Origin: Clostridiales bacterium
GTDB taxonomy: Bacteria > Bacillota > Clostridia > Christensenellales > UBA1242
NCBI GenBank assembly: GCA_015055905.1
Contig: SVHI01000006.1
Span: 1-62,762, forward strand
Length of the DNA stretch: 62,762 nucleotides
Direction of reading: 5' to 3'
In this document: one piece after another, positions 1 through 62,762 of the stretch
How positions within the stretch are numbered: position 1 is the stretch's first letter
How the letters are laid out: the number at the start of each line of letters is the position of its first letter
The notes under the pieces: generated by a model
The model's input: the letters and a program-made list of their open reading frames with translations, nothing else
Databases searched by the model: none
Told to the model about the DNA's origin: nothing
Position numbers and translations under genes: made by a program

Positions 1-585
1 TATGGTTCAGGTGAAAGAGTTGTGCTCACACTTGGTTCAAACCTTACAGTAACATCACAAACAGCAAACTGTGTATACATTAAAGGAGCAGGAGCAAATC
101 TTGTAACAAGTGCAAACTTAACATCTCATAGTGTAAGATATGCAGCAATTCAAGGAAATGGAAACCTTTCAAGCAGAATTGAAAGCATTACAATCGCAGG
201 TGGTTTGGTTTATAGTGTATACAATCACGCAATCTATGCACCACAAACAGGAACAATCAATATTACTGGTGGAGAAATTAAGGGAACAACAGCCCTTTAT
301 GTAAAGAGCGGAAACGTTAATATTTCAGGTGGTAAATTTATTGCTACTGGTGTATATGGTGAATATGTTTACAATGGAAATGGTGGCTGTAACACAGGTG
401 ATGCTCTTGTAATTGACTCTTGTGGTTATCCAGGTGGATATCCAGTTGTAACAATCACTGGTGGAACATTTGAAGTTGCTGATTCAAAATCACACGGAAT
501 TGCTTATTACATTTATGACGGAAACAATGCTGTTGTAAATGCTCCAAATTATGCAATTTTCTGGCTTCCAGTTGCAGCTCAATAA
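1..585 (+). CDS. C-terminal part of a surface/secreted protein with beta-helix-like repeats (5'-truncated by the window)
   Basis: Frame open from base 1; repeated ITI/VxGG and GxxxIxGG motifs, Gly/Thr/Asn rich. Confidence 0.6.
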   Translation, partial: YGSGERVVLTLGSNLTVTSQTANCVYIKGAGANLVTSANLTSHSVRYAAIQGNGNLSSRIESITIAGGLVYSVYNHAIYAPQTGTINITGGEIKGTTALYVKSGNVNISGGKFIATGVYGEYVYNGNGGCNTGDALVIDSCGYPGGYPVVTITGGTFEVADSKSHGIAYYIYDGNNAVVNAPNYAIFWLPVAAQ

Positions 586-591
586 AATAAT

Positions 592-620
592 AAAAAGATG
601 GAATTTCTTCCATCTTTTTT
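592..620 (+). terminator. Intrinsic terminator
   Basis: AAAAAGATGGAA-tttc-TTCCATCTTTTT plus T tract after the stop. Confidence 0.8.
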
Positions 621-704
621 TGTGCCTAAAATCATAAGTTTTTTGGCTTTACATCTAGAAATGCGAGTGTTAGTGTGGTATAATTAAAGGGTAGGAGAAA
701 ACTT

Positions 705-1703
705 ATGGAAACATTGCTTGCAATCGATGGTGGTGGAACAAAAACTGAAGTTTTGCTTGCCACAACATCAGGAAAAGTTTTAGCGAAAAAAGTTTATGAC
801 GGAACAAACCTAAATAGTGTTGGTATTGAAAAGGCGTTTGGAATACTTGAAACTGCACTTATGGATTTTTCTGGCATTGCTCTTGAAAATGGTATGACAC
901 TTGCTGGCATCTATTTTGGTCTTGCCGGTGGCGTTAATGGAAACCATCAAGAACTTGTTTATAGTTATTTTAAAAACAAATATTTTAGAGACATTCCATT
1001 TTCGAATGCTGGCGACGACCTTAACTCTATTAACGTTGGTGTAAAAAACGCACCAAATGGCATTGCGGTTATTGCGGGAACTGGCTCGAATGTTATGCTC
1101 AAAAAAGACGGCTTTGTTCTTCCAAACCCACAACTTAGTGGTTGGGGATATTTGTTTGATAATGGTGCGAGCGGTTTTGATTTTGGCAGAGACGCAGTTC
1201 TTGCAGCAAAAGCGGAGTATAACGGAACAGGAAAACCAACCCTCATCACACAAATGCTTGAAACTAAACTTAAGAGTTCAGTGTTTGATTCACTTGAAGA
1301 AATTTATCAAAAAGGACCAAGATTTGTTGCAGGGCTTGCGCCTATTGTGTTTGATGCGTATCGCGCGGGCGACAGAGTTGCTGGGGAAATTATTTTGAAA
1401 CAAATTATGAATGTTGCAAATATGATTAACACTGGTCACGAAATTATTGGAAAAGAAAACGACGCAAAAGTTGGTCTTGTTGGTGGAATTTTTGCTCACG
1501 AAAAAACAATCTTTGAGCCAAATCTCAAAAAGATGATTTCGCCAAAACTTTCTATTGAATTTCCAAAAGAATCACAAATTTATGGTGCGTTGATGGAGGC
1601 TGCAAAAAACGCAGGCGTTTATGCCAATGACGAATTTTTGAAAAATTTCAATCAAACTTATGGTGCTCCAGTTTTGGACACTCCAGCATCACAAAAGGAA
1701 TAA
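705..1703 (+). CDS. BadF/BadG/BcrA/BcrD ATPase family, N-acetylglucosamine/MurNAc kinase-like
   Basis: IDGGGTKT, GLAG, IAGTGS and GWGYLFD motifs; RBS AGGAG. Confidence 0.85.
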   Translation: METLLAIDGGGTKTEVLLATTSGKVLAKKVYDGTNLNSVGIEKAFGILETALMDFSGIALENGMTLAGIYFGLAGGVNGNHQELVYSYFKNKYFRDIPFSNAGDDLNSINVGVKNAPNGIAVIAGTGSNVMLKKDGFVLPNPQLSGWGYLFDNGASGFDFGRDAVLAAKAEYNGTGKPTLITQMLETKLKSSVFDSLEEIYQKGPRFVAGLAPIVFDAYRAGDRVAGEIILKQIMNVANMINTGHEIIGKENDAKVGLVGGIFAHEKTIFEPNLKKMISPKLSIEFPKESQIYGALMEAAKNAGVYANDEFLKNFNQTYGAPVLDTPASQKE

Positions 1704-1828
1704 AATGAAGGCATATCGTGATAGATATGCCTTTTTTGATATAAATTTTAATAATTTTTGCGTTTTTGTTAAAACCATTTTGAGAAATTTTGTTTTGGGT
1801 GCTACAATTAAGTCGGGGAGTGATATTT

Positions 1829-2443
1829 ATGAGTGAAACTCAAGGAACAAAAAAGATTGGTGTATTTATTGCGAGGTTTCAACCTCTTCACAAGGCGCAC
1901 GTTTATGTGATTGAAAAGGCACTAAAAGAATGTGACAAGGTTGTGATTATGCTTGGCAGCAGCAATAAAGAAAATATGCCAAGAAATCCGTTCAACTTTA
2001 GGCTTAGAAAAGAGTTGTTGTCGGAGTCGCTCAGCAATAATCACGATATGACAAAAATACAAATCTATCAATTTCCTGATTGGTCGGAAGAAAATTTAGT
2101 GACTGACGACCACGTTTGGGGACACTATTTGTATTATAATATTGTTTCAAGAATCAATCAAAAAAACTTCACGCTTTATTATAGCGACAACCCAGACATT
2201 GTTAGGAATTGGTTTGATGATGAAGTTTCGAGATACATCTCATTTTGTTTTTTGAACAGACAAAAGGTTTTTGATGGGCTTTCTTCAACAAAGATTAGAG
2301 AGGCGCTATTAAACTTTACTGAAAAAGATAAAAAATATCTCTATAAGTTTTTGCCAGAAGCGGTTTTCGATAGGGTTGAAGAACTTAGAGATATTATTGT
2401 AAAGGTTCACAAAAACCCAAAGAAAGATTTTACAATGAAATAG
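1829..2443 (+). CDS. Cytidyltransferase-family nucleotidyltransferase, NMN adenylyltransferase (NadM-like)
   Basis: ARFQPLHKAH (HxGH-like), GSSN..RNPF, SSTKIR; ATG 1829 after GGGGAG. Confidence 0.8.
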   Translation: MSETQGTKKIGVFIARFQPLHKAHVYVIEKALKECDKVVIMLGSSNKENMPRNPFNFRLRKELLSESLSNNHDMTKIQIYQFPDWSEENLVTDDHVWGHYLYYNIVSRINQKNFTLYYSDNPDIVRNWFDDEVSRYISFCFLNRQKVFDGLSSTKIREALLNFTEKDKKYLYKFLPEAVFDRVEELRDIIVKVHKNPKKDFTMK

Positions 2444-2457
2444 AGGAGATAAAACTT

Positions 2458-3135
2458 ATGAATATGTTAGGTATGGCAATCGCTGCAAAGGGCTTAAATG
2501 AAATGTCTAGAAGAAGCGGCAGGGGCGGTGGATATTATGGTCCAAGTGAACCAACTGAAGAAGAGTATTTTTTAGGTGATTGTTTATCTATTATTAGGGA
2601 ATGTGCAAAAATGCCCGCAACTGAAGACACAATCATTCCTGTTTCAACAACAAGAAAAAGAACACGTGCTGAAAAGAAAAAGGGAGTTCCTAAAGAAGAA
2701 ACTCGTGAAATTTATATCGCACAAATCAATCCAAGAGGTGTGGGGTTTGAAGGAATTGAAACTCACACAGGTCTTTCACCGGTTATTGGTATGATTGATA
2801 ATGATAAAATGTTTGTTTATTCAACAAGCCCAGAGCATCTTGAGATTTTTGTTATTGAAGAATATGCTTATGACCATATGGGTGATTATTTCTATAGAAC
2901 TGGCAATGTTGCAAAAGACGGTCTCAGCCCAGACTTTGAAGAAATTAGAACAAAAATTGTTCGTGTTTATAATTCGAGAAGAGTTGAGCCACAAGCAGGA
3001 TTCACAACCAAGCCAGACCAAAAATCTTTCAGTGTTAGAGAAAATTGGATAAAGGTTGCTGACATCGTTGGAGCAAAGCGCAGAGCGTGCTTGGAAAGAA
3101 ATAAAGAACCAAATGCAGAGCAAATGGGTGAATAA
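2458..3135 (+). CDS. Hypothetical protein
   Basis: 225-aa ORF with RBS GAGGAG, directly behind the NadM-like gene; no family recognised. Confidence 0.7.
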   Translation: MNMLGMAIAAKGLNEMSRRSGRGGGYYGPSEPTEEEYFLGDCLSIIRECAKMPATEDTIIPVSTTRKRTRAEKKKGVPKEETREIYIAQINPRGVGFEGIETHTGLSPVIGMIDNDKMFVYSTSPEHLEIFVIEEYAYDHMGDYFYRTGNVAKDGLSPDFEEIRTKIVRVYNSRRVEPQAGFTTKPDQKSFSVRENWIKVADIVGAKRRACLERNKEPNAEQMGE

Positions 3136-3148
3136 AAATTTAAAAATA

Positions 3149-3178
3149 AAAAAGACATACCGTGTGGTATGTCTTTTT
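3149..3178. terminator. Bidirectional terminator between convergent genes
   Basis: AAAAAGACATACC-gtgt-GGTATGTCTTTTT. Confidence 0.85.
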
Positions 3179-3189
3179 GTTTGTCCTTA

Positions 3190-3702
3190 TTATTGTTTTT
3201 GTGATGCTCTTGCGGCTTCGATTGCTTTGAGTTCTTCAAGTGATTTTGAAAGAAGTTCTCTGTTTTCTTCCATAAGAGCGATGTTAATTTTGTATGATGG
3301 CAAGTTTGTTGAAAGGTCATTTTGAACATTAAAATATTCAAGGTCGTGACAGATTTCTTCAAACTCTTGCGCTTCCATTTCACTTTGTGGGTTCAAGTAT
3401 CTTGACATTGCTGAATAAAGGAATTCACCTTGATTGTTATATTCTTCGCCTTTAGCACAGTCTAAGCATCTTTCAATAACTTCAATTCCAAGTGTTTTTG
3501 TGTCAGCCTCTTCTGGTGAAAGTGTTGTTCTTGTTGAAAATTTGAACAACAAGTCGCCGCGTTTGAAAACTGCATATTCAACATAGTCTGGGTTTGGATT
3601 GTGTGCGCCTCTGTCGTGTCCTCTAGAAACTTTTTTAACCAAGCAAATGTCATTTTTATCTAAAACATCTCTTGCTTCTTTTTCAATTAAAATTTGTGGC
3701 AT
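3190..3702 (-). CDS. Hypothetical protein
   Basis: 170-aa ORF with RBS AGGGAGG; coiled-coil-like C-terminus. Confidence 0.7.
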   Translation of the reverse strand: MPQILIEKEARDVLDKNDICLVKKVSRGHDRGAHNPNPDYVEYAVFKRGDLLFKFSTRTTLSPEEADTKTLGIEVIERCLDCAKGEEYNNQGEFLYSAMSRYLNPQSEMEAQEFEEICHDLEYFNVQNDLSTNLPSYKINIALMEENRELLSKSLEELKAIEAARASQKQ

Positions 3703-3848
3703 ATTTTTGCCCTCCCTTGATTTATTGCATAATAATTATATCATTAAATAACTCGCTTGTAAATAGGGAATTTTAAATTTGTTGCGAGTCTAGGTAGTTG
3801 CCAAAAGTGAAACTTTATGTTATTATCTTGAAGAAATAAAGAGGTGTT

Positions 3849-4478
3849 ATGTTTAAGTTTGTTAAAGCAAAGTCGTGCATAATTATATCCTTAAGTTGCA
3901 TTTTTATGGCTTTTGGAATTTATAATGTTCATTCGCTCTCTGGAGTAACAGAGGGTGGTGTTTTGGGTGCAACACTTTTGCTTGATAATTGGTTAGGTTT
4001 GAGCCCTGCGATTTCAACCATTGTCTTGAACATAATTTGTTATTTTGTTGGCTGGAAAGTTCTTGGAAAAGAATTCTTGTTCTATTCGGGTTTTGGAACA
4101 ATCGTTTATTCGGTTTCTTATGGTGTGTTTGAAATGATTGGTCCTGTATTTCCAGGGATTGCTAACTTGCCGTTAGTTGCCGCACTTGTTGGTGCAATTT
4201 TTGTGGGTGTTGGTGCAGGTTTCTGCGTTAGAGAACAATGTGCGCTTGGAGGTGACGATGCACTTGCGATGGCAATTTCAAAACTTACAAAAATTCGTAT
4301 CCAATGGCTCTATCTTGTCAGCGACTTGACCGTTTTGTTGTTGTCGCTCACATATATTCCGCTTTCAAAGATTGTTTATTCGGTTTTAACTGTAATTATT
4401 TCTGGACAAATTATAGGCTTTATTGAAAGGTTTGGAAAGAAAGAAGAAACAAAAAATCAAAATAAAGAAAAAGTTTAA
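3849..4478 (+). CDS. YitT/DUF161 family membrane protein
   Basis: TEGGVLG, GVGAGFC..GGDDALA motifs, multiple TM segments. Confidence 0.85.
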   Translation: MFKFVKAKSCIIISLSCIFMAFGIYNVHSLSGVTEGGVLGATLLLDNWLGLSPAISTIVLNIICYFVGWKVLGKEFLFYSGFGTIVYSVSYGVFEMIGPVFPGIANLPLVAALVGAIFVGVGAGFCVREQCALGGDDALAMAISKLTKIRIQWLYLVSDLTVLLLSLTYIPLSKIVYSVLTVIISGQIIGFIERFGKKEETKNQNKEKV

Positions 4479-4651
4479 AGATAGCCTGCTGGGGCTGTCT
4501 TTTTTTGCCTAAAAAAGGTTGTTTGTTTAGGGTTCAAAATTTGCGAAATTTAGGGCAAATTTTCAAGGTTTTTGATTTGTTGACAAATAAAAATTAACTA
4601 TATAGAATGAAACTAGGCACTAATCTTTTAGTAAAAAAGGGGGTATTTTTT

Positions 4652-5659
4652 ATGGAAAAATTAAGAGTTGGTGTTATCGGTTGCGGCCGAATTTCTGTTA
4701 GACATTTTTTGCCGATAAAGGCAATAGAAGAACTTGAACTTGTGGCTTGTTGTGACAATAAACCAGAGCGCGCGGATGCGGCAGCAAAGGAATATGGAAT
4801 TAAAGCATATTATTCTTATGAAGAAATGATTGAAAACGAAAACCTTGATGTGGTTCACTTGTGTTTGCCACACTATCTTCACTCAAAAGTTGCTATCTTT
4901 GCGTTTGAGCACGGCGTTAACGTTCTCACTGAAAAGCCTATGGACGTTGATTATGAAAGTGCAAAAAGAGCGGTTGATTTTGCTAAAGAGAAAAATTTAA
5001 TGTTTGGAGTAATTTTTCAATGTCGTTACACCGAACCTGCAAAGCTTGTAAAAAAAGCCGTTCAAAGTGGAAAACTTGGCAAAATTTTATCGGTTCGTTC
5101 AGTTCTCACTTGGAATCGTTCAGATGATTATTATGACAGCAGTGACTGGAAGGGCACTTGGGACAAAGAGGGTGGCGGCGTTGTTATTGACCAAGCGATT
5201 CACTCTATTGACCTTGTGAACTGGATGGTGGATAGCGAGGTTGAAAGTATTAGTTGTTCTATGCACAACCACGGACACAAAAAAGTTAATGTTGAAGACA
5301 CCGCTGAAGGACTTATAACTTATAAAAATGGCACCAAATATGGCTTTTATTGTATGAATAACTATTCAGCAGATGAGCCAATAGAAATTAGAATGGTATG
5401 TGAAAAAGGCAAGGTTGTGTTTGGTTATCACGACGCATTGATTACTTATAACGACGGAACCACAGAAGACGCTCACGAAGAACAAGTTAAAAAAGCTGAT
5501 GGTGGAAAAGATTATTGGGGTTCTTGGCATATTCGCCAAATTCGTCAATTCTACAACGCTTTGCAAGGCAGAGAAGAACTTGAAATTAGCGGTGAAGAGG
5601 CTCTTAAAATTCACAAACTTATTATGGATATTTATGAAGTTGGCGGAATGAAAAAGTAA
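4652..5659 (+). CDS. Gfo/Idh/MocA family oxidoreductase
   Basis: GVIGCGRI, EKPM, GGGVVIDQAIHSID. Confidence 0.9.
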   Translation: MEKLRVGVIGCGRISVRHFLPIKAIEELELVACCDNKPERADAAAKEYGIKAYYSYEEMIENENLDVVHLCLPHYLHSKVAIFAFEHGVNVLTEKPMDVDYESAKRAVDFAKEKNLMFGVIFQCRYTEPAKLVKKAVQSGKLGKILSVRSVLTWNRSDDYYDSSDWKGTWDKEGGGVVIDQAIHSIDLVNWMVDSEVESISCSMHNHGHKKVNVEDTAEGLITYKNGTKYGFYCMNNYSADEPIEIRMVCEKGKVVFGYHDALITYNDGTTEDAHEEQVKKADGGKDYWGSWHIRQIRQFYNALQGREELEISGEEALKIHKLIMDIYEVGGMKK

Positions 5660-5730
5660 AATAAAAGGCAGGGGACACCTGTCTTTTTTTGTTGAATTTT
5701 GTAAAAAGTTTGCGGGACCTTTTTATTTAT

Positions 5731-5760
5731 TTGACAAAATGCTCGGGGGGGGGGTATGAT
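5731..5760 (+). promoter_or_regulatory. Sigma-A promoter with G10 homopolymer in the spacer
   Basis: TTGACA (5731-36), 18-bp spacer ending in G10 (5745-54), TATGAT (5755-60). Confidence 0.75.
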
Positions 5761-5803
5761 TTAATCAGCGAAAAGCAAAAATTTTTATAAAGGAGAAAAG
5801 AGT

Positions 5804-6700
5804 ATGAAAAACAAATTTATGCGTGGACTTTTGGCAGTTTGTATGGCTTTCACTTGCGTGTTCGGTTTAGCAGCTTGTGGCGAAGACCCAGCAGACCCAC
5901 CAGCAACCCCAGCAGCCCCTGCAATGACATTTACTGTTAATGAAGAGGTTGTTGCTGATGCAAGTGATGTTATGGCTGACCTTAAAATGATTCATAACAA
6001 CTTCCCATCAGAAAACACAGAATTCACATTAGAGGAAATGCTTGCAGATTCACAATTCCAAGCATTCCCAGGATTTAGTGAATTCACTTATTATGTCGAG
6101 ATTGGAACAGTTGCAAACGTTACTAGCGTTGACTCAATCACAGTTGGTTCAAAATTCCTTAAAGACCAAACATTTGAATTGTCAATCGGTAGAAACAACC
6201 ACCTCACAGCAAAAGTTTATTATGTAGAAGATAATAAAGTTTATGTTGCTGCTCCAGTTGTTGTTTTCGAAGCTGTAAACCTTGCTGAAATCAAAATCAA
6301 TGATACAAAATTTGATGTTGACACAGAACTCACAGCAGTTGCAGGTGAAGTTGAAACAATCGCTTTCGAAACAGCAAGCAGCACAGTTGCAGCTGGCGAA
6401 AATGCAGGCGAATATGACGTTGTTGTTAAAGAAGCAAACAACCCAATCTTGCTCACATTTGATGGTGTGACATCAGAAGATTTCGTAGTTGTTAAGAAAG
6501 TTATCGGTGATGAAGTTTCTTATGCTATTTCTGAAGTTAGAGCATCTAACAAATTGGCTGTTTATCCAGTTCCATATAGTGCTGACCCATTAACAGAAGC
6601 TTATGATGCTTATAACGGCACAACAAGAGAATATTCAATCTATGTTCTTGATGGAAGTGTTTACACAATCACATTAAACATTGAAGTTGACCGTACTTAA
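5804..6700 (+). CDS. Lipoprotein of unknown function
   Basis: Signal peptide with lipobox LAAC, Pro/Ala linker, acidic beta-rich body. Confidence 0.8.
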   Translation: MKNKFMRGLLAVCMAFTCVFGLAACGEDPADPPATPAAPAMTFTVNEEVVADASDVMADLKMIHNNFPSENTEFTLEEMLADSQFQAFPGFSEFTYYVEIGTVANVTSVDSITVGSKFLKDQTFELSIGRNNHLTAKVYYVEDNKVYVAAPVVVFEAVNLAEIKINDTKFDVDTELTAVAGEVETIAFETASSTVAAGENAGEYDVVVKEANNPILLTFDGVTSEDFVVVKKVIGDEVSYAISEVRASNKLAVYPVPYSADPLTEAYDAYNGTTREYSIYVLDGSVYTITLNIEVDRT

Positions 6701-6795
6701 TCAATTTCGAAAAAAAAGTCCTATTAGGGTGACCTAATAGGACTTTTCTTTACAATGAAATTGTGTTTATATTTTTGTTGTGATATAATAAAATT

Positions 6796-7281
6796 ATGAA
6801 TATTAGAAGATATGAAATTGGTGATAGAGAAAAGGTAAAACAGTTGCTTATTGAACTTCAAGAGTATGTTGTTGAGATTGACAAATTTCAACTCAACACG
6901 ATTGCGGCGTCTTATCGTGAAGATTATTTTAAGTATATGATGAGAGACTGCGAATTGAGTCAAGGCAGAATTTTTGTTGCGGAAGAAGACAAAAAGATTG
7001 TTGGCTTTATTGCGGGACACGTTCAAACATACACAGAAAGAGACAAACTTGATTACATTTGCCCTAAAAAAGGTGTTATTGCGGAACTTATTGTCAGCAA
7101 AGATTCAAGGAGCAAAGGCACAGGAAAACTTCTTCTTGATAAAATGGAAGAATATTTCAAATCTATTGATTGCGAGTTTATTCAATTAGATGTGTTTGCT
7201 TATAACGATGTTGCAAAAAAATTCTACGCAAAAAATGATTATGAAGAAAGAATGACGACATTGTTTAAGAAACTAAAATAG
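6796..7281 (+). CDS. GNAT family N-acetyltransferase
   Basis: RSKGTGKLL acetyl-CoA motif, NDVAKKFY. Confidence 0.9.
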   Translation: MNIRRYEIGDREKVKQLLIELQEYVVEIDKFQLNTIAASYREDYFKYMMRDCELSQGRIFVAEEDKKIVGFIAGHVQTYTERDKLDYICPKKGVIAELIVSKDSRSKGTGKLLLDKMEEYFKSIDCEFIQLDVFAYNDVAKKFYAKNDYEERMTTLFKKLK

Positions 7282-7313
7282 ATTTGTGTCTATAATTTTA
7301 TTTGGAGATAAAA

Positions 7314-8195
7314 ATGGAGAAGGCAAAGGTTTATTTTACAAAAAACATCACACCTGAAGCGGTTGTTGAGATATACAAAAAACTTAATGCAAACCTTGAT
7401 GGACGAGTTGCGGTTAAACTTCACTCCGGCGAAAAGGGAAATCAAAACTATATTAAGCCAGAATTTGTTAAGCCAATTATTGACTTTGTTAAAGGAACCG
7501 TGGTTGAATGCAACACCGCATATCCAGGTGCAAGGAACACCACTGAAAAACATAAGACGCTTATGAAAGAACATAGGTGGGCAGACTTTTTTGATGTGGA
7601 TATTTTGGATGAAAGCGGCGACCTTGTGTTAGAAATTCCAAACGGAAAGGTTCTTGATAAAAACTATGTTGGAAAAAATCTTGAAAACTATGATTCAATG
7701 CTTGTGTTGTCTCATTTTAAAGGGCACCCAATGGGTGGCTATGGTGGGGCAATCAAACAACTTTCAATAGGTTGTGCATCGTCAGCAGGCAAGTGTTGGA
7801 TTCACTCTGCGGGGGCAACAACTGAGCAGTCTAAAGTATGGAAATTGAAAAACGACCAAACGAAATTTTTAGAGTCTATGGCAGACTCTGCTGGTTCGAT
7901 TGTTGAATATTTCAAAGATAAGGTTGCATTCATAAACATTATGTGCAATTTGTCAGTTGATTGCGATTGTTGTGCGGTTGCTGAAGACCCTTGTATGAAT
8001 GATATTGGAATTTTGGCGTCGCTTGACCCTGTTGCGGTTGACCAAGCGTGCATTGATTTGGTTTATAATTCAACCGACAGCGGAAGAGACCATTTGGTTG
8101 AAAGAATTGAAAGCAGAAATGGTCTTCACACAATCGAAGCCGCAGTTGCTCTTGGCATTGGTTCAAAAGATTATGAACTTATTAATATTGACTAA
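7314..8195 (+). CDS. DUF362 domain Fe-S protein
   Basis: VAVKLHSGE, SHFKGHPMGGYGGAIKQ, CDCC, SLDPVAVDQAC. Confidence 0.85.
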   Translation: MEKAKVYFTKNITPEAVVEIYKKLNANLDGRVAVKLHSGEKGNQNYIKPEFVKPIIDFVKGTVVECNTAYPGARNTTEKHKTLMKEHRWADFFDVDILDESGDLVLEIPNGKVLDKNYVGKNLENYDSMLVLSHFKGHPMGGYGGAIKQLSIGCASSAGKCWIHSAGATTEQSKVWKLKNDQTKFLESMADSAGSIVEYFKDKVAFINIMCNLSVDCDCCAVAEDPCMNDIGILASLDPVAVDQACIDLVYNSTDSGRDHLVERIESRNGLHTIEAAVALGIGSKDYELINID

Positions 8196-8227
8196 AAAAA
8201 GACATACCATTTGGTATGTCTTTTTTT
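8195..8227. terminator. Bidirectional terminator
   Basis: A7-GACATACC-attt-GGTATGTC-T7. Confidence 0.85.
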
Positions 8228-8232
8228 GATGT

Positions 8233-9240
8233 TTAAATTACAATAAGTGCGGCAACTACTACTAGAATTGCGTTTATTACAAAAGAAATGATATTTTTCT
8301 TTTTTGAACTGTTGCGAATTTTAGAAATTTGTTGTCTTACATTTGCTTTTTTTGCATTGCTGCCAATTTGCACTTCTGGATAAGATACGAAATCTTTAAT
8401 GTTATCAACATTCTCGAGTGATTTTTTGTATGAATCATAAACCACAGTTTGTTTTGGATTGATTAGCGAATAAAGTTTCATAAGTCTAAATGGTGGTATG
8501 ATTACATTCAAAAAGAAACTTAAAACAACATAGGCTGGTATTAGCCACAATCTATATTGATGCACATTAAGTTGAGGAATGTAAATGTTCAATACGACAG
8601 CCGCTGCGATAAGCAAAATTGCGGTGATTGGGAATGAAATGTAGAGGGTTGAATTGTATTTAATTTTGTTTCTCTTTGTGATAATTTCACTTAATCTTGG
8701 TTGCAATGAATGGAAGAGTGATAAAATATACTCTTTTAATGTGGTTACTTCAGCCTCTGCGTTTGAACCAGAGATGTTATAAGACACATACTCTTCTGCG
8801 AACCTAACATAAACGTCTTGTTCAATTCTGTTTGCTGGGTCAAAAGTGTAGTCGTCGGCTTTGTAATATTTTTTATAAGTTATGTGCATATTGATTGAAA
8901 CTGATTCAATAATAGCAAATCCGTGGTGGGTTAGGGAACTTAAGAACTCGTCCACTGGTTTGTTGGTGTAACTAGAGCCGTCTTTGTAGTTAATATCCAC
9001 AGTTAAAGTTGCATAGTCGCGCTTATTGTGGAACTCTTTTCTAACAAATTCTGGATAGTTGTCAGGGTAGTTTAGTTCTTGACGTTTTTGTGACCAAGCC
9101 TTATATTCATTTTCTTCTTCTTGAATAAGAGCCTCAGTGGCTTCAAAGTCTTTTTGTTTATCCAAAAAATAATCGTTTAAATAATTAACTATTTTAATAA
9201 TATCATTTTGTTCAACAATGACGTTTTTAATTTCTTCCAT
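8233..9240 (-). CDS. Hypothetical membrane protein
   Basis: 335 aa, soluble N-terminus plus three C-terminal hydrophobic segments; RBS GAGG. Confidence 0.7.
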   Translation of the reverse strand: MEEIKNVIVEQNDIIKIVNYLNDYFLDKQKDFEATEALIQEEENEYKAWSQKRQELNYPDNYPEFVRKEFHNKRDYATLTVDINYKDGSSYTNKPVDEFLSSLTHHGFAIIESVSINMHITYKKYYKADDYTFDPANRIEQDVYVRFAEEYVSYNISGSNAEAEVTTLKEYILSLFHSLQPRLSEIITKRNKIKYNSTLYISFPITAILLIAAAVVLNIYIPQLNVHQYRLWLIPAYVVLSFFLNVIIPPFRLMKLYSLINPKQTVVYDSYKKSLENVDNIKDFVSYPEVQIGSNAKKANVRQQISKIRNSSKKKNIISFVINAILVVVAALIVI

Positions 9241-9328
9241 AAAATAATTCCTCTTGATGTTATAAATATAGCATCTAAACGAAAAATAGGCAAACCAAAT
9301 TTCCTTTTAACGAGAATTTAACGAAAGA

Positions 9329-9359
9329 AAAAAGAGAACCGAACTTCGGTTCTCTTTTT
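9329..9359 (-). terminator. Terminator after tRNA
   Basis: AAAAAGAGAACCGAA/TTCGGTTCTCTTTTT inverted repeat. Confidence 0.8.
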
Positions 9360-9362
9360 GAT

Positions 9363-9438
9363 TGGTTGCGGGGGGAGGACTCGAACCTCCGACCTTTGGG
9401 TTATGAGCCCAACGAGCTGCCAACTGCTCTACCCCGCG
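9363..9438 (-). tRNA. tRNA-Met(CAT), initiator (fMet) type
   Basis: CGCGGGG 5' end with C1:A72 mismatch, GGG/CCC anticodon stem, CTCATAA loop, GGTTCGAGTCC T-arm, encoded CCA. Confidence 0.97.
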
Positions 9439-9574
9439 ATATAGGTCTTTTGTTTTTACAACATAATTATATTACACTAATTTAATTTTTATGTCAATAG
9501 TATGACAAGAAAATTTTTATTTTTTGAATAGGGTAGGGTTTAAAATAAAAAAAGGAAGAACGTTTTGTTCTTCC

Positions 9575-10099
9575 TTAAATCATTCTAAGTTTGATTTCGT
9601 TTGTTTTGAGAGTTTCAGGAACATTGATTATTCTTTGGTTTGATGAGCCTCTAAACTTGAGTGACAAGTTTTTAAGGTCTTCAACAAATTCGCCGTCAAC
9701 CAAGGTGTCGATGTATGAAAGCATTTCGTCGGTGTGTTCGCATCTTGCTCTGCTTTCTTTTAAAAGCTCGTTGTCTAAAGTATAGCCTGAATAACACCAG
9801 ATGTTTTTTGTGTCGCCGTAGGTTTCACGAACACGGCGAAGGAGTTTTACAAGTTCGGCTTGGTTTTGTGGTTCCATTGGCTCTCCGCCAAGCAAGGTTA
9901 AACCCTTAATATAGCTAGGTTTAAGCATTTCAATTATTTGGTCTTCAGTTTCTTTTGTGTATTGTTTGCCATAACAAAAGTTCCAAGTTTCAGGGTTGAA
10001 ACAGTTTTTGCAGTGATGTGTGCAACCCGAAACAAAGAGAGACACTCTAACGCCTTCGCCGTTTGCTATATCAGTATTTTTAATCTCGCCGTAATACAT
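9575..10099 (-). CDS. nrdG: Anaerobic ribonucleotide reductase activating protein (radical SAM)
   Basis: NGEGVRVSLFVSGCTHHCKNC, GGEP, FRGSSNQR; follows nrdD. Confidence 0.95.
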   Translation of the reverse strand: MYYGEIKNTDIANGEGVRVSLFVSGCTHHCKNCFNPETWNFCYGKQYTKETEDQIIEMLKPSYIKGLTLLGGEPMEPQNQAELVKLLRRVRETYGDTKNIWCYSGYTLDNELLKESRARCEHTDEMLSYIDTLVDGEFVEDLKNLSLKFRGSSNQRIINVPETLKTNEIKLRMI

Positions 10100-10117
10100 A
10101 GGTTTGCTCCTTTATTA

Positions 10118-12292
10118 TTATAGGTGCAAAACTCTTTCTCTAATTTCTTGAGTTCTGCCTTGGTTCCAGAATTGTGAACCGATGTAGCCGCAAGTTCTTC
10201 TTGCAACGTTCATTTTTGTTTGGTCAGTGTTTCCACAGTTTGGACATTTCCAAATGAGTTTGGTGTCTTCTTCGTGGATTTGAATTTCGCCGTCATAACC
10301 GCAATTCATACAATAGTCTGATTTTGTGTTAAGTTCGGCATACATAATGTTGTCGTAGATAAATTTCATAACTTCCAAAACTGCAGGAATGTTGTTTTGC
10401 ATATTTGGAACTTCTACATAAGAAATAGCGCCACCAGGTGAAAGTGCTTGGAATTCACTTTCAAGTTTAAGTTTTGTGAATGCGTCAATTGGTTCTGTTA
10501 CGTGAACGTGATAACTGTTTGTGATGTAGTTCTTGTCAGTAACGCCTTCAATTACGCCAAATCTTTGTTGTAAACATTTTGAGAACTTGTATGTTGTTGA
10601 TTCAAGTGGTGTGCCGTATAATGAATAGTCAATATTTTCAGCTTCTTTCCACTTCTTTGTATACTCGTTGAGTTTTTTCATAATCTCAAGACCGAGTTCT
10701 TTGCCTTCTGGCTCAGTGAGTTTCTTTCCAGAAAGTGCATAAACTGTTTCCCAAAGACCTGCATAGCCAAGTGAAATGGTTGAGTAGCCTCCGTGAAGGA
10801 GTTTGTCGATTGTTTCGCCTGGTTTGAGTCTTGCGAGAGCGCCGTATTGCCAAAGGATTGGAGCGGCGTCTGAAGTTGTGCCTGAAAGTCTTTCGTGTCT
10901 GCATTGGAGACCTTTGTGACAAAGTTCCATTCTTTCATCAAAGATTTTCCAGAATTTTTCTAAGTTTCTGTCTGCTGAAAGGGCAATATCGATAAGGTTG
11001 ACAGTTACAACGCCTTGGTTGAAACGTCCATAATATTTTGCATTGCCGTTTTCGTCAACAAATGGTGTTAAGAAACTTCTGCAACCCATACAGGTGTAGC
11101 AGTGACCATCACCGTTTTTGTCAACTTTAAGTTCAAGCATTTTCTTTTCAGAAATATAGTCAGGAACCATACGTTTTGCTGTGCATTTTGCAGCAAGTTC
11201 TGTTAAATAGTAATATTCACTGTCTTCGTGAATGTTTTGTTCTTCCAAAACATAGATGAGTTTTGGGAATGCTGGGGTAATATAAACACCTTTTTGGTTC
11301 TTTACACCTTGAATTCTTTGTTTGAGTGTTTCCTCAATCATAATTGCAAGGTCTTTCTTTTCTTGTTCATTTCTTGCTTCGCCAAGATACATAAACACAG
11401 TGATGAATGGTGCTTGACCATTGGTTGTCATCAAAGTTACAACTTGGTATTGAATTGTTTGGATACCGCGGTTGATTTCTTCACGAACCTTTGATTCAAC
11501 GATTTGGTTTAATTGTTCTTCTGAAACATCAATTCCAAGTTCTTTGAATTCTTTTTCAGTGTTTTTTCTAAATTTCTTTCTAGAAACATCAACAAATGGT
11601 GCGAGGTGGGTGAGTGTGATTGATTGACCGCCATATTGGTTGCTGGCAACTTGCGCAATAATTTGTGTTGCAATGTTACAAGCGGTTGAGAATGAATGTG
11701 GTCTTTCAATCATTGTTCCAGAAATAACTGTTCCGTTTTGAAGCATATCTTCAAGGTTCACAAGGTCGCAGTTGTGCATTCTTTGTGCAAAATAGTCTGC
11801 GTCGTGGAAGTGGATAAGGCCTTCTTTGTGGGCTTTCCAAACTTCCTCAGGAACTAAGAATCTTTCGCAAAGGTCTTTTGAAACTTCACCAGCCATATAG
11901 TCTCTTTGAACAGAGTTGATAGTTGGGTTCTTGTTTGAGTTCTCTTGCTTAACTTCTTCGTTGTTGCAATCAATGAGCGATAAGATTTGCTTGTCGGTTG
12001 AGTTGTTCTTTCTTGCTAAGGCTCTTTGATAACGATAGGTGATATAGTTTCTAGCAACTTGAAAAGCACCTTGTTTCATAATTTGATTTTCAACCAAGTC
12101 TTGAACTTCTTCAACGGTTTCAGTTCTACGAGTTTTTTTGCAGTGTGCTTCCACATTTTTTGCAATCTCGTCGATTTGCTCGTCAGTAAGTCTTAACTTC
12201 TCGTCAACAGACAAATTTGCCTTTTTAACGGCATTAACAATCTTGTTGATATCGAAAACCTGTTCTTCTCCGCTCCTCTTGATAATTTTCAT
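10118..12292 (-). CDS. nrdD: Anaerobic (class III) ribonucleoside-triphosphate reductase
   Basis: N-terminal ATP cone, MGCRSFL, CxxC..CPNCG, RRTCGY glycyl-radical motif. Confidence 0.97.
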   Translation of the reverse strand: MKIIKRSGEEQVFDINKIVNAVKKANLSVDEKLRLTDEQIDEIAKNVEAHCKKTRRTETVEEVQDLVENQIMKQGAFQVARNYITYRYQRALARKNNSTDKQILSLIDCNNEEVKQENSNKNPTINSVQRDYMAGEVSKDLCERFLVPEEVWKAHKEGLIHFHDADYFAQRMHNCDLVNLEDMLQNGTVISGTMIERPHSFSTACNIATQIIAQVASNQYGGQSITLTHLAPFVDVSRKKFRKNTEKEFKELGIDVSEEQLNQIVESKVREEINRGIQTIQYQVVTLMTTNGQAPFITVFMYLGEARNEQEKKDLAIMIEETLKQRIQGVKNQKGVYITPAFPKLIYVLEEQNIHEDSEYYYLTELAAKCTAKRMVPDYISEKKMLELKVDKNGDGHCYTCMGCRSFLTPFVDENGNAKYYGRFNQGVVTVNLIDIALSADRNLEKFWKIFDERMELCHKGLQCRHERLSGTTSDAAPILWQYGALARLKPGETIDKLLHGGYSTISLGYAGLWETVYALSGKKLTEPEGKELGLEIMKKLNEYTKKWKEAENIDYSLYGTPLESTTYKFSKCLQQRFGVIEGVTDKNYITNSYHVHVTEPIDAFTKLKLESEFQALSPGGAISYVEVPNMQNNIPAVLEVMKFIYDNIMYAELNTKSDYCMNCGYDGEIQIHEEDTKLIWKCPNCGNTDQTKMNVARRTCGYIGSQFWNQGRTQEIRERVLHL

Positions 12293-12319
12293 AAGTTTGG
12301 TCCTCCTCCCGTGATTTTC

Positions 12320-12402
12320 ACACGAAATCTTGTGTTAGATTACGAGATTGATAATACAATATCTTGTGTTAGGTTTCAAGATAAACCAACCATATTTTGT
12401 GT
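12320..12402 (-). promoter_or_regulatory. Three NrdR-box-like palindromes
   Basis: Minus strand ACACAAGATTTCGTGT (12320-35), ACACAAGATATTGTAT (12354-69), ACACAAAATATGGTTG (12387-402). Confidence 0.7.
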
Positions 12403-12584
12403 TTTTTGGATATTTTGCATAAAAAATAAAAATTTTGAAAAACCCCCTATATTTTTGTTGCAAAAACCTAAACTTTGATAAATTAAGACTTTGAAAACAC
12501 TAATAGTTTACAAATTATAACAGTCTACCACTTGGATATAAAAATATTGAATAGTTTGGCTCGAAAATTTTAAATTTTGTTTAT

Positions 12585-12600
12585 AATCTATATATTGTGT
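12585..12600 (-). promoter_or_regulatory. Distal NrdR-box-like site
   Basis: Minus strand ACACAATATATAGATT, close to consensus acaCwAtATaTwGtg. Confidence 0.6.
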
Positions 12601-12742
12601 TTGTTTCGAGAAAGTTAAACTATAACCAGAAAATAAATTTTTTATTTTTAATTGACGCGTAACTTTATTTGATATTTTTTAATCTTTTACTTATAATAAA
12701 AATGTATAAGTATATTTAACTATTATATATAAGGAAAATCAT

Positions 12743-15220
12743 ATGAAGAAAAAAAGAATATTACTAAGTTTGTTTCTAATATTGTCGATATTCTGTTTTG
12801 CTGCGTGCAAAAAAGACCCTGACACAACAACACCACCAGTAACTCCGCCTCCTGTTGAAACTCCTGTTGAGCCAACAGGACCTGTTGACCCAACTCTTAA
12901 TGTTGGAATTTCAGGCGGAAAACACTATGTGGGTGACGTGCTTGAGGATATTGACATACACTTAACCGCTGGTGACTCTGCTGGAACCATTGCTTGGGAC
13001 AACCCTTCTTATGTTTTGGTTTTGGGTGAAAACTTGTGTTCTTGGACCTTTACCCCAGACGACGCAAACGCGTTTAACACAAAGTCAGGAACAAAGACCA
13101 TTGTTGCTGTCAATAGGGCAGCTGTTCCTGAAATTGAAGTTTCAGTTAATGAGGGAACATTCTATGAAGGTGAAAAACTTTCAGTGGTAACGCTTTCTTA
13201 CACCCCTAATTCAATCGAGGGAACACTTGCGTGGACAAATCCAAACACGGAACTTGTTGTTGGAACCCACGAATATGAATGGACATTTACTCCAGACGAC
13301 ACTGATGCCTATGAAGTTGTGACAGGAACTGCTGAAGTTGAGGTTTCTGCACAATATTTAACATCGATTGAAATTAAAACCAACCCAACACAAATGACTG
13401 GTTATGAAGCATTTGAGACTCTTGACCAAACTGGTTTGACACTTGAACTTATTTATAATAAAGGAAAAAATGAAACAATAACCAGTGGTTGGGAAATTTC
13501 TTATAGCACAGGTGAAACTCTTGTTGCTGGAAGCAATTTGGTCACAATCACTTATCAAGAAAAAACTTGCACACTTGAAGTTAATGATGTTGCAAAGATT
13601 GAAGTTGCTGAGCCAACATTTAAAACAAAAACATATACAGGTGACCCATTACCTGTTGAAATTGAAACAAATGCATCAGCTCACTATTCGTATGATGAGG
13701 AACTTTCATTCACAAATGCAAATATGGCAGGACACCTCGTTGATGTTTCACTTGTTGACCCATCAAACTACGAATGGAAAACAGAAGAAAACAAATCAAA
13801 AACAACAATTCAAGTTCCATTTGTTATCAATAAAATTGCATTGGTTGTTACTGAAAAAGACTATAACAAGCCTTATGATGGCGAAGAACACGCTGCAACG
13901 GTTGAAGCCGATGGCGCTGAAACAATATATTATGCAACAACAGTGCTAAATAAGGATAACTATTCTTTGGTTGGTTCAACTGCAGAAATTAAATATAAAA
14001 ATGTTATTGCCGACGTCGTAATTTATTATTATATTGTTGGTGATGTTAACCACTTTGATGCTAGCGGAAGTTTGACTCTTAACATCACAAAACAACAAGC
14101 AAGATTTGCGTCAAACTATTGCTATGCAGTTGCAACAGGTGATGTTATCGAATATCCAGAAGAATATATTCAGCTTGTTAACGATAATGGTGATGAAGTT
14201 GAATTGCAAACTTCGCCAACCATCACTTATTATGCAGATGCTGCGAATCAAATCTTAACAAACAAGATTAATCACGGAAGTGCTTACGCCGGTGGTGCTC
14301 CATCTGAACCAAGTGAGGGAACACCTTATGCTGTTTTGATTGAATATTCAGACGATAACTATAACGCATCAACATTCGTTTATCTTTATATTGAATATGA
14401 CGATAATATGTTCTATGCATCTGGAAAAGAGGATACGTTTGCGTTTAAGTATAATCCAGTTGAATATGGTTCAACTGAACTTTGCACCTATTATGCAGAG
14501 TTCTATCTTCAAGAAAATGCAACTCTTGGTATTACTGAAATTGCTTGCAACTTTAAAATGGGTTCAGGCACCGAGAACAACAAGACAGGCGTTATTATCT
14601 ATAAAGATGGCGGTTATATGCTTGTTGATAGCGAAGGCAACACAACTGCTGTTGTTGCAAATGAAGAAGATTCAACAATCACAATCACAAATGGAAACAT
14701 TCTTCTTGAAAAATGGGTTATTCCAGATTATTTAGGAACTTATTCAGGTCAAACAATCGCTGATGATGCAACCCAAGAAGATGGCAGTGAATATGCAAAC
14801 AAATTCACATCAATTAGACTCTATAACCACTATGGCACAATTAGATTTGAACTTAACTATAATATGGCGGTTGTGACAATTCAGTCAAAGGTGCCTTGGG
14901 AACCAACAAAAACTTATGGTGGTTCTGGAACAAAGAGTGGTGTTGTTGAATATAGTGGAATCGTAACATCTTCAGGATTAAAACAAGAACTTGTTTTCTA
15001 CTGGACAACAAGTGAATATAGAAAATCGGGTGACAATGAGTATTTCTATCTTAGATGGGCTGCATACACTGGTTCAACTGCAGATACCCCTTTGGTTGAA
15101 GACCCACAATCTATGGTGTTTGAAGGTGGTTCAATCGCAACTGAATTGTATTTTGCAGAGTTAGCAGAAGCTGAACATTTAACACTTGATGTAACATACA
15201 CAAAACAAACAGAAGAATAA
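12743..15220 (+). CDS. Large lipoprotein with Ig-like/adhesin-type repeats
   Basis: Lipobox FAAC, Pro-rich linker, duplicated GT(I/L)AWxNP..WTFTPDD repeat, Ig-like segment LTSIEIKTNP..GLTLELIY. Confidence 0.75.
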   Translation: MKKKRILLSLFLILSIFCFAACKKDPDTTTPPVTPPPVETPVEPTGPVDPTLNVGISGGKHYVGDVLEDIDIHLTAGDSAGTIAWDNPSYVLVLGENLCSWTFTPDDANAFNTKSGTKTIVAVNRAAVPEIEVSVNEGTFYEGEKLSVVTLSYTPNSIEGTLAWTNPNTELVVGTHEYEWTFTPDDTDAYEVVTGTAEVEVSAQYLTSIEIKTNPTQMTGYEAFETLDQTGLTLELIYNKGKNETITSGWEISYSTGETLVAGSNLVTITYQEKTCTLEVNDVAKIEVAEPTFKTKTYTGDPLPVEIETNASAHYSYDEELSFTNANMAGHLVDVSLVDPSNYEWKTEENKSKTTIQVPFVINKIALVVTEKDYNKPYDGEEHAATVEADGAETIYYATTVLNKDNYSLVGSTAEIKYKNVIADVVIYYYIVGDVNHFDASGSLTLNITKQQARFASNYCYAVATGDVIEYPEEYIQLVNDNGDEVELQTSPTITYYADAANQILTNKINHGSAYAGGAPSEPSEGTPYAVLIEYSDDNYNASTFVYLYIEYDDNMFYASGKEDTFAFKYNPVEYGSTELCTYYAEFYLQENATLGITEIACNFKMGSGTENNKTGVIIYKDGGYMLVDSEGNTTAVVANEEDSTITITNGNILLEKWVIPDYLGTYSGQTIADDATQEDGSEYANKFTSIRLYNHYGTIRFELNYNMAVVTIQSKVPWEPTKTYGGSGTKSGVVEYSGIVTSSGLKQELVFYWTTSEYRKSGDNEYFYLRWAAYTGSTADTPLVEDPQSMVFEGGSIATELYFAELAEAEHLTLDVTYTKQTEE

Positions 15221-15260
15221 GAAAAAGACAGGCTTAAACCTGTCTTTTTTTGTTGTTTGA

Positions 15261-15995
15261 TTAATATCTTGCGACTCCGCCAGTAACCGAAAGAACCTCG
15301 CCTGTGATAAATCCGCTTTCTTCGCTTGCAAGGAAATAGATTGAATTTGCAACATCTGCAGGGGTGCCAATTCTGTCGAGTGGGGTTGAGTCAATGATGC
15401 AGTCTTTGTCAACATCGGTGAGATTGCTGGTCATTTTTGTTTCAATGCAACCAGGTGCAACAGCGTTAACTCTAACAAATGGTGCTGACTCAACTGAAAG
15501 TGATTTTGTTAGCCCGATAATACCTGCTTTGCAAGCGGAATAAACTGATTCAAGGCTTCCACCACTTATGCCATAGATTGATGAAACATTAACGATTGAG
15601 CCGTGTTTTTGTTCCATAAAATACTTTAAAATGGCTTTGTTGAAAAGGATTGTTCCTCTAAGGTTGATGTTTATAATTTCGTCGATTGTTTCAGTTGGTT
15701 TGTCAATGAGCATTTGAACAGGTTCTGCTCTGCCAGCGCAAGCAACAAAAGCGTCAACATATTCAAATTCCTTAAAAACCGAACCTAAAAATGAGATAAT
15801 ATTGCTTTCATTGGTTTGGTCACAAGGCAGCGCCAAAACTTCAATGTTGTATGATTTTAGTTTTTCAATAAATTCTGTATCAAAGGTGCTAAGATATGTG
15901 AGGGCGATGTTATATCCGTTTTGAGCGAATTTTTCAGCGGTTGCTTTGCCGATATCACCAAAACCACCTGAAATAATAACACTTTTTCTAATCAT
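15261..15995 (-). CDS. SDR family oxidoreductase (FabG-like)
   Basis: SGGFGDIG, NVSS, YSACK, RVNAVAPG; RBS GGAGG before ATG 15995. Confidence 0.88.
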   Translation of the reverse strand: MIRKSVIISGGFGDIGKATAEKFAQNGYNIALTYLSTFDTEFIEKLKSYNIEVLALPCDQTNESNIISFLGSVFKEFEYVDAFVACAGRAEPVQMLIDKPTETIDEIININLRGTILFNKAILKYFMEQKHGSIVNVSSIYGISGGSLESVYSACKAGIIGLTKSLSVESAPFVRVNAVAPGCIETKMTSNLTDVDKDCIIDSTPLDRIGTPADVANSIYFLASEESGFITGEVLSVTGGVARY

Positions 15996-16560
15996 TTTTT
16001 CCTCCAATAAGGTTGATGTTTTTTATGAGTGAAGCAAAATCTATTTCATTTGTGCTATCAAGAATGATATCAAATGAAAAATCGTTGTAATCATTTATTG
16101 AACTGTCTCTTTTTTCAAAATATTCTTTTGAGATGTTTTCTCTCAAATTTACTCTTTTGAAGCGTTCTTCAAATGTAGAATTGAGCAAAATTTTAACATC
16201 TATTGAGTCAAATTGCTTGAGCCAAGGCAAAAGGGCATAGTCTAAAATTACAGTCTTTTTTGAACTATTTATAATCTCATCAATCTCAAGTTCCATTTGT
16301 GTTTGACAAAAACTATTGAGTTTATCAAGTTTTTCTTTATTGTTAAAAACAATGGCTCCAAGTTTTTTTCGATTAAGGGCACCGTTATCAAAAACACCTT
16401 CGCCAAATTCGTTTCTTACAAATTCAAGAGTCTTTTCTTCAAGCAAAACGCCGTGAGAAATTTTGTCAATATCAACGTGAATTGCGTCAAGAGAATCTTT
16501 TAATTTTTCAGATAAATAACTTTTCCCAGAACCTGATTTTCCTGTTATTCCAATAACCAT
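15988..16560 (-). CDS. coaE: Dephospho-CoA kinase
   Basis: IGITGKSGSGKS P-loop, DIDKISH, LNRKKLGAIVF. Confidence 0.9.
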   Translation of the reverse strand: MVIGITGKSGSGKSYLSEKLKDSLDAIHVDIDKISHGVLLEEKTLEFVRNEFGEGVFDNGALNRKKLGAIVFNNKEKLDKLNSFCQTQMELEIDEIINSSKKTVILDYALLPWLKQFDSIDVKILLNSTFEERFKRVNLRENISKEYFEKRDSSINDYNDFSFDIILDSTNEIDFASLIKNINLIGGKND

Positions 16561-16683
16561 AAAATTTTTCCTTTTTACAAAGTTTATTTTAGCACCCTTT
16601 TTGCGTGATGGCAACACAATAAAATAATTTATTTGTTGCGTTATATAAAAAAATAGTATAAAATGAATGTAAGTGGTGATATT

Positions 16684-17328
16684 ATGAAAATTTTATTAAA
16701 GAAAGAAAATGTTAAATTATTATTATCTGCTATCATTTATTTGGTTTTAGGCGTGCTATTTTGCGTTTTTTTAGGCCAAATGGTTGATTTTGCAGAAACA
16801 GCCATCTGCTTTGTGTTTTTGGTAGTTGGCGCAGTGCTTTTGGTGGTTTATGGGCTATTGCCTGCTGACGGAAAGATTTACCAAGTGCTAATTTATGGTA
16901 TTGTTGGCTTGGTTTTGGGTCTTTTAATTTTAATGGTTAGAATGTTCTTTATTATTGCACTTTCAGCGCTCATTGCCTATGGCGGAATTCAATCAATTAT
17001 GAATTCAGTTAAACTCAAAAAGCAAGGTGGAAAGTGGAAAGGTGAACTTATTGTTGGTTCGGTTATTGTTGCGCTTGCAATAGTTGTTATCATTTTAAAC
17101 GGAACAAGCACCGCAAGAAATATTATCGCAATTTTCTTGGGCGTGACATTTTTGATTGAAACTGCTTTTGAAATTTACGCGATTGTTAAATTGTTGATGC
17201 TTGAAAAAGCCAAAGCAAAAGAACTTCAAGAAACAGCTGAAATTCAAGAGACACAAGAAGTGCAAGAGGTTCAAGCAGCTGAACAAACACAAGAGGTTCA
17301 AGTGGCACAAGAGCCTGTTAATGAATAA
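16684..17328 (+). CDS. DUF308/HdeD-like membrane protein with Gln/Glu-rich tail
   Basis: About six TM helices; QEVQ low-complexity tail. Confidence 0.6.
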   Translation: MKILLKKENVKLLLSAIIYLVLGVLFCVFLGQMVDFAETAICFVFLVVGAVLLVVYGLLPADGKIYQVLIYGIVGLVLGLLILMVRMFFIIALSALIAYGGIQSIMNSVKLKKQGGKWKGELIVGSVIVALAIVVIILNGTSTARNIIAIFLGVTFLIETAFEIYAIVKLLMLEKAKAKELQETAEIQETQEVQEVQAAEQTQEVQVAQEPVNE

Positions 17329-17362
17329 ACCAAATAACGAAATCTAAAATAGGAGGCGAGAT

Positions 17363-18202
17363 ATGCAAAATACTGATAGAGAAACTGCTCGCAAAGAGGT
17401 TGTTGGCAAAATTGACGGCAAACCTTATTATTATATTGACTCAAGCATAATTATTATTTTGCAACGTCTTGATGAATATATTGCGGCTGGCAGCACTGAA
17501 GAAGAACTCATTGCGTTTATGACAAAAAATAATCGTATGAATGAGGCTGGTGCGAAAGATTTGTTAAAAAAATATCATCTTAATCAAAAAGGTGAACTCA
17601 TTTTTTGTATAACACCAACCGTTTATAGAGAAACTATGCTTGATGCAAGAATCAAAGTAACTAGAGATTTTGTTAGAAACAACTGCAGGTTGGCAATGCC
17701 AAATATGAATCTTGCTCAGTTTGCAAATCTTGTAAAAACCATTGCGATTGAGTTTGAAGAGGCTAAGTCAAAAAACGGGCACAAGGGCTTGGCTCCTGAA
17801 ATTAAAAAAGAAACAGGGGTTGACGATAATCTTGAAGATAGAACAATACTTGCCGAGGCGGTTGCGTTCTCATTGATTGGGAAAAAAAATGTCAGGTTCT
17901 TAACCTGTGGCAGAAGCAAATCAAAAGTTAGAGAAAATGACAATGAAGTTATTTCTCTTGGTAAAAAGTATAGACAATGCCAAGTAAACTATGGAAGAAG
18001 TTTTCCTGAACTTAGGCGAGGTGAAGATGTTGTTAGTGTGTTTATGCACTCAAATCACAACGATTTTGGTGATAGCACTAGGGATAGCAAAGATGTTAGG
18101 GAGGTTTCGTTTAAAGTTAAACAAATTATAGAAAAGATTTTAAACGGAAAATCAAAACTAAATATATTAACCCCAGATGAAGTTGAAAAAGGTGGATTTT
18201 AA
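17363..18202 (+). CDS. Enlarged PIN-like nuclease-domain protein, copy 1
   Basis: YYIDSSII, CITPTVYRE, NLEDRTILAEA, FLT, SNHNDF, ILTPDE follow PIN motif order; RBS AGGAGG. Confidence 0.6.
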   Translation: MQNTDRETARKEVVGKIDGKPYYYIDSSIIIILQRLDEYIAAGSTEEELIAFMTKNNRMNEAGAKDLLKKYHLNQKGELIFCITPTVYRETMLDARIKVTRDFVRNNCRLAMPNMNLAQFANLVKTIAIEFEEAKSKNGHKGLAPEIKKETGVDDNLEDRTILAEAVAFSLIGKKNVRFLTCGRSKSKVRENDNEVISLGKKYRQCQVNYGRSFPELRRGEDVVSVFMHSNHNDFGDSTRDSKDVREVSFKVKQIIEKILNGKSKLNILTPDEVEKGGF

Positions 18203-18213
18203 GGAGGTTTGTT

Positions 18214-18426
18214 ATGGATAAAGAAAAGATTGAGGATATGGCTAACGAATATGAAAACGAACTCGAAAAACTTGAGGAAATTCGTGCAGAAAATGCTGCA
18301 AGATATGAAGGGCTTTCAGATGATGAGTTTGTGAGACAACTTGCTGCTGATTATGAGGCTATTTATAAAGACGCTATTGATGAAGACATCAACATCGACA
18401 TTGTTATGCCTGATGAAGAAGAATAA
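18214..18426 (+). CDS. Small acidic helical protein, partner of PIN-like copy 1
   Basis: 70 aa, very D/E rich, RBS AAGGAGG overlapping the upstream stop; homologous to 20124-20330. Confidence 0.75.
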   Translation: MDKEKIEDMANEYENELEKLEEIRAENAARYEGLSDDEFVRQLAADYEAIYKDAIDEDINIDIVMPDEEE

Positions 18427-18429
18427 AAT

Positions 18430-18460
18430 AAAAATCACGAGGATTTCCTCGTGATTTTTT
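18430..18460. terminator. Bidirectional terminator
   Basis: AAAAATCACGAGGA-tt-TCCTCGTGATTTTT. Confidence 0.85.
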
Positions 18461-19091
18461 ATTCTTCGTCTTCTTCATAATAGTCGCCGATTCCGTAGTC
18501 CCTTTGAATTTTTTGACTATATTTTTTAACGTGAACTTTTGCGTTAATGAGTCTGTAACAACGAATGATTTGCCTTTTTAATGTTCGACGGTCACTAATC
18601 AAGATTTCGAGTCCGTCCCAAGCAAACACCCAACCAGCAACATCAATGAGCATACCGATTGCGCCATAGTCTGACAAGTGGAAAATAATTTCTAAAAACA
18701 ACAATGCTAAGCCAAAAATAAGCCAAACAAGACCGAAAGTTGTTTTTCTTCTAAGTTTCTCTTTTAAGATGACAACCTTTTCTGCGTTGTGGCGTTTTAC
18801 GGCTTTGCGGATTCTTTGTTTTTCTTCGTTTGATGTGGTTTCTTCTGTGTGAATGTCGATTGTTATCTCATCATTCACTGGAATGCCTGAAGCACAAGTG
18901 TCGATATAGTCAGCAACTTGTTCATTCATAAGTTCATAGGTTAAGTATGAATATGGCGAGAAGAATTCGTCTGCTTCTCTTAGTCCCACATAAATTTGCG
19001 CCCTGCCGTCTTTGTCATAGTCAACATACTTTGCTTCCTTCATAACAGGGTGCTTTTTTGCTTTTTTAATTTGCTCTTTTAAACTGCTCAT
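18459..19091 (-). CDS. Hypothetical two-TM membrane protein
   Basis: FFSPYS..VADYID N-domain, two TM helices ending GWVFAWDG. Confidence 0.75.
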   Translation of the reverse strand: MSSLKEQIKKAKKHPVMKEAKYVDYDKDGRAQIYVGLREADEFFSPYSYLTYELMNEQVADYIDTCASGIPVNDEITIDIHTEETTSNEEKQRIRKAVKRHNAEKVVILKEKLRRKTTFGLVWLIFGLALLFLEIIFHLSDYGAIGMLIDVAGWVFAWDGLEILISDRRTLKRQIIRCYRLINAKVHVKKYSQKIQRDYGIGDYYEEDEE

Positions 19092-19167
19092 AATACCTCT
19101 TTTCAGCTGTGATTATACACCAAATTTGTGCAAATTGCAATAAATATTGGAAATATTAAAATGCATA

Positions 19168-19196
19168 TTGACACTACATTTTTCAAGTGATATGAT
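19168..19196 (+). promoter_or_regulatory. Sigma-A promoter of PIN-like module 2
   Basis: TTGACA-17bp-TATGAT with extended TG. Confidence 0.7.
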
Positions 19197-19225
19197 GGAA
19201 GTAACAAAAGAGGGAGGGGGAGTTA

Positions 19226-20113
19226 ATGTCGCACAAGAAACACAGAATGTATAATGATTCTGAAAAGAATCGCGGCTCGCATGTGTTTAGCTTGAATGAC
19301 GAATTTACAAATGAGGTTCCAACATATTTCTTAGATTCAGGTGTTGTTATCACTTACGCCAACATCGAAGAATGGGAAATGTATGGTGCCACGGATGAGG
19401 ATATCATCCAGTTGATGGTTAAAGGTAATCCATCAAATATTAATGAAGAGACAGCAAGGGTGTTGTTAGAACGCTATCGTCTCAACAAAGAAGGCAAGTG
19501 TGCTTTCTGTATTCCGCCAGCAGTTTATAAAGAAACTATGTATGACGGGGGAGGTCGTTTCCCTAAAACACGCAAATTTGTTACTGAGAATTGTTTTGTT
19601 GCATTCCCTAACATACCATTTGAACAATTCGCAGAACTTACTGCAGGTCTTGAGAAGGCACTTAGAGGTGCTAAGTCCTCTGACGGCTATTATGGTCTCA
19701 ACCCTGAATTTAAAAAGAATAAAAAAGGCAAACGCTATGATGCAAACTTTGAAGACCGTTTGATTTTGGCGCAAATCGCAGTCATTGCACTTCTTGGTAG
19801 AAAGAATGTCAGATTTGTTAGTTGTGCTCAACCAAATCAGGCTCAAAATGAACAACAATCGCTTGACCTTTATGGCAAAACTCAAAAATTGAGTGAAATC
19901 AAAATGCCAAGACCATCTCGTGAGGGATATGGTCCAGGTTCGCACGAAATCTTTATGCAAATTAACGGCAAGGATTTTGGTGATAGAACAAAGGGCAACA
20001 ACGGAATGAGACAAGTTTCATTCTTGATTGAAGAAATTGTTGAAAAATATCTCAACGGTCAAGCACAAGTTAGTGTTGTGACTCCAGATGAACTTGGAAG
20101 AAGAGAATTATAA
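19226..20113 (+). CDS. Enlarged PIN-like nuclease-domain protein, copy 2
   Basis: YFLDSGVV, CIPPAVYKE, NFEDRLILAQ, INGKDF, VVTPDE; colinear paralog of 17363-18202. Confidence 0.6.
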   Translation: MSHKKHRMYNDSEKNRGSHVFSLNDEFTNEVPTYFLDSGVVITYANIEEWEMYGATDEDIIQLMVKGNPSNINEETARVLLERYRLNKEGKCAFCIPPAVYKETMYDGGGRFPKTRKFVTENCFVAFPNIPFEQFAELTAGLEKALRGAKSSDGYYGLNPEFKKNKKGKRYDANFEDRLILAQIAVIALLGRKNVRFVSCAQPNQAQNEQQSLDLYGKTQKLSEIKMPRPSREGYGPGSHEIFMQINGKDFGDRTKGNNGMRQVSFLIEEIVEKYLNGQAQVSVVTPDELGRREL

Positions 20114-20123
20114 GGAGACTTTA

Positions 20124-20330
20124 ATGGATAAAGAATTGTTTGAAAAGTTGCTTAAGGGCTATCAAAGTGACCTTGCTCAACTTGACGAAATCAAAGAAGA
20201 AAACGCTGAATATTATTCTTCTCTTAGTGATGAAGATTTGATTGACGTTATCGCTGGCGATATGGCAGATGTTTATAACGATGCTTCAGAGCAAGGCGCA
20301 ACAATTGGAGAAGTTCCAACAAGAGAATAA
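20124..20330 (+). CDS. Small acidic helical protein, partner of PIN-like copy 2
   Basis: 68 aa from ATG 20124 (RBS AAGGAG); MDKE..Y..L..L(D/E)EI..ENA..Y..LSD pattern shared with 18214. Confidence 0.75.
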   Translation: MDKELFEKLLKGYQSDLAQLDEIKEENAEYYSSLSDEDLIDVIAGDMADVYNDASEQGATIGEVPTRE

Positions 20331-20335
20331 ATTTT

Positions 20336-20364
20336 AGACACGCCCCACTTGGGCGTGTTTTTTT
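20336..20364 (+). terminator. Intrinsic terminator
   Basis: AGACACGCCC-cactt-GGGCGTGTTT plus T tract. Confidence 0.8.
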
Positions 20365-20447
20365 GTGCAAAAATTTTGTCAGCGTTAAGCCCAAGTTGTA
20401 GTCTAGAGGGGTTATGATATTTATGATAGAAATCAAAAGGAGAAACT

Positions 20448-21779
20448 ATGGCAAATATCATAAATATTAATGAAGAAAATAACATTTTATCATTCGCCGA
20501 TGAACCGCTAGACATTGTCTGTGGAAATACAAATTATTGCTTAAACTTCAATTTTTCTGCACAATGGCAACAATTTACAAAGAAAATTGCGGTTTTTGTG
20601 GCTAATGGAGAAAAGCAACTTGTCGAATTTCAAGAAAGCGAATGTGCGGTTCCTGCAATGCCAAACGCGAACTCGTGTTTTGTCTACGTGCTTGGAATGG
20701 CTGGGGAAAATGAAAGTTTTATTTCAACATCTTTAAGACTAAAACTTATTCCAACTTGTGACTCTACAGTGGAGGCTGATTTTGAAGGTTTTAAAAATTA
20801 TTTGTCTTTGGCATTGGAAAAATTAAAACAATTTGAAGAAGGAAATTACAAAGCAAAAGTGGCTGAAAAATCAGAGTCTCAAGTTGACATAAAAGAAAAC
20901 CAAACAGTGGAGGGTTCAAAGAATTTTGTTGGTGAACTTCTCTATGGTGGAAAAGATGTTGCAACTTTGTCTCAATTTTCTAACGATAATCTGCTCGCTA
21001 ATGGCGACTTTAGTGTAAACCAAAGAGGGAAAAATTATTATCAAGGCAAGAACGGTTTAACTATTTTTTCTGCTGACAGATGGAAAATTCTTGGACAAAA
21101 CACCTCGTTTAATCTTACAACCAAAAAACTTATCATTTATGTTAATCACACTTTTTCGCAAGTTGTTGAAATTCCAACAGCACTTAGAGGACAAATGGTG
21201 ACCGCTTGTTTTAGCGTTGGAACTATTACAAAAGAAATTAATGCATTTGTAAGCGATGGAACAAATGAGGTGACAAAGAAACTCGAGGTTGGCGAAAATG
21301 TTATCTCGTTTGAAGTGGGTGCAGAAGCAACAACTTTAGAAGTGGGCTTTAGAGGAGTTGCTATTAACTCTAATACTTTCTTAAACTTTGTTAAGCTTGA
21401 AGTTGGTGATAAATTCACTGGGTTCAGGGCGAAGAGCGCGAGAGAAGAATTAGAAGATTGTCAAAAGTATTATTATGTAAAAACAACAGACGGCGATGAG
21501 GGAATCTTTGGTGCAGGAATGTGTATTTCGAATTCAGAAGCCAGAGTGTCGGTTAAACTTCCTGTTCAAATGAGGGTTGCCCCAACAGTGACTGCGACAG
21601 GCGAATTTTGTATTTGCTCAGCCAATATTGAAACAATGACCACATTTAATGTTCTTAGCTATGAAGGTGACTCTGTGACTTTAAGTGTTGTGACTGCAAC
21701 CACCGTTTCGGGAATGGGTGCGATGCTTAGAGCAAATGCCACAGGTGCAAGCATTAGTTTTGATGCCGAAATTTATTAA
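20448..21779 (+). CDS. Phage tail fibre/receptor-binding-like protein (orphan)
   Basis: BppU-like N-terminus, NLLANGDFSVNQRG, KLEVG, EELEDCQKYY, MRVAPTV motifs typical of tail fibres. Confidence 0.7.
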   Translation: MANIININEENNILSFADEPLDIVCGNTNYCLNFNFSAQWQQFTKKIAVFVANGEKQLVEFQESECAVPAMPNANSCFVYVLGMAGENESFISTSLRLKLIPTCDSTVEADFEGFKNYLSLALEKLKQFEEGNYKAKVAEKSESQVDIKENQTVEGSKNFVGELLYGGKDVATLSQFSNDNLLANGDFSVNQRGKNYYQGKNGLTIFSADRWKILGQNTSFNLTTKKLIIYVNHTFSQVVEIPTALRGQMVTACFSVGTITKEINAFVSDGTNEVTKKLEVGENVISFEVGAEATTLEVGFRGVAINSNTFLNFVKLEVGDKFTGFRAKSAREELEDCQKYYYVKTTDGDEGIFGAGMCISNSEARVSVKLPVQMRVAPTVTATGEFCICSANIETMTTFNVLSYEGDSVTLSVVTATTVSGMGAMLRANATGASISFDAEIY

Positions 21780-21793
21780 TAAAGGAGAACAAA

Positions 21794-22021
21794 ATGGAAA
21801 TGGATAATTTAGAAATTATTGAAGACATTGCTGATGTTGAAGAAGTAAAACTAAGACCTATTGGTGTGTATGTGAAGAGAGACAAAAATGGAAAAGTTAT
21901 TCAAATCAACAGTGAAATCTTTATTGAAGACTTAACAGGTTGGGAAAAGATTGATGAGGGCTTTGGCGACAAATATGCACACGCCCAAAGCTTATATAAA
22001 ATAAAAACAGATAGTGATTAA
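21794..22021 (+). CDS. Small phage tail-associated protein
   Basis: VYVKRDKNGKVIQINS..GWEKIDEGFGDKYAHAQ resembles small genes following tail fibres in Bacillota phages. Confidence 0.55.
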   Translation: MEMDNLEIIEDIADVEEVKLRPIGVYVKRDKNGKVIQINSEIFIEDLTGWEKIDEGFGDKYAHAQSLYKIKTDSD

Positions 22022-23115
22022 CTATCTGTTTTTTCATAATATATTTTTGATATTTTTTGAAGTAATTTTAAGAATTTTTTTGTATATGTTTTATACTCTT
22101 CAATTTCAACAAATTCGTTTGGTTTGTGTGCAAGGGCAAGGTCACCAACGCCAAAAATGATGGCGTCGCCTGAGTAAGAAGTCAGGTATCCAGCCTCGCA
22201 GCCACCACCAAAAACAACATCTTCACTTTTTGTTGTTTTGATTAAATTTTTAATTTTTTGCATATTTTTCATATAAAATGCAGGTATTTTTAGTGTATTT
22301 TGCAGTTTATATTTAAGACCAACGTAATTATTTTTGATTTCTTCAAGTTTATTTTCGATTTCTTTGATAAATAAATTAACTGAGTCTTCATCAAATGAGC
22401 GAATGTCAAATTTAAGTTCTAGTTTGTCAGCAACCTTGTTTGTTGCGTCGCCGCCAATGATTGTTCCGCAGTTTGATGTGAGGTTAAATCTTGATTGATT
22501 TTCTTCAATGAAGTTTATAATTTTTGCTGCAGCGCAAATGGCATTAACTCCATTTTGTGGGATAGAACTGTGACAGGTTTTTCCAGTGAGTTCGAGCGTA
22601 AACTCATAGCAACCCTTTGACATAAGTTTATATCTTGATTTTGTTGGTTCGCCGATAATTGAAAGTCTTGGATTTATTTTTAATTTTTTGAGATTTTCAA
22701 TAACATTTTCAATGCAACATAGAGATGTTTCTTCATCGGTAGTGAGCGCCGCTATAACGGGGTAAGGTTGAGATTTTATTTTTTCAATATTATCAATAAT
22801 TATTGCTGTAAAACTTTTCATATCAATGGTTCCAAGACCAAATAGTTTTCCGTCTAACTCAGCCAGTGTAAATGGGTCGGTGTTATATTCTTTTGTGCTA
22901 GGAACAACAGTGTCAATGTGTCCAGAAAGAACCACAGGACTAATTGATTTGAGTGCGGTGTTTATACCAATAAGAATTGATGGTTTGTTATTAATTTTGT
23001 TTCTTATAATTTTTATTTCTTTTACTTTAGTTTTTAATTTATTTTTTATAAAGTCAACAATCTCATCTTGACTGTTTGATGAGTTTATGCTGACAAGTTG
23101 TTTTAATGTGTTCAT
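22018..23115 (-). CDS. M20 family metallo-hydrolase (ArgE/DapE-like, acetylornithine deacetylase-like)
   Basis: SGHIDTV, GLGTIDMK, TTDEE, GEPT, HSS, AHKPNE; ATG 23115 after AAGGAG. Confidence 0.85.
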   Translation of the reverse strand: MNTLKQLVSINSSNSQDEIVDFIKNKLKTKVKEIKIIRNKINNKPSILIGINTALKSISPVVLSGHIDTVVPSTKEYNTDPFTLAELDGKLFGLGTIDMKSFTAIIIDNIEKIKSQPYPVIAALTTDEETSLCCIENVIENLKKLKINPRLSIIGEPTKSRYKLMSKGCYEFTLELTGKTCHSSIPQNGVNAICAAAKIINFIEENQSRFNLTSNCGTIIGGDATNKVADKLELKFDIRSFDEDSVNLFIKEIENKLEEIKNNYVGLKYKLQNTLKIPAFYMKNMQKIKNLIKTTKSEDVVFGGGCEAGYLTSYSGDAIIFGVGDLALAHKPNEFVEIEEYKTYTKKFLKLLQKISKIYYEKTDS

Positions 23116-23134
23116 AATCTTCTCCTTTTTAAGC

Positions 23135-23177
23135 AAATAAAAAACCCAGTGTATATGTTTCAAAACATACCACTGGG
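23135..23177 (-). terminator. Attenuator terminator upstream of the M20 gene
   Basis: Minus strand CCCAGTGGTATGTTT-tg-AAACATATACACTGGG-TTTTTT. Confidence 0.8.
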
Positions 23178-23260
23178 CGAAAAAGATTATAAAACATTTA
23201 ATCCAACAATATGTTTTGCAAGCACCAAAAATCGCACCTGCAAAACATTTTTGCAAGTGA

Positions 23261-23299
23261 CTATCTTTGATGATGCCAAAGCATTGTTGACTTAAACAT
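23261..23299 (-). CDS. Putative leader peptide MFKSTMLWHHQR
   Basis: RBS GGAGG, 12 codons, between consensus promoter and attenuator. Confidence 0.7.
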   Translation of the reverse strand: MFKSTMLWHHQR

Positions 23300-23327
23300 A
23301 GTTGTCCTCCTAATTGATTATGACTTA

Positions 23328-23356
23328 ATTATAGACATCAAAAAAATAATTGTCAA
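23328..23356 (-). promoter_or_regulatory. Consensus sigma-A promoter
   Basis: TTGACA-17bp-TATAAT on the minus strand. Confidence 0.85.
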
Positions 23357-23534
23357 TATTAATTTTGAAAAGATGAAAAATATAAATGCAAATAAAATTA
23401 TGTAAAGTGTTTATTTTTGAAAAAATTTAATATAAAAATACATTTTTGAGTGAAAAGTTTAAAAATTAAGATTTTGAGAATCGTTGACGATATTTTTTAT
23501 TTGTGATAGTATATTTTTGTTGAAGGAATATTTT

Positions 23535-24305
23535 ATGAACGAATTAGAAAAATATTATAATAAATTTAATGAAGATAAAAGGCTTTTGTCAAGACACGGG
23601 CAGGTTGAATTTTTTGTTGCTAATCACTATATAGATGAAGTGATTGGTGAAAGAAAAGAACTTGACATCTTAGATGTTGGTGCGGGCACTGGAAGATATT
23701 CGGTTAGACTTGCGGAACTTGGTCACAATGTGACAGCTGTTGAACTTGTGAATAAAAATGTTAGCCAGATAAAAATGAAGTCAAACAAAATTGTGGCAAA
23801 GCAGGGTGATGCTGTAAATTTGAAATTTAAAGATAACTCATTTGATGTTGTTTTGTTGTTTGGACCACAATATCATTTGATTTCTCACGAAGAAAAATTG
23901 CAAGCATTAAATGAAGCCAAGAGGGTTGTTAGACCAAATGGCCACATTCTCATTATGTATTTAATGAATGAGTATGCTGTTATTACTTATGCGTTCAAAG
24001 AGGGAAACTTGAAAAAGTGTTTGGCTGAAAATAAACTAGATGAGAATTTTCAAACCATTACTAACAAAGAAGATTTGTATAGTTATGTGAGGCTTGAAGA
24101 GATTAATAAACTTAAAGATGAATCAGGGTTAGAGCGAGTTAAAATTATTGGTGTTGATGGTGCAACAGATTATATTAGACCAGTGATAAACAAACTTGAT
24201 GATGAAGATTTTGAGGTTTATAAAAAGTATCAACTTTCAATTTGTGAGAGACCTGAACTTATGGGGGCTAGTTCTCACATTATGGATATTCTCACAAAAA
24301 AATAA
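23535..24305 (+). CDS. Class I SAM-dependent methyltransferase
   Basis: ILDVGAGTGRY, FDVVLLFGP(Q)YHL. Confidence 0.9.
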   Translation: MNELEKYYNKFNEDKRLLSRHGQVEFFVANHYIDEVIGERKELDILDVGAGTGRYSVRLAELGHNVTAVELVNKNVSQIKMKSNKIVAKQGDAVNLKFKDNSFDVVLLFGPQYHLISHEEKLQALNEAKRVVRPNGHILIMYLMNEYAVITYAFKEGNLKKCLAENKLDENFQTITNKEDLYSYVRLEEINKLKDESGLERVKIIGVDGATDYIRPVINKLDDEDFEVYKKYQLSICERPELMGASSHIMDILTKK

Positions 24306-24379
24306 ACGCAAAAATATTTTAAAATTAATAAAAAATGCATATAAAAAGCCTTTATTGTTAAAAATAAAGGCTTTTTTGT

Positions 24380-24952
24380 TTATTTTGAACGTTTAATTAT
24401 TTCGTGGTAAATATCCATCCAACTGTGAACGGTTGTAACATTTTTGAGTTTAACATCTCGTGCTTCGCCCTCTTTGAGATATAGGACATCAACCTTTGAA
24501 TCTTTGAACAAATCAACATTTCTTGGGTTGTCTTCAATCATTAAATCGAGACCAAGTTCTTCACATCTTCTTACTTTGTTTCTTTCGCCCCAAATGATTT
24601 GTTTTGGTTTGACAGACATCTTTTTCATATGCCTCTTTGCTGAAGCAATTTCTTGAGGTCTAAAACAACCTCTTAAAGTGACGATATAAAATTCGTGACC
24701 CAAGTCTGCAAGTTCTTTCATAATCTCGTTTGCACCAGGCACAAATTCGCATTTTTGAACCAAGCTGTCATAGCACTCAGTAAAGAATCTTTCAGTTTCT
24801 TCTTGTGTCCAATCAAAACAAACCTCTTGAGAAACTTCGTCTGCTTTGAGTCTTGGTTTATTTAATGTTTTTAGTGACCAATATTCTGCACCGAATCTTA
24901 ATTTTCTTTCACTATCTAAAATTACGCCGTCAAAATCAATACCTATTTTCAT
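24380..24952 (-). CDS. HAD-superfamily 5'(3')-nucleotidase-like protein
   Basis: IGIDFDGVI, YIVT, K..DLMIED. Confidence 0.8.
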   Translation of the reverse strand: MKIGIDFDGVILDSERKLRFGAEYWSLKTLNKPRLKADEVSQEVCFDWTQEETERFFTECYDSLVQKCEFVPGANEIMKELADLGHEFYIVTLRGCFRPQEIASAKRHMKKMSVKPKQIIWGERNKVRRCEELGLDLMIEDNPRNVDLFKDSKVDVLYLKEGEARDVKLKNVTTVHSWMDIYHEIIKRSK

Positions 24953-25051
24953 TTTGTTTTCCTCTTTATAAACGGAATTATAACATAAAAATTTATATTT
25001 TCAAATTTAAATAATAAAAAACAAATAAAAAACATAGAAAAAATCTATGTT

Positions 25052-26050
25052 TTATCTTTTTATATCTTTGCTTTGCTCAAGTAAAAATGACTTAACATCA
25101 GCTAAACTCTGTGTGAATGCGTCGCCGTGTTCACAATGTTTTAAAACGTCGCAAGCAACGCCAATTTTGATTGCCTCGAGTGGATTGTTCCAGTCGGTCA
25201 TCAAGCCATAGATTACGCCGCCCGCAAAAGCATCGCCTCCGCCAACACGGTCGAGAATATCAAATGAATATTCTTTTGTTTCGAGTTTTTGAAGTTTGCC
25301 GTTTTCAACAAAGTATGCAAAACCTTTGAGTGCGTTTCTTGAAGATGTGAAGACAGTTCTTTTTGTGTGAACAAGATACTTGATGTTAAATTTTTCAAGG
25401 AAGGTTTTAATAACCTCGTCGTCTTCGCCGTCGATATCAAAGAATGTTTTGATGTCAAAGAGATTGCCGATGCATACATCTGCATAAGGAATGATGTCTT
25501 TGAATTTAGATTTTGCCTCTTCGATTGACCAAAGTTTTGAACGATAGTTGAAGTCAAAAATGACAGTTAATCCCATTTCTTTTGCTTTTTTTGCAAGGTC
25601 AATGGTGACGTCTGATGTTTTTGTTGAAAGGGCAAGAGAAATGCCTGATGTGAAATAAGCATCTGCACCGCTAAATATTTTTTCGGCGTTGATGTCGTTT
25701 ATGTCAATGTCACGAATAGCAGAGTTGTCTCTGTTATAGATAACGTTTGATGGACGTTCGCCAAAACCTTCTTCAACAAAATAGATTCCAAGGTGGTCGC
25801 CTTTTCTAACAACATTTGAAATATTGACGTTGTTTTTTGTTAAGTGTCTAATTGCACCTTCGCCGATTGAGTTTTCAGGGATAACAGAAACATAGTCTGT
25901 TTGAAGCCCAAGAGAAGAAAGTGTGATAAGAACATTGGTTTCACTTCCGCCGTAGTAAACGTGATATAATTCTGAGTCTTTAATGAGGCTGTGGTTGCTT
26001 GGAGTAAGTCTCATCATAATCTCGCCAAAGCCTATAATTTTTTTGTTCAT
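25052..26050 (-). CDS. kdgK: PfkB family sugar kinase, 2-keto-3-deoxygluconate kinase-like
   Basis: FGEIMMRL, GGSETNV, DFNYRSKLW, DRVGGGDAF. Confidence 0.8.
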   Translation of the reverse strand: MNKKIIGFGEIMMRLTPSNHSLIKDSELYHVYYGGSETNVLITLSSLGLQTDYVSVIPENSIGEGAIRHLTKNNVNISNVVRKGDHLGIYFVEEGFGERPSNVIYNRDNSAIRDIDINDINAEKIFSGADAYFTSGISLALSTKTSDVTIDLAKKAKEMGLTVIFDFNYRSKLWSIEEAKSKFKDIIPYADVCIGNLFDIKTFFDIDGEDDEVIKTFLEKFNIKYLVHTKRTVFTSSRNALKGFAYFVENGKLQKLETKEYSFDILDRVGGGDAFAGGVIYGLMTDWNNPLEAIKIGVACDVLKHCEHGDAFTQSLADVKSFLLEQSKDIKR

Positions 26051-26123
26051 ACGATACCTCGCTAGGTTAATTATATTATCAAATTTTCATTATTGTCAAT
26101 TTAAATAATTGTCAGTAAATTTT

Positions 26124-26636
26124 TTAGTTAATTTGATATAAAAATTTAACCTGAGGCAACGATTTGTTTTCATTGTCGTCGTCGGTATGAATGAGTTTTC
26201 CACCCATTTTCGCATAAAACCCTTGCGCTGGGATGTTGTATTTATTGCAAGAAATTATGAACTGGTTTGTTCCCATTTCTTTGAGTTTTGTGTAGCCGAA
26301 ATCAAACAAGGCTCTGCCGAGTCCTTGACCTTGATGCTCTTTTAAAATATAAAATAATATAATTTCGTTTTTATATGTTTTAAAAGGGCGGAGTGCTTTG
26401 CCATAACACATATAGCCAACAATTTTTTCATTTAAGGTTGCAATATATAAGTGTTGGTCTTTGCTGTTTGCAAGGTATTTAAATTTTTCTTCTTGTTCGG
26501 TGTAATTGTAGCCGTCAATTTTAGCGTCGCTATAAATTCCGCGATAGGTGGTTTCCCAAACCTGCAGTTTCACGGCAGCAAGTTCTTTGCAGTCGCTTTC
26601 GGTTGCTTTTCTAATTTCATAGTTTTTAAATTTCAT
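26124..26636 (-). CDS. GNAT family N-acetyltransferase
   Basis: WETTYRGI, QGQGLGRALF, FYAKMGG. Confidence 0.88.
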   Translation of the reverse strand: MKFKNYEIRKATESDCKELAAVKLQVWETTYRGIYSDAKIDGYNYTEQEEKFKYLANSKDQHLYIATLNEKIVGYMCYGKALRPFKTYKNEIILFYILKEHQGQGLGRALFDFGYTKLKEMGTNQFIISCNKYNIPAQGFYAKMGGKLIHTDDDNENKSLPQVKFLYQIN

Positions 26637-26717
26637 AAACACCTCTTGAAATTAAGGTATAACAAATTGAGAAAAAAGACAAACAAAAAACAAGCCCGAA
26701 GACTTGTTTTTGTGTTT

Positions 26718-29510
26718 TTATGCTACAACATAGAACAGGAATGCTGTTTTGCCAGTTGAGGTTGTGCTAGGGACGTAATATTCCCATAAATCAATACCTT
26801 TGTTTTCTGCGGCTGAATAAACGGTGTTATATGAAAGGCTATTTGCAAGAACAACTTCGAATGTAACATAGGTTGTTGCACTTGAGATGTTTGCCTTGAT
26901 GTAGTTTAAAAGCACGTTTAGTTCAGCGGTTGAGTTGATGTAAAGGTCAAAGGTTGTTTCGCTATAAGTGAAGTTGATGTAGTCATAAGCCTCAATAACG
27001 GTTGTTGCCTTGATTGATGAATGGTCAGCGGTTGAATAGCCTTTTGATGTTTTGTAGGCGTCGGTGAACAAGAATTCTGAGAAAGATAGAATTTCTTGAT
27101 TTGAACCATTGCCAGCGTTTCCGTGTGTTGCGTCAACGCCGAACCAAGCGCCGTTAACGTAAACTTTGTTCCACGCGTGGTTGTTGCCTGTAACGAATAC
27201 GCAAGGGATATTTTCGAGTCTTGCCATAATAAGGAATGCTTTTGCAAAGCCTTCGCAAACAGCTTTCTTTTGATTGAATACGCCCTCAGCAAACCAAGAA
27301 TCATAGAGACGAGATTGTGCTGCGCTGATTTCGCCATTGCCTGACTTTTCGTATGCAAGGTAGTCATATTGAACATTCATAACGAGCCAGGTGTAAATTG
27401 CATAAGATTTTTCAATGTTTGTCATTGAGTCATTGCAAATATCTCTCAAGATAACCTTTGCTTTATTGTAAATGATTTCTGCTTTTGAGCCTGATTTGCA
27501 AACTGGGTTGAAGCCCATTTCAAGAGCATAGACAAGTTGTTCGCTTGTTTGAACTTCCAAAGTTGTTTGAACATTGTTGATGTTAAAGTTGTTGTAAGTG
27601 TCGCTTCTTGTGTCTTCAAACGCAGGGGTTGGGGTAGAGTCGAGTTGAGTGTAAAGATGACCTGTTGAGTTGAGTGTTTGAGATGCGAATGTGTGGCTTG
27701 TTGAAGATGTTACAAAAACTGCACCATAGGTTCCGTTTGACCAAGAACTAAGTGTTGATGCGCTTTGGAATGTAGAAATATCATAAGCATCTTGAACCGC
27801 TGAAGAAATTTCAGCAACGATTGCGTCTCCGTTTTGTGGAACGCTGCTTGGAAGGGTTAAATAAACCTTTTCAGTAATGCCCGTAAACATTACATAAAAT
27901 GCCCAAGATACAAGGTCGTCGTGGCTTGTGATTGTGAGTTTTTTGTCGCTTGATGCGAGTGCTTGTTTGAATCTAGCAACATTTGATTTTGTGAGTGGTG
28001 AAGAAACAAAATAGTTTCCTGAGCCATAGATTGTGAAATCGCGAATTACTTTGTTGCCAAAGGTGTAAGGTGTGGTCATTGCAGCATTTGAATACCAGTT
28101 GTCAACGGTGTAGCCGACCATTCCAGTTTCTTCTAAAGCATAAACGCTATTTACAAGTTCTTTTGTGAGTGTTGTTCCGTTCTCAAGTTCATAAGAGATA
28201 AGTTCAACGCCATCAACACAAACAGTCATAAAGACTTCATCGAATTCATAGTGCGCGGTGAATGTGAGGTTTCCGGTTGTTCCTTTTGTGATTGTAACGG
28301 TTGCAGATTCGCCGTCAATTCCAGTTCCTGACCAAGCGAGGAATGTGTCTCCAGCTTTTTCTGGTGCCTTGAGCGAAAAAGTTTCGGTTTCGATTGTGTA
28401 AGAATCTGGGTTTCCAGGTGAAGCAACGGTTCCGCCTTTGAGATTGTAGGTGATTGTGTAGGTTGTGAGTTGCCATTTTGCAGTAAGGTTGTAGTTTAAC
28501 ATCTTAACTGTTCTAATGGTTTCAATTTTATTGTTTCCTTCGTCAAACCAACCAAGGAAGTCATATCCAAGGCGAGAGAGTGGTTCGAGTGTTATCACGC
28601 CATTTTTTAAGGTGTAGACTGTTGGGTTTGAATGAGGAATATCCATAGTGTTTGAATATGAGATTGTTCTCTCTTCGTCAACTGTGTGTGCAAAAACTGA
28701 AAATGTGTTGTTGTTGCCTTCTTTTGTAAAGAGATAACCTTTTGCACCATAGTCTTTAAGTTCAGTGTAAACGCCGTCTTTTTGGTCGTTTCCAATAATG
28801 CCGTCAGCGATTGCTGTTCCAATCTTTTCAGCAATGGTTGAAAGTTTGAAGTTTTTTGAAACAAGTTCAACAACCCTGAATAAATTTTCGGTTTCTTTTA
28901 CTGTGAGACCATTGATTCTCATAGAGTTGTATTTAACCGAATAACTTGTGTCGCCAGTGCTGCCTTCAATAAGGTTAACAGAGGTGAACATATAGATTGA
29001 TTCAGGAATTTTTGATGAAACTAGGTTGGCAGGGAATGCGGTCATTCCGTCTTTTAAATCTTTTGCATTGAATTTGACAGTGAAGTTGAGGCGAGTGATG
29101 AGATTGTCTTCATAATTTTCGTAATCACTGAAAGTAAGTTCCAAGAAACTAACATCATAGCCAAGATTTAATGAAGTGTCATTTTTAATATTATCATCAA
29201 TTACTGCAGCGATTTCTTTATCAGTGAAATAGATGTAGTTTTCAGTGAAATCGTGAGAGTCCTTTTTAGAGTTTGCACTCTCTAAGTCGCTGGCTGAAAA
29301 GGCGTTTGAAAGAACAACATCAGTTGATGAGAAATTTCCAACCTTGTTTATGCTGCCAATCAAACTGAAAGTGTTGATGTCATATTTAAAATAAGCGAAC
29401 GCTATTACGCCGCCACACAATACAACCAAACTTGTTAAGATTGACACAAATGCAATAAGCAGTTTTTTACCAAAACTTTTCTTTGGTCTTAAATATTTTT
29501 CTTTTGCCAT
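26718..29510 (-). CDS. Membrane-anchored transglutaminase-like protein with InlB B-type repeats
   Basis: N-terminal TM; GYDFLGW..LTAKW repeats; AVCEGFAKAF, HAWN, VDAT Cys-His-Asp triad. Confidence 0.8.
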   Translation of the reverse strand: MAKEKYLRPKKSFGKKLLIAFVSILTSLVVLCGGVIAFAYFKYDINTFSLIGSINKVGNFSSTDVVLSNAFSASDLESANSKKDSHDFTENYIYFTDKEIAAVIDDNIKNDTSLNLGYDVSFLELTFSDYENYEDNLITRLNFTVKFNAKDLKDGMTAFPANLVSSKIPESIYMFTSVNLIEGSTGDTSYSVKYNSMRINGLTVKETENLFRVVELVSKNFKLSTIAEKIGTAIADGIIGNDQKDGVYTELKDYGAKGYLFTKEGNNNTFSVFAHTVDEERTISYSNTMDIPHSNPTVYTLKNGVITLEPLSRLGYDFLGWFDEGNNKIETIRTVKMLNYNLTAKWQLTTYTITYNLKGGTVASPGNPDSYTIETETFSLKAPEKAGDTFLAWSGTGIDGESATVTITKGTTGNLTFTAHYEFDEVFMTVCVDGVELISYELENGTTLTKELVNSVYALEETGMVGYTVDNWYSNAAMTTPYTFGNKVIRDFTIYGSGNYFVSSPLTKSNVARFKQALASSDKKLTITSHDDLVSWAFYVMFTGITEKVYLTLPSSVPQNGDAIVAEISSAVQDAYDISTFQSASTLSSWSNGTYGAVFVTSSTSHTFASQTLNSTGHLYTQLDSTPTPAFEDTRSDTYNNFNINNVQTTLEVQTSEQLVYALEMGFNPVCKSGSKAEIIYNKAKVILRDICNDSMTNIEKSYAIYTWLVMNVQYDYLAYEKSGNGEISAAQSRLYDSWFAEGVFNQKKAVCEGFAKAFLIMARLENIPCVFVTGNNHAWNKVYVNGAWFGVDATHGNAGNGSNQEILSFSEFLFTDAYKTSKGYSTADHSSIKATTVIEAYDYINFTYSETTFDLYINSTAELNVLLNYIKANISSATTYVTFEVVLANSLSYNTVYSAAENKGIDLWEYYVPSTTSTGKTAFLFYVVA

Positions 29511-29637
29511 AGTCACCTCAAATATATACAATTTCAATTTAATTATAATATAAATTTTTTAATATTAATACCTTTTTTGGGGTGGTTGTTAAAATTTTTG
29601 CAATAAAAAAGCATTCTTGAGATAAGAATGCTTTTAA

Positions 29638-30186
29638 TTATTTGTTTGTTTTTTGAGGTTCAATTGCATTTTTTGTTTTGAAACTAAAGATTGAAAAGAA
29701 ACCGCAAACAAGTCCAAGAATGGCATAAATAACAATGATTCCAAGCATTAATGCGGCATCGCCAATGCTTGTGAGTGGATTCAAGCCAACGCCAAGGTTG
29801 CTGAATGTTAAGAATATACCAACAAACACACCACTGATTGAGTTTGTCCAGCATTTTTCAGTTTTTTCCAAATACATCACTGCGCAGTTAATGAGGAATA
29901 CACCAAGCAAACAGCTGATGCTGATTGTTCCAACATTGAGTGTGAATGAACTTGTGATGAGCATCATAACAACAGCAGATGCAAAACCGATTACGGCTCC
30001 AATTAATGCTTTTAGTCTTTCGGTGATAGTTGCACCAAAGAAGACTGTCCAGAATGCGAATGCAACCCACATAAATGAGCCGCCTTCAAACATAAGCCCG
30101 CCAATTAATGCGTCAATAATGTAAAGAATTGATGCGATAATACCAATTCTTAATGGTTTTTTAGAAATTTCCCAAAACTTTTTCAT
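29638..30186 (-). CDS. DUF1097-like membrane protein
   Basis: Hydrophobic, WVAFAFW motif. Confidence 0.6.
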   Translation of the reverse strand: MKKFWEISKKPLRIGIIASILYIIDALIGGLMFEGGSFMWVAFAFWTVFFGATITERLKALIGAVIGFASAVVMMLITSSFTLNVGTISISCLLGVFLINCAVMYLEKTEKCWTNSISGVFVGIFLTFSNLGVGLNPLTSIGDAALMLGIIVIYAILGLVCGFFSIFSFKTKNAIEPQKTNK

Positions 30187-30201
30187 AATTTTCTCCTATG
30201 A

Positions 30202-31116
30202 TTATTTTCCTTTATCAATATCTCTAAAACTGATGTGGTCTTTCATATTTGCGTCATATTGTTTTTGGTCTGTGATGTTTGTTTGTTGAATTATATATTT
30301 GTCGGTTTTGTCTTCTTTTACATATTCAGCAAACTTTTCAAATACGATTGATTCGTCAGTTTTTGCTCTTTCCATTTCTTCAGGAGTGAGTTTAACATAA
30401 ACGTTGTTGTCAATAAAGAATGATTCATAGTCGGTAACGGTTCTTGTTACTGGTCCCATTTTTGGTTTGCCGTCAAAATAGCCGATTATACCGATTGTTG
30501 TTTCGGTTCTTGTTCTTGAGAACTTTGTAAGTTCTTTTGTTGAGAATGATGCAACGCCTTCTTCTGGTGAAAGTTGAACATTTGTAACGCCATAAAGGAA
30601 GTTATTGTTTGTTCTAAATCCATTGAGAGGTGATTCAGTTGCTTCACCCATAGCCTTGTTGAGTGAATCAAGGTTCTTTACGTTTGAAATTGAGTATGAA
30701 TTATAGTTTTCGTTTTCAACAATGCTAGCAAGTGTGTTGATGATAGCAGCTTCGCTTTTAGTGTTTTCTTCGTTTTCAAAATAAGAACTATTAACTAGAT
30801 AGTTAAATGTGGTATAGGCGTTTTCCTTTGAGTCGGCATAGGTTGAAATTCCGTTAATGTCAATTGAGTATTGAGCGTTGTCAGCGTGTTCAACGTCAGC
30901 GCAAAGGAATGTGAATTTTGAAAACAAAGCCTTTTCTTCTGCTTGAATGTTATCTGAGTTTAAAACGTGTGAAACAACGGAGTTGTCAATTCTGTCTTGT
31001 GCTTCTTCAAGGTCTTTGATTGAACAACCAGTTAATGTGAATGTTCCCAAAAACATTGTTCCTACAAGCCCAAGAAGAACAAGTGAACGTTTTACTTTTG
31101 AATAGTGTTTTGTCAT
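30202..31116 (-). CDS. Hypothetical lipoprotein (paralog B)
   Basis: Lipobox LTGC; colinear similarity to 31128-32021. Confidence 0.75.
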   Translation of the reverse strand: MTKHYSKVKRSLVLLGLVGTMFLGTFTLTGCSIKDLEEAQDRIDNSVVSHVLNSDNIQAEEKALFSKFTFLCADVEHADNAQYSIDINGISTYADSKENAYTTFNYLVNSSYFENEENTKSEAAIINTLASIVENENYNSYSISNVKNLDSLNKAMGEATESPLNGFRTNNNFLYGVTNVQLSPEEGVASFSTKELTKFSRTRTETTIGIIGYFDGKPKMGPVTRTVTDYESFFIDNNVYVKLTPEEMERAKTDESIVFEKFAEYVKEDKTDKYIIQQTNITDQKQYDANMKDHISFRDIDKGK

Positions 31117-31127
31117 TGTTTTTCTCC

Positions 31128-32021
31128 TTATTTTGAAATGCCTTCTTCAAGTTCGTTTATTGTAAGCTCACTGAGAAGGTCTGCTTTGTCATAAGTTACC
31201 ATTGTTGTAGATTTTCTTTCAGCTTCAATCTTTGAAGAGTCTCTTGCGTTGATTGCTTCAGCAACATAACTATAAACAAGTGAAGGGTCTTTCTTCATTG
31301 CCTCATAGGTTGCATCATCAACCACAAAGGAGTAGGTGTCTTGAAGAGTGAATGTGCCTTGTTTTGGTGTCATTGAAACGCCGTAGCCAAGACCAACACG
31401 TCCGTCAAAACCAATACCTAAACCAAAGCCGCCTTGAACTTTTCTTTGTTTGAGTTCAACCAAGGTTTTTGTGTCGAAAGTGATTCTGTTTTCTGCATCT
31501 TCATAAGTTGGTTTGCCAAGGTTGTAAAGAAGACCAGAAGAGATGTTGTATTTTTCAAAAGGTGAAACTTCATTTTGAATGAACGCATTGTTGATGCTTG
31601 AAATGCTTGGCACTGGTGAAACTTCAACGTTTACAGGTTCACATTCTTTTATGATTTTTTCAAAGATATCATAGAGTTTGTCATAAGATGCCTTTTTGTC
31701 AACATCATTAAAGTATGATGAAGGAACTTCATAGTTAAGAGCTGTGAAACCAACAGAGTCGTCGCTAAATGATGAAACGCCATTGAAAACAACATCAAAG
31801 TCAAATGATGATTTGTTTACATCTGCACCAATAAGTTCAAAATTCTTGATTGAAAGGCTAGACTTTTGTTCTTCTAGTTCAACATTGCAAACGGTTTTGA
31901 TGTCTTCACTTAAAAGTTCGGCTCTGTCAATGATGTCTTGTGAGCAGCCCGTCATTGTTGCCATCAATCCAACAACACCTAAAAGTGCAAAAAGCTGTTT
32001 TACTTTTGTGTATTTTGCCAT
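31128..32021 (-). CDS. Hypothetical lipoprotein (paralog A)
   Basis: Lipobox MTGC; Gly-rich segment GGFGLGIGFDGRVGLGYG. Confidence 0.75.
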   Translation of the reverse strand: MAKYTKVKQLFALLGVVGLMATMTGCSQDIIDRAELLSEDIKTVCNVELEEQKSSLSIKNFELIGADVNKSSFDFDVVFNGVSSFSDDSVGFTALNYEVPSSYFNDVDKKASYDKLYDIFEKIIKECEPVNVEVSPVPSISSINNAFIQNEVSPFEKYNISSGLLYNLGKPTYEDAENRITFDTKTLVELKQRKVQGGFGLGIGFDGRVGLGYGVSMTPKQGTFTLQDTYSFVVDDATYEAMKKDPSLVYSYVAEAINARDSSKIEAERKSTTMVTYDKADLLSELTINELEEGISK

Positions 32022-32091
32022 AGGTTTCTCCTTTTTCTTTTATTAACAACATAGTAGCATATTTTTGCTGTAATTTCAATATCCGTTTTGA

Positions 32092-32826
32092 CTATTCAGT
32101 TGCGGCATCAGCGAATCTATTTTCAAAGTCAACTGCTTCTGCGATTTTCTTTTCAACGTTATCAATATTTTTTGTTGAGCCCAAAACATAAAGTGTGTCG
32201 CCTTTTTCGAAGATGGTTTCTGGGAGCGGGTCAATGATGTTTTCGCCGCTCTTCATCAAAACGATAGAAATGCCATATTTTTTGCGGACATTTACATCAA
32301 AAATTGATTTATCAACCCATTTTTCAGGGCAAATCATTTCAACAATCTTGTAATCTTCGCTAATTTTTGCAATTTCGTTTGTGAGAGGGTCGGTGAGCGC
32401 TTTGGCAAGTTTTTTGCTCATAAACACTTCAGGGAAGATAACGAGATTAACGCCGATTTTTTCTAAGAGTTCTTTGTGTTGGTTTGTTTGAGCCTTTGCA
32501 ATAACATAAGGAACATTGAGTTCTTTGCAGGTCAAAGAAATGAGCATACTTGATGCAAGGTCTTCACCAATGCAGACGATTGCACACTCAAAGTTTTGAA
32601 TACCAAGCGAAGAAAGAACGTCTTTTTTTGTTGCATCAGCAACTACTGCGTGAGTAACTTGACCTTCAATGCTTTCAATTATTTCTGCGTTTTTGTCAAT
32701 CGCAAGAACATTTTTGCCTTCTTCGGCAAGGTTGAGAGCCAAGCTTTTTCCAAAGTTTCCAAGACCAATTACAACATAGTCAGAAAAGTCTTTTGTTATA
32801 GTGTTATTTGATACGATATTTTCCAT
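32092..32826 (-). CDS. ktrA: Ktr/Trk K+ uptake RCK subunit
   Basis: VIGLGNFG Rossmann motif, TrkA-C domain. Confidence 0.88.
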   Translation of the reverse strand: MENIVSNNTITKDFSDYVVIGLGNFGKSLALNLAEEGKNVLAIDKNAEIIESIEGQVTHAVVADATKKDVLSSLGIQNFECAIVCIGEDLASSMLISLTCKELNVPYVIAKAQTNQHKELLEKIGVNLVIFPEVFMSKKLAKALTDPLTNEIAKISEDYKIVEMICPEKWVDKSIFDVNVRKKYGISIVLMKSGENIIDPLPETIFEKGDTLYVLGSTKNIDNVEKKIAEAVDFENRFADAATE

Positions 32827-32829
32827 TTT

Positions 32830-34203
32830 TTACCCCACTGTTAATTTTGCATCAACATATTTGATGCTGTTTGGTTGATTTTTAATTTTGAAGGCGAGTG
32901 GAATGGTGAGCATTCCAATTCTGCCCATATACATCATAAGTGATAAAACAAGTTTTGATTGCCAGCAAAGTGTTGGTGTTATTCCAAATGACAAGCCGGC
33001 ATTGCAAAGTGCAGATGTGCACTCAAAGATAACGGCATCAAGTGTGGCTGTGCCAGCCTCAAATGTGTAAACTAAGGTTGTTCCAACAACAAGAACTCCA
33101 ACTGCGATTAAAGCAATCTTTGTTGCTTTTGTGATAAGGTTGTTTGAGATTTTTCTGTTTCTGTAAATAATGTTTCCGTTTTGGTCAGGACTCTTGAATA
33201 AGAGCAACAACAAAACAAAGAAAGTAGTTGTTTTTACACCACCAGCCATTGACGCTGATGAACCTCCAATAAACATAAAGATTTCACAAATCATAACTGT
33301 TATTTGACTCATTTGTGATTGGTTAAATGTTGCAAACCCTGCAGTTCTTGTGGTTATGCTTTGGAAAAAACAGTTCATAATTTTGTTTCCTGTTGACATA
33401 TTTCCAATAGTGTTAGGGTTATTCCATTCAAAGAACATTACCAAAACAGCACCAAGCAAAATTAAGATTCCAGTGAGCCACAAAACAATTCTTGTGTGAA
33501 TGTTGAGTCTTTTTTTCTTTTTGAATTTTTTGAAAAGGTCAATAAATACAATGAAACCGATTCCGCCCAAAACAATCAAAAACATTACAGGAATCAAAAC
33601 CGCTGGGTTTGTTGCAAAGTGCGAAAGGTTTGAAAATGCTGGTGTTGCAGTTCCAAGAGGGTCAAAGCCGGCGTTGCAGAATGCTGAAACCGCCAAAAAC
33701 AAGGCTTTGAAAATTCCAAGACCAACACTGCCAGAAAATTCAATCATTGGTGGAATGAGCGCTATAAAACCAATAAGTTCAAGACTGAATGTTGCGATGA
33801 TAACAAAGACGATAGTTTTTACAACGTCTTTTGTGTCTTCTTGGTTCAAACTTTCTTGAATGGTGAGTCTTGTTGCGTAGTCAATTTTCTTTCCTATAAG
33901 CAAAAAGAGAAGTGAAGTGATTGCAACAAAGCCAAGACCGCCAATTTGAATTAAGAGCATAACAATAACTTGTCCAAAAATTGTTAGTTCCATTGCAACA
34001 TCATAAACCATTAGTCCTGTAACACAGACTGAACTGGTTGATGTGAATAACGAATCAATAAAAGGCATCCATATTCCTGCGGTGTTTGAGATTGGCAAAC
34101 ACAAAAGGAACGCGCCGAGAAGAATGACTGATGCAAAGCCCAAAAGAATGAATTTTGCAGGGGTCATTTTGAAAATGTTTTGTAATTTTAAATTTTTCTT
34201 CAT
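32830..34203 (-). CDS. ktrB: Ktr/Trk K+ uptake membrane subunit
   Basis: SSVCVTGL, SAFCNAGF, TTRTAGF, MFIGG pore motifs. Confidence 0.9.
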   Translation of the reverse strand: MKKNLKLQNIFKMTPAKFILLGFASVILLGAFLLCLPISNTAGIWMPFIDSLFTSTSSVCVTGLMVYDVAMELTIFGQVIVMLLIQIGGLGFVAITSLLFLLIGKKIDYATRLTIQESLNQEDTKDVVKTIVFVIIATFSLELIGFIALIPPMIEFSGSVGLGIFKALFLAVSAFCNAGFDPLGTATPAFSNLSHFATNPAVLIPVMFLIVLGGIGFIVFIDLFKKFKKKKRLNIHTRIVLWLTGILILLGAVLVMFFEWNNPNTIGNMSTGNKIMNCFFQSITTRTAGFATFNQSQMSQITVMICEIFMFIGGSSASMAGGVKTTTFFVLLLLLFKSPDQNGNIIYRNRKISNNLITKATKIALIAVGVLVVGTTLVYTFEAGTATLDAVIFECTSALCNAGLSFGITPTLCWQSKLVLSLMMYMGRIGMLTIPLAFKIKNQPNSIKYVDAKLTVG

Positions 34204-34345
34204 ACGCCTCATTTTAACATAGATTATTTGGTTTTGCAAAAGATTTAGAATGAAATTGCAGTAATTTAGCGGTTTTATGTGAAATTTTAATGAAAATGAA
34301 TAATAGTTTTTAGATTGTTAACGATTAAAAAAGTGGAGGAATTTT

Positions 34346-35596
34346 ATGAAGAAAATTAACCCTTTTTATGAAGAAAAGGCTGTGCCTGTTGATGGCACAT
34401 TCAAAGAACTAAAGAACTTGTGTTTAAAACCTTATGACAAAGAAACCGCAAGCCCATACACAAAAACAAGAATGATTTTAATGAATGGAACAGAGTTTGA
34501 GGCGAACTGGTTTATGCATCAATTCAATAGGCACTGCAATAACAATGACCTAAGAAGAGAACTTGCGAATGTTCGCAGGCACGAACAGCAACAGCAAAAA
34601 ATGATTGCGAGCCTAAGGCCTATTGACGAAACCGATTTAGAGACAACTATAGCCTATGAACAATTGGCGGTTGACCTTACCGCAATCTTGGCGCGACACG
34701 TGAAAGATGAGAATGTTAAAAGCGCACTCAATTTTGCGTTGCTTGAAGACTTTGACCACCTTTATAGATTTGCAAACCTTTTGGAAATCGAAGAGGGCAA
34801 GTCTGCTAAAGACTTGGTTGGAAAATATACTGAGGTTATGCCAGGCAGACCAACAATTGCTGAACACCGCCACCCATTTGACAGCATCAATAAATTTATC
34901 TGCAATCTTTCAGCGGACCCATTCACGAAACTCACAACAAATATAATAACTGGTGCAGAGCAACAAACAATGAATTATTATATGAACATTGCGAACATTC
35001 ACAAGAGCGAAATGGGCAGAAAACTCTATAGCGAAATTGCAATGATTGAAGAGCAACACGTGACAGAATATGGCAGCCTTTTAGATGCGAACTGCACTTG
35101 GCTTGAAAACTGGGTTATGCACGAATACACCGAATGTTATTTGTATTATTCGTGCTATGCAGATGAAACCGATGAAGACATTAAGGCGGTTTATGAGCAG
35201 ATGTATTATGAAGAATGTGGGCATCTTCAAAAGGCTGCTGAAATGCTTGAAAAATTTGAAGGCAAACAGTGGCAATGCTTATTCCCTTGTGGTGGGGACT
35301 TCCCAGAACTTTTGAGGTTTGAAGGCAATATTGAATATATCCGCGACGTGATTGAAAATACAGTTTGCTATACCAAAAATCGTGAGGGATATATTGAAGT
35401 TAAAGACCTTGATGACAAGGCGGATTTCAAAAAATATAACAGGCAGGTTTGCAAAACGGATAGTCAAGTTCCAAGCCATATGGTAATTATGGAGCATATA
35501 AAAAAGAAAGGTGAAGACTATCGCGTTCAGGTTAAAGAGCACCCAATCAAACTTTTGCAGGATAGGGGTGAAGATAACATTTCTATTGCAAGATAA
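34346..35596 (+). CDS. Ferritin-like (diiron) domain protein
   Basis: Repeated ExxH motifs (EDFDHL, EEQH, EECGH). Confidence 0.7.
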   Translation: MKKINPFYEEKAVPVDGTFKELKNLCLKPYDKETASPYTKTRMILMNGTEFEANWFMHQFNRHCNNNDLRRELANVRRHEQQQQKMIASLRPIDETDLETTIAYEQLAVDLTAILARHVKDENVKSALNFALLEDFDHLYRFANLLEIEEGKSAKDLVGKYTEVMPGRPTIAEHRHPFDSINKFICNLSADPFTKLTTNIITGAEQQTMNYYMNIANIHKSEMGRKLYSEIAMIEEQHVTEYGSLLDANCTWLENWVMHEYTECYLYYSCYADETDEDIKAVYEQMYYEECGHLQKAAEMLEKFEGKQWQCLFPCGGDFPELLRFEGNIEYIRDVIENTVCYTKNREGYIEVKDLDDKADFKKYNRQVCKTDSQVPSHMVIMEHIKKKGEDYRVQVKEHPIKLLQDRGEDNISIAR

Positions 35597-35617
35597 AAAC
35601 AGGGGATAGCCCCTGTT

Positions 35618-36904
35618 TTATTTTGTGGTTTCAGCTTCAAGTTTTGCTTGTTCCTTTTCAAGTTTTGCCTTTTCTTTTAGTTGTCTTTCAAATTCTTTTC
35701 TTACGATTCTTTGCTTATACATCATATAGAACTTAAACGGACAAACCGCAATCATTATGAGAAGCAATGTGTTGAAAACGGTTATGCTTTCAAATGATGC
35801 AATCAAGATAAACACCACATAAACTAATGTGCTGACGGTGTATTTGAGGGTATCGATAATCACATTGTGTTCTGCAATAAATTCATATAGTCCCAAGTGC
35901 TTGATGATTGCGTCGCGTTCAGCGTCGCCAAAGTAATCAGAAAAGTAAATTGCGATTGTGAGGAAACAGTTCAAAATAACAAATGTTATTTGGTTTGTGA
36001 AAATCATAAAGATTATGCACGAGATTAATGGAAGTGTTCCAACGGTTAAATAGATTAAAAGTTTGTTTGTTTTTGGTTTTTCTTCGGCTTTTCTATAAAG
36101 AATTAAAAGCCCGATTGTTATGAGTGAGAATACTGATGACAAAATTCCAAGGCTAAGGTTTGTTTTGAAAGCAAAGATTGTGAGAATAATAATAACAACC
36201 TTATAAGTGGTTTTGATTCCCGCCATCAAGCCGTTAAAATAGGTATATTTAACTTTGTTTCTAGCATCAGGGTTTTCTTTTAAGTATTTTAAATACTTTC
36301 TCATTTCAAGTTTTGAGTCGTCTCTCTTTTTGTATTTTATAAAGAGCGAGATAACAAACTGAATTGCGGTCATAATAACGATGTAAATTGCGATTGTTGA
36401 GTATGATGAAACGTCGATAAGCAATCCCAAAACTGTTGGAACTACAATGTTTATGAGGTTGGTTATGATTGTTGTTAAAATGCTGAACTTTTTCATATAA
36501 ATTCTATCAACAAGTTCGTTCTTCATAACGTTGAAACTTGAATAATAGAATGCGTTTGAAATACCACAAATTGCACCAGCCAAAATAATCCAGTGTGCAA
36601 TTATTTCGCCCCAAAGCACAATCGCTATCAAAAAGCAGGTGTTAACAAAAATGCCGATTCTAAGAAAAACTGTTCTATTGCTTCTATCAACAAAATAACT
36701 GTTTATGATGTATACCAAAATGTATGCGATATACTGCGAAATATAAAGCACTGCAACATTAATGAGCCCTGAACCGAAAATATTGTCAGGGTTTAGTGCG
36801 ATAATATGAGATGTTAAGAATGTGCTTGTAAAAAGTTCAAGAACCATTCTTAGCATATGCACGCTAAGCAGCGCGGTTTGATTTCTGTTTAATTCTCTTT
36901 TCAT
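35618..36904 (-). CDS. MFS-like transporter
   Basis: About 12 TM helices in two halves. Confidence 0.7.
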   Translation of the reverse strand: MKRELNRNQTALLSVHMLRMVLELFTSTFLTSHIIALNPDNIFGSGLINVAVLYISQYIAYILVYIINSYFVDRSNRTVFLRIGIFVNTCFLIAIVLWGEIIAHWIILAGAICGISNAFYYSSFNVMKNELVDRIYMKKFSILTTIITNLINIVVPTVLGLLIDVSSYSTIAIYIVIMTAIQFVISLFIKYKKRDDSKLEMRKYLKYLKENPDARNKVKYTYFNGLMAGIKTTYKVVIIILTIFAFKTNLSLGILSSVFSLITIGLLILYRKAEEKPKTNKLLIYLTVGTLPLISCIIFMIFTNQITFVILNCFLTIAIYFSDYFGDAERDAIIKHLGLYEFIAEHNVIIDTLKYTVSTLVYVVFILIASFESITVFNTLLLIMIAVCPFKFYMMYKQRIVRKEFERQLKEKAKLEKEQAKLEAETTK

Positions 36905-36986
36905 AATACCTCTGTGCTCTATTATTATATACCTCTGCAAAAAAACTTGGCAAATAAAAAACCTAACATTCCTGGTAGGTTTTTAG

Positions 36987-37790
36987 TTAATTTTCACTAG
37001 GCTCTGTGCCAGCCTTGTCCTTTTTAAAATTTTCATAGTCCGCTAAGATTGGCAAAAAGTCAAGTGGCAAGTGTGGCATCATTTGAGCCTTTAGTTTTTC
37101 AGGAACACCAAACATTGCCTCTGCCATACTTCCAACAATACACGCATTTGTGTCTGTGTCGCCACCATAAGAGATTGCTTTCTTAACAGCCTCTTCAAAA
37201 GAGTTTGAAGTGAAGAGAGAATATAAACAAACATCAACAGTGTCTTCGCACTTTGAGTTAAAGTGGTCGATGTTTGGCTCTCTTAGGTCAATATCAAGTT
37301 TTTTGATAATGTCTTCTTTTTTCATTCCGTTTCTAGCGTAAAAGATTATTAGTGAAACGAGTGTTGCCGCCACGACCGCGTCTTCGCTGTTGTGTGAAGG
37401 AATTGTTGCGAGCCTTGCATTTTCAATAACTTCTTGTTCGGTGTTAAACAAAAATCCTACTGGCGAAACTCTCATCATTGCACCATTGCCTGCACTTTTG
37501 CCTTCGCCTTCACCCAAAACCCAGTTTGTGAAACTTGGTGAAAAACTTGTCTTGAAGTATGGCTCAAAGTCAGGGTGATAGTCAATATATTTTTTGCCCC
37601 ACTCGCGAAGTGACTCGCCATAGTTTTTTTTATTTAAAATTGCATCTGCAATCGCAATAGTTAGAACTGAGTCATCGCTAATGAACGAATTAGGTTCAAT
37701 GACATTTTTAACTTCAACGGGTGATACTTTTTTTATTTGCCCAAATTCATAGATTGAGCCAGCGAGGTCGCCGATTATTGCACCGAACAT
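36987..37790 (-). CDS. ADP-ribosylglycohydrolase family protein
   Basis: GAIIGDLAGS, SDD, GNGAMMR, GGDTDT. Confidence 0.92.
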   Translation of the reverse strand: MFGAIIGDLAGSIYEFGQIKKVSPVEVKNVIEPNSFISDDSVLTIAIADAILNKKNYGESLREWGKKYIDYHPDFEPYFKTSFSPSFTNWVLGEGEGKSAGNGAMMRVSPVGFLFNTEQEVIENARLATIPSHNSEDAVVAATLVSLIIFYARNGMKKEDIIKKLDIDLREPNIDHFNSKCEDTVDVCLYSLFTSNSFEEAVKKAISYGGDTDTNACIVGSMAEAMFGVPEKLKAQMMPHLPLDFLPILADYENFKKDKAGTEPSEN

Positions 37791-37905
37791 AGTGTTTCTC
37801 CTTTTGTTAGATTATTGTAATGCTTTTTTTCAAAAATGGCAACATATAAAATTTTTGTTTGTTAAATTAGTTAAAAATGTTATCATAAGCATATAGAGGT
37901 GAAAT

Positions 37906-38346
37906 ATGTTTGAATTTAGACCTTACAAAGAAACCGATTATGATTTTGTTTATGATGCAAAAAAGATTGGTTACAAAACCTATGTGGAAGAATATTATGG
38001 TCCTTGGAACGACGAGCAACAACACGAGATGTTTGAAAGTTTCTTAAAAGAAAGAAAAGATAAAATTCAAATCATTGTAGTTGGCGGGAATGCAGCGGGC
38101 TTTATTGATGGCGGAACCATTGATGATGAAACTTATGAGCAAGGCAACATTTGTTTGCTTCCTGAGTTTAGAGGAAAGGGAATAGGAAGCCAGATTCTTC
38201 AATGGGTTATTGATGAAAATAAGGGCAAAAACATAAAACTTCGTGTGTTTAAATCAAACCCAGCTGTGAGGCTTTATCAAAGGTTTGGATTTGAAATTGT
38301 TGACGAAACGAAATCACACTACAATATGGTTAGAAAGGCAAAATAA
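37906..38346 (+). CDS. GNAT family N-acetyltransferase
   Basis: PEFRGKGIG, NPAVRLYQRFGF. Confidence 0.9.
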   Translation: MFEFRPYKETDYDFVYDAKKIGYKTYVEEYYGPWNDEQQHEMFESFLKERKDKIQIIVVGGNAAGFIDGGTIDDETYEQGNICLLPEFRGKGIGSQILQWVIDENKGKNIKLRVFKSNPAVRLYQRFGFEIVDETKSHYNMVRKAK

Positions 38347-38369
38347 AAATCACCAATGTCGGTGATTTT

Positions 38370-39122
38370 TTATTTTTTTAAAATAAACGCATAAAGTTTT
38401 CTTTTTAGTTCAATGCCTTTTTTGGTTGTGTGAGATTTAACATATTCTTCAAAAAGAGGCATATCTTTTTCTTCGTCAAAACCACCAAGAATTGGTGTGT
38501 TTGAAAGCAGAAACAAAAGGTCTGCTGGAGATTTATAATATTCAATCTCTTCAAAACGAATAAGTTTGATTTCTTCATAGCCAGCTTCAACACATTCCGC
38601 CATCACTTTTTTGTAGAGTGGCTCAGCGTTATAGTCTTGACCTCTGCCATATAGGTCTTTTAGTTCCTGACAGTCATCAAAAGAAACGTCTTCCGAAACA
38701 AAAGTTCCGCCTTTTTTGAGAACCCTGAAAACTTCTTTCATATTTGCGCCACAATGTCTTGAAACAACAAGGTCAAAAGAGCCATCTTCAAAGTCGAATG
38801 GACCATTGCAATCAAGAATTTTGAGCGAAAACTTATTTTTATTCTTTGGCGAGTTTTCATAATATTTATTTATGTTGTTTTTTGCTTTCTTGAGCATTTC
38901 TGGCTCAAAGTCAGTAACAAAAACCTTTTTTGCGAGTGAATAATAACGAATTGTTTTTTCGCCGCTGCCTGAGCCGATGTCAAGCATAACAGTTTTTGGT
39001 GTAATGTAGCCAACGACAGTTTTGTAATAATCAAAATCGGTTTTGCGAACCACTGAATAGTTCATTTTAGAAAAATTCCAACCGATTTGTTTTCCTGCGT
39101 CGGTGTAGTTAAATTCTTTCAT
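38370..39122 (-). CDS. Class I SAM-dependent methyltransferase
   Basis: GWNFS, LDIGSGSGE, FDLVVSRH; ATG 39122 after AAGGAG. Confidence 0.88.
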   Translation of the reverse strand: MKEFNYTDAGKQIGWNFSKMNYSVVRKTDFDYYKTVVGYITPKTVMLDIGSGSGEKTIRYYSLAKKVFVTDFEPEMLKKAKNNINKYYENSPKNKNKFSLKILDCNGPFDFEDGSFDLVVSRHCGANMKEVFRVLKKGGTFVSEDVSFDDCQELKDLYGRGQDYNAEPLYKKVMAECVEAGYEEIKLIRFEEIEYYKSPADLLFLLSNTPILGGFDEEKDMPLFEEYVKSHTTKKGIELKRKLYAFILKK

Positions 39123-39138
39123 ATAGTTCTCCTTAGTT

Positions 39139-39603
39139 TCAGTCTTTGCAAACATCAACCCAGGCGTTGAAGTTTGAGTATTTTTCAAGCTCGGGTATTG
39201 TGAGTTTAATTGCACTATTGCTGCTGCCGCAAGCAGGGAACACAAAGTCAAAGCGTTTGAGTGATTCATCGAGAAACACTTGAACCCCGTCATTAATAGC
39301 AAATGGACAAACCCCGCCAACAGCGTGACCTATTAGCGATTCAGCCTCTTCAAAAGATAACATTTTTGCTTTGAGCCCAAACTGTGATTTGAATTTTGAA
39401 TTGTCAATTCTTGTGTCGCCCGCACAAACAATCATAATAGGGTTTTGTGTTCCAACAAATGTGAGTGATTTTGCAATTCTAGAAGGTTCACAACCGAGTG
39501 CCGCTGCCGCAAGGTCAACGGTGGCGCTAGAAACCTCAAACTCCAAAATTTGTGAGTCCATTCCAAATTGTTTAAAATATTCTCTAACTTTTTCAAAAGC
39601 CAT
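39139..39603 (-). CDS. YbaK/EbsC family aminoacyl-tRNA deacylase
   Basis: IAKSL, GGVCPF, PACGS. Confidence 0.9.
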   Translation of the reverse strand: MAFEKVREYFKQFGMDSQILEFEVSSATVDLAAAALGCEPSRIAKSLTFVGTQNPIMIVCAGDTRIDNSKFKSQFGLKAKMLSFEEAESLIGHAVGGVCPFAINDGVQVFLDESLKRFDFVFPACGSSNSAIKLTIPELEKYSNFNAWVDVCKD

Positions 39604-39718
39604 TTCGCACCTCAAATTTCATTAGTGACATTATACAATAAACAAGGGGTTACATCAACCTAAAACAATGACTACATAGTGATTTTATAATAAAATTGTG
39701 ATATATGGAGGGAGAAAA

Positions 39719-39829
39719 ATGAACGAGGTAAAAAAATCAGGTTTAGATAAAACAACCGTTAAAGATAAAGAAAAATATATTGCAAATGCAGTTAACAGAG
39801 TTGAAAAGACAGTTCAAAAAACTTTATAA
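39719..39829 (+). CDS. Small hypothetical protein (36 aa)
   Basis: RBS GGAGGGAG, MNEVKKSG..KTL, followed by terminator at about 39846-39875. Confidence 0.5.
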   Translation: MNEVKKSGLDKTTVKDKEKYIANAVNRVEKTVQKTL

Positions 39830-39886
39830 GTTAACATAAATTAATAAAAAGACGCGCCTTTAACGCGTCTTTTTTTGTTGGTTGTA

Positions 39887-40672
39887 TTAAAGTTCTTTTT
39901 GTTCAGTTTCTTTTGCTGAATCCATAGAAATTAAAGCCCCATCAATAATTAGTTGTTTATAAAGTAGTTCTGTGCATAAATCAGGGTGGGTTCTCTCGGT
40001 TTCTTCGTCAAACTCTTTCATTTTTGCTTCAATATCAATTTTTGAAAAAGCTTTTAAAATAGAAACTATATCTTTGTGTTTATCTTTGTCTAAAGCGGCT
40101 AAAAGTGTTGACATTTTTTCTTCGTCAATTGTGTCAAACCCACGCATTGAAAGCAAACAAAATAATGGGCTGTGCTTGTCACCAATTTTAGCGTGTCCAA
40201 ATTGGAAAGCTGAACAACCAAATATAATTTTTAAAATGTCTTCACCGGTGTATGTTGTTTTATATTCGCCTTCGATTGGGATTTCAAATTCCTTGCCTAA
40301 AAATGTTTGTTTGAATTCATCACTTTTTTCAGTTTTTGAATATCCGAATTCAAAATCCTTTAATTTTAAGTCTTCTGGTAATTCAACAACAGATTGACTT
40401 GTTATTGGGCTAGAAGGATACCAAGGCAATATCATACTACAATCATCTGCAACATAAGCCTCACAAAAACCAGTTAAACCAACTTCTTTTAAAAGGTGAG
40501 ATATGAAGACTGATGAATCTGTTATTCTAAACCAAGAACCATAACTAACAACATCGTGGTATAATTTTTTTGTTTCTTCATCTTCCACAACGTGTTCGGT
40601 TACGCTTTGGTGCATTTTATCTTTCAAATGTGTAAATTTGCTATCTTTTGTAAAAATATATTTCTTTTTCAT
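39887..40672 (-). CDS. Hypothetical protein (orphan; weak kinase-like pattern)
   Basis: 261 aa, RBS AAGGAG. Confidence 0.65.
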   Translation of the reverse strand: MKKKYIFTKDSKFTHLKDKMHQSVTEHVVEDEETKKLYHDVVSYGSWFRITDSSVFISHLLKEVGLTGFCEAYVADDCSMILPWYPSSPITSQSVVELPEDLKLKDFEFGYSKTEKSDEFKQTFLGKEFEIPIEGEYKTTYTGEDILKIIFGCSAFQFGHAKIGDKHSPLFCLLSMRGFDTIDEEKMSTLLAALDKDKHKDIVSILKAFSKIDIEAKMKEFDEETERTHPDLCTELLYKQLIIDGALISMDSAKETEQKEL

Positions 40673-40767
40673 AATATTTTCTCCTTAATTTGTGTTTGTT
40701 TTAATTTATCAAATTTAAAATTCATATTATTATCATCTTCGCCCGCAACGGCATTAGTTTTGGCCAT
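40669..40767 (-). CDS. Small ORF (32 aa) translationally coupled to the downstream orphan
   Basis: RBS AAGGAGG, MAKTNAVAGEDD..KIL; its TGA overlaps the next ATG. Confidence 0.5.
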   Translation of the reverse strand: MAKTNAVAGEDDNNMNFKFDKLKQTQIKEKIL

Positions 40768-40805
40768 AGTAAACCTCCTTTTTAGCAAACGAATTTTGCA
40801 TAACG

Positions 40806-40836
40806 AAAAAGCACACTTTCTTTTAAGTGTGCTTTT
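40806..40836 (-). terminator. Second terminator (T2) of the poly-Asn leader region
   Basis: Minus strand AAAAGCACACTT-aaaaga-AAGTGTGCTTTTT. Confidence 0.75.
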
Positions 40837-40864
40837 AGTTATTTATTTGGTTACAACAAAATTA

Positions 40865-40902
40865 AATAAAAAACACACTCTTTTAGTTTCAAGAATGTGT
40901 CG
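40865..40902 (-). terminator. First attenuator terminator (T1)
   Basis: Minus strand GACACATTCTT-gaaactaa-AAGAGTGTGTT-TTTT. Confidence 0.8.
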
Positions 40903-40943
40903 AATTATTTTAGTTTAGATTTTTCAACAACAAAAATGAAACT

Positions 40944-41000
40944 CTAAAATATTGAGTTTAAATTATTATTATTGTTGTTATTATTAAAAAGTCTAAACAT
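40944..41000 (-). CDS. Putative leader peptide MFRLFNNNNNNNNLNSIF
   Basis: RBS AAAGGAG, 8 consecutive Asn codons (mixed AAT/AAC), upstream promoter and downstream terminator. Confidence 0.8.
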   Translation of the reverse strand: MFRLFNNNNNNNNLNSIF

Positions 41001-41029
41001 AAAATTCTCCTTTCATAGACTGCATATTT

Positions 41030-41058
41030 ATTTTACTACAAAGCAATAAAAAAGTCAA
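41030..41058 (-). promoter_or_regulatory. Sigma-A promoter of the poly-Asn leader
   Basis: TTGACT-17bp-TAAAAT on the minus strand. Confidence 0.75.
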
Positions 41059-41225
41059 TACCCAAACCGACAAAAATAGTTATATTAATATAAAAAGAAT
41101 TAAAGTGGATTTGTTGGTTTTTTTGATTGTTGCTTAAAGGTTTAAGTGGCTGCTTTAATTTTGATGGTTGACTTTTAAATTCAATAGTGCTATTCTAATT
41201 CGAATAATGAAAGGGAGGACATTTT

Positions 41226-41915
41226 ATGGAATTGATGTTTGATAATGCAAACATTGAAACAATCAAAGAGTTTGCGCAAATTTATCCATACGTTGGCGTT
41301 ACCTCAAACCCAACAATCATTAAAAAAGAAGGCAAGATAGACTTTTTTGAGCACTTTAGAAAAATTAGAGAAATCATTGGCAAAGAAAGGTCTTTGCATA
41401 TTCAAGTTGTTTCAACAACTGCAGAAGAAATTATAAAAGAGGCTGAACTTATTACAGAAAAAATTGACAAAGATGTTTATGTTAAAATTCCTGTAACAGA
41501 AGAGGGTCTAAAAGCAATTAAAAACTTGAAGGCAAGAGGTTTCAAAATTACAGCCACTGCAATTTACACAAAAATGCAAGGTCTTGTTGCTATTGCTGCT
41601 GGGGCGGATTATATTGCGCCATATTTTAACCGTATTCAAAGTAGAGGTTCAGACGCGTCTGCAACAGTTGAATGTTTTAAACAAAACATTGATTCTTTTG
41701 GCAAGAAAACAAAAATTTTAGCAGCAAGTTTCCACCACGGTGGACAAGTTATTAAAGCGCTTCAAGCGGGAGCACACGCAGTTACTCTTCAACCAGAACT
41801 TTTGAGAGAAACAATTTGTGTAACACCAAGAAATTATATTGAAGACGCAGTTGATACTTTTGCAAAAGATTGGCAAGAATCTCAAGGTTCAAAAAACATT
41901 CTAGACTGTGAATAA
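41226..41915 (+). CDS. fsa: Transaldolase/fructose-6-phosphate aldolase family
   Basis: GVTSNPTI, VKIP, YIAPYFNR, ILAASF. Confidence 0.85.
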   Translation: MELMFDNANIETIKEFAQIYPYVGVTSNPTIIKKEGKIDFFEHFRKIREIIGKERSLHIQVVSTTAEEIIKEAELITEKIDKDVYVKIPVTEEGLKAIKNLKARGFKITATAIYTKMQGLVAIAAGADYIAPYFNRIQSRGSDASATVECFKQNIDSFGKKTKILAASFHHGGQVIKALQAGAHAVTLQPELLRETICVTPRNYIEDAVDTFAKDWQESQGSKNILDCE

Positions 41916-41957
41916 AAGACAACAAAAAATCAGGGTTCAACCCTGATTTTTTATTGT

Positions 41958-42812
41958 TTAAAGCACTGAAATCATTATTGTGCCAAGAACGACCAGTGAG
42001 GCAAACAATAGTTTTTTTGCAACATTCTTTTCTTTAAATATTAAAATGCCTGCCAAGATTGTTACAACTACTTTCATTTTTGATAAAATGCTTATTGTTA
42101 TCATTTGGCTGTTTGGAACGTTGTAGGCTTGAAATAGCATAAAGTCGCCAACAAATAAAAACAAGCCAACAAGGTATATCCAAAAGTTTTTTAGGTCGGT
42201 TTTTTGAATTAAAAACCTTTTATTTTTAATACATTCAATGCAGAAGAAAAGCCACGAGAACACAAACACGAATAGCAAGAACCAAAACTGAACTTGATAA
42301 GGTGTGAGATAGGTGGTTGTGTATTTATCAATGACATTGCTTGAAGTTGTGATTAATGCGGAGCAAAGCAAAAGTGCAAGTTGAAGCATTGTGATTTGAC
42401 CTTTGCTGCCGCGATTCGTTAGGTTGATTGCAGCTACACCTGCGATGATAATGACCGAGCCAATAATTTGCCAAACTCCAGCGGTTTCGTTAAACAGAAC
42501 AATTCCTAAAACAAACGACAGCACTGCTGAAAGCACGTTTGTGACTGTCACAACTGAAAGGTCTGCACTTCTTAAAACCTTTAAAATAATAAACCAACTA
42601 AGCGATAACAAGAATCCTTTTGCTGCTAAAATTAAGACAAATTTTAAAGGTATTTTCATTCCAAAAGGGAGCCAAATTAAACTGAGCAAAAATGAAACTG
42701 ATGTAAAGAGAACCAAAATAACTGACTCAGGACTTTTTTTAACGGCTTGCTTTTTGAATATATTATAAAACCCAATTAGGGTTGCATAGATTAGTGTGAA
42801 AACAATTTCCAT
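41958..42812 (-). CDS. EamA/DMT family transporter
   Basis: Two five-TM halves, LFNE and IFKEK motifs. Confidence 0.85.
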   Translation of the reverse strand: MEIVFTLIYATLIGFYNIFKKQAVKKSPESVILVLFTSVSFLLSLIWLPFGMKIPLKFVLILAAKGFLLSLSWFIILKVLRSADLSVVTVTNVLSAVLSFVLGIVLFNETAGVWQIIGSVIIIAGVAAINLTNRGSKGQITMLQLALLLCSALITTSSNVIDKYTTTYLTPYQVQFWFLLFVFVFSWLFFCIECIKNKRFLIQKTDLKNFWIYLVGLFLFVGDFMLFQAYNVPNSQMITISILSKMKVVVTILAGILIFKEKNVAKKLLFASLVVLGTIMISVL

Positions 42813-43040
42813 AACGTGATTATAGCAAACTCGATTTCTTTTCGCAAATAAAAAGGGCTAGCAAAAAGCTGGGGCTTTAAACCAACATAAAAAATTTTTT
42901 TGTCGTTCAAAAAATTTGCGAATTGTTTATAATTGTTTGTGAACAATTTTTTGTGATTGTCTCAATTATGTTTTTGTTGGTTGACATAAAAAACATAATT
43001 TCTAAAATTAAGATAGACACAAAAAAGGAGCATTTTACTA

Positions 43041-43874
43041 ATGAAAAAACCTGCCAGAATAACCTATATCACACAGCGTGTCTTGATGGGAATCGTGCTT
43101 GCTGTAAGTATTGTTGGTTTGATTTTGAACGAAGACCAATCTGTTAGAGGTGAATATATATTTAACATTGGTCAGTGTGTTACATTTTTGCTTGTTTCGT
43201 TTTTGCCAAACTTTTTTAGAAAATATAAACTTGATATTCCAGATTTTATTTATGTCATATTCATCTTGTTTTGTATGGCACACTTTTTCTGCGGAGAAAT
43301 CTTGGGATTCTTTGTAAAGGTTTCTTGGTGGGATAGTGCGTTACATACGTTCTCAGGCTGTTTGATAGCACTTTTAAGTTTCTCGCTTATCAACCTTTTA
43401 AATAAAACTAATGGCAAAGATTTTAAACTTAACATTTGGTTTGCGTCAATCTTTGCATTCACAATGACTCTTGCTGTTGGTGCTGTATGGGAAATTATTG
43501 AATATTTGAGCGATATTTGGTTTAACTCAAATATGCAAAGGGCTTATGTTTCAACAATGTCAGGCAGGGGCGAACCTTTGGTTGGCACAGCCGCGCTTGC
43601 TGATACAATGAAAGATTTAATTTTGGACGCCATTGGAGGTCTTGCAGTTTGCATTATTTGTGGCATTTGTGTGAAATTTAATAAACTAAAAATTGAAGAC
43701 CTTTCAATTATCAAAAAAGCAGATGTTAAATATAAACCTGCAAATGTTAGTGATGGTTCAAGCGAAGATGAAAAAATCGAGGTTAGTGATAATCCAAGCA
43801 AAGACAAAGAAACCAAGGTTAGTGAGCCTGTAGAAAATCAACAAAAAAAGAAAAAGCCTAAGCAAAAAGCTTAG
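43041..43874 (+). CDS. DUF2238-like membrane protein
   Basis: WWDSALH, WEIIEY, DTMKDL motifs. Confidence 0.75.
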   Translation: MKKPARITYITQRVLMGIVLAVSIVGLILNEDQSVRGEYIFNIGQCVTFLLVSFLPNFFRKYKLDIPDFIYVIFILFCMAHFFCGEILGFFVKVSWWDSALHTFSGCLIALLSFSLINLLNKTNGKDFKLNIWFASIFAFTMTLAVGAVWEIIEYLSDIWFNSNMQRAYVSTMSGRGEPLVGTAALADTMKDLILDAIGGLAVCIICGICVKFNKLKIEDLSIIKKADVKYKPANVSDGSSEDEKIEVSDNPSKDKETKVSEPVENQQKKKKPKQKA

Positions 43875-43882
43875 GTCTTTTT

Positions 43883-44905
43883 TTATGCAAACAAATAAAC
43901 AAGAACACCGATAGCGGCGAGAATTCCTGTAACGAGCCCAAAGATTTTCCAGAAAGATTTTGGAGTTTTTCCGTGAATTTTTCCAGTTTGTCCGTTTATG
44001 TAGCAATGATAGTCTTTGTTTTTGTAGGTGTAGTGGTTTGCCCAAAGTGGAACGTAAAGGTATCCACAATCAACATTACTAATTTTTGTGCTGGCTCTAA
44101 AAAAGTCTACGTCGTCATAGCGAAGGTTGAGCCTTGATTTGATGTTGCTTTGCTCAGTGTAAGAGATTTCTTCAATGGCGTCGGCATAACTTTGTTGAAC
44201 AGTAAAGTCTGTTCCAACGCCAGAGAGTCCAAGCAAATATTCGTTGCTGTAAGGCACAATTCCTGCGTTGTCGTAGCCGCCCATTCCTCTAAAAATTGTT
44301 GATGAAAGTTTGTGGTTTGCTGAACAGATGTAGTTTAGGTATTCAGTGTGCTCAACATCGTTAATGTATGTGCTTGACCTTTTAACTGAGCCGTCTTTGC
44401 GTTTAAATTCTGTTATGCCCTGAGCAGAGTAGTGAGTTGTTGCATCAAGGTCAAAAAGGTAAACTGGCGCATAGAGTCCAGACACCTTTTGAAGTCTTGC
44501 CATTTTTTTGAGGTTGTTTGGTGCAAACTTTCTTGAGCCAATCCATTTTTGATAAAGCAAAGATGCTTTGTCTTTTGAAACCGAGAACGGAATAATATTC
44601 ATTGGGTGGAGTTGTGTTTCCTGGATAGGTTTCAAGTTTTTATTTCCACAAGAAGGACATCTTGTTATTGGCTGCTCGTTTGCAGACGATGTTTTTGTGT
44701 TGCAAGCGAGACATTGATAAACATTTCCAATATCTTTTGACGCCACAAACTTTAGAGTTTGGGTGTATTTGTGTTTAATGTTATATCCTTTTTTTGATGC
44801 AAATATTTCCACTTCGCTTTGGCAATATTCGCATTTGAGACTTTGACTTTCTGGGTCAAACAACAAGTGTCCACCACAGCCTTTGCATTGGTAAGTTTTT
44901 TTCAT
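43883..44905 (-). CDS. Zinc-ribbon protein with C-terminal TM
   Basis: Four CxxC pairs, IIPFSV, YVPLW, INGQTGKIHG..P. Confidence 0.75.
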   Translation of the reverse strand: MKKTYQCKGCGGHLLFDPESQSLKCEYCQSEVEIFASKKGYNIKHKYTQTLKFVASKDIGNVYQCLACNTKTSSANEQPITRCPSCGNKNLKPIQETQLHPMNIIPFSVSKDKASLLYQKWIGSRKFAPNNLKKMARLQKVSGLYAPVYLFDLDATTHYSAQGITEFKRKDGSVKRSSTYINDVEHTEYLNYICSANHKLSSTIFRGMGGYDNAGIVPYSNEYLLGLSGVGTDFTVQQSYADAIEEISYTEQSNIKSRLNLRYDDVDFFRASTKISNVDCGYLYVPLWANHYTYKNKDYHCYINGQTGKIHGKTPKSFWKIFGLVTGILAAIGVLVYLFA

Positions 44906-44913
44906 AAGTTCTC

Positions 44914-45555
44914 CTATAACCCGAGAGTTTCTTTTACGAAGTTCTCTAAGATTTGAATTTTATTTTCGGCAATTTCTTTTGCAGTGTTAGTGTAAAGATT
45001 TCGTCCGTTTGGAATCATTGTTCTGTGAATGTAATGGCAAGTCGAAAGCGGGTTGATGTCAGGGATATATTCTTTTGTGTCGAGCGGAAGTGGATAGGTT
45101 AGGGGAATCCCGTGTGTTTTGCAATAGGTCAAGGTTCTTTTTAACCCAATTTCGCCAAGTGCGTCAAGAGCGTCAGCGTCTTGAATGATTAAGGTTTCAA
45201 GCGACTGGTTTTTATCTGTTTTGTTATCGTGGTTTTTAACGACATCTAAAATATGGTCAAGTTTTGTTTCGTCAACATCTGCGTCAAGCAAAATACTTTT
45301 TACGGTCTCAATGCTTTCTTCAGGGAAAACAAATCTGCCAGCCTCGTTTGACATTAGTCTATGAATGTCGTGAACAAGCGCAGAGACTGCCACAACATAG
45401 GGGTCGCCACCCTCAACTTCTTGAATTTTCATTGCAAGGTCATAAACTCGCTCTAAGTGTGAGATGTCGTGACCTGTGTTTTCTTTTTCAAAAAGTTCAG
45501 TAATTTTTGTTTTTAGTTTGTTTAAAATTTCTAATTCTTGCATAAGTTTCTCCAA
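44914..45555 (-). CDS. HD domain phosphohydrolase
   Basis: GHDISHLERV, LVHDI, QDADALDALG. Confidence 0.88.
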   Translation of the reverse strand: MEKLMQELEILNKLKTKITELFEKENTGHDISHLERVYDLAMKIQEVEGGDPYVVAVSALVHDIHRLMSNEAGRFVFPEESIETVKSILLDADVDETKLDHILDVVKNHDNKTDKNQSLETLIIQDADALDALGEIGLKRTLTYCKTHGIPLTYPLPLDTKEYIPDINPLSTCHYIHRTMIPNGRNLYTNTAKEIAENKIQILENFVKETLGL

Positions 45556-45774
45556 ATTTATTTTAGCATTAATTGTTTGATTTTCAAAATATTTTTGGCT
45601 TTAGGTTCTTTGCAAAGGTTGGTTCATAGGACATTTTTTCAAGAAATAATAAAAAATTAGATATTTTTTCACATAAACCGACACAATTTGACAATATCCC
45701 CAACGGAAAACTATAGCAAAATTATGTATAGTTATATTAGCGTGATAAAAATTTATTGCTAATGAAAAGGGTGA

Positions 45775-45993
45775 ATGATGAGTAGAAAAAATTCAAATGA
45801 TGTTTTAAAGAATATGATTGATATTTTAAAAGAATCTCTTGGTGAACTTGCAGATTATAAAGACACGGACGGGCAACAGTTTCAATACGGCGAAAAAGTT
45901 GCTTATGTTGAGTGTTTAGAAATGATTATAGAATGGGAATTGGCTGACGAAAACGGCCTTGATTTTGATATTGAAGACAAATTTCCATTGTAG
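45775..45993 (+). CDS. Small acidic hypothetical protein
   Basis: 72 aa, GEKVAYVECLE..GLDFDIE..FPL. Confidence 0.65.
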   Translation: MMSRKNSNDVLKNMIDILKESLGELADYKDTDGQQFQYGEKVAYVECLEMIIEWELADENGLDFDIEDKFPL

Positions 45994-46051
45994 ATTTGAC
46001 TTATAAGTTTTTATAAAAAAAGACCCAAAGGGTCTTTTTGTGGTTTTGGTA

Positions 46052-46609
46052 TTATTCTTTTTCAATTTGGGCTGAATCGTCTTTCCAGGTCTTTTCATTA
46101 ATAAATGGTGTGAGAGCCATTAAAAATGCTTCAGTTGTCAGGTCAATTCTTGTCATAACATCTTGAGTTAAAATTCCAATTCCGCCAGTTGAACTTCTCA
46201 GGTCAGTTTCGCTGAAAATTCTGTCCATAACAGTTCCAAGTGTTTCAGTTTTAATGTCCTCAACATATTTTGTTGGAACAGGAAAACTTGAACTGGCGCC
46301 ATAGCCGGTTTCGCCCTTGTTGTTTTTAATGACAGCAATGTTGCTGATTGCCCAAAATCCAAGTTCACTTGTGAGACCAGACTCAACAGCCATAAAAAGG
46401 TCAGCACTAATATGGTTTTGTTTTGCGTGAGCCATTAGGTTGTTAACCCTGTTCATTGCACCCTCAAAGGTTTCAATTCCAACGGGTTGTTCACTAACGT
46501 TCGATGGCGCACTAATGCCAACAACTTCAACATCTTTGTAATAATGTTTGAGTGCTCGTCTTGCTCCTTCAATTTTTCCAGGGTTTTTTGTTGCGATTAA
46601 TACTTTCAT
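46052..46609 (-). CDS. yjjX: Inosine/xanthosine triphosphatase (YjjX/DUF84)
   Basis: TKNPGK, SNVSEQP, GAMNR, VESG, GIGILT..R. Confidence 0.85.
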   Translation of the reverse strand: MKVLIATKNPGKIEGARRALKHYYKDVEVVGISAPSNVSEQPVGIETFEGAMNRVNNLMAHAKQNHISADLFMAVESGLTSELGFWAISNIAVIKNNKGETGYGASSSFPVPTKYVEDIKTETLGTVMDRIFSETDLRSSTGGIGILTQDVMTRIDLTTEAFLMALTPFINEKTWKDDSAQIEKE

Positions 46610-46636
46610 TTTCTTTCTCCTTTTTAGAATTTTGCT

Positions 46637-46798
46637 GTTAAAAAAAACTTCTTACGAATAAACAAAAACAGCATAAAGTTGTTTTTTGTCCATTCATAAG
46701 AAGTTCTAAAAAGTTTAGAAAATTCCCAGCGCTAAATTAATCCGGAATGGGTTAGGGATTACGCACTTTTATTATATCACACGCCAGCGCAATGTCAA
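46637..46798 (-). promoter_or_regulatory. Promoter plus structured leader with terminator upstream of yjjX
   Basis: TTGACA-16bp-TATAAT (ext. TG); stem TAATCC/GGATTA; terminator AACTTCTTATGAAT/ATTCGTAAGAAGTT plus T tract. Confidence 0.65.
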
Positions 46799-46812
46799 TA
46801 GTGGTTGGCATT

Positions 46813-47451
46813 TTAATTAATCAAATTCTTAATGTGAGTTGATAATGCAGAATTGTCACAATTTGCCTCGAACAACGATTTAAAGTTTCTGCCGCTGATT
46901 GTGTGTTTCAAAAATTCTTGGTCAATATTCTTCACAATTTCAAGCATATCTTTGTGGGTCACTTTTTTAACTTCGTCCAAAATTTTCTTGTTTCTCTGTT
47001 CTGGAACAACTCTTTCTTTTGGATAACCATTTCCAGCCTCGTGTGCAAAAAGTTCATTAAAACAATATTCAAGGTTAAGTTCCGCACCCCAGCCAAACCC
47101 TTTTGCAAAAGGGAAACTTACGGCGTTTCCGTCATTGATTTGCATAAACATATATGCGTCGCTGGGGTCAACAATGTGTCCACATAAAACGTTAGGGAAT
47201 GAGTTTGCAGCAAGCATCGCACCTTCGCCAGTGCCACAGCCTGTTACTACAAAATCAACGGTTTTTGTATTCAACAAAATCGCCGTTAAAAGACCAGCCT
47301 CAACATAGGTGAGTTGTGTTTCATCTTCAGCATTATATGTTCCAAAATTTAAAACCTCGTGGCCATATTTTTCAGCCACCTTTTTTAAAGAATTATAAAT
47401 CATTTCATTTTTCGCACATTGCGAATTTTCATTAATAAGCGCAATTTTCAT
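46813..47451 (-). CDS. RpiB/LacA/LacB family isomerase (DhuI-like)
   Basis: MKIALINENSQ, TGCGTGEGA, AKGFGWGAE, GYPKER. Confidence 0.85.
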   Translation of the reverse strand: MKIALINENSQCAKNEMIYNSLKKVAEKYGHEVLNFGTYNAEDETQLTYVEAGLLTAILLNTKTVDFVVTGCGTGEGAMLAANSFPNVLCGHIVDPSDAYMFMQINDGNAVSFPFAKGFGWGAELNLEYCFNELFAHEAGNGYPKERVVPEQRNKKILDEVKKVTHKDMLEIVKNIDQEFLKHTISGRNFKSLFEANCDNSALSTHIKNLIN

Positions 47452-47578
47452 AACTTTACTCCTCGTCGCGATTATACAATAACGCCGCCAAACCTGTCAA
47501 TAAAACTAGATTTGCGTATTGGAAAAAGAAGAGTTTATATAATTTGCAATAAACACAATATTTTTATATAATATGCCT

Positions 47579-49867
47579 ATGAAGAAAATATTAATAGGTT
47601 TATTGATTATTACAATTATTGGAGCAGCCGGATTAGGGTTGTGGTTTATGTTGAAAGAAAAAAATCCACCACAAACACAACCACCTCAAACTCAATATGC
47701 CGAAGTTTCTAGAATCGGCATAGGTGGCGGCGGTGCTTTTTTAAACCCAATGATAGACCCCACCGACGAAAACATATATTATGTTACCAGCGATATGGGG
47801 GCTTTATATTTTTCACATAATAAGGGTGAAACTTGGAATAGAACAGAGGCTCGTGGTGTTTTTACACAAACACACATTGCCAGCAACGGAACTGTTTTTG
47901 CTGGAGGTTTTGGGGTGTATTCATCTATAGATAAAGGTGAAACTTTAAATCTTATTTATCCAAAAGACGTCAAACATAGTGTGAGCCGTTGCGGTTGGAA
48001 CGAGAACTTGATGTTGGCTGAGGACTATGATAATGGTTACGTGAAAGCCATTGAGTCTAATGAATCGCATCTATATTTCACAACCGTGTCTTGGGAAGGA
48101 CAAATGAGGTTAATAAAAAGTGATTATAATGGCGAAAATGCGGCTATATTATACACTGCTGACCTTGGCATAGTTGACCCTATGAGTGATATAGAAATGA
48201 GTTTGGTTTGTGTGGAAAGTGGCTTATATATGTCCTATGGAAAAAATATAGGATTTTATGATTTTAACAACCATACTATGACAGATGTTTATACTACTAC
48301 AGGATACATAAAAGATGTTTGCGAAATAGATGGGAAAATATTTTTAATAGATGATTTGCCAGCGTCAAGCAAAATATTGTATACGGAAGATTTTGAATCT
48401 TTTAATGATTTATTAGATTATAACACGCTCACAAACGAGTTTACTAAATATGAGGTAGACGGAACATTTAATTGGCACTTCAAAGAAATTAGCGGGAATA
48501 ATTTTGAGAATATTTATTTGTCTTTTAGTTCTCCTGTGAATGAATATGATGACACTGTCGACGGAATAATGAAGTTTAATGGATTAACCTTTGAATGGAT
48601 ATTTGATTCAATGTTTAAAACAAGATTTGTTACCGAGTTTGGTGGCTGGTCATATGGTTCACACGGACCTTTTTATGGCATTACTTCGAACTCTCACGAT
48701 GATAACCAATGTCTAGTTGCAAATGTTGAAACAATATATCTTATGGAATATCCTAATGATGAAGGTAGAAAGATTAAAACATTACACTGTGCAGATTATG
48801 GGGACAATAGACACTCCACTACGGGCTTAGATGTTCAAACAACATATTTTGTGAAAGAAGACCCATTTGATAAAAATCACATCATAATATGCACTACAGA
48901 CTTGGGATTGCAGAACAGTTACGACAATGGAGAAACTTGGCAAAGAATGGAAATTACTGGCTCGGATTATGATATTTATAACACTTGTTATGATTTGTAT
49001 TTTGATAAATATAACAAAGATGTTGTATATGGACTATGGAGTTCTAGACACGATGCACCTTACAATCCTACCATTTATGATAAAGACTATACAAAGGGTG
49101 CTTTTGCAAAGTCTGTCGACGGAGGAAAAACGTGGGATTTTTCGTATAGCAATGGAATTCCGGCGGACGCTATACCAGTGAAAATGAGCCTTTCTCATAA
49201 TGAAGATGCCTTCTATATTGCCGTTGCAACATTTAATAGAGGTTTTTATCTCAGCAAAGATGGTGGTAAAAATTTTATTGCTATAAGTGCCGGAATGGAT
49301 ACGTTTGAAGGACTAATTTTTGGTGAAGATGTAGTGCTGGCGGGTGATAATGTGTATTGCCTTGTTGCACCATATCTAGATGAAGGGTATTGGAAACCTG
49401 CAAAATTATACCAATATAGCATTTCGAGTTCGTCTTTACAAAAAATAGATTTAGGTGATATTACACTTGCTAGAAGTTTGGCATACAACGAAAATAGTGG
49501 ACTATTCATAAATGTAATTCCAACTTACTCATACAAATGGTTTGAGGAGTATAATGACGGCTCTTGGGTGAATGAAAATGGTGGAATATATCATTATAAT
49601 GGTGAAACAATAGAGTTGGTTTTTGAGAATTATGATGGTATATTCTATAGCACTTTTGGCTTAGATGGAAAAATGTATGCAACAGATACATATGGAAAAG
49701 TTTTTGTGATAGATGAAAAAGGCGGTAGATTACTTTGTGGTGGGTTGTTTAATATGTTAAAAAATATTAGTTTTTCATTAGACGGCAAAACATTGTATAT
49801 AACCACCTTTGGTGGCGGAACCTACAGAATTAAGAATTATGCATTATTAAGCAGTTACACAAAATAG
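47579..49867 (+). CDS. Membrane-anchored BNR/Asp-box beta-propeller protein (GH74/sortilin-like fold)
   Basis: N-terminal TM; Asp boxes SHNKGETW, SYDNGETW, SVDGGKTW, SKDGGKNF. Confidence 0.75.
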   Translation: MKKILIGLLIITIIGAAGLGLWFMLKEKNPPQTQPPQTQYAEVSRIGIGGGGAFLNPMIDPTDENIYYVTSDMGALYFSHNKGETWNRTEARGVFTQTHIASNGTVFAGGFGVYSSIDKGETLNLIYPKDVKHSVSRCGWNENLMLAEDYDNGYVKAIESNESHLYFTTVSWEGQMRLIKSDYNGENAAILYTADLGIVDPMSDIEMSLVCVESGLYMSYGKNIGFYDFNNHTMTDVYTTTGYIKDVCEIDGKIFLIDDLPASSKILYTEDFESFNDLLDYNTLTNEFTKYEVDGTFNWHFKEISGNNFENIYLSFSSPVNEYDDTVDGIMKFNGLTFEWIFDSMFKTRFVTEFGGWSYGSHGPFYGITSNSHDDNQCLVANVETIYLMEYPNDEGRKIKTLHCADYGDNRHSTTGLDVQTTYFVKEDPFDKNHIIICTTDLGLQNSYDNGETWQRMEITGSDYDIYNTCYDLYFDKYNKDVVYGLWSSRHDAPYNPTIYDKDYTKGAFAKSVDGGKTWDFSYSNGIPADAIPVKMSLSHNEDAFYIAVATFNRGFYLSKDGGKNFIAISAGMDTFEGLIFGEDVVLAGDNVYCLVAPYLDEGYWKPAKLYQYSISSSSLQKIDLGDITLARSLAYNENSGLFINVIPTYSYKWFEEYNDGSWVNENGGIYHYNGETIELVFENYDGIFYSTFGLDGKMYATDTYGKVFVIDEKGGRLLCGGLFNMLKNISFSLDGKTLYITTFGGGTYRIKNYALLSSYTK

Positions 49868-50138
49868 TTTAAAAGAAACATTAAAAAAACGACTTTTTAA
49901 AAGCCGTTTTTTTCTTGGAAAAACCAATATGAGTAATTATTATTCTCTCATTTTTCAATAAGCCATTAACCATTTCTCCATATCTTGGGTTCGAATCCCC
50001 ACCTGCGGAGAGTTAGCTTGTCGAAACTAACCTCATAAACCTATCAAAACACTGTAATTGTCAGCATTTATGAGTCTGATTCTCTTCAAAAAGGTATCTA
50101 TTTTATATCAAATTTATATCAAAAATATATCACGAAAA

Positions 50139-51623
50139 TCATATAAAAACGCTAATTTCTTTTGATATATTTTGACAAGTTTTGCCACATGAGAAGGTCT
50201 TTTCACACCTTCCTTTTTTTATTAAATTAAATGTCGAGTAATTGGTACCGTAAGGACAATTTAAATAAATGTCGACAGTTTCTTCATCTATTTCTATTTT
50301 ATTAATTGTATAAGTAACAAATTCATAGTCATCTAGTTTTAAAGCATTTGAAAAATATTTTTTGATATATGGTTTTTTAAATCTTTCATCATCTTTACTT
50401 TTCTCATAAAATATTTCAGCATCTAGTTCAGTAATTCTGCTTTCAAGAAACTTTATTCTATTATTGGTTGTATCATTAAGAATTCCGTTTTCAAGAGCTT
50501 GAATAAGATTCTTTAATGACTTTTCACACTTTATTTTTTCTTCTTCATATTTTCTTAGTTGTTCTAGATTTTTTTTTTGCTTATATTTTTCTATAAGAAT
50601 TTTTGAAATGGCATCAATATTATAATGGTTTGAAATGAATGTTCTAATAAATGATGTTAGATAATCTTCAAGATATACTTTTTGATAAGCTGTTGCATTA
50701 CAAGTATGGTTTCTTTTTCTATTAAGACATTTGTAGTACCTATAAACCCAATTATGTTTTGAGGTTCCACCATCAACTTTAAAAGGTGCTTCACATTGTT
50801 TGCAAAAAATTTTACCTCTATAAATATAAAGTTCTTTTACATTACCACCATGTCGATAAGCGTTTTTGAGACTGATAACTTTTTTAAAAACATTTCTTTG
50901 AATGATGGGTGGGTAAATATCGTGAAAATATTCACCATCATATTGATACAAACCAGTATAATATTCTTTACTGAGAATTTTACGAACTGCTCCTGCTGAA
51001 AATAATTTTCCTGTCTTATAATGAGTGCACCTTCTTCTAAGTTTCTTTGCTATGTCTGTACAATGATGTCCCATTAAATATTGCTTGAAAATAAATTTTA
51101 CAACATTTGCTTCTTTTTCATCTATCACAAGTTTTTTATCTTTTATTTGATAACCATATGGTCTGATGCCACCATAATAATTGCCTTTCATTCGAGATTC
51201 TCTTAAACCACGCTTAACTTTTTGAGAAAGTTCAGCAGAGTAGTATTGATTTAATCCTTCTAATAAACTTTCTAAAATTATACCTTCAGGCGTATCTGGA
51301 ATATTTTCCATAGCAGAAACAACTGTTATGCCTATATCTTTTAAATTTTTCTTATGAATAACTGATTCATATTTGTTTCTTGAAAATCTATCAAACTTAT
51401 AAACTAAAATACAATCCCATAGTCTCTTTTTTGAGTCTGATAACATTCTTTGAAATTCAGGTCGATTATCATTGGTTCCTGTCATTGCTCGGTCAACATA
51501 ATATTCTAATATTTCAATGCCATTTCGTTCTGCGTATTCATTACAAACACGCACTTGTCCTTCAATACTTTGCTCTGTTTGACTATCGCTAGAATATCTA
51601 GCATAGACAACAGATTTTTTCAT
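50139..51623 (-). CDS. Large serine recombinase (integrase)
   Basis: YARYSS catalytic motif, DRFSR, PYGY recombinase domain, CKQC..YYKC..C zinc ribbon, coiled coil. Confidence 0.95.
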   Translation of the reverse strand: MKKSVVYARYSSDSQTEQSIEGQVRVCNEYAERNGIEILEYYVDRAMTGTNDNRPEFQRMLSDSKKRLWDCILVYKFDRFSRNKYESVIHKKNLKDIGITVVSAMENIPDTPEGIILESLLEGLNQYYSAELSQKVKRGLRESRMKGNYYGGIRPYGYQIKDKKLVIDEKEANVVKFIFKQYLMGHHCTDIAKKLRRRCTHYKTGKLFSAGAVRKILSKEYYTGLYQYDGEYFHDIYPPIIQRNVFKKVISLKNAYRHGGNVKELYIYRGKIFCKQCEAPFKVDGGTSKHNWVYRYYKCLNRKRNHTCNATAYQKVYLEDYLTSFIRTFISNHYNIDAISKILIEKYKQKKNLEQLRKYEEEKIKCEKSLKNLIQALENGILNDTTNNRIKFLESRITELDAEIFYEKSKDDERFKKPYIKKYFSNALKLDDYEFVTYTINKIEIDEETVDIYLNCPYGTNYSTFNLIKKGRCEKTFSCGKTCQNISKEISVFI

Positions 51624-51820
51624 TATACCTCCTTTATAGATACCTGCATAAATAGTATACCATAATGATAGGGAAGAGTAATAATGGTATATAAATAAAA
51701 ACGCAAAAAATCACATAAATATAATGAAAAAAATAAAAAATGACACCATTTATTAAAAAATAATGTCATTTTTGCAGTTTTTATATATTTACTTTATTAA
51801 AAAATAAAATTTTCTTTAAA

Positions 51821-53692
51821 TTATCCTTTAAGCTTTTCAACATTGTTTTGGAAATCTTCAAAAGACATTATTTGATTTCCTGCAAATGCTCTAAAATCAC
51901 CATTTATTTCTGCATAACAAAATCTAAAAATATTAGAATCTTCATAATACTCACTTGTACAATAATATAATTCATTATCAATTATTTTAATACATACATA
52001 ATTACATTCGCATTCGTATCTAACATTTGGAACTTTTAGATAAATACCATTATTAATCATTTCAACAGGCATAAAATAAAATTCTTCATTAACTTCACAC
52101 CCTGTTTTTTTAATATTTTCTAAAATTAAAAATAATGTCTTACGAAATTCTTCTTCATTATGATAAAATTTGTTGAAAACTGTTATGTTTGGACATATTA
52201 ACTTTAATAAATGATTAGTTAAAACATAATTAGTGGATTTCAATAACACTTCTTCGAAATATTTTTTTTCTTCCTCAAAAAAATTAGAATTTATTTTTGT
52301 TTGTTTTTCTTCATTTATAGATAATTGCTCAACAGGATTAATTTTGTTTTTTGGTTTCTTCTTTAATTCTAATTTAAATGGATTATATTGTTCATAATTA
52401 TTAAAATTCTTTATTTCATTTAAAATAATTATTTTATCTATCATTCCATCATTATATTGAATTTTAACTTCATTGTAAGCTCCAGTTGCAGGATAATGTA
52501 TATACATTTTTACATCTTCATAGTATTTAACACTCTCATTATTTAGCTTATATGCTCTACAAGGAGTATTATATTCACTTTCTAATTTTCTTAGATTGAT
52601 ATTTTCCAAATAGTTGATAATGTTTTCTTTTCCTTCAATTTTATTATCAGTATCTAATGAATGAAATACAGCATCATCTTTTAATATTCTATATAAACTA
52701 TATGTTGAGCTATCTTCCAAAGCAAGAGAAACAAGTTCTAATGCATCCAAATAATTTGATTTTGCTTTTTGTTGTTTTGCTAATTTGAATTCATGTTCAG
52801 GTAAATTCATATAGGTATCATAATATTTTTTTGAATCAACCAAATTTTTCTTACAAAGGTTATCTAATATAGAACGAAATTGTGTGTAATAAATAACACC
52901 ATAATCTTTTATCGATTTTCTAAATTCATATAACAAAGTTGAACCCGATTTGTATCTATTTGAAATTAAATCCAAAAGCGTTTTATTAAAGAAATCTTCA
53001 TTATAATAAACGACTTTATCATCTTTTGATAAAAAATAACCATCTTTCTTAGTTAGTTCTAAATATTCTTTTTTTAAGTTTTTAAAATCAGATTTTTTTA
53101 GTTTAACAGCATTATTGATAGAATCAGTGATTTTATACTTTTTATTTTTTAAATCTTGTTTAGTTGCAAATTTTACATAATAAACATTATCACAATTTTC
53201 AAATCTTTCTGCATAATACAATAAATTTAAAATTGAATTAGCATTTAGAGCATTGCACCACAAATATAATTTGGTACTTTTGCCCTTATCTTTAAAAATA
53301 TCACATATCATCGATGATGCTCTTTCATCACAATAGCTCTTAGACCAAAAATGTAAAGAATTTTTTGGAATATCAAATTCTTGAGCAAATTGATAAATGT
53401 TATAATCAATTTTTCGTTCATATGGTTTTTTTAATTCATCTCTATAATAGCGAAGAAAATCAACACCTATATCACTAGGTGGTGATAATTCAAAAAATAT
53501 ATGAATATCTTTCATTTCTGCTTTAGAACAACACTCTCCACAGCGAGGACAAGTTCTTCTTTCAAAATAAAGTTTGCTTGAAATTTCTTCTCCACAATTT
53601 CTACATTTTTTATACATAAGTTTTTCATAACTTTCTTTTGTTATAAAATCTGTAACATTTCCTTTTAAATTTTTTTCCATAATAAACTCCAA
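51821..53692 (-). CDS. Mosaic hypothetical protein (Zn ribbon + DUF1835/DUF3658-like + SnoaL-like)
   Basis: CRNC..CPRC; LYLWCNALNANS; YNEDFFNKTLLDLI; DDAVFHS..IEGKENIINYL. Confidence 0.55.
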   Translation of the reverse strand: MEFIMEKNLKGNVTDFITKESYEKLMYKKCRNCGEEISSKLYFERRTCPRCGECCSKAEMKDIHIFFELSPPSDIGVDFLRYYRDELKKPYERKIDYNIYQFAQEFDIPKNSLHFWSKSYCDERASSMICDIFKDKGKSTKLYLWCNALNANSILNLLYYAERFENCDNVYYVKFATKQDLKNKKYKITDSINNAVKLKKSDFKNLKKEYLELTKKDGYFLSKDDKVVYYNEDFFNKTLLDLISNRYKSGSTLLYEFRKSIKDYGVIYYTQFRSILDNLCKKNLVDSKKYYDTYMNLPEHEFKLAKQQKAKSNYLDALELVSLALEDSSTYSLYRILKDDAVFHSLDTDNKIEGKENIINYLENINLRKLESEYNTPCRAYKLNNESVKYYEDVKMYIHYPATGAYNEVKIQYNDGMIDKIIILNEIKNFNNYEQYNPFKLELKKKPKNKINPVEQLSINEEKQTKINSNFFEEEKKYFEEVLLKSTNYVLTNHLLKLICPNITVFNKFYHNEEEFRKTLFLILENIKKTGCEVNEEFYFMPVEMINNGIYLKVPNVRYECECNYVCIKIIDNELYYCTSEYYEDSNIFRFCYAEINGDFRAFAGNQIMSFEDFQNNVEKLKG

Positions 53693-53698
53693 ATTTAT

Positions 53699-55111
53699 TT
53701 ATCCGTCAATTTCTATTTTTGATTCAATACAAATTTCAGTAATATAGATTTTATCTGTTTTAATGTATACTTTACATTGATTGTATTCTGAGGAAGACAT
53801 AGGATAGGTTAATAAGATATGACCATTGTCTAGATTTATATCATTTAAGTTATTCGGTAAAACAACTTTTGCAAATACAAGATAATCTCTATTCAATGTG
53901 TTTTCAAAATAATCTAATATATTTTTTCTTCCTACTACTTCTTGATTTAAATAGCCAAATCTTAAAACAGTTTTATCGTTTATTCTTTTACAAATAGAGT
54001 GAACATCACCAAATTCAAAAGCATAATGAAATTGATGTAGATATTCATGATTTAGTTGCGATAAAGGTTTTTGTTGATGAGGAATAAAATCAACAATTTG
54101 AACTTCATAATCTTTACATTCCTTACCATTTTTTAAAATAATAGAATTTCCTTTTCTTTTTTCAACATCATATGTTTTTCCTATATCTAATCCTTCAGTA
54201 GTTGGAACATTTTTACTAGGTGAGCCATTAAAAATGACCTTTGAAGGTTGTAGTTTTTCAAATAAACTAGCTTCAAATTCTTTTTGTTTATTCTTTTTTA
54301 TGTTTACTAAATAATAATCTTCATCATAACCATAAACAACTGCAACTTGATAGATTTTACCATTCTTAAGTTCTTTTGTTGACGGTCCAATATATTTAAC
54401 AAACATATCAAATGGAAGATATTGATATCTATCAATGCCAGCATTTCTTTTTAAGGAAGAAACAAAATAAATGATATCAGAATTTGTAATTTCCATATTA
54501 AATTCTTTTTTTAATTCAATATATTCTAATAAACGCAACATAAAATCGTCATTTTGTTCATCTGTTGTTTCATCTCTTAAAAGAATGAGTGTGCCAATAA
54601 TATCATCTTTTTCTAGATTAAGTTTTTTTAATGCATTGATTAACATTTTCGTGTGTTTTTTAATCTTTGATTCGATAGTTATATCTTTTTTAGATTCATA
54701 TTTTCTTATTTGAAAGTTGCTTAAAAACTCTTCTTTGCTGATAATTGAATTTTCTTTTAATAATTTATACGCTTTTTCTAAATCTTCACCCCTAAATGGT
54801 GCAAGAGTTAGTTCAGATAATCCAAGTTTGATAATTAAACTCACAAGCTCATCAAATTCTTCGTCTGATAAATTACAGTTAAATTCTTCATCATCATAAT
54901 CAACATATCGAAAATCATCAAAAGGCTCCACGCTTTTAATATGTTCAATTTTAATTTCATGATTTCGATTGTAACTATCTGCAAGAGAAATCGTATCAAC
55001 ATCATTATTTGATTGATATATGTCAACTAAAATACCAATATCATAATCATCATTAAAATAGGAAACTTTAATTGGTTCAAGTTTGTATTTTTCTAAATCA
55101 CTTATTTGCAT
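53699..55111 (-). CDS. Mosaic hypothetical protein (two SH3-like repeats + SnoaL-like C-terminus)
   Basis: VKYIG..LKNGKIYQV and VIFNG..LDIGKTYDV repeats; EVVGRKNILDYF. Confidence 0.55.
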   Translation of the reverse strand: MQISDLEKYKLEPIKVSYFNDDYDIGILVDIYQSNNDVDTISLADSYNRNHEIKIEHIKSVEPFDDFRYVDYDDEEFNCNLSDEEFDELVSLIIKLGLSELTLAPFRGEDLEKAYKLLKENSIISKEEFLSNFQIRKYESKKDITIESKIKKHTKMLINALKKLNLEKDDIIGTLILLRDETTDEQNDDFMLRLLEYIELKKEFNMEITNSDIIYFVSSLKRNAGIDRYQYLPFDMFVKYIGPSTKELKNGKIYQVAVVYGYDEDYYLVNIKKNKQKEFEASLFEKLQPSKVIFNGSPSKNVPTTEGLDIGKTYDVEKRKGNSIILKNGKECKDYEVQIVDFIPHQQKPLSQLNHEYLHQFHYAFEFGDVHSICKRINDKTVLRFGYLNQEVVGRKNILDYFENTLNRDYLVFAKVVLPNNLNDINLDNGHILLTYPMSSSEYNQCKVYIKTDKIYITEICIESKIEIDG

Positions 55112-55205
55112 AGTGTTTTCTCCTTACAAATACATTATAGCAAAATCTGTGTCCAAAAAAACGGATTTTAAGGCAAAAAATAAAAATACTTATAATTTTT
55201 AAGTA

Positions 55206-55313
55206 ATAAAAAAACAACGACCTAGGTTTTTTAACCCAAACACACGAAGTGCATCATGTCGTTGTTTGAAAACTTAATACCACCTGAACACGAAGTTCTG
55301 CATTAAATTTTCT
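55206..55313 (-). ncRNA. Candidate small RNA with twin ACUUCGUGU hairpins
   Basis: TTGCAA-17bp-TATACT promoter (55320-48), no RBS/ORF, ends in AACAACGAC/GTCGTTGTT plus U tract. Confidence 0.5.
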
Positions 55314-55404
55314 ATTTGTAGTATAAATCAAACAAATAAAAATTGCAATGCATAATAAAAATAAAAACACTTGTATTTTATAAAAATTATGATATTTTCT
55401 TTAT

Positions 55405-55463
55405 AGAAGTGGCGAGTCCTTGAGACAATAGTAGCGATTTATCGTGAAGACCACTTCTTTTTT
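55405..55463 (+). ncRNA. Candidate compact three-stem RNA with loop-E motif
   Basis: AGAAGTGG/CCACTTCT closing stem plus T tract, GTC/GAC stem, AGTA-GCGAT/ATCGT-GAA. Confidence 0.45.
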
Positions 55464-55487
55464 ATTGTATAATATTTTAACCTTTTT

Positions 55488-55709
55488 CCTCCAAATTAAC
55501 CTTTCGGGTGCTAATGTAGCATAGTTAGTCATAGAGGTAAATGAGAGAAAATTTTTTGAGTCAACTTTATTGGTTGGCTTTTTTATTTTGTCAAAAATTT
55601 TTCTTTTGTTTCTCATTGACCTCTATACTCAAAAATTAAATGTTAGTTTGCATTTTACTAAGAACTATGCTCCATAGCCCTTTGCCGAAAGGTTAATTTT
55701 TTATGGAGG
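55488..55709 (+). repeat. Long imperfect inverted repeat (candidate ssDNA promoter, Frpo/ssi-like)
   Basis: AATTAACCTTTCGG/CCGAAAGGTTAATT, AGCATAGTT/AACTATGCT, ATAGAGG/CCTCTAT, AATGAGA/TCTCATT nested pairs. Confidence 0.7.
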
Positions 55710-55717
55710 TAAAAGAA

Positions 55718-55945
55718 ATGACAACAAATCAAGTTTATTTAAAGGAATTTGAGTTTTATGACGGCGAAGCCTTTATAACATTCAACATTCTAGGATTCAA
55801 CGAAGATAAAAATACCGTTGAAGTTGCCATTACTGATAGAGGTCGAATAACTGTTTCAGAATTTGACATCTATGAAGATTTTAATGGTTATTACATTGAG
55901 TATAAACACATGCTCAACAAAATTTATTTTGAAGATTTTAATTAA
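55718..55945 (+). CDS. Small acidic hypothetical protein, first gene of the leading-region-like cluster
   Basis: RBS GGAGG, 75 aa. Confidence 0.7.
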   Translation: MTTNQVYLKEFEFYDGEAFITFNILGFNEDKNTVEVAITDRGRITVSEFDIYEDFNGYYIEYKHMLNKIYFEDFN

Positions 55946-55959
55946 AAGGAGTTAAACGA

Positions 55960-56502
55960 ATGGAAGAAATCGAAATCGTAATCGGTTCTTGGGGTTCTTA
56001 CAATGAATGTAATGAAAGAAGTCTTGGCTCTAACTGGTTAAGACTTTCAGAATATTCTGATTGGGAAGAGATTCAAACCGAATTAAAAAATCAAGGATTT
56101 ATACTTGATGGAATTGATGAAGAATTATTTATTCAAGATGTGAGTAGCTTTCCAGACACATCTGTAAATTGGGATTGTATGCACCCAAAGAGATTTTTTG
56201 AAATTTTAAAGGAGTCTGGAATTTTAGATGATTCATATAAATACGAAACATTTGAAGCATTTTTAGAAGTTGAATCATTTGATGAATTTGAACGCAGAGT
56301 TGAATCTGATGGTTCAAATTGGGATGATGATGTTTACATTTATAAAAATCGTGATTGGTATGATTTAGGTTATGAATTTTTGCATGAATGTCATCAAATA
56401 CCAGATTTTCTTGATAACTATATCGACTATGAAAGATATGGTGAAGAATTTAAATATGACGGATTCCAAGAATATAGTAATGGAATTATTGAAATTAGAT
56501 AG
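55960..56502 (+). CDS. ardA: Antirestriction protein ArdA
   Basis: Very acidic; YNE..G.W, EELFIQD, IPDFLDNYIDYERYGEE motifs. Confidence 0.85.
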   Translation: MEEIEIVIGSWGSYNECNERSLGSNWLRLSEYSDWEEIQTELKNQGFILDGIDEELFIQDVSSFPDTSVNWDCMHPKRFFEILKESGILDDSYKYETFEAFLEVESFDEFERRVESDGSNWDDDVYIYKNRDWYDLGYEFLHECHQIPDFLDNYIDYERYGEEFKYDGFQEYSNGIIEIR

Positions 56503-56513
56503 GAGTTAAAATT

Positions 56514-56927
56514 ATGAATATTGAAAGAGAAACTAAAAAACAAAAAGCTATTGAAAACTTAAAGAAATTAGACATTTACAAACCTTATATTAAAGGATTT
56601 AAAAACGAAGATAACATTTGTTATTTTGAAAATTATGGTGGTTATTGGGCTTGGCAAGAACCAGAGTTAATTGAAAAAGTAAAAGAGTTAGAAGAACAAC
56701 ATAATTGTTTGGTATATGCAATTACTCACGAATATACAGCAATAGGTGAGATGTATTCATTTTTAATCGTAACTGATTATGAAGAAGAATGGGATACATT
56801 ACTTGAGAAATATGGCAATCAATATTATGGATTTGCTTATGTTTGGAATGTTGATGATGATATGTGTAGTGAATTTGGAACTATTGCATTATCAAGTTTT
56901 GGTGGTGGTATTAGGAGGATTGGATAA
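56514..56927 (+). CDS. Hypothetical protein
   Basis: RBS AGGAG; AYVWN..SEFG..GGGIRRIG, in the small-gene cluster. Confidence 0.7.
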   Translation: MNIERETKKQKAIENLKKLDIYKPYIKGFKNEDNICYFENYGGYWAWQEPELIEKVKELEEQHNCLVYAITHEYTAIGEMYSFLIVTDYEEEWDTLLEKYGNQYYGFAYVWNVDDDMCSEFGTIALSSFGGGIRRIG

Positions 56928-57220
56928 TGTTAAAAGAAAATGAAGTTTATGTAGTTCAATTTGACTATTCAACAGAAGATACTGATGGTATTGACTTATA
57001 TTTATTTAAACACTTTGATGATGCTTTTGCTAAATTTAAAAGCATTATTAAAGATGAAATAAAATTCTATACAGAAAGTTATTCTCATTTGGAAGAAGAT
57101 TTTGAATTAGATACAAATATAGATGACGATAATGCACTTGAATATTATTGGAATTACAAATACAAACATGACTATTATGTTCATACATTTTTAGACTTAA
57201 AAATTAAAGAGGTGAAATAA
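56927..57220 (+). CDS. Small acidic hypothetical protein
   Basis: Coupled TAATG overlap, RBS AGGAGG. Confidence 0.7.
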   Translation: MLKENEVYVVQFDYSTEDTDGIDLYLFKHFDDAFAKFKSIIKDEIKFYTESYSHLEEDFELDTNIDDDNALEYYWNYKYKHDYYVHTFLDLKIKEVK

Positions 57221-57447
57221 TGAGAAACTTAAAAGAAGTTAGACCCTTGCTTAGTGCTATTTATTGCATTAACAGAACAGGTTCAAAAGATGAAGATATT
57301 GAGAAAATACTTGATTATGCTTTTAATAGATTATTTAATCAAAATACCAATTTGTTGAAACTTGCTTGTATTGGTAGGACAAAAGAAGATTCAATGCAAG
57401 AAATTAAACAAATATTAAAAGAAGATACTTCAATGGAGGTAGAATAA
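57220..57447 (+). CDS. Small hypothetical protein
   Basis: Coupled TAATG overlap, RBS GAGGTG. Confidence 0.7.
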   Translation: MRNLKEVRPLLSAIYCINRTGSKDEDIEKILDYAFNRLFNQNTNLLKLACIGRTKEDSMQEIKQILKEDTSMEVE

Positions 57448-57450
57448 TGG

Positions 57451-57666
57451 ATGTGTATTAAACTAGAAAATGAATATGGATATAAACTATGCTATTCATT
57501 AAAAACACGAAAAAGAAAGTTAATAGTTGATTGTATAACTAACACCTATGGTTTAGCAAAATTTGAAAAACAACAACGCTTAAAAACAAGTAAAATAAGA
57601 GATTGGTATATATTGCCAATTAGAAAAAAAGAATATAAGAAGTTGTGGAAAGACTGTCCGTTTTAG
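57451..57666 (+). CDS. Small basic hypothetical protein
   Basis: RBS GGAGG; ends WKDCPF; hairpin over the stop. Confidence 0.65.
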   Translation: MCIKLENEYGYKLCYSLKTRKRKLIVDCITNTYGLAKFEKQQRLKTSKIRDWYILPIRKKEYKKLWKDCPF

Positions 57667-57699
57667 GATGGTCTTTTCATTATTTTTAAAGGAGGAATT

Positions 57700-58350
57700 A
57701 TGAGTAAATTAAATCTTGCTACGAAAAATGCAGAGCAAGAAAAAATCAAACAATACTTGGAAGAAAATGCAAGTGATGTATTGATTAAAAAGATAAATGA
57801 AGGAGTCGAAATTGTAAAAGACAATAAGCTTGTTATAAACAAAAAAGACTTAGATGGTTTTTGGAGTTATGCAATAGAAGAAGCAAAAAAACAAGTAGAT
57901 AAAAACGCTAGAGGTGCAATAGTAGAACATACAACTGTATTTGGTTGGGCTATTCATTATTTTGAAGAATCTAGCATTGAAGGTAAACTTTACAATCTCG
58001 ATGGAACTGAATATAAACCTGAAATCAAGCAGGTTGAAAAAACAAAAGTTGAAGTCAAAAAAGAGCTTGAAAAACCTAAAAATACACAGGGTTCATTCTT
58101 TGACTTTACAGATGTAGAAGAACCAAAACAAGAAGAATTTAAACCTATTCAAGAAGAAATTATTGAGTATGAAGAGCCTGATGAGTTGTTTGATGACACA
58201 ACAGAGAAAGTTCCTGTTAAAAGAATAAATCAAAATACAGTAATTGACCTAAAAACAGGTGAGGTTATAGTTGAAAATGCTGATTATAACGAAGATTACA
58301 TAAACAAACTAAAAACTGTTCTTGGTGCGATTTTAGAGGTAAAATTATGA
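57700..58350 (+). CDS. PcfK-like family protein (family that includes anti-CRISPR AcrIIA9)
   Basis: KDLDGFWSYAIEEAKK..VFGWAIHYFEE motif; QGSFFDF tail; upstream of PcfJ. Confidence 0.75.
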   Translation: MSKLNLATKNAEQEKIKQYLEENASDVLIKKINEGVEIVKDNKLVINKKDLDGFWSYAIEEAKKQVDKNARGAIVEHTTVFGWAIHYFEESSIEGKLYNLDGTEYKPEIKQVEKTKVEVKKELEKPKNTQGSFFDFTDVEEPKQEEFKPIQEEIIEYEEPDELFDDTTEKVPVKRINQNTVIDLKTGEVIVENADYNEDYINKLKTVLGAILEVKL

Positions 58351-59660
58351 TTAAAGAAGAATACATTAAACCAATGCCAAAATATATAGTTAAATTGATT
58401 AAAATGAAAGATGACCACTCATACAATAAATATTCTGGTCTAAGATTTTTTTCATACTTTACTAAATACAACAAAGAACTTGTGAAAGTAACTGTTGCTG
58501 TGAAAAGTCGTGGCAAAAAATGGGCTTGTAAACAAGTTGCAGTTCATGGAATCCACTCTGATATATGTTTAGTTAAAGATATGGAATTTTGCTTTATGGG
58601 TGGCTATCAAGTTGGGTTTTATTTTGAAGGATTAACCAAACTTAAATGGTATGAAGATGGAAAATGGTATGAGGCAAAAGATAGTGTTTATGACCCTTAT
58701 TCAGTATGCGTAAATGAAGAATATCTACTCAAATTTCCAGAATATAAATACAGCAAAGTTAACTATATTCCAACTGAATACGCTTTTAAATATTTAAGAC
58801 TTTATGAACAATATCCAGAAATGGAACTTATGGTAAAAGCAGGTCTTTACAACTATGTTTTTAGTAAACAAATCTTAAGAAAATTAAAGAAGGATAACAA
58901 CTTTAAAAAATGGATTTTAGCAAATCTTAAAGAACTTACAAAAAATTATTTTTATGTTAGCACTGTCTTAAAAGCATATAAAAACAATAAACCATTACAA
59001 GAAACACAAGTCTATGAGGCAAACAAAAAAATATTTATGAGAAGTGAAAATTACAAGAATCTTAAAGCTGAAATTGGAGCAAATGAATACGATAAATTTT
59101 TAAAATATTTAGCAAATCAAAATACAAATTGTTCTTCTTATATTGATTATATGAACGCTTGTAAAGAACTTGGTTTAGACTTTAAAGACACAAAAAACAA
59201 ATATCCAAAAGATTTTAAAAGATGGCACGATATAAGAATTGATGAGTATAAGACAAAAAAAGCATTAGAAGATGAGAAAAAACGCAAAAAGTTATATGAG
59301 GATTTTAAAAATGTAGCAAATAAGTATGGTTTTCTTGAAAGAAACTTGAAAGATAACTTTATTGTTATTATTGCTAAATCTCCATATGATTTAACCATTG
59401 AGGGTAAAGAATTACATCATTGTGTAGGAATTATGAACTATGACCAAAAGTTTATTCAAGAAAAAAGTTTAATATTCTTTATTAGAAACAAAGAAGACCC
59501 CAACACACCTTTCGTTACAATGGAATATTCATTAAAAGAAAAAAAGATACTTCAATGTTATGGTGATAAAGACTCAAAACCAGCTGATGAAGTATTAAAT
59601 TTTGCAAATAAAATATGGCTGCCATACGCTAATAGAAAATTGAAAAAGATGGTGGCATAG
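58347..59660 (+). CDS. PcfJ domain protein
   Basis: YIDY..PKDFKRWHD, EGKELHHCVG..Y, IFFIR..PFVTME..IQ.YG. Confidence 0.85.
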   Translation: MIKEEYIKPMPKYIVKLIKMKDDHSYNKYSGLRFFSYFTKYNKELVKVTVAVKSRGKKWACKQVAVHGIHSDICLVKDMEFCFMGGYQVGFYFEGLTKLKWYEDGKWYEAKDSVYDPYSVCVNEEYLLKFPEYKYSKVNYIPTEYAFKYLRLYEQYPEMELMVKAGLYNYVFSKQILRKLKKDNNFKKWILANLKELTKNYFYVSTVLKAYKNNKPLQETQVYEANKKIFMRSENYKNLKAEIGANEYDKFLKYLANQNTNCSSYIDYMNACKELGLDFKDTKNKYPKDFKRWHDIRIDEYKTKKALEDEKKRKKLYEDFKNVANKYGFLERNLKDNFIVIIAKSPYDLTIEGKELHHCVGIMNYDQKFIQEKSLIFFIRNKEDPNTPFVTMEYSLKEKKILQCYGDKDSKPADEVLNFANKIWLPYANRKLKKMVA

Positions 59661-59668
59661 GAGGAATT

Positions 59669-59899
59669 ATGATTTACTTAACAAAAGGCTATACAATAAA
59701 AGATTTTGAAACAAGAGAAGAAGCACTTGAATATATCAAACAAGATTTAGAACAACACAAATTAAATTACAAATTAGTGTTTTCAACAAAAGAAAAAGAT
59801 ATTGAAATTTTAGTTTATCAATATCACACACTTTATACTGAAATGTATATGATTCATACAAAATTAAATTTAAGAGATAGAGGTGAACAATATGAGTAA
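59669..59899 (+). CDS. Small hypothetical protein
   Basis: RBS GGAGG, FETREEA motif. Confidence 0.65.
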   Translation: MIYLTKGYTIKDFETREEALEYIKQDLEQHKLNYKLVFSTKEKDIEILVYQYHTLYTEMYMIHTKLNLRDRGEQYE

Positions 59900-60209
59900 T
59901 TATTTTAGAGTTGCTGGTTATAAGCCAGATGATGATTTTTGTTTTATTATAGATTCAAATGGCATGTTTGAAAAGAAATGGCAATTAAGTGCATTGTTAG
60001 TTTCAAAAGGTTTAAAGATTTTAAATATTACAACAGAAGAAGATATGCTTGATGTAAATATTGAAAAAGTTGAACATGATACTGAACATATATTTTTAAG
60101 AGCTAGTAAATTTGGCAAACCAGAAAATATCGATTATAAGTTGAACGATAAAATCTATAAAGCACTTCAAGTAGGTGATAAGATATACATACCAAATAAA
60201 AATAATTAA
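59892..60209 (+). CDS. Hypothetical protein
   Basis: RBS GAGGTG; last gene before the terminator. Confidence 0.65.
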   Translation: MSNYFRVAGYKPDDDFCFIIDSNGMFEKKWQLSALLVSKGLKILNITTEEDMLDVNIEKVEHDTEHIFLRASKFGKPENIDYKLNDKIYKALQVGDKIYIPNKNN

Positions 60210-60212
60210 AAG

Positions 60213-60244
60213 AAAAAGGCCACTTAAAAAAGTGGTCTTTTTTT
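60213..60244. terminator. Bidirectional terminator
   Basis: AAAAAGGCCACTT-aaaa-AAGTGGTCTTTTT. Confidence 0.8.
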
Positions 60245-60623
60245 ATGCCTTTTTAAAAATATCAAAAGGTGATGGATTAGTTGTATAAGCAATAGACTTT
60301 TTATCTTTATAAGTTTTCTTTTCATCTAACAAGACTGAAAAAGTAAACGATTCAATTATGTTATCAATGACCTCGATAAAATCTCTTTGATATAGTTTTT
60401 TAAATTCGCTTATATAAACGGGATTTTCATTAAAAAACTTAACAATAATATCTTCAACTTTATTTCTATTTTGTGTTCGAACTGAATCTTTTTCATTTTC
60501 TTCTGAATAAATCAAATCAATAGAAATCATTTCTTTCAATTCTAAAAATAAATCATTTACCATAAAGTTTAAAATACCCTCATTTGGGAAATAATATAGT
60601 AAAATATTTAATGAATTATCCAT
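60243..60623 (-). CDS. Hypothetical protein
   Basis: ORF with RBS AGGTGG. Confidence 0.55.
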   Translation of the reverse strand: MDNSLNILLYYFPNEGILNFMVNDLFLELKEMISIDLIYSEENEKDSVRTQNRNKVEDIIVKFFNENPVYISEFKKLYQRDFIEVIDNIIESFTFSVLLDEKKTYKDKKSIAYTTNPSPFDIFKKA

Positions 60624-60644
60624 AAACACCACCTATTCTAAATT

Positions 60645-60824
60645 TTACATTACATCAAACTGAATTTGTATCTTTTCTGGTTCAATGTAAGCGTTTTTTA
60701 TTGCATCTAAAACATAAATCTTAACATCTTCAACATTTCTAAGTTCAAGTTTAAAAAGCACATCTAATTCAGGTTCTCGACCATAACCAAAATCATGGTT
60801 ACGAACATAATCTTTACTATCCAT
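60645..60824 (-). CDS. Small hypothetical protein (59 aa)
   Basis: RBS AGGAG, MDSKDYVRNHDFGYGREPE.. Confidence 0.5.
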   Translation of the reverse strand: MDSKDYVRNHDFGYGREPELDVLFKLELRNVEDVKIYVLDAIKNAYIEPEKIQIQFDVM

Positions 60825-60873
60825 AATATCTCCTAAAATAACTCTAAATATCTTTATCTTTTGTATGAATCAA

Positions 60874-61011
60874 TTAAACTTTTGCTGTTATTTTTACCTT
60901 TGTATTATCAGCAAGTTCTACAATTAGTTCATTATCTTTTATGGTTATTGTATTCTTAATTTCTGCCATAAAATAAGTTACTAATGTTTGTAATACTTCA
61001 TTTGCATTCAT
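60874..61011 (-). CDS. Small hypothetical protein (45 aa)
   Basis: RBS AAGGAG, MNANEVLQTLVTYF..; divergent from the XRE regulator. Confidence 0.5.
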   Translation of the reverse strand: MNANEVLQTLVTYFMAEIKNTITIKDNELIVELADNTKVKITAKV

Positions 61012-61169
61012 ACTTTATACTCCTTTAATTTAATACATCTATTATATGTTCTCTTTTCTCCCCAATGCAAGTAAAAATGGGTAAAATCGGCAAGAATATA
61101 AAGGAGAAGTGATAACACTTCGTCTAATTATGTCGCATTTTGTCGAATTAAGTTTAAGGGGTAAAAATA

Positions 61170-61598
61170 GTGAACAGTTTTCAAGAGTCTTTAAAAGAAT
61201 TATTAGAAGATAATAAACTGAGTAGATTACAATTATCAAAAATTATTGGTGTTGATTATTCAACAATAAATGGCTATTTTAACAAGAACTATTATCCTCA
61301 ATTAGATATAGCAATGAAGATTGCTAAATATTTTAATTGTTCTTTGGATTATTTATATGGTTTATCTGATAATAAGAAAAATGAGAATAGTAATGATTTA
61401 CCATTTTATGATACATTGAATCATTTAATAAATGAAAGTAAATTATCTTTAAGACAAGTATTTAAAGATATGAAAGTGAGTATAGCAAATTATTTTAGAT
61501 GGAGAGATGGGGTAATTCCTAAAACATCTGTCTTAATTGATATAGCAAAATACTTTAATGTAGGTTTAGATTATTTGGTAGGGAATAAAAAAGACTAA
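61170..61598 (+). CDS. Tandem HTH-XRE transcriptional regulator
   Basis: Two Cro/C1 domains ending IAKYFNCSLDYL and IAKYFNVGLDYL. Confidence 0.88.
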   Translation: MNSFQESLKELLEDNKLSRLQLSKIIGVDYSTINGYFNKNYYPQLDIAMKIAKYFNCSLDYLYGLSDNKKNENSNDLPFYDTLNHLINESKLSLRQVFKDMKVSIANYFRWRDGVIPKTSVLIDIAKYFNVGLDYLVGNKKD

Positions 61599-61624
61599 CT
61601 TTAATAGTTAGTCTTTTTTACAAA

Positions 61625-62664
61625 TTCTTGGGAACAGCGTAAGGTTGCAGATTTAACAAACAGATTTGATAATTTAAGAATTCCAGTTACTGCCAATCAA
61701 AGAATTTCAGGAAAAACACCTTATTATGGTGCTAACGGTATTCAAGATTATGTTTCTGGATACACGCATAAAGGCGAATTTATTTTAGTTGCTGAAGATG
61801 GTGCTAATGATGTCAAAAATTATCCAGTACAATATGTAAATGGCGAAATTTGGGTCAATAATCACGCTCATGTATTGCAAAACAAACAAAATATAAGTAA
61901 TAATAAGTTCTTAAAATATTCAATTTCAAATGCTGATATTGAAAGTATTTTGGTAGGTGGAGGTAGAGCCAAATTAAATTCAGACGCTTTAATGAATCTT
62001 GAATTAAACACACCAGAATATAAAGAACAAGAAAATTTGGGTGAACTATTTTTGAAAATAGATAAGATTATCACCCTTCATCAGCGTAAGTAATTTAATA
62101 AAAATTAAGTGCAAACTATATGTTTGCACTTTTTTATTATTTCTTGGGAACAGCGTAAGGTTACTGAATTAGGCAAAATATCAATTGGTTTAGTTACTAC
62201 AATGACAGCACATTACACCGATAAAGGATACCTGCTTATAAGAAACTCCGATATTAAAGATGGTAGATTTGAATTTGGAGAAAATCCAATTTTTTTAGAA
62301 AAATCTTTCGCATTAAAAAATTCATCAAGAATGCATCAACTTGGAGATGTAATTACAGTTCATACAGGAGATGTTGGAACATCTGCTGTAATTACTGAAA
62401 ATGAAGTAAATTCCGTAGGTTTTGCTACAATTATTACAAGACCAGATACAAAGATTTTAACTTCAGATTATCTATGTTCATTCTTAAATACAGATAAGCA
62501 TAAAAAATGGGCTATTGGCGTTTCAACAGGAGATGGTAGAACAAATTATAATTTAGGTGATTATTATAATTGTATTGTTCCATTACCAGAAATAAAAGAA
62601 CAAGAAAAAATTAGTTGTTTTATAAAAGAATTAAACAATATTATCACCCTTCATCAGCGTAAGT
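61625..62664 (+). repeat. Direct repeats flanking the hsdS cassettes
   Basis: TTCTTGGGAACAGCGTAAGGTT at 61625 and 62141; ATTATCACCCTTCATCAGCGTAAGT at 62067 and 62640; shared core CAGCGTAAG. Confidence 0.9.
61626..62093 (+). pseudogene. hsdS: Start-less type I R-M HsdS target-recognition cassette 1
   Basis: [38 protein letters not shown]; no RBS or start, preceded by a terminator. Confidence 0.8.
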
Positions 62665-62717
62665 GCGAAAAATTAAAAAATATTAAAAAATCCCTATTAG
62701 AAAAGATGTTTGTATAA
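62142..62717 (+). pseudogene. hsdS: Start-less HsdS cassette 2 with conserved C-terminus
   Basis: [36 protein letters not shown]; GTG 62109 lies inside a terminator without RBS. Confidence 0.8.
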
Positions 62718-62732
62718 AAAAGGAGGTAAAAT

Positions 62733-62762
62733 ATGGCATTTAATGACGAATTATTGTTTGAA
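62733..62762 (+). CDS. Probable start of type I restriction subunit R (truncated by the window)
   Basis: RBS AGGAGG, MAFNDELLFE directly after hsdS; only 10 codons visible. Confidence 0.5.
   Translation, partial: MAFNDELLFE

Follow-up and report, generated by a model that had tools for sequence, protein, structure and literature searches.

Paired genes for an enlarged PIN-like nuclease and a very acidic small protein look like a rare, undescribed toxin-antitoxin-like family in gut Clostridia

Closest described systems

PIN-domain toxins form the largest toxin-antitoxin family. To our knowledge, the antidotes of the known PIN toxins carry in almost all cases a DNA-binding domain and are encoded upstream, and the principle of a PIN nuclease controlled by a protein inhibitor is already established. 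A toxin gene that precedes the antitoxin gene is found in HigBA, MqsRA, and HicAB, whose toxins are RelE-like or HicA proteins and whose antitoxins are HTH proteins. Small helical antitoxins without a DNA-binding domain, which only bind and block the toxin, are represented by epsilon in epsilon/zeta and by PaaA2 in PaaA2-ParE2; here the toxins are a kinase and a gyrase poison, respectively, and a third, regulator gene is present.

The DNA analysed in this work (hereafter the window) is a stretch of 62,762 nucleotides from a Clostridiales bacterium (contig SVHI01000006.1). In an accessory island of this gut Clostridia bacterium, which has a small genome, we found two modules, each formed by the gene of a PIN-type nuclease and the tiny gene of a very acidic partner. 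In the open-access papers searched, no PIN protein is described with an acidic partner of this kind, and the family looks rare, undescribed, and toxin-antitoxin-like.

By comparison with VapBC and FitAB (PF01850), the window proteins have the whole PIN fold embedded in them (133/135 residues of VapC21 aligned), three conserved acidic positions (strand 1, strand 2, and helix 4), an adjacent small gene whose product is predicted to cover the active site, and an accessory, patchy distribution. They differ in being about twice as long, due to insertions, and without a direct Pfam match, and in their fourth acidic position, which is not acidic. Their partner is ultra-acidic and devoid of the AbrB, RHH, HTH, or Phd domain that defines VapB, and in the long clade, to which both modules belong, its gene lies downstream of the nuclease gene. 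The toxin-first order is shared with HigBA, MqsRA, and HicAB, whose toxin folds and HTH antitoxins are different. With epsilon/zeta and PaaA2-ParE2 the modules share an antitoxin candidate without a DNA-binding domain, whereas the toxins of those systems are not PIN nucleases and no candidate for a third gene was seen at the window modules; Pfam and PDB sequence searches gave no similarity between the small proteins and epsilon or PaaA2.

PIN proteins longer than 130 aa have also been described. In the passages of Matelska et al. 2017 (PMC5499597) on VapC-like groups, DUF4411 (PF14367) and PIN_12/DUF4935 (PF16289) appear as stand-alone VapC-like PIN proteins of more than 130 aa suspected to be toxins, and the partners named there for DUF4411, HTH or DUF955 proteins, differ from the small acidic protein of the window. 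Short relatives of the window proteins matched PF14367 and PF16289, in no case reaching the curated cut-off; the window proteins themselves matched neither.

Architecture and distribution of the modules

Module A comprises PIN-like nuclease A (PIN A; ORF at 17363..18202, plus strand; 279 aa, pI 8.97) and its partner, small A (ORF at 18214..18426, plus strand; 70 aa, net charge -19). The start of small A lies 11 nt past the stop codon of PIN A, with a GGAGG that overlaps this stop. A bidirectional terminator-like hairpin (18430..18459; 13-pair stem with T runs on both strands) is the end of the module and also of a convergent membrane protein gene (18459..19091, minus strand; 210 aa), which occupies the space of approximately 1 kb between the modules and is outside of them. 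Upstream of module B there is a promoter-like site (19168..19196, plus strand; TTGACA, 17 nt, TATGAT, with an upstream TG), the best in the region with 11 of 12 matches, these being a consensus match alone. Module B comprises PIN-like nuclease B (PIN B; ORF at 19226..20113, plus strand; 295 aa, pI 7.62) and small B (20124..20330, plus strand; 68 aa from its likely start, net charge -14), and ends in a terminator-like hairpin (20336..20360, plus strand; 10-pair stem with 6 GC pairs and a T run). The ORF list starts small B at 20088 (80 aa). Considering that the alternative ATG at 20124, 10 nt past the stop of PIN B, is preceded at 6 nt by AAGGAG and that the resulting length fits the 68-aa orthologues, this second start is more likely.

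PIN A and PIN B share 39% identity over 262 aligned residues (E 5e-63); small A and small B, both with a pI of 4.05, share 38% (E 1e-12). The initial annotation had described two colinear paralogs of 279 and 295 aa, each followed at once by a homologous acidic gene of about 70 codons and a terminator, on both sides of an unrelated membrane gene, and all of these elements were borne out. The membrane gene is present in 102 of 201 genomes of the bacterial family, mostly without PIN modules and with varying neighbours, and is 91% identical across the three double-module loci; on account of its wide occurrence without the modules and its other neighbours elsewhere, it was rejected as a third component of the system.

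PIN A is located 34 nt behind a DUF308-like membrane gene with no strong promoter between them, and it seems to share a transcript with this conserved upstream gene rather than being driven by a separate promoter. In a metatranscriptome library, a 318-nt contig covers positions 18089-18406, across the junction of PIN A and small A; it is a weak hint of expression, possibly originating from DNA in the library, and its span over two genes is not proof of a single transcript. A tail-fibre-like gene adjoins module B. As a part of the system it was rejected, being absent beside the module of another genome (G699).

The gene pair is conserved elsewhere, as the initial annotation had required of a real module: loci of the long clade came from four independent sources (the window, L001, L040, and L041), the genomic context being different at L040, and the pair of G699 stands in a context other than that of the window. 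Among the seven long-clade genes, six have a match to the small-partner HMM directly downstream, and the partner of the seventh is truncated by a contig end. Both modules are syntenic in three sources. Members of module A evolve fast (52-66% and 46-59% identity) and those of module B slowly (77-85% and 87%; the orthologue of small B in L001 has 68 aa and 87% identity), so that each small protein keeps pace with its own PIN protein in evolutionary rate.

In the same bacterial family there are also short PIN relatives (~200-250 aa, L009-L024), both components of which are homologous to the window pair. Their small gene, coding for 65-82 aa, is directly upstream in 9 of 11 loci, and its product is less acidic, with a net charge of about -2 to -8 in most cases and +1 in L009. 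The profiles of the small proteins of the two clades aligned with a probability of 90.9% (E 1.1e-6, 57 columns), in sequences that are charged, helix-like, and of low complexity. Since the small gene is upstream in the short clade and downstream in the long one, the pair has been kept while its order flipped. The proposal that the nuclease gene comes first is therefore valid for the long clade and fails for the short relatives, which have the canonical order with the small gene first.

The family is rare. We recovered 24 of 1.84 billion cluster representatives, among them a 1053-aa repeat protein (P0019) which was treated as a false match and excluded from the alignments, and a divergent subgroup of 320-370 aa (P0020-P0027). 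Of 401 genomes of the same bacterial family, only 3 had strong matches and 31 had a match of any kind (E <= 0.01). The block 17329-23483 is missing at the same site in a relative of the same genus (G485). A locus search with alignment A1 gave one genome locus, and the metagenome scan with alignment A7 gave one contig. Meanwhile, none of 98 pattern matches in viral contigs (A1) was a relative, nor was any of the 590 pattern matches that the divergent subgroup (A6) gave in metagenomes. No tblastn match to PIN B was present in the 50,697 phage and 72,556 plasmid records searched. No mobile-element genes are directly beside the modules.

Fold, acidic residues, and predicted complex

Sequence searches connected the large proteins with the PIN superfamily in an indirect way. 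At a threshold as permissive as E <= 1, direct matches of PIN A or PIN B to Pfam PIN models were still absent, and in a six-frame search of their own genome with PF01850 (gathering cut-off of 23.6 bits) no window protein was matched. None of the two PIN and two small proteins reached a cut-off in Pfam, PHROGs, NCBIfam, or PADLOC; with the PADLOC-DB 2.0 defence models, the PIN proteins remained without a match at E <= 0.1, and small B had a single spurious one of 12 bits. By contrast, 6 of 12 scanned short relatives pass the PF01850 cut-off (best 36.7 bits, E 7e-9), and their profile (A5) aligned with that of the long family (A2, 22 rows) with an hhalign probability of 98.8% (E 1e-16, 147 columns). 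When A5 was used in the genome of the window, PIN A (E 8e-12) and PIN B (E 3e-8) were the sole proteins retrieved. Judged by these profiles, the link of the window proteins to PF01850 is transitive only, via the short relatives. Profile searches of the PDB with alignments A1, A2, and A3 yielded noise or nothing, and with A5 weak VapC rows (E 0.015 and 0.26) which ranked below a spurious cryptochrome match. In the protein atlas, PIN A fell with unnamed clusters and with one PIN_halo cluster at 0.87, which is a lead only, and nothing usable was obtained for small A.

The AF2 model of PIN B had a pLDDT of 87.2 and a pTM of 0.86, and that of PIN A a pLDDT of 69.6. With Foldseek, neither model matched a PDB entry at E <= 0.001, probably because the insertions break the local alignment, and VIA-align was used in its place for the structural comparison. 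For PIN B, the 10 chains with Z >= 8 were all VapC/PIN proteins, the best being VapC21 (Z 9.3, rmsd 3.5, 133/135 residues aligned), and nearly all of the best 40 rows belonged to the PIN superfamily. For PIN A the best Z was 8.0, and essentially all of the best 35 rows were PIN/VapC. By this comparison, both models match the Rossmann-like alpha/beta/alpha fold with a parallel five-stranded sheet by which the PIN superfamily is recognised, and about 130 extra residues are accommodated in them as insertions; the short relatives are without the ~45-residue helix insertion of the long clade. The enlarged PIN fold proposed initially is thus upheld by both models, by the similarity of PIN B to VapC21, and by the profile link to relatives that pass PF01850.

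By alignment with the short relatives, it was possible to locate the putative active site. Residues D26, E90, and D159 of PIN A are invariant in 22 sequences, and hhalign places them in the catalytic columns that the short relatives fill with D7, E63, and D129. In a PIN domain, acidic residues are expected behind the first and second strands and at the helix 4 N-terminus, and all three are present. The fourth acidic position, after strand 4 (T-x-D), is occupied by Cys or Gly in the long clade, unlike in the short relatives, which keep the canonical T-x-D / N-N-x-x-D-F motif; in a relaxed hhalign alignment, VRFLT-C-G stands opposite IIT-F-D. Two other acidic residues are conserved: D234, in at least 90% of the 22 sequences and invariant in the 24-row alignment A8, and D94 (D107 of PIN B), in 90% or more of the A8 rows. 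From this conservation pattern, the family-specific D234, within the motif N-x-x-D-F-G, is a candidate to replace the fourth acidic residue. The PIN-type motifs quoted in the initial annotation are all present and conserved family-wide, with the qualification that the canonical fourth position is not acidic.

Regarding the partner, no AbrB, RHH, HTH, or Phd Pfam family was matched at E <= 1 by small A, small B, or their orthologues, in agreement with the early observation that it shows no HTH or RHH. The small proteins had no sequence match in the PDB and none to any known antitoxin family. Complex prediction for the cognate pair of small A and PIN A, which had been suggested as a check, gave an ipSAE of 0.87 (0.86-0.87 in three runs) versus 0.00 for the best of three controls. 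The partner had a pLDDT of 74 or more, and agreement between runs was 64% of contacts or higher. The mark set for such a complex is reached by 116 of 157 solved complexes and by 2 of 215 mismatched pairs; the partner alignment had only 4 rows, and the score may partly reflect VapBC likeness because VapBC complexes are among those solved. The predicted interface involves residues 27-28, 85-90, 92-97, 157-159, 180, and 182 of PIN A, around D26, E90, and D159. In the model, small A is predicted to cover the catalytic face of PIN A.

Candidate function and significance

Taking into account the fold, the pairing, and the predicted complex, we consider it rather probable that these genes constitute a VapBC-like toxin-antitoxin or abortive-infection module with a new type of antitoxin, without a DNA-binding domain. 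Each module would be a two-gene operon. The first gene would encode a metal-dependent PIN endonuclease that insertions have brought to ~280-295 aa and that most likely acts on RNA, and the partner of ~70 aa would bind 1:1 across its catalytic face and keep it inactive. If the partner were lost, by proteolysis or by a stop in its synthesis (e.g., a phage-induced shut-off), the freed nuclease would cut cellular RNA and growth arrest would follow. The two diverged pairs, side by side, presumably do not cross-react. It is to be noted that we infer the RNase activity of the nuclease, its toxicity, its inhibition by the partner, and the trigger.

A more elaborate form of this proposal describes a lineage-restricted toxin/immunity class of gut Clostridia with reduced genomes. 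In it, the active site of the PIN RNase would have been remodelled, with the fourth acidic residue moved to the N-x-x-D-F-G element; an ultra-acidic, RNA-mimicking helical partner with no DNA-binding function would silence it; either gene order would be tolerated by the pair; and two insulated paralogous pairs would be kept together as abortive-infection sentinels, which would fire once host translation of the short-lived mimic stops. That all of these elements hold jointly is conceivable, if doubtful.

The large protein could instead be a non-toxic, regulated nuclease of RNA processing or turnover, within an accessory RNA metabolism, with the small protein as a stable regulatory or chaperone subunit. 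The position of PIN A 34 nt behind a conserved membrane gene, with no clear promoter of its own, agrees with such a role, as do the stable synteny in three sources, the absence of adjacent mobile-element genes and of phage or plasmid homologues in the searches above, and the partner itself, which has no DNA-binding domain and therefore no autoregulation of the VapB or toxin-antitoxin type. Yet strong matches are found in just 3 of 401 genomes, the block is missing in G485, the context is another one in G699, and there is a duplication in which module A diverges fast; moreover, the predicted placement over the catalytic face fits inhibition better than assistance. We regard this function as unlikely.

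DNA or RNA mimicry is known from very acidic small proteins, and the small protein could also be an activator, a substrate-specificity subunit, or a nucleic-acid mimic directed against another target, of phage or host, rather than an inhibitor of the nuclease. That it matches no known antitoxin family and that a tail-fibre-like gene adjoins module B would be in line with this. We consider it quite improbable, because the modelled complex lies on the catalytic face of PIN A with all controls at 0.00, a small gene stands beside the PIN-like gene in 7/7 long-clade cases and 9/11 short-clade loci, and the partner evolves at a rate that tracks its own PIN protein. It is very improbable that the long-clade proteins are catalytically dead PIN scaffolds with a binding or structural role together with the small protein, as the Cys or Gly after strand 4 could indicate, given that D26, E90, and D159 are invariant in the 22 sequences and D234 and D94 are kept, which leaves at least four acidic residues available and a strictness of acidic conservation that would be unexpected in a dead site.

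A toxin-antitoxin or abortive-infection module being the reading we favour, what is unusual in it is the pairing of a PIN nuclease with an unrelated, unannotated, and extremely acidic mini-protein, in both gene orders within one bacterial family. The advance is incremental and not conceptual, because the family is tiny and the general principle is established. If confirmed, the modules would extend the toxin-antitoxin and defence repertoire by an antitoxin of a new fold or type and by a larger PIN architecture. Since two diverged pairs are situated 1 kb apart, they would also provide a natural test case for the evolution of gene order and of cognate specificity, and it would follow that such modules persist in gut Clostridia even at a genome size of only ~1 Mb.

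Organization of the two modules

Each module is formed on the forward strand by a gene for an enlarged PIN-like protein and, directly after it, a gene for a small acidic partner. In module A, the PIN-like A ORF (17363-18202; 279 aa, pI 8.97) is followed by that of small A (18214-18426; 70 aa, net charge -19, pI 4.05). In module B, the PIN-like B ORF (19226-20113; 295 aa, pI 7.62) precedes small B (net charge -14, pI 4.05), which was listed from 20088 and likely starts at the ATG at 20124, since AAGGAG precedes this codon and the orthologues are 68 aa long. The PIN-like proteins, unlike the acidic small ones, range from basic to neutral. PIN-like A and B share 39% identity over 262 residues (E 5e-63) and the two small proteins 38% (E 1e-12). 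Both modules have 10-11 nt between the PIN stop codon and the start of the small gene, with the ribosome-binding site overlapping the stop. Terminator-like hairpins are located 3' of small A (18430-18459, bidirectional) and of small B (20336-20360). Ahead of module B there is a near-consensus promoter-like site (19168-19196; 11/12 matches, with TG); no comparable site was found before module A, from which the upstream DUF308-like membrane gene is separated by only 34 nt. A contig from a metatranscriptome library corresponds to 18089-18406 and crosses the PIN A/small A junction, a weak hint of expression given that DNA carry-over is possible.

The initial annotation had considered the membrane gene lying between the modules (18459-19091, reverse strand, convergent, 210 aa) as unrelated to them. 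This was borne out: of 201 genomes from the same bacterial family, 102 carry the gene, and there it stands alone with other neighbours. Its product matched no family; it has an N-domain on the cytoplasmic side, two helices predicted to lie in the membrane, and an acidic tail. Among the three loci carrying both modules it keeps 91% identity, exceeding coaE (62%) and SDR (86%), housekeeping genes close by.

Genomic setting and occurrence

The genome of the window (about 1.19 Mb, 41 contigs, 93% complete) has Clostridia of about 1 Mb as relatives. In one genome of the same genus (G485), coaE and the DUF308-like membrane gene lie next to a methyltransferase gene. Because the flanking genes adjoin there, 17329-23483 (about 6.1 kb), absent between the DUF308-like and methyltransferase genes, is extra relative to this single genome compared. 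Besides the two modules and the membrane gene between them, the block contains genes for a tail-fibre-like protein, a small PHROG-matching protein, and an M20-type peptidase (22018-23256, reverse strand). It is a mosaic, because the peptidase and membrane genes are on different contigs in another related genome (G445). No homologue of PIN-like B was detected in the phage collection, the plasmid collection, or viral contigs.

The tail-fibre-like gene (20448-21779, 443 aa) lies directly after module B. The C-terminal two-thirds of its product matched the phage tail-fibre family phrog_4492 (E 2e-23), and tblastn gave weak matches to four phage records, three of them in annotated tail-fibre genes. 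It is followed by a gene for a 75-aa acidic protein (21794-22021; phrog_24451, E 5e-14). Both proteins are kept in L001, a locus of a Clostridia MAG (G562), and no other phage structural genes were found near 20448-22021; the two genes may be left over from a prophage or represent a receptor-binding protein that has been domesticated. Elsewhere in the window, a gene at 12743-15220, 5' of SDR and coaE, encodes a predicted lipoprotein of 825 aa in which internal segments are repeated; its counterpart in L001 has 839 aa. Towards the end of the window (50001-62000, roughly the last 12 kb) the G+C content falls from about 0.35 to 0.23-0.28, together with a change in GC skew, and this region may be a compositionally distinct island.

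The stretch was present in animal gut and faeces metagenomes (20 runs from 15 studies), six of these runs being possible sources of this DNA. Three DNA runs of other studies covered it end to end at 90-99% identity, and the sole indel listed adds 3 nt, in frame, to the variable N-terminus of PIN-like B.

Fold and active site of the PIN-like proteins

PIN-like A and B matched nothing in the Pfam, PHROG, NCBIfam, or PADLOC models, and sequence-profile searches of the PDB with the long family gave no result. AF2 models were obtained for A (pLDDT 69.6, 7-row alignment) and B (pLDDT 87.2, pTM 0.86, 24-row alignment). Foldseek against the PDB returned zero matches for both at E <= 0.001, and the fold was assigned by all-against-representatives structural alignment of the models. 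For B, the ten chains with Z >= 8 were all VapC/PIN proteins, led by VapC21 (Z 9.3, rmsd 3.5, 133/135 residues aligned), and of the 40 best rows nearly all belonged to the PIN superfamily. For A, the 35 best rows were essentially all PIN proteins, with a best Z of 8.0. From these uniform matches it follows that the whole VapC fold sits inside a protein of twice its size. By predicted secondary structure, the extra residues are placed in a loop or hairpin ahead of helix 4 and in a long helix plus an added strand past strand 4.

The family profile recovered only 24 proteins (E <= 0.001) among 1.84 billion cluster representatives. One of them, P0019, is a repeat protein and was treated as a false match; the other 15 that were scanned were without any Pfam family. 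When 401 genomes of the same order were searched, matches were confined to the window's own bacterial family. In a second set, 401 genomes of that family, 31 had matches (E <= 0.01), strong ones coming only from the window's genome, G562, and G699. The weaker matches were PIN-like proteins of 200-280 aa. Six of 12 such short relatives scanned passed the PF01850 curated cut-off (best 36.7 bits, E 7e-9), and profile-profile comparison joined them to the long family with 98.8% probability (E 1e-16, 147 columns). In six-frame searches of the window's genome, the short-relative profile found exactly PIN-like A (E 8e-12) and B (E 3e-8), and PF01850 had zero matches.

Active-site positions were taken as defined by Matelska et al. 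2017 (PMC5499597). D26, E90, and D159 align with D7, E63, and D129 of the short relatives. Across the 22 aligned sequences these three residues show no variation, nor do P85, V87, C108, L143, N231, and G236; D234 and R160 are present in at least 90%. The fourth acidic position of the canonical PIN site is missing in the long clade: in a relaxed alignment, where its strand 4 (VRFLT) matches IIT of the short relatives, the canonical Asp after this strand is replaced by Cys or Gly. D234 belongs to a family-specific element, N-x-x-D-F-G, located after the added strand and resembling N-N-x-x-D-F of some short relatives; judging by sequence, D234 may provide the fourth carboxylate.

The acidic partner and the relationship with VapBC

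The small proteins had no family in the same four model collections, found no match in the PDB, and gave nothing usable in the atlas; a word-index search retrieved only 33 unnamed clusters. Genomic context came from four independent sources: the window, L001, L041, and L040. L001, in full synteny with the window, and L041, a metagenome contig, carry both modules; in L040 (G699) a third-clade PIN-like gene precedes an acidic gene of 75 aa, behind which lies an unrelated aldehyde-dehydrogenase gene. Across the three double-module loci, identity was 52-66% for PIN-like A and 46-59% for small A (the fast pair), and 77-85% for PIN-like B and 87% for small B (the slow pair). The small-protein HMM matched the ORF directly 3' of six of seven long-clade PIN genes, the seventh partner being cut by a contig end. 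In the short clade, it matched an ORF of 65-82 aa directly upstream in 9 of 11 loci, eight of these nine ORFs having belonged to its training set; matches independent of training were those of L010, L019, L022, L040, and L041. None of 11 more divergent PIN-like loci had such an ORF. As an independent test of homology, the small-protein alignments of the two clades were compared (90.9% probability, E 1.1e-6); of their roughly 70 columns, 57 aligned in register, and the L-S-D/E-E-E/D motif is among them. The pair is kept even though gene order is inverted, which argues that the two genes would be a functional couple. The similar pace of change of the two members within each pair agrees with this. 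One short-clade locus (L009, 1288-2889, reverse strand) has one upstream small gene and then two short PIN-like genes in tandem, encoding 233 and 230 aa.

The prediction for the complex of PIN-like A and small A reached an ipSAE of 0.87 (runs 0.86, 0.87, and 0.87); the highest of the three controls was 0.00. Of 157 solved complexes 116 reached this mark, as did 2 of 215 mismatched pairs; these counts hold approximately here, as our own alignments were used. The partner had a pLDDT of at least 74 and the runs shared at least 64% of contacts. In the model, the confident nuclease interface includes residues 27-28, 85-90, 92-97, 148-161, 180, and 182, which lie around D26, E90, and D159 at the sheet's C-terminal edge and in a family-specific loop; on the side of small A, residues 1-57, nearly the whole protein, take part. 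The prediction supports binding of small A to PIN-like A. Solved VapBC complexes may contribute to the score by likeness; the partner has no detectable similarity with VapB.

Epsilon/zeta, PaaA2-ParE2, HigBA, MqsRA, and HicAB are further systems for comparison. Unlike canonical VapBC, the partner here lacks a DNA-binding domain, its gene is downstream, and PIN-like A and B have no direct PF01850 match. Because of these three departures and the missing fourth acidic position, the modules were filed as a new VapBC-like variant, which by analogy would work like VapBC while standing outside its membership. The DUF4411 and PIN_12 groups, listed by Matelska et al. 2017, received sub-threshold matches, from the short relatives only. 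The open-access full text searched described no PIN protein with such an acidic mini-protein.

Three other explanations were considered. The nuclease could be non-toxic, a regulated enzyme of RNA processing with a stable subunit; the acidic partner could be something other than an inhibitor; or the large protein could be a dead PIN scaffold. These are made less likely by the patchy distribution, by the interface predicted for the complex, and by how strictly the carboxylates are conserved. The best-supported interpretation is that of a VapBC-like module, in which a PIN endonuclease would be held in check by a cognate protein capping its active site, and which is carried here as accessory DNA in two diverged pairs.
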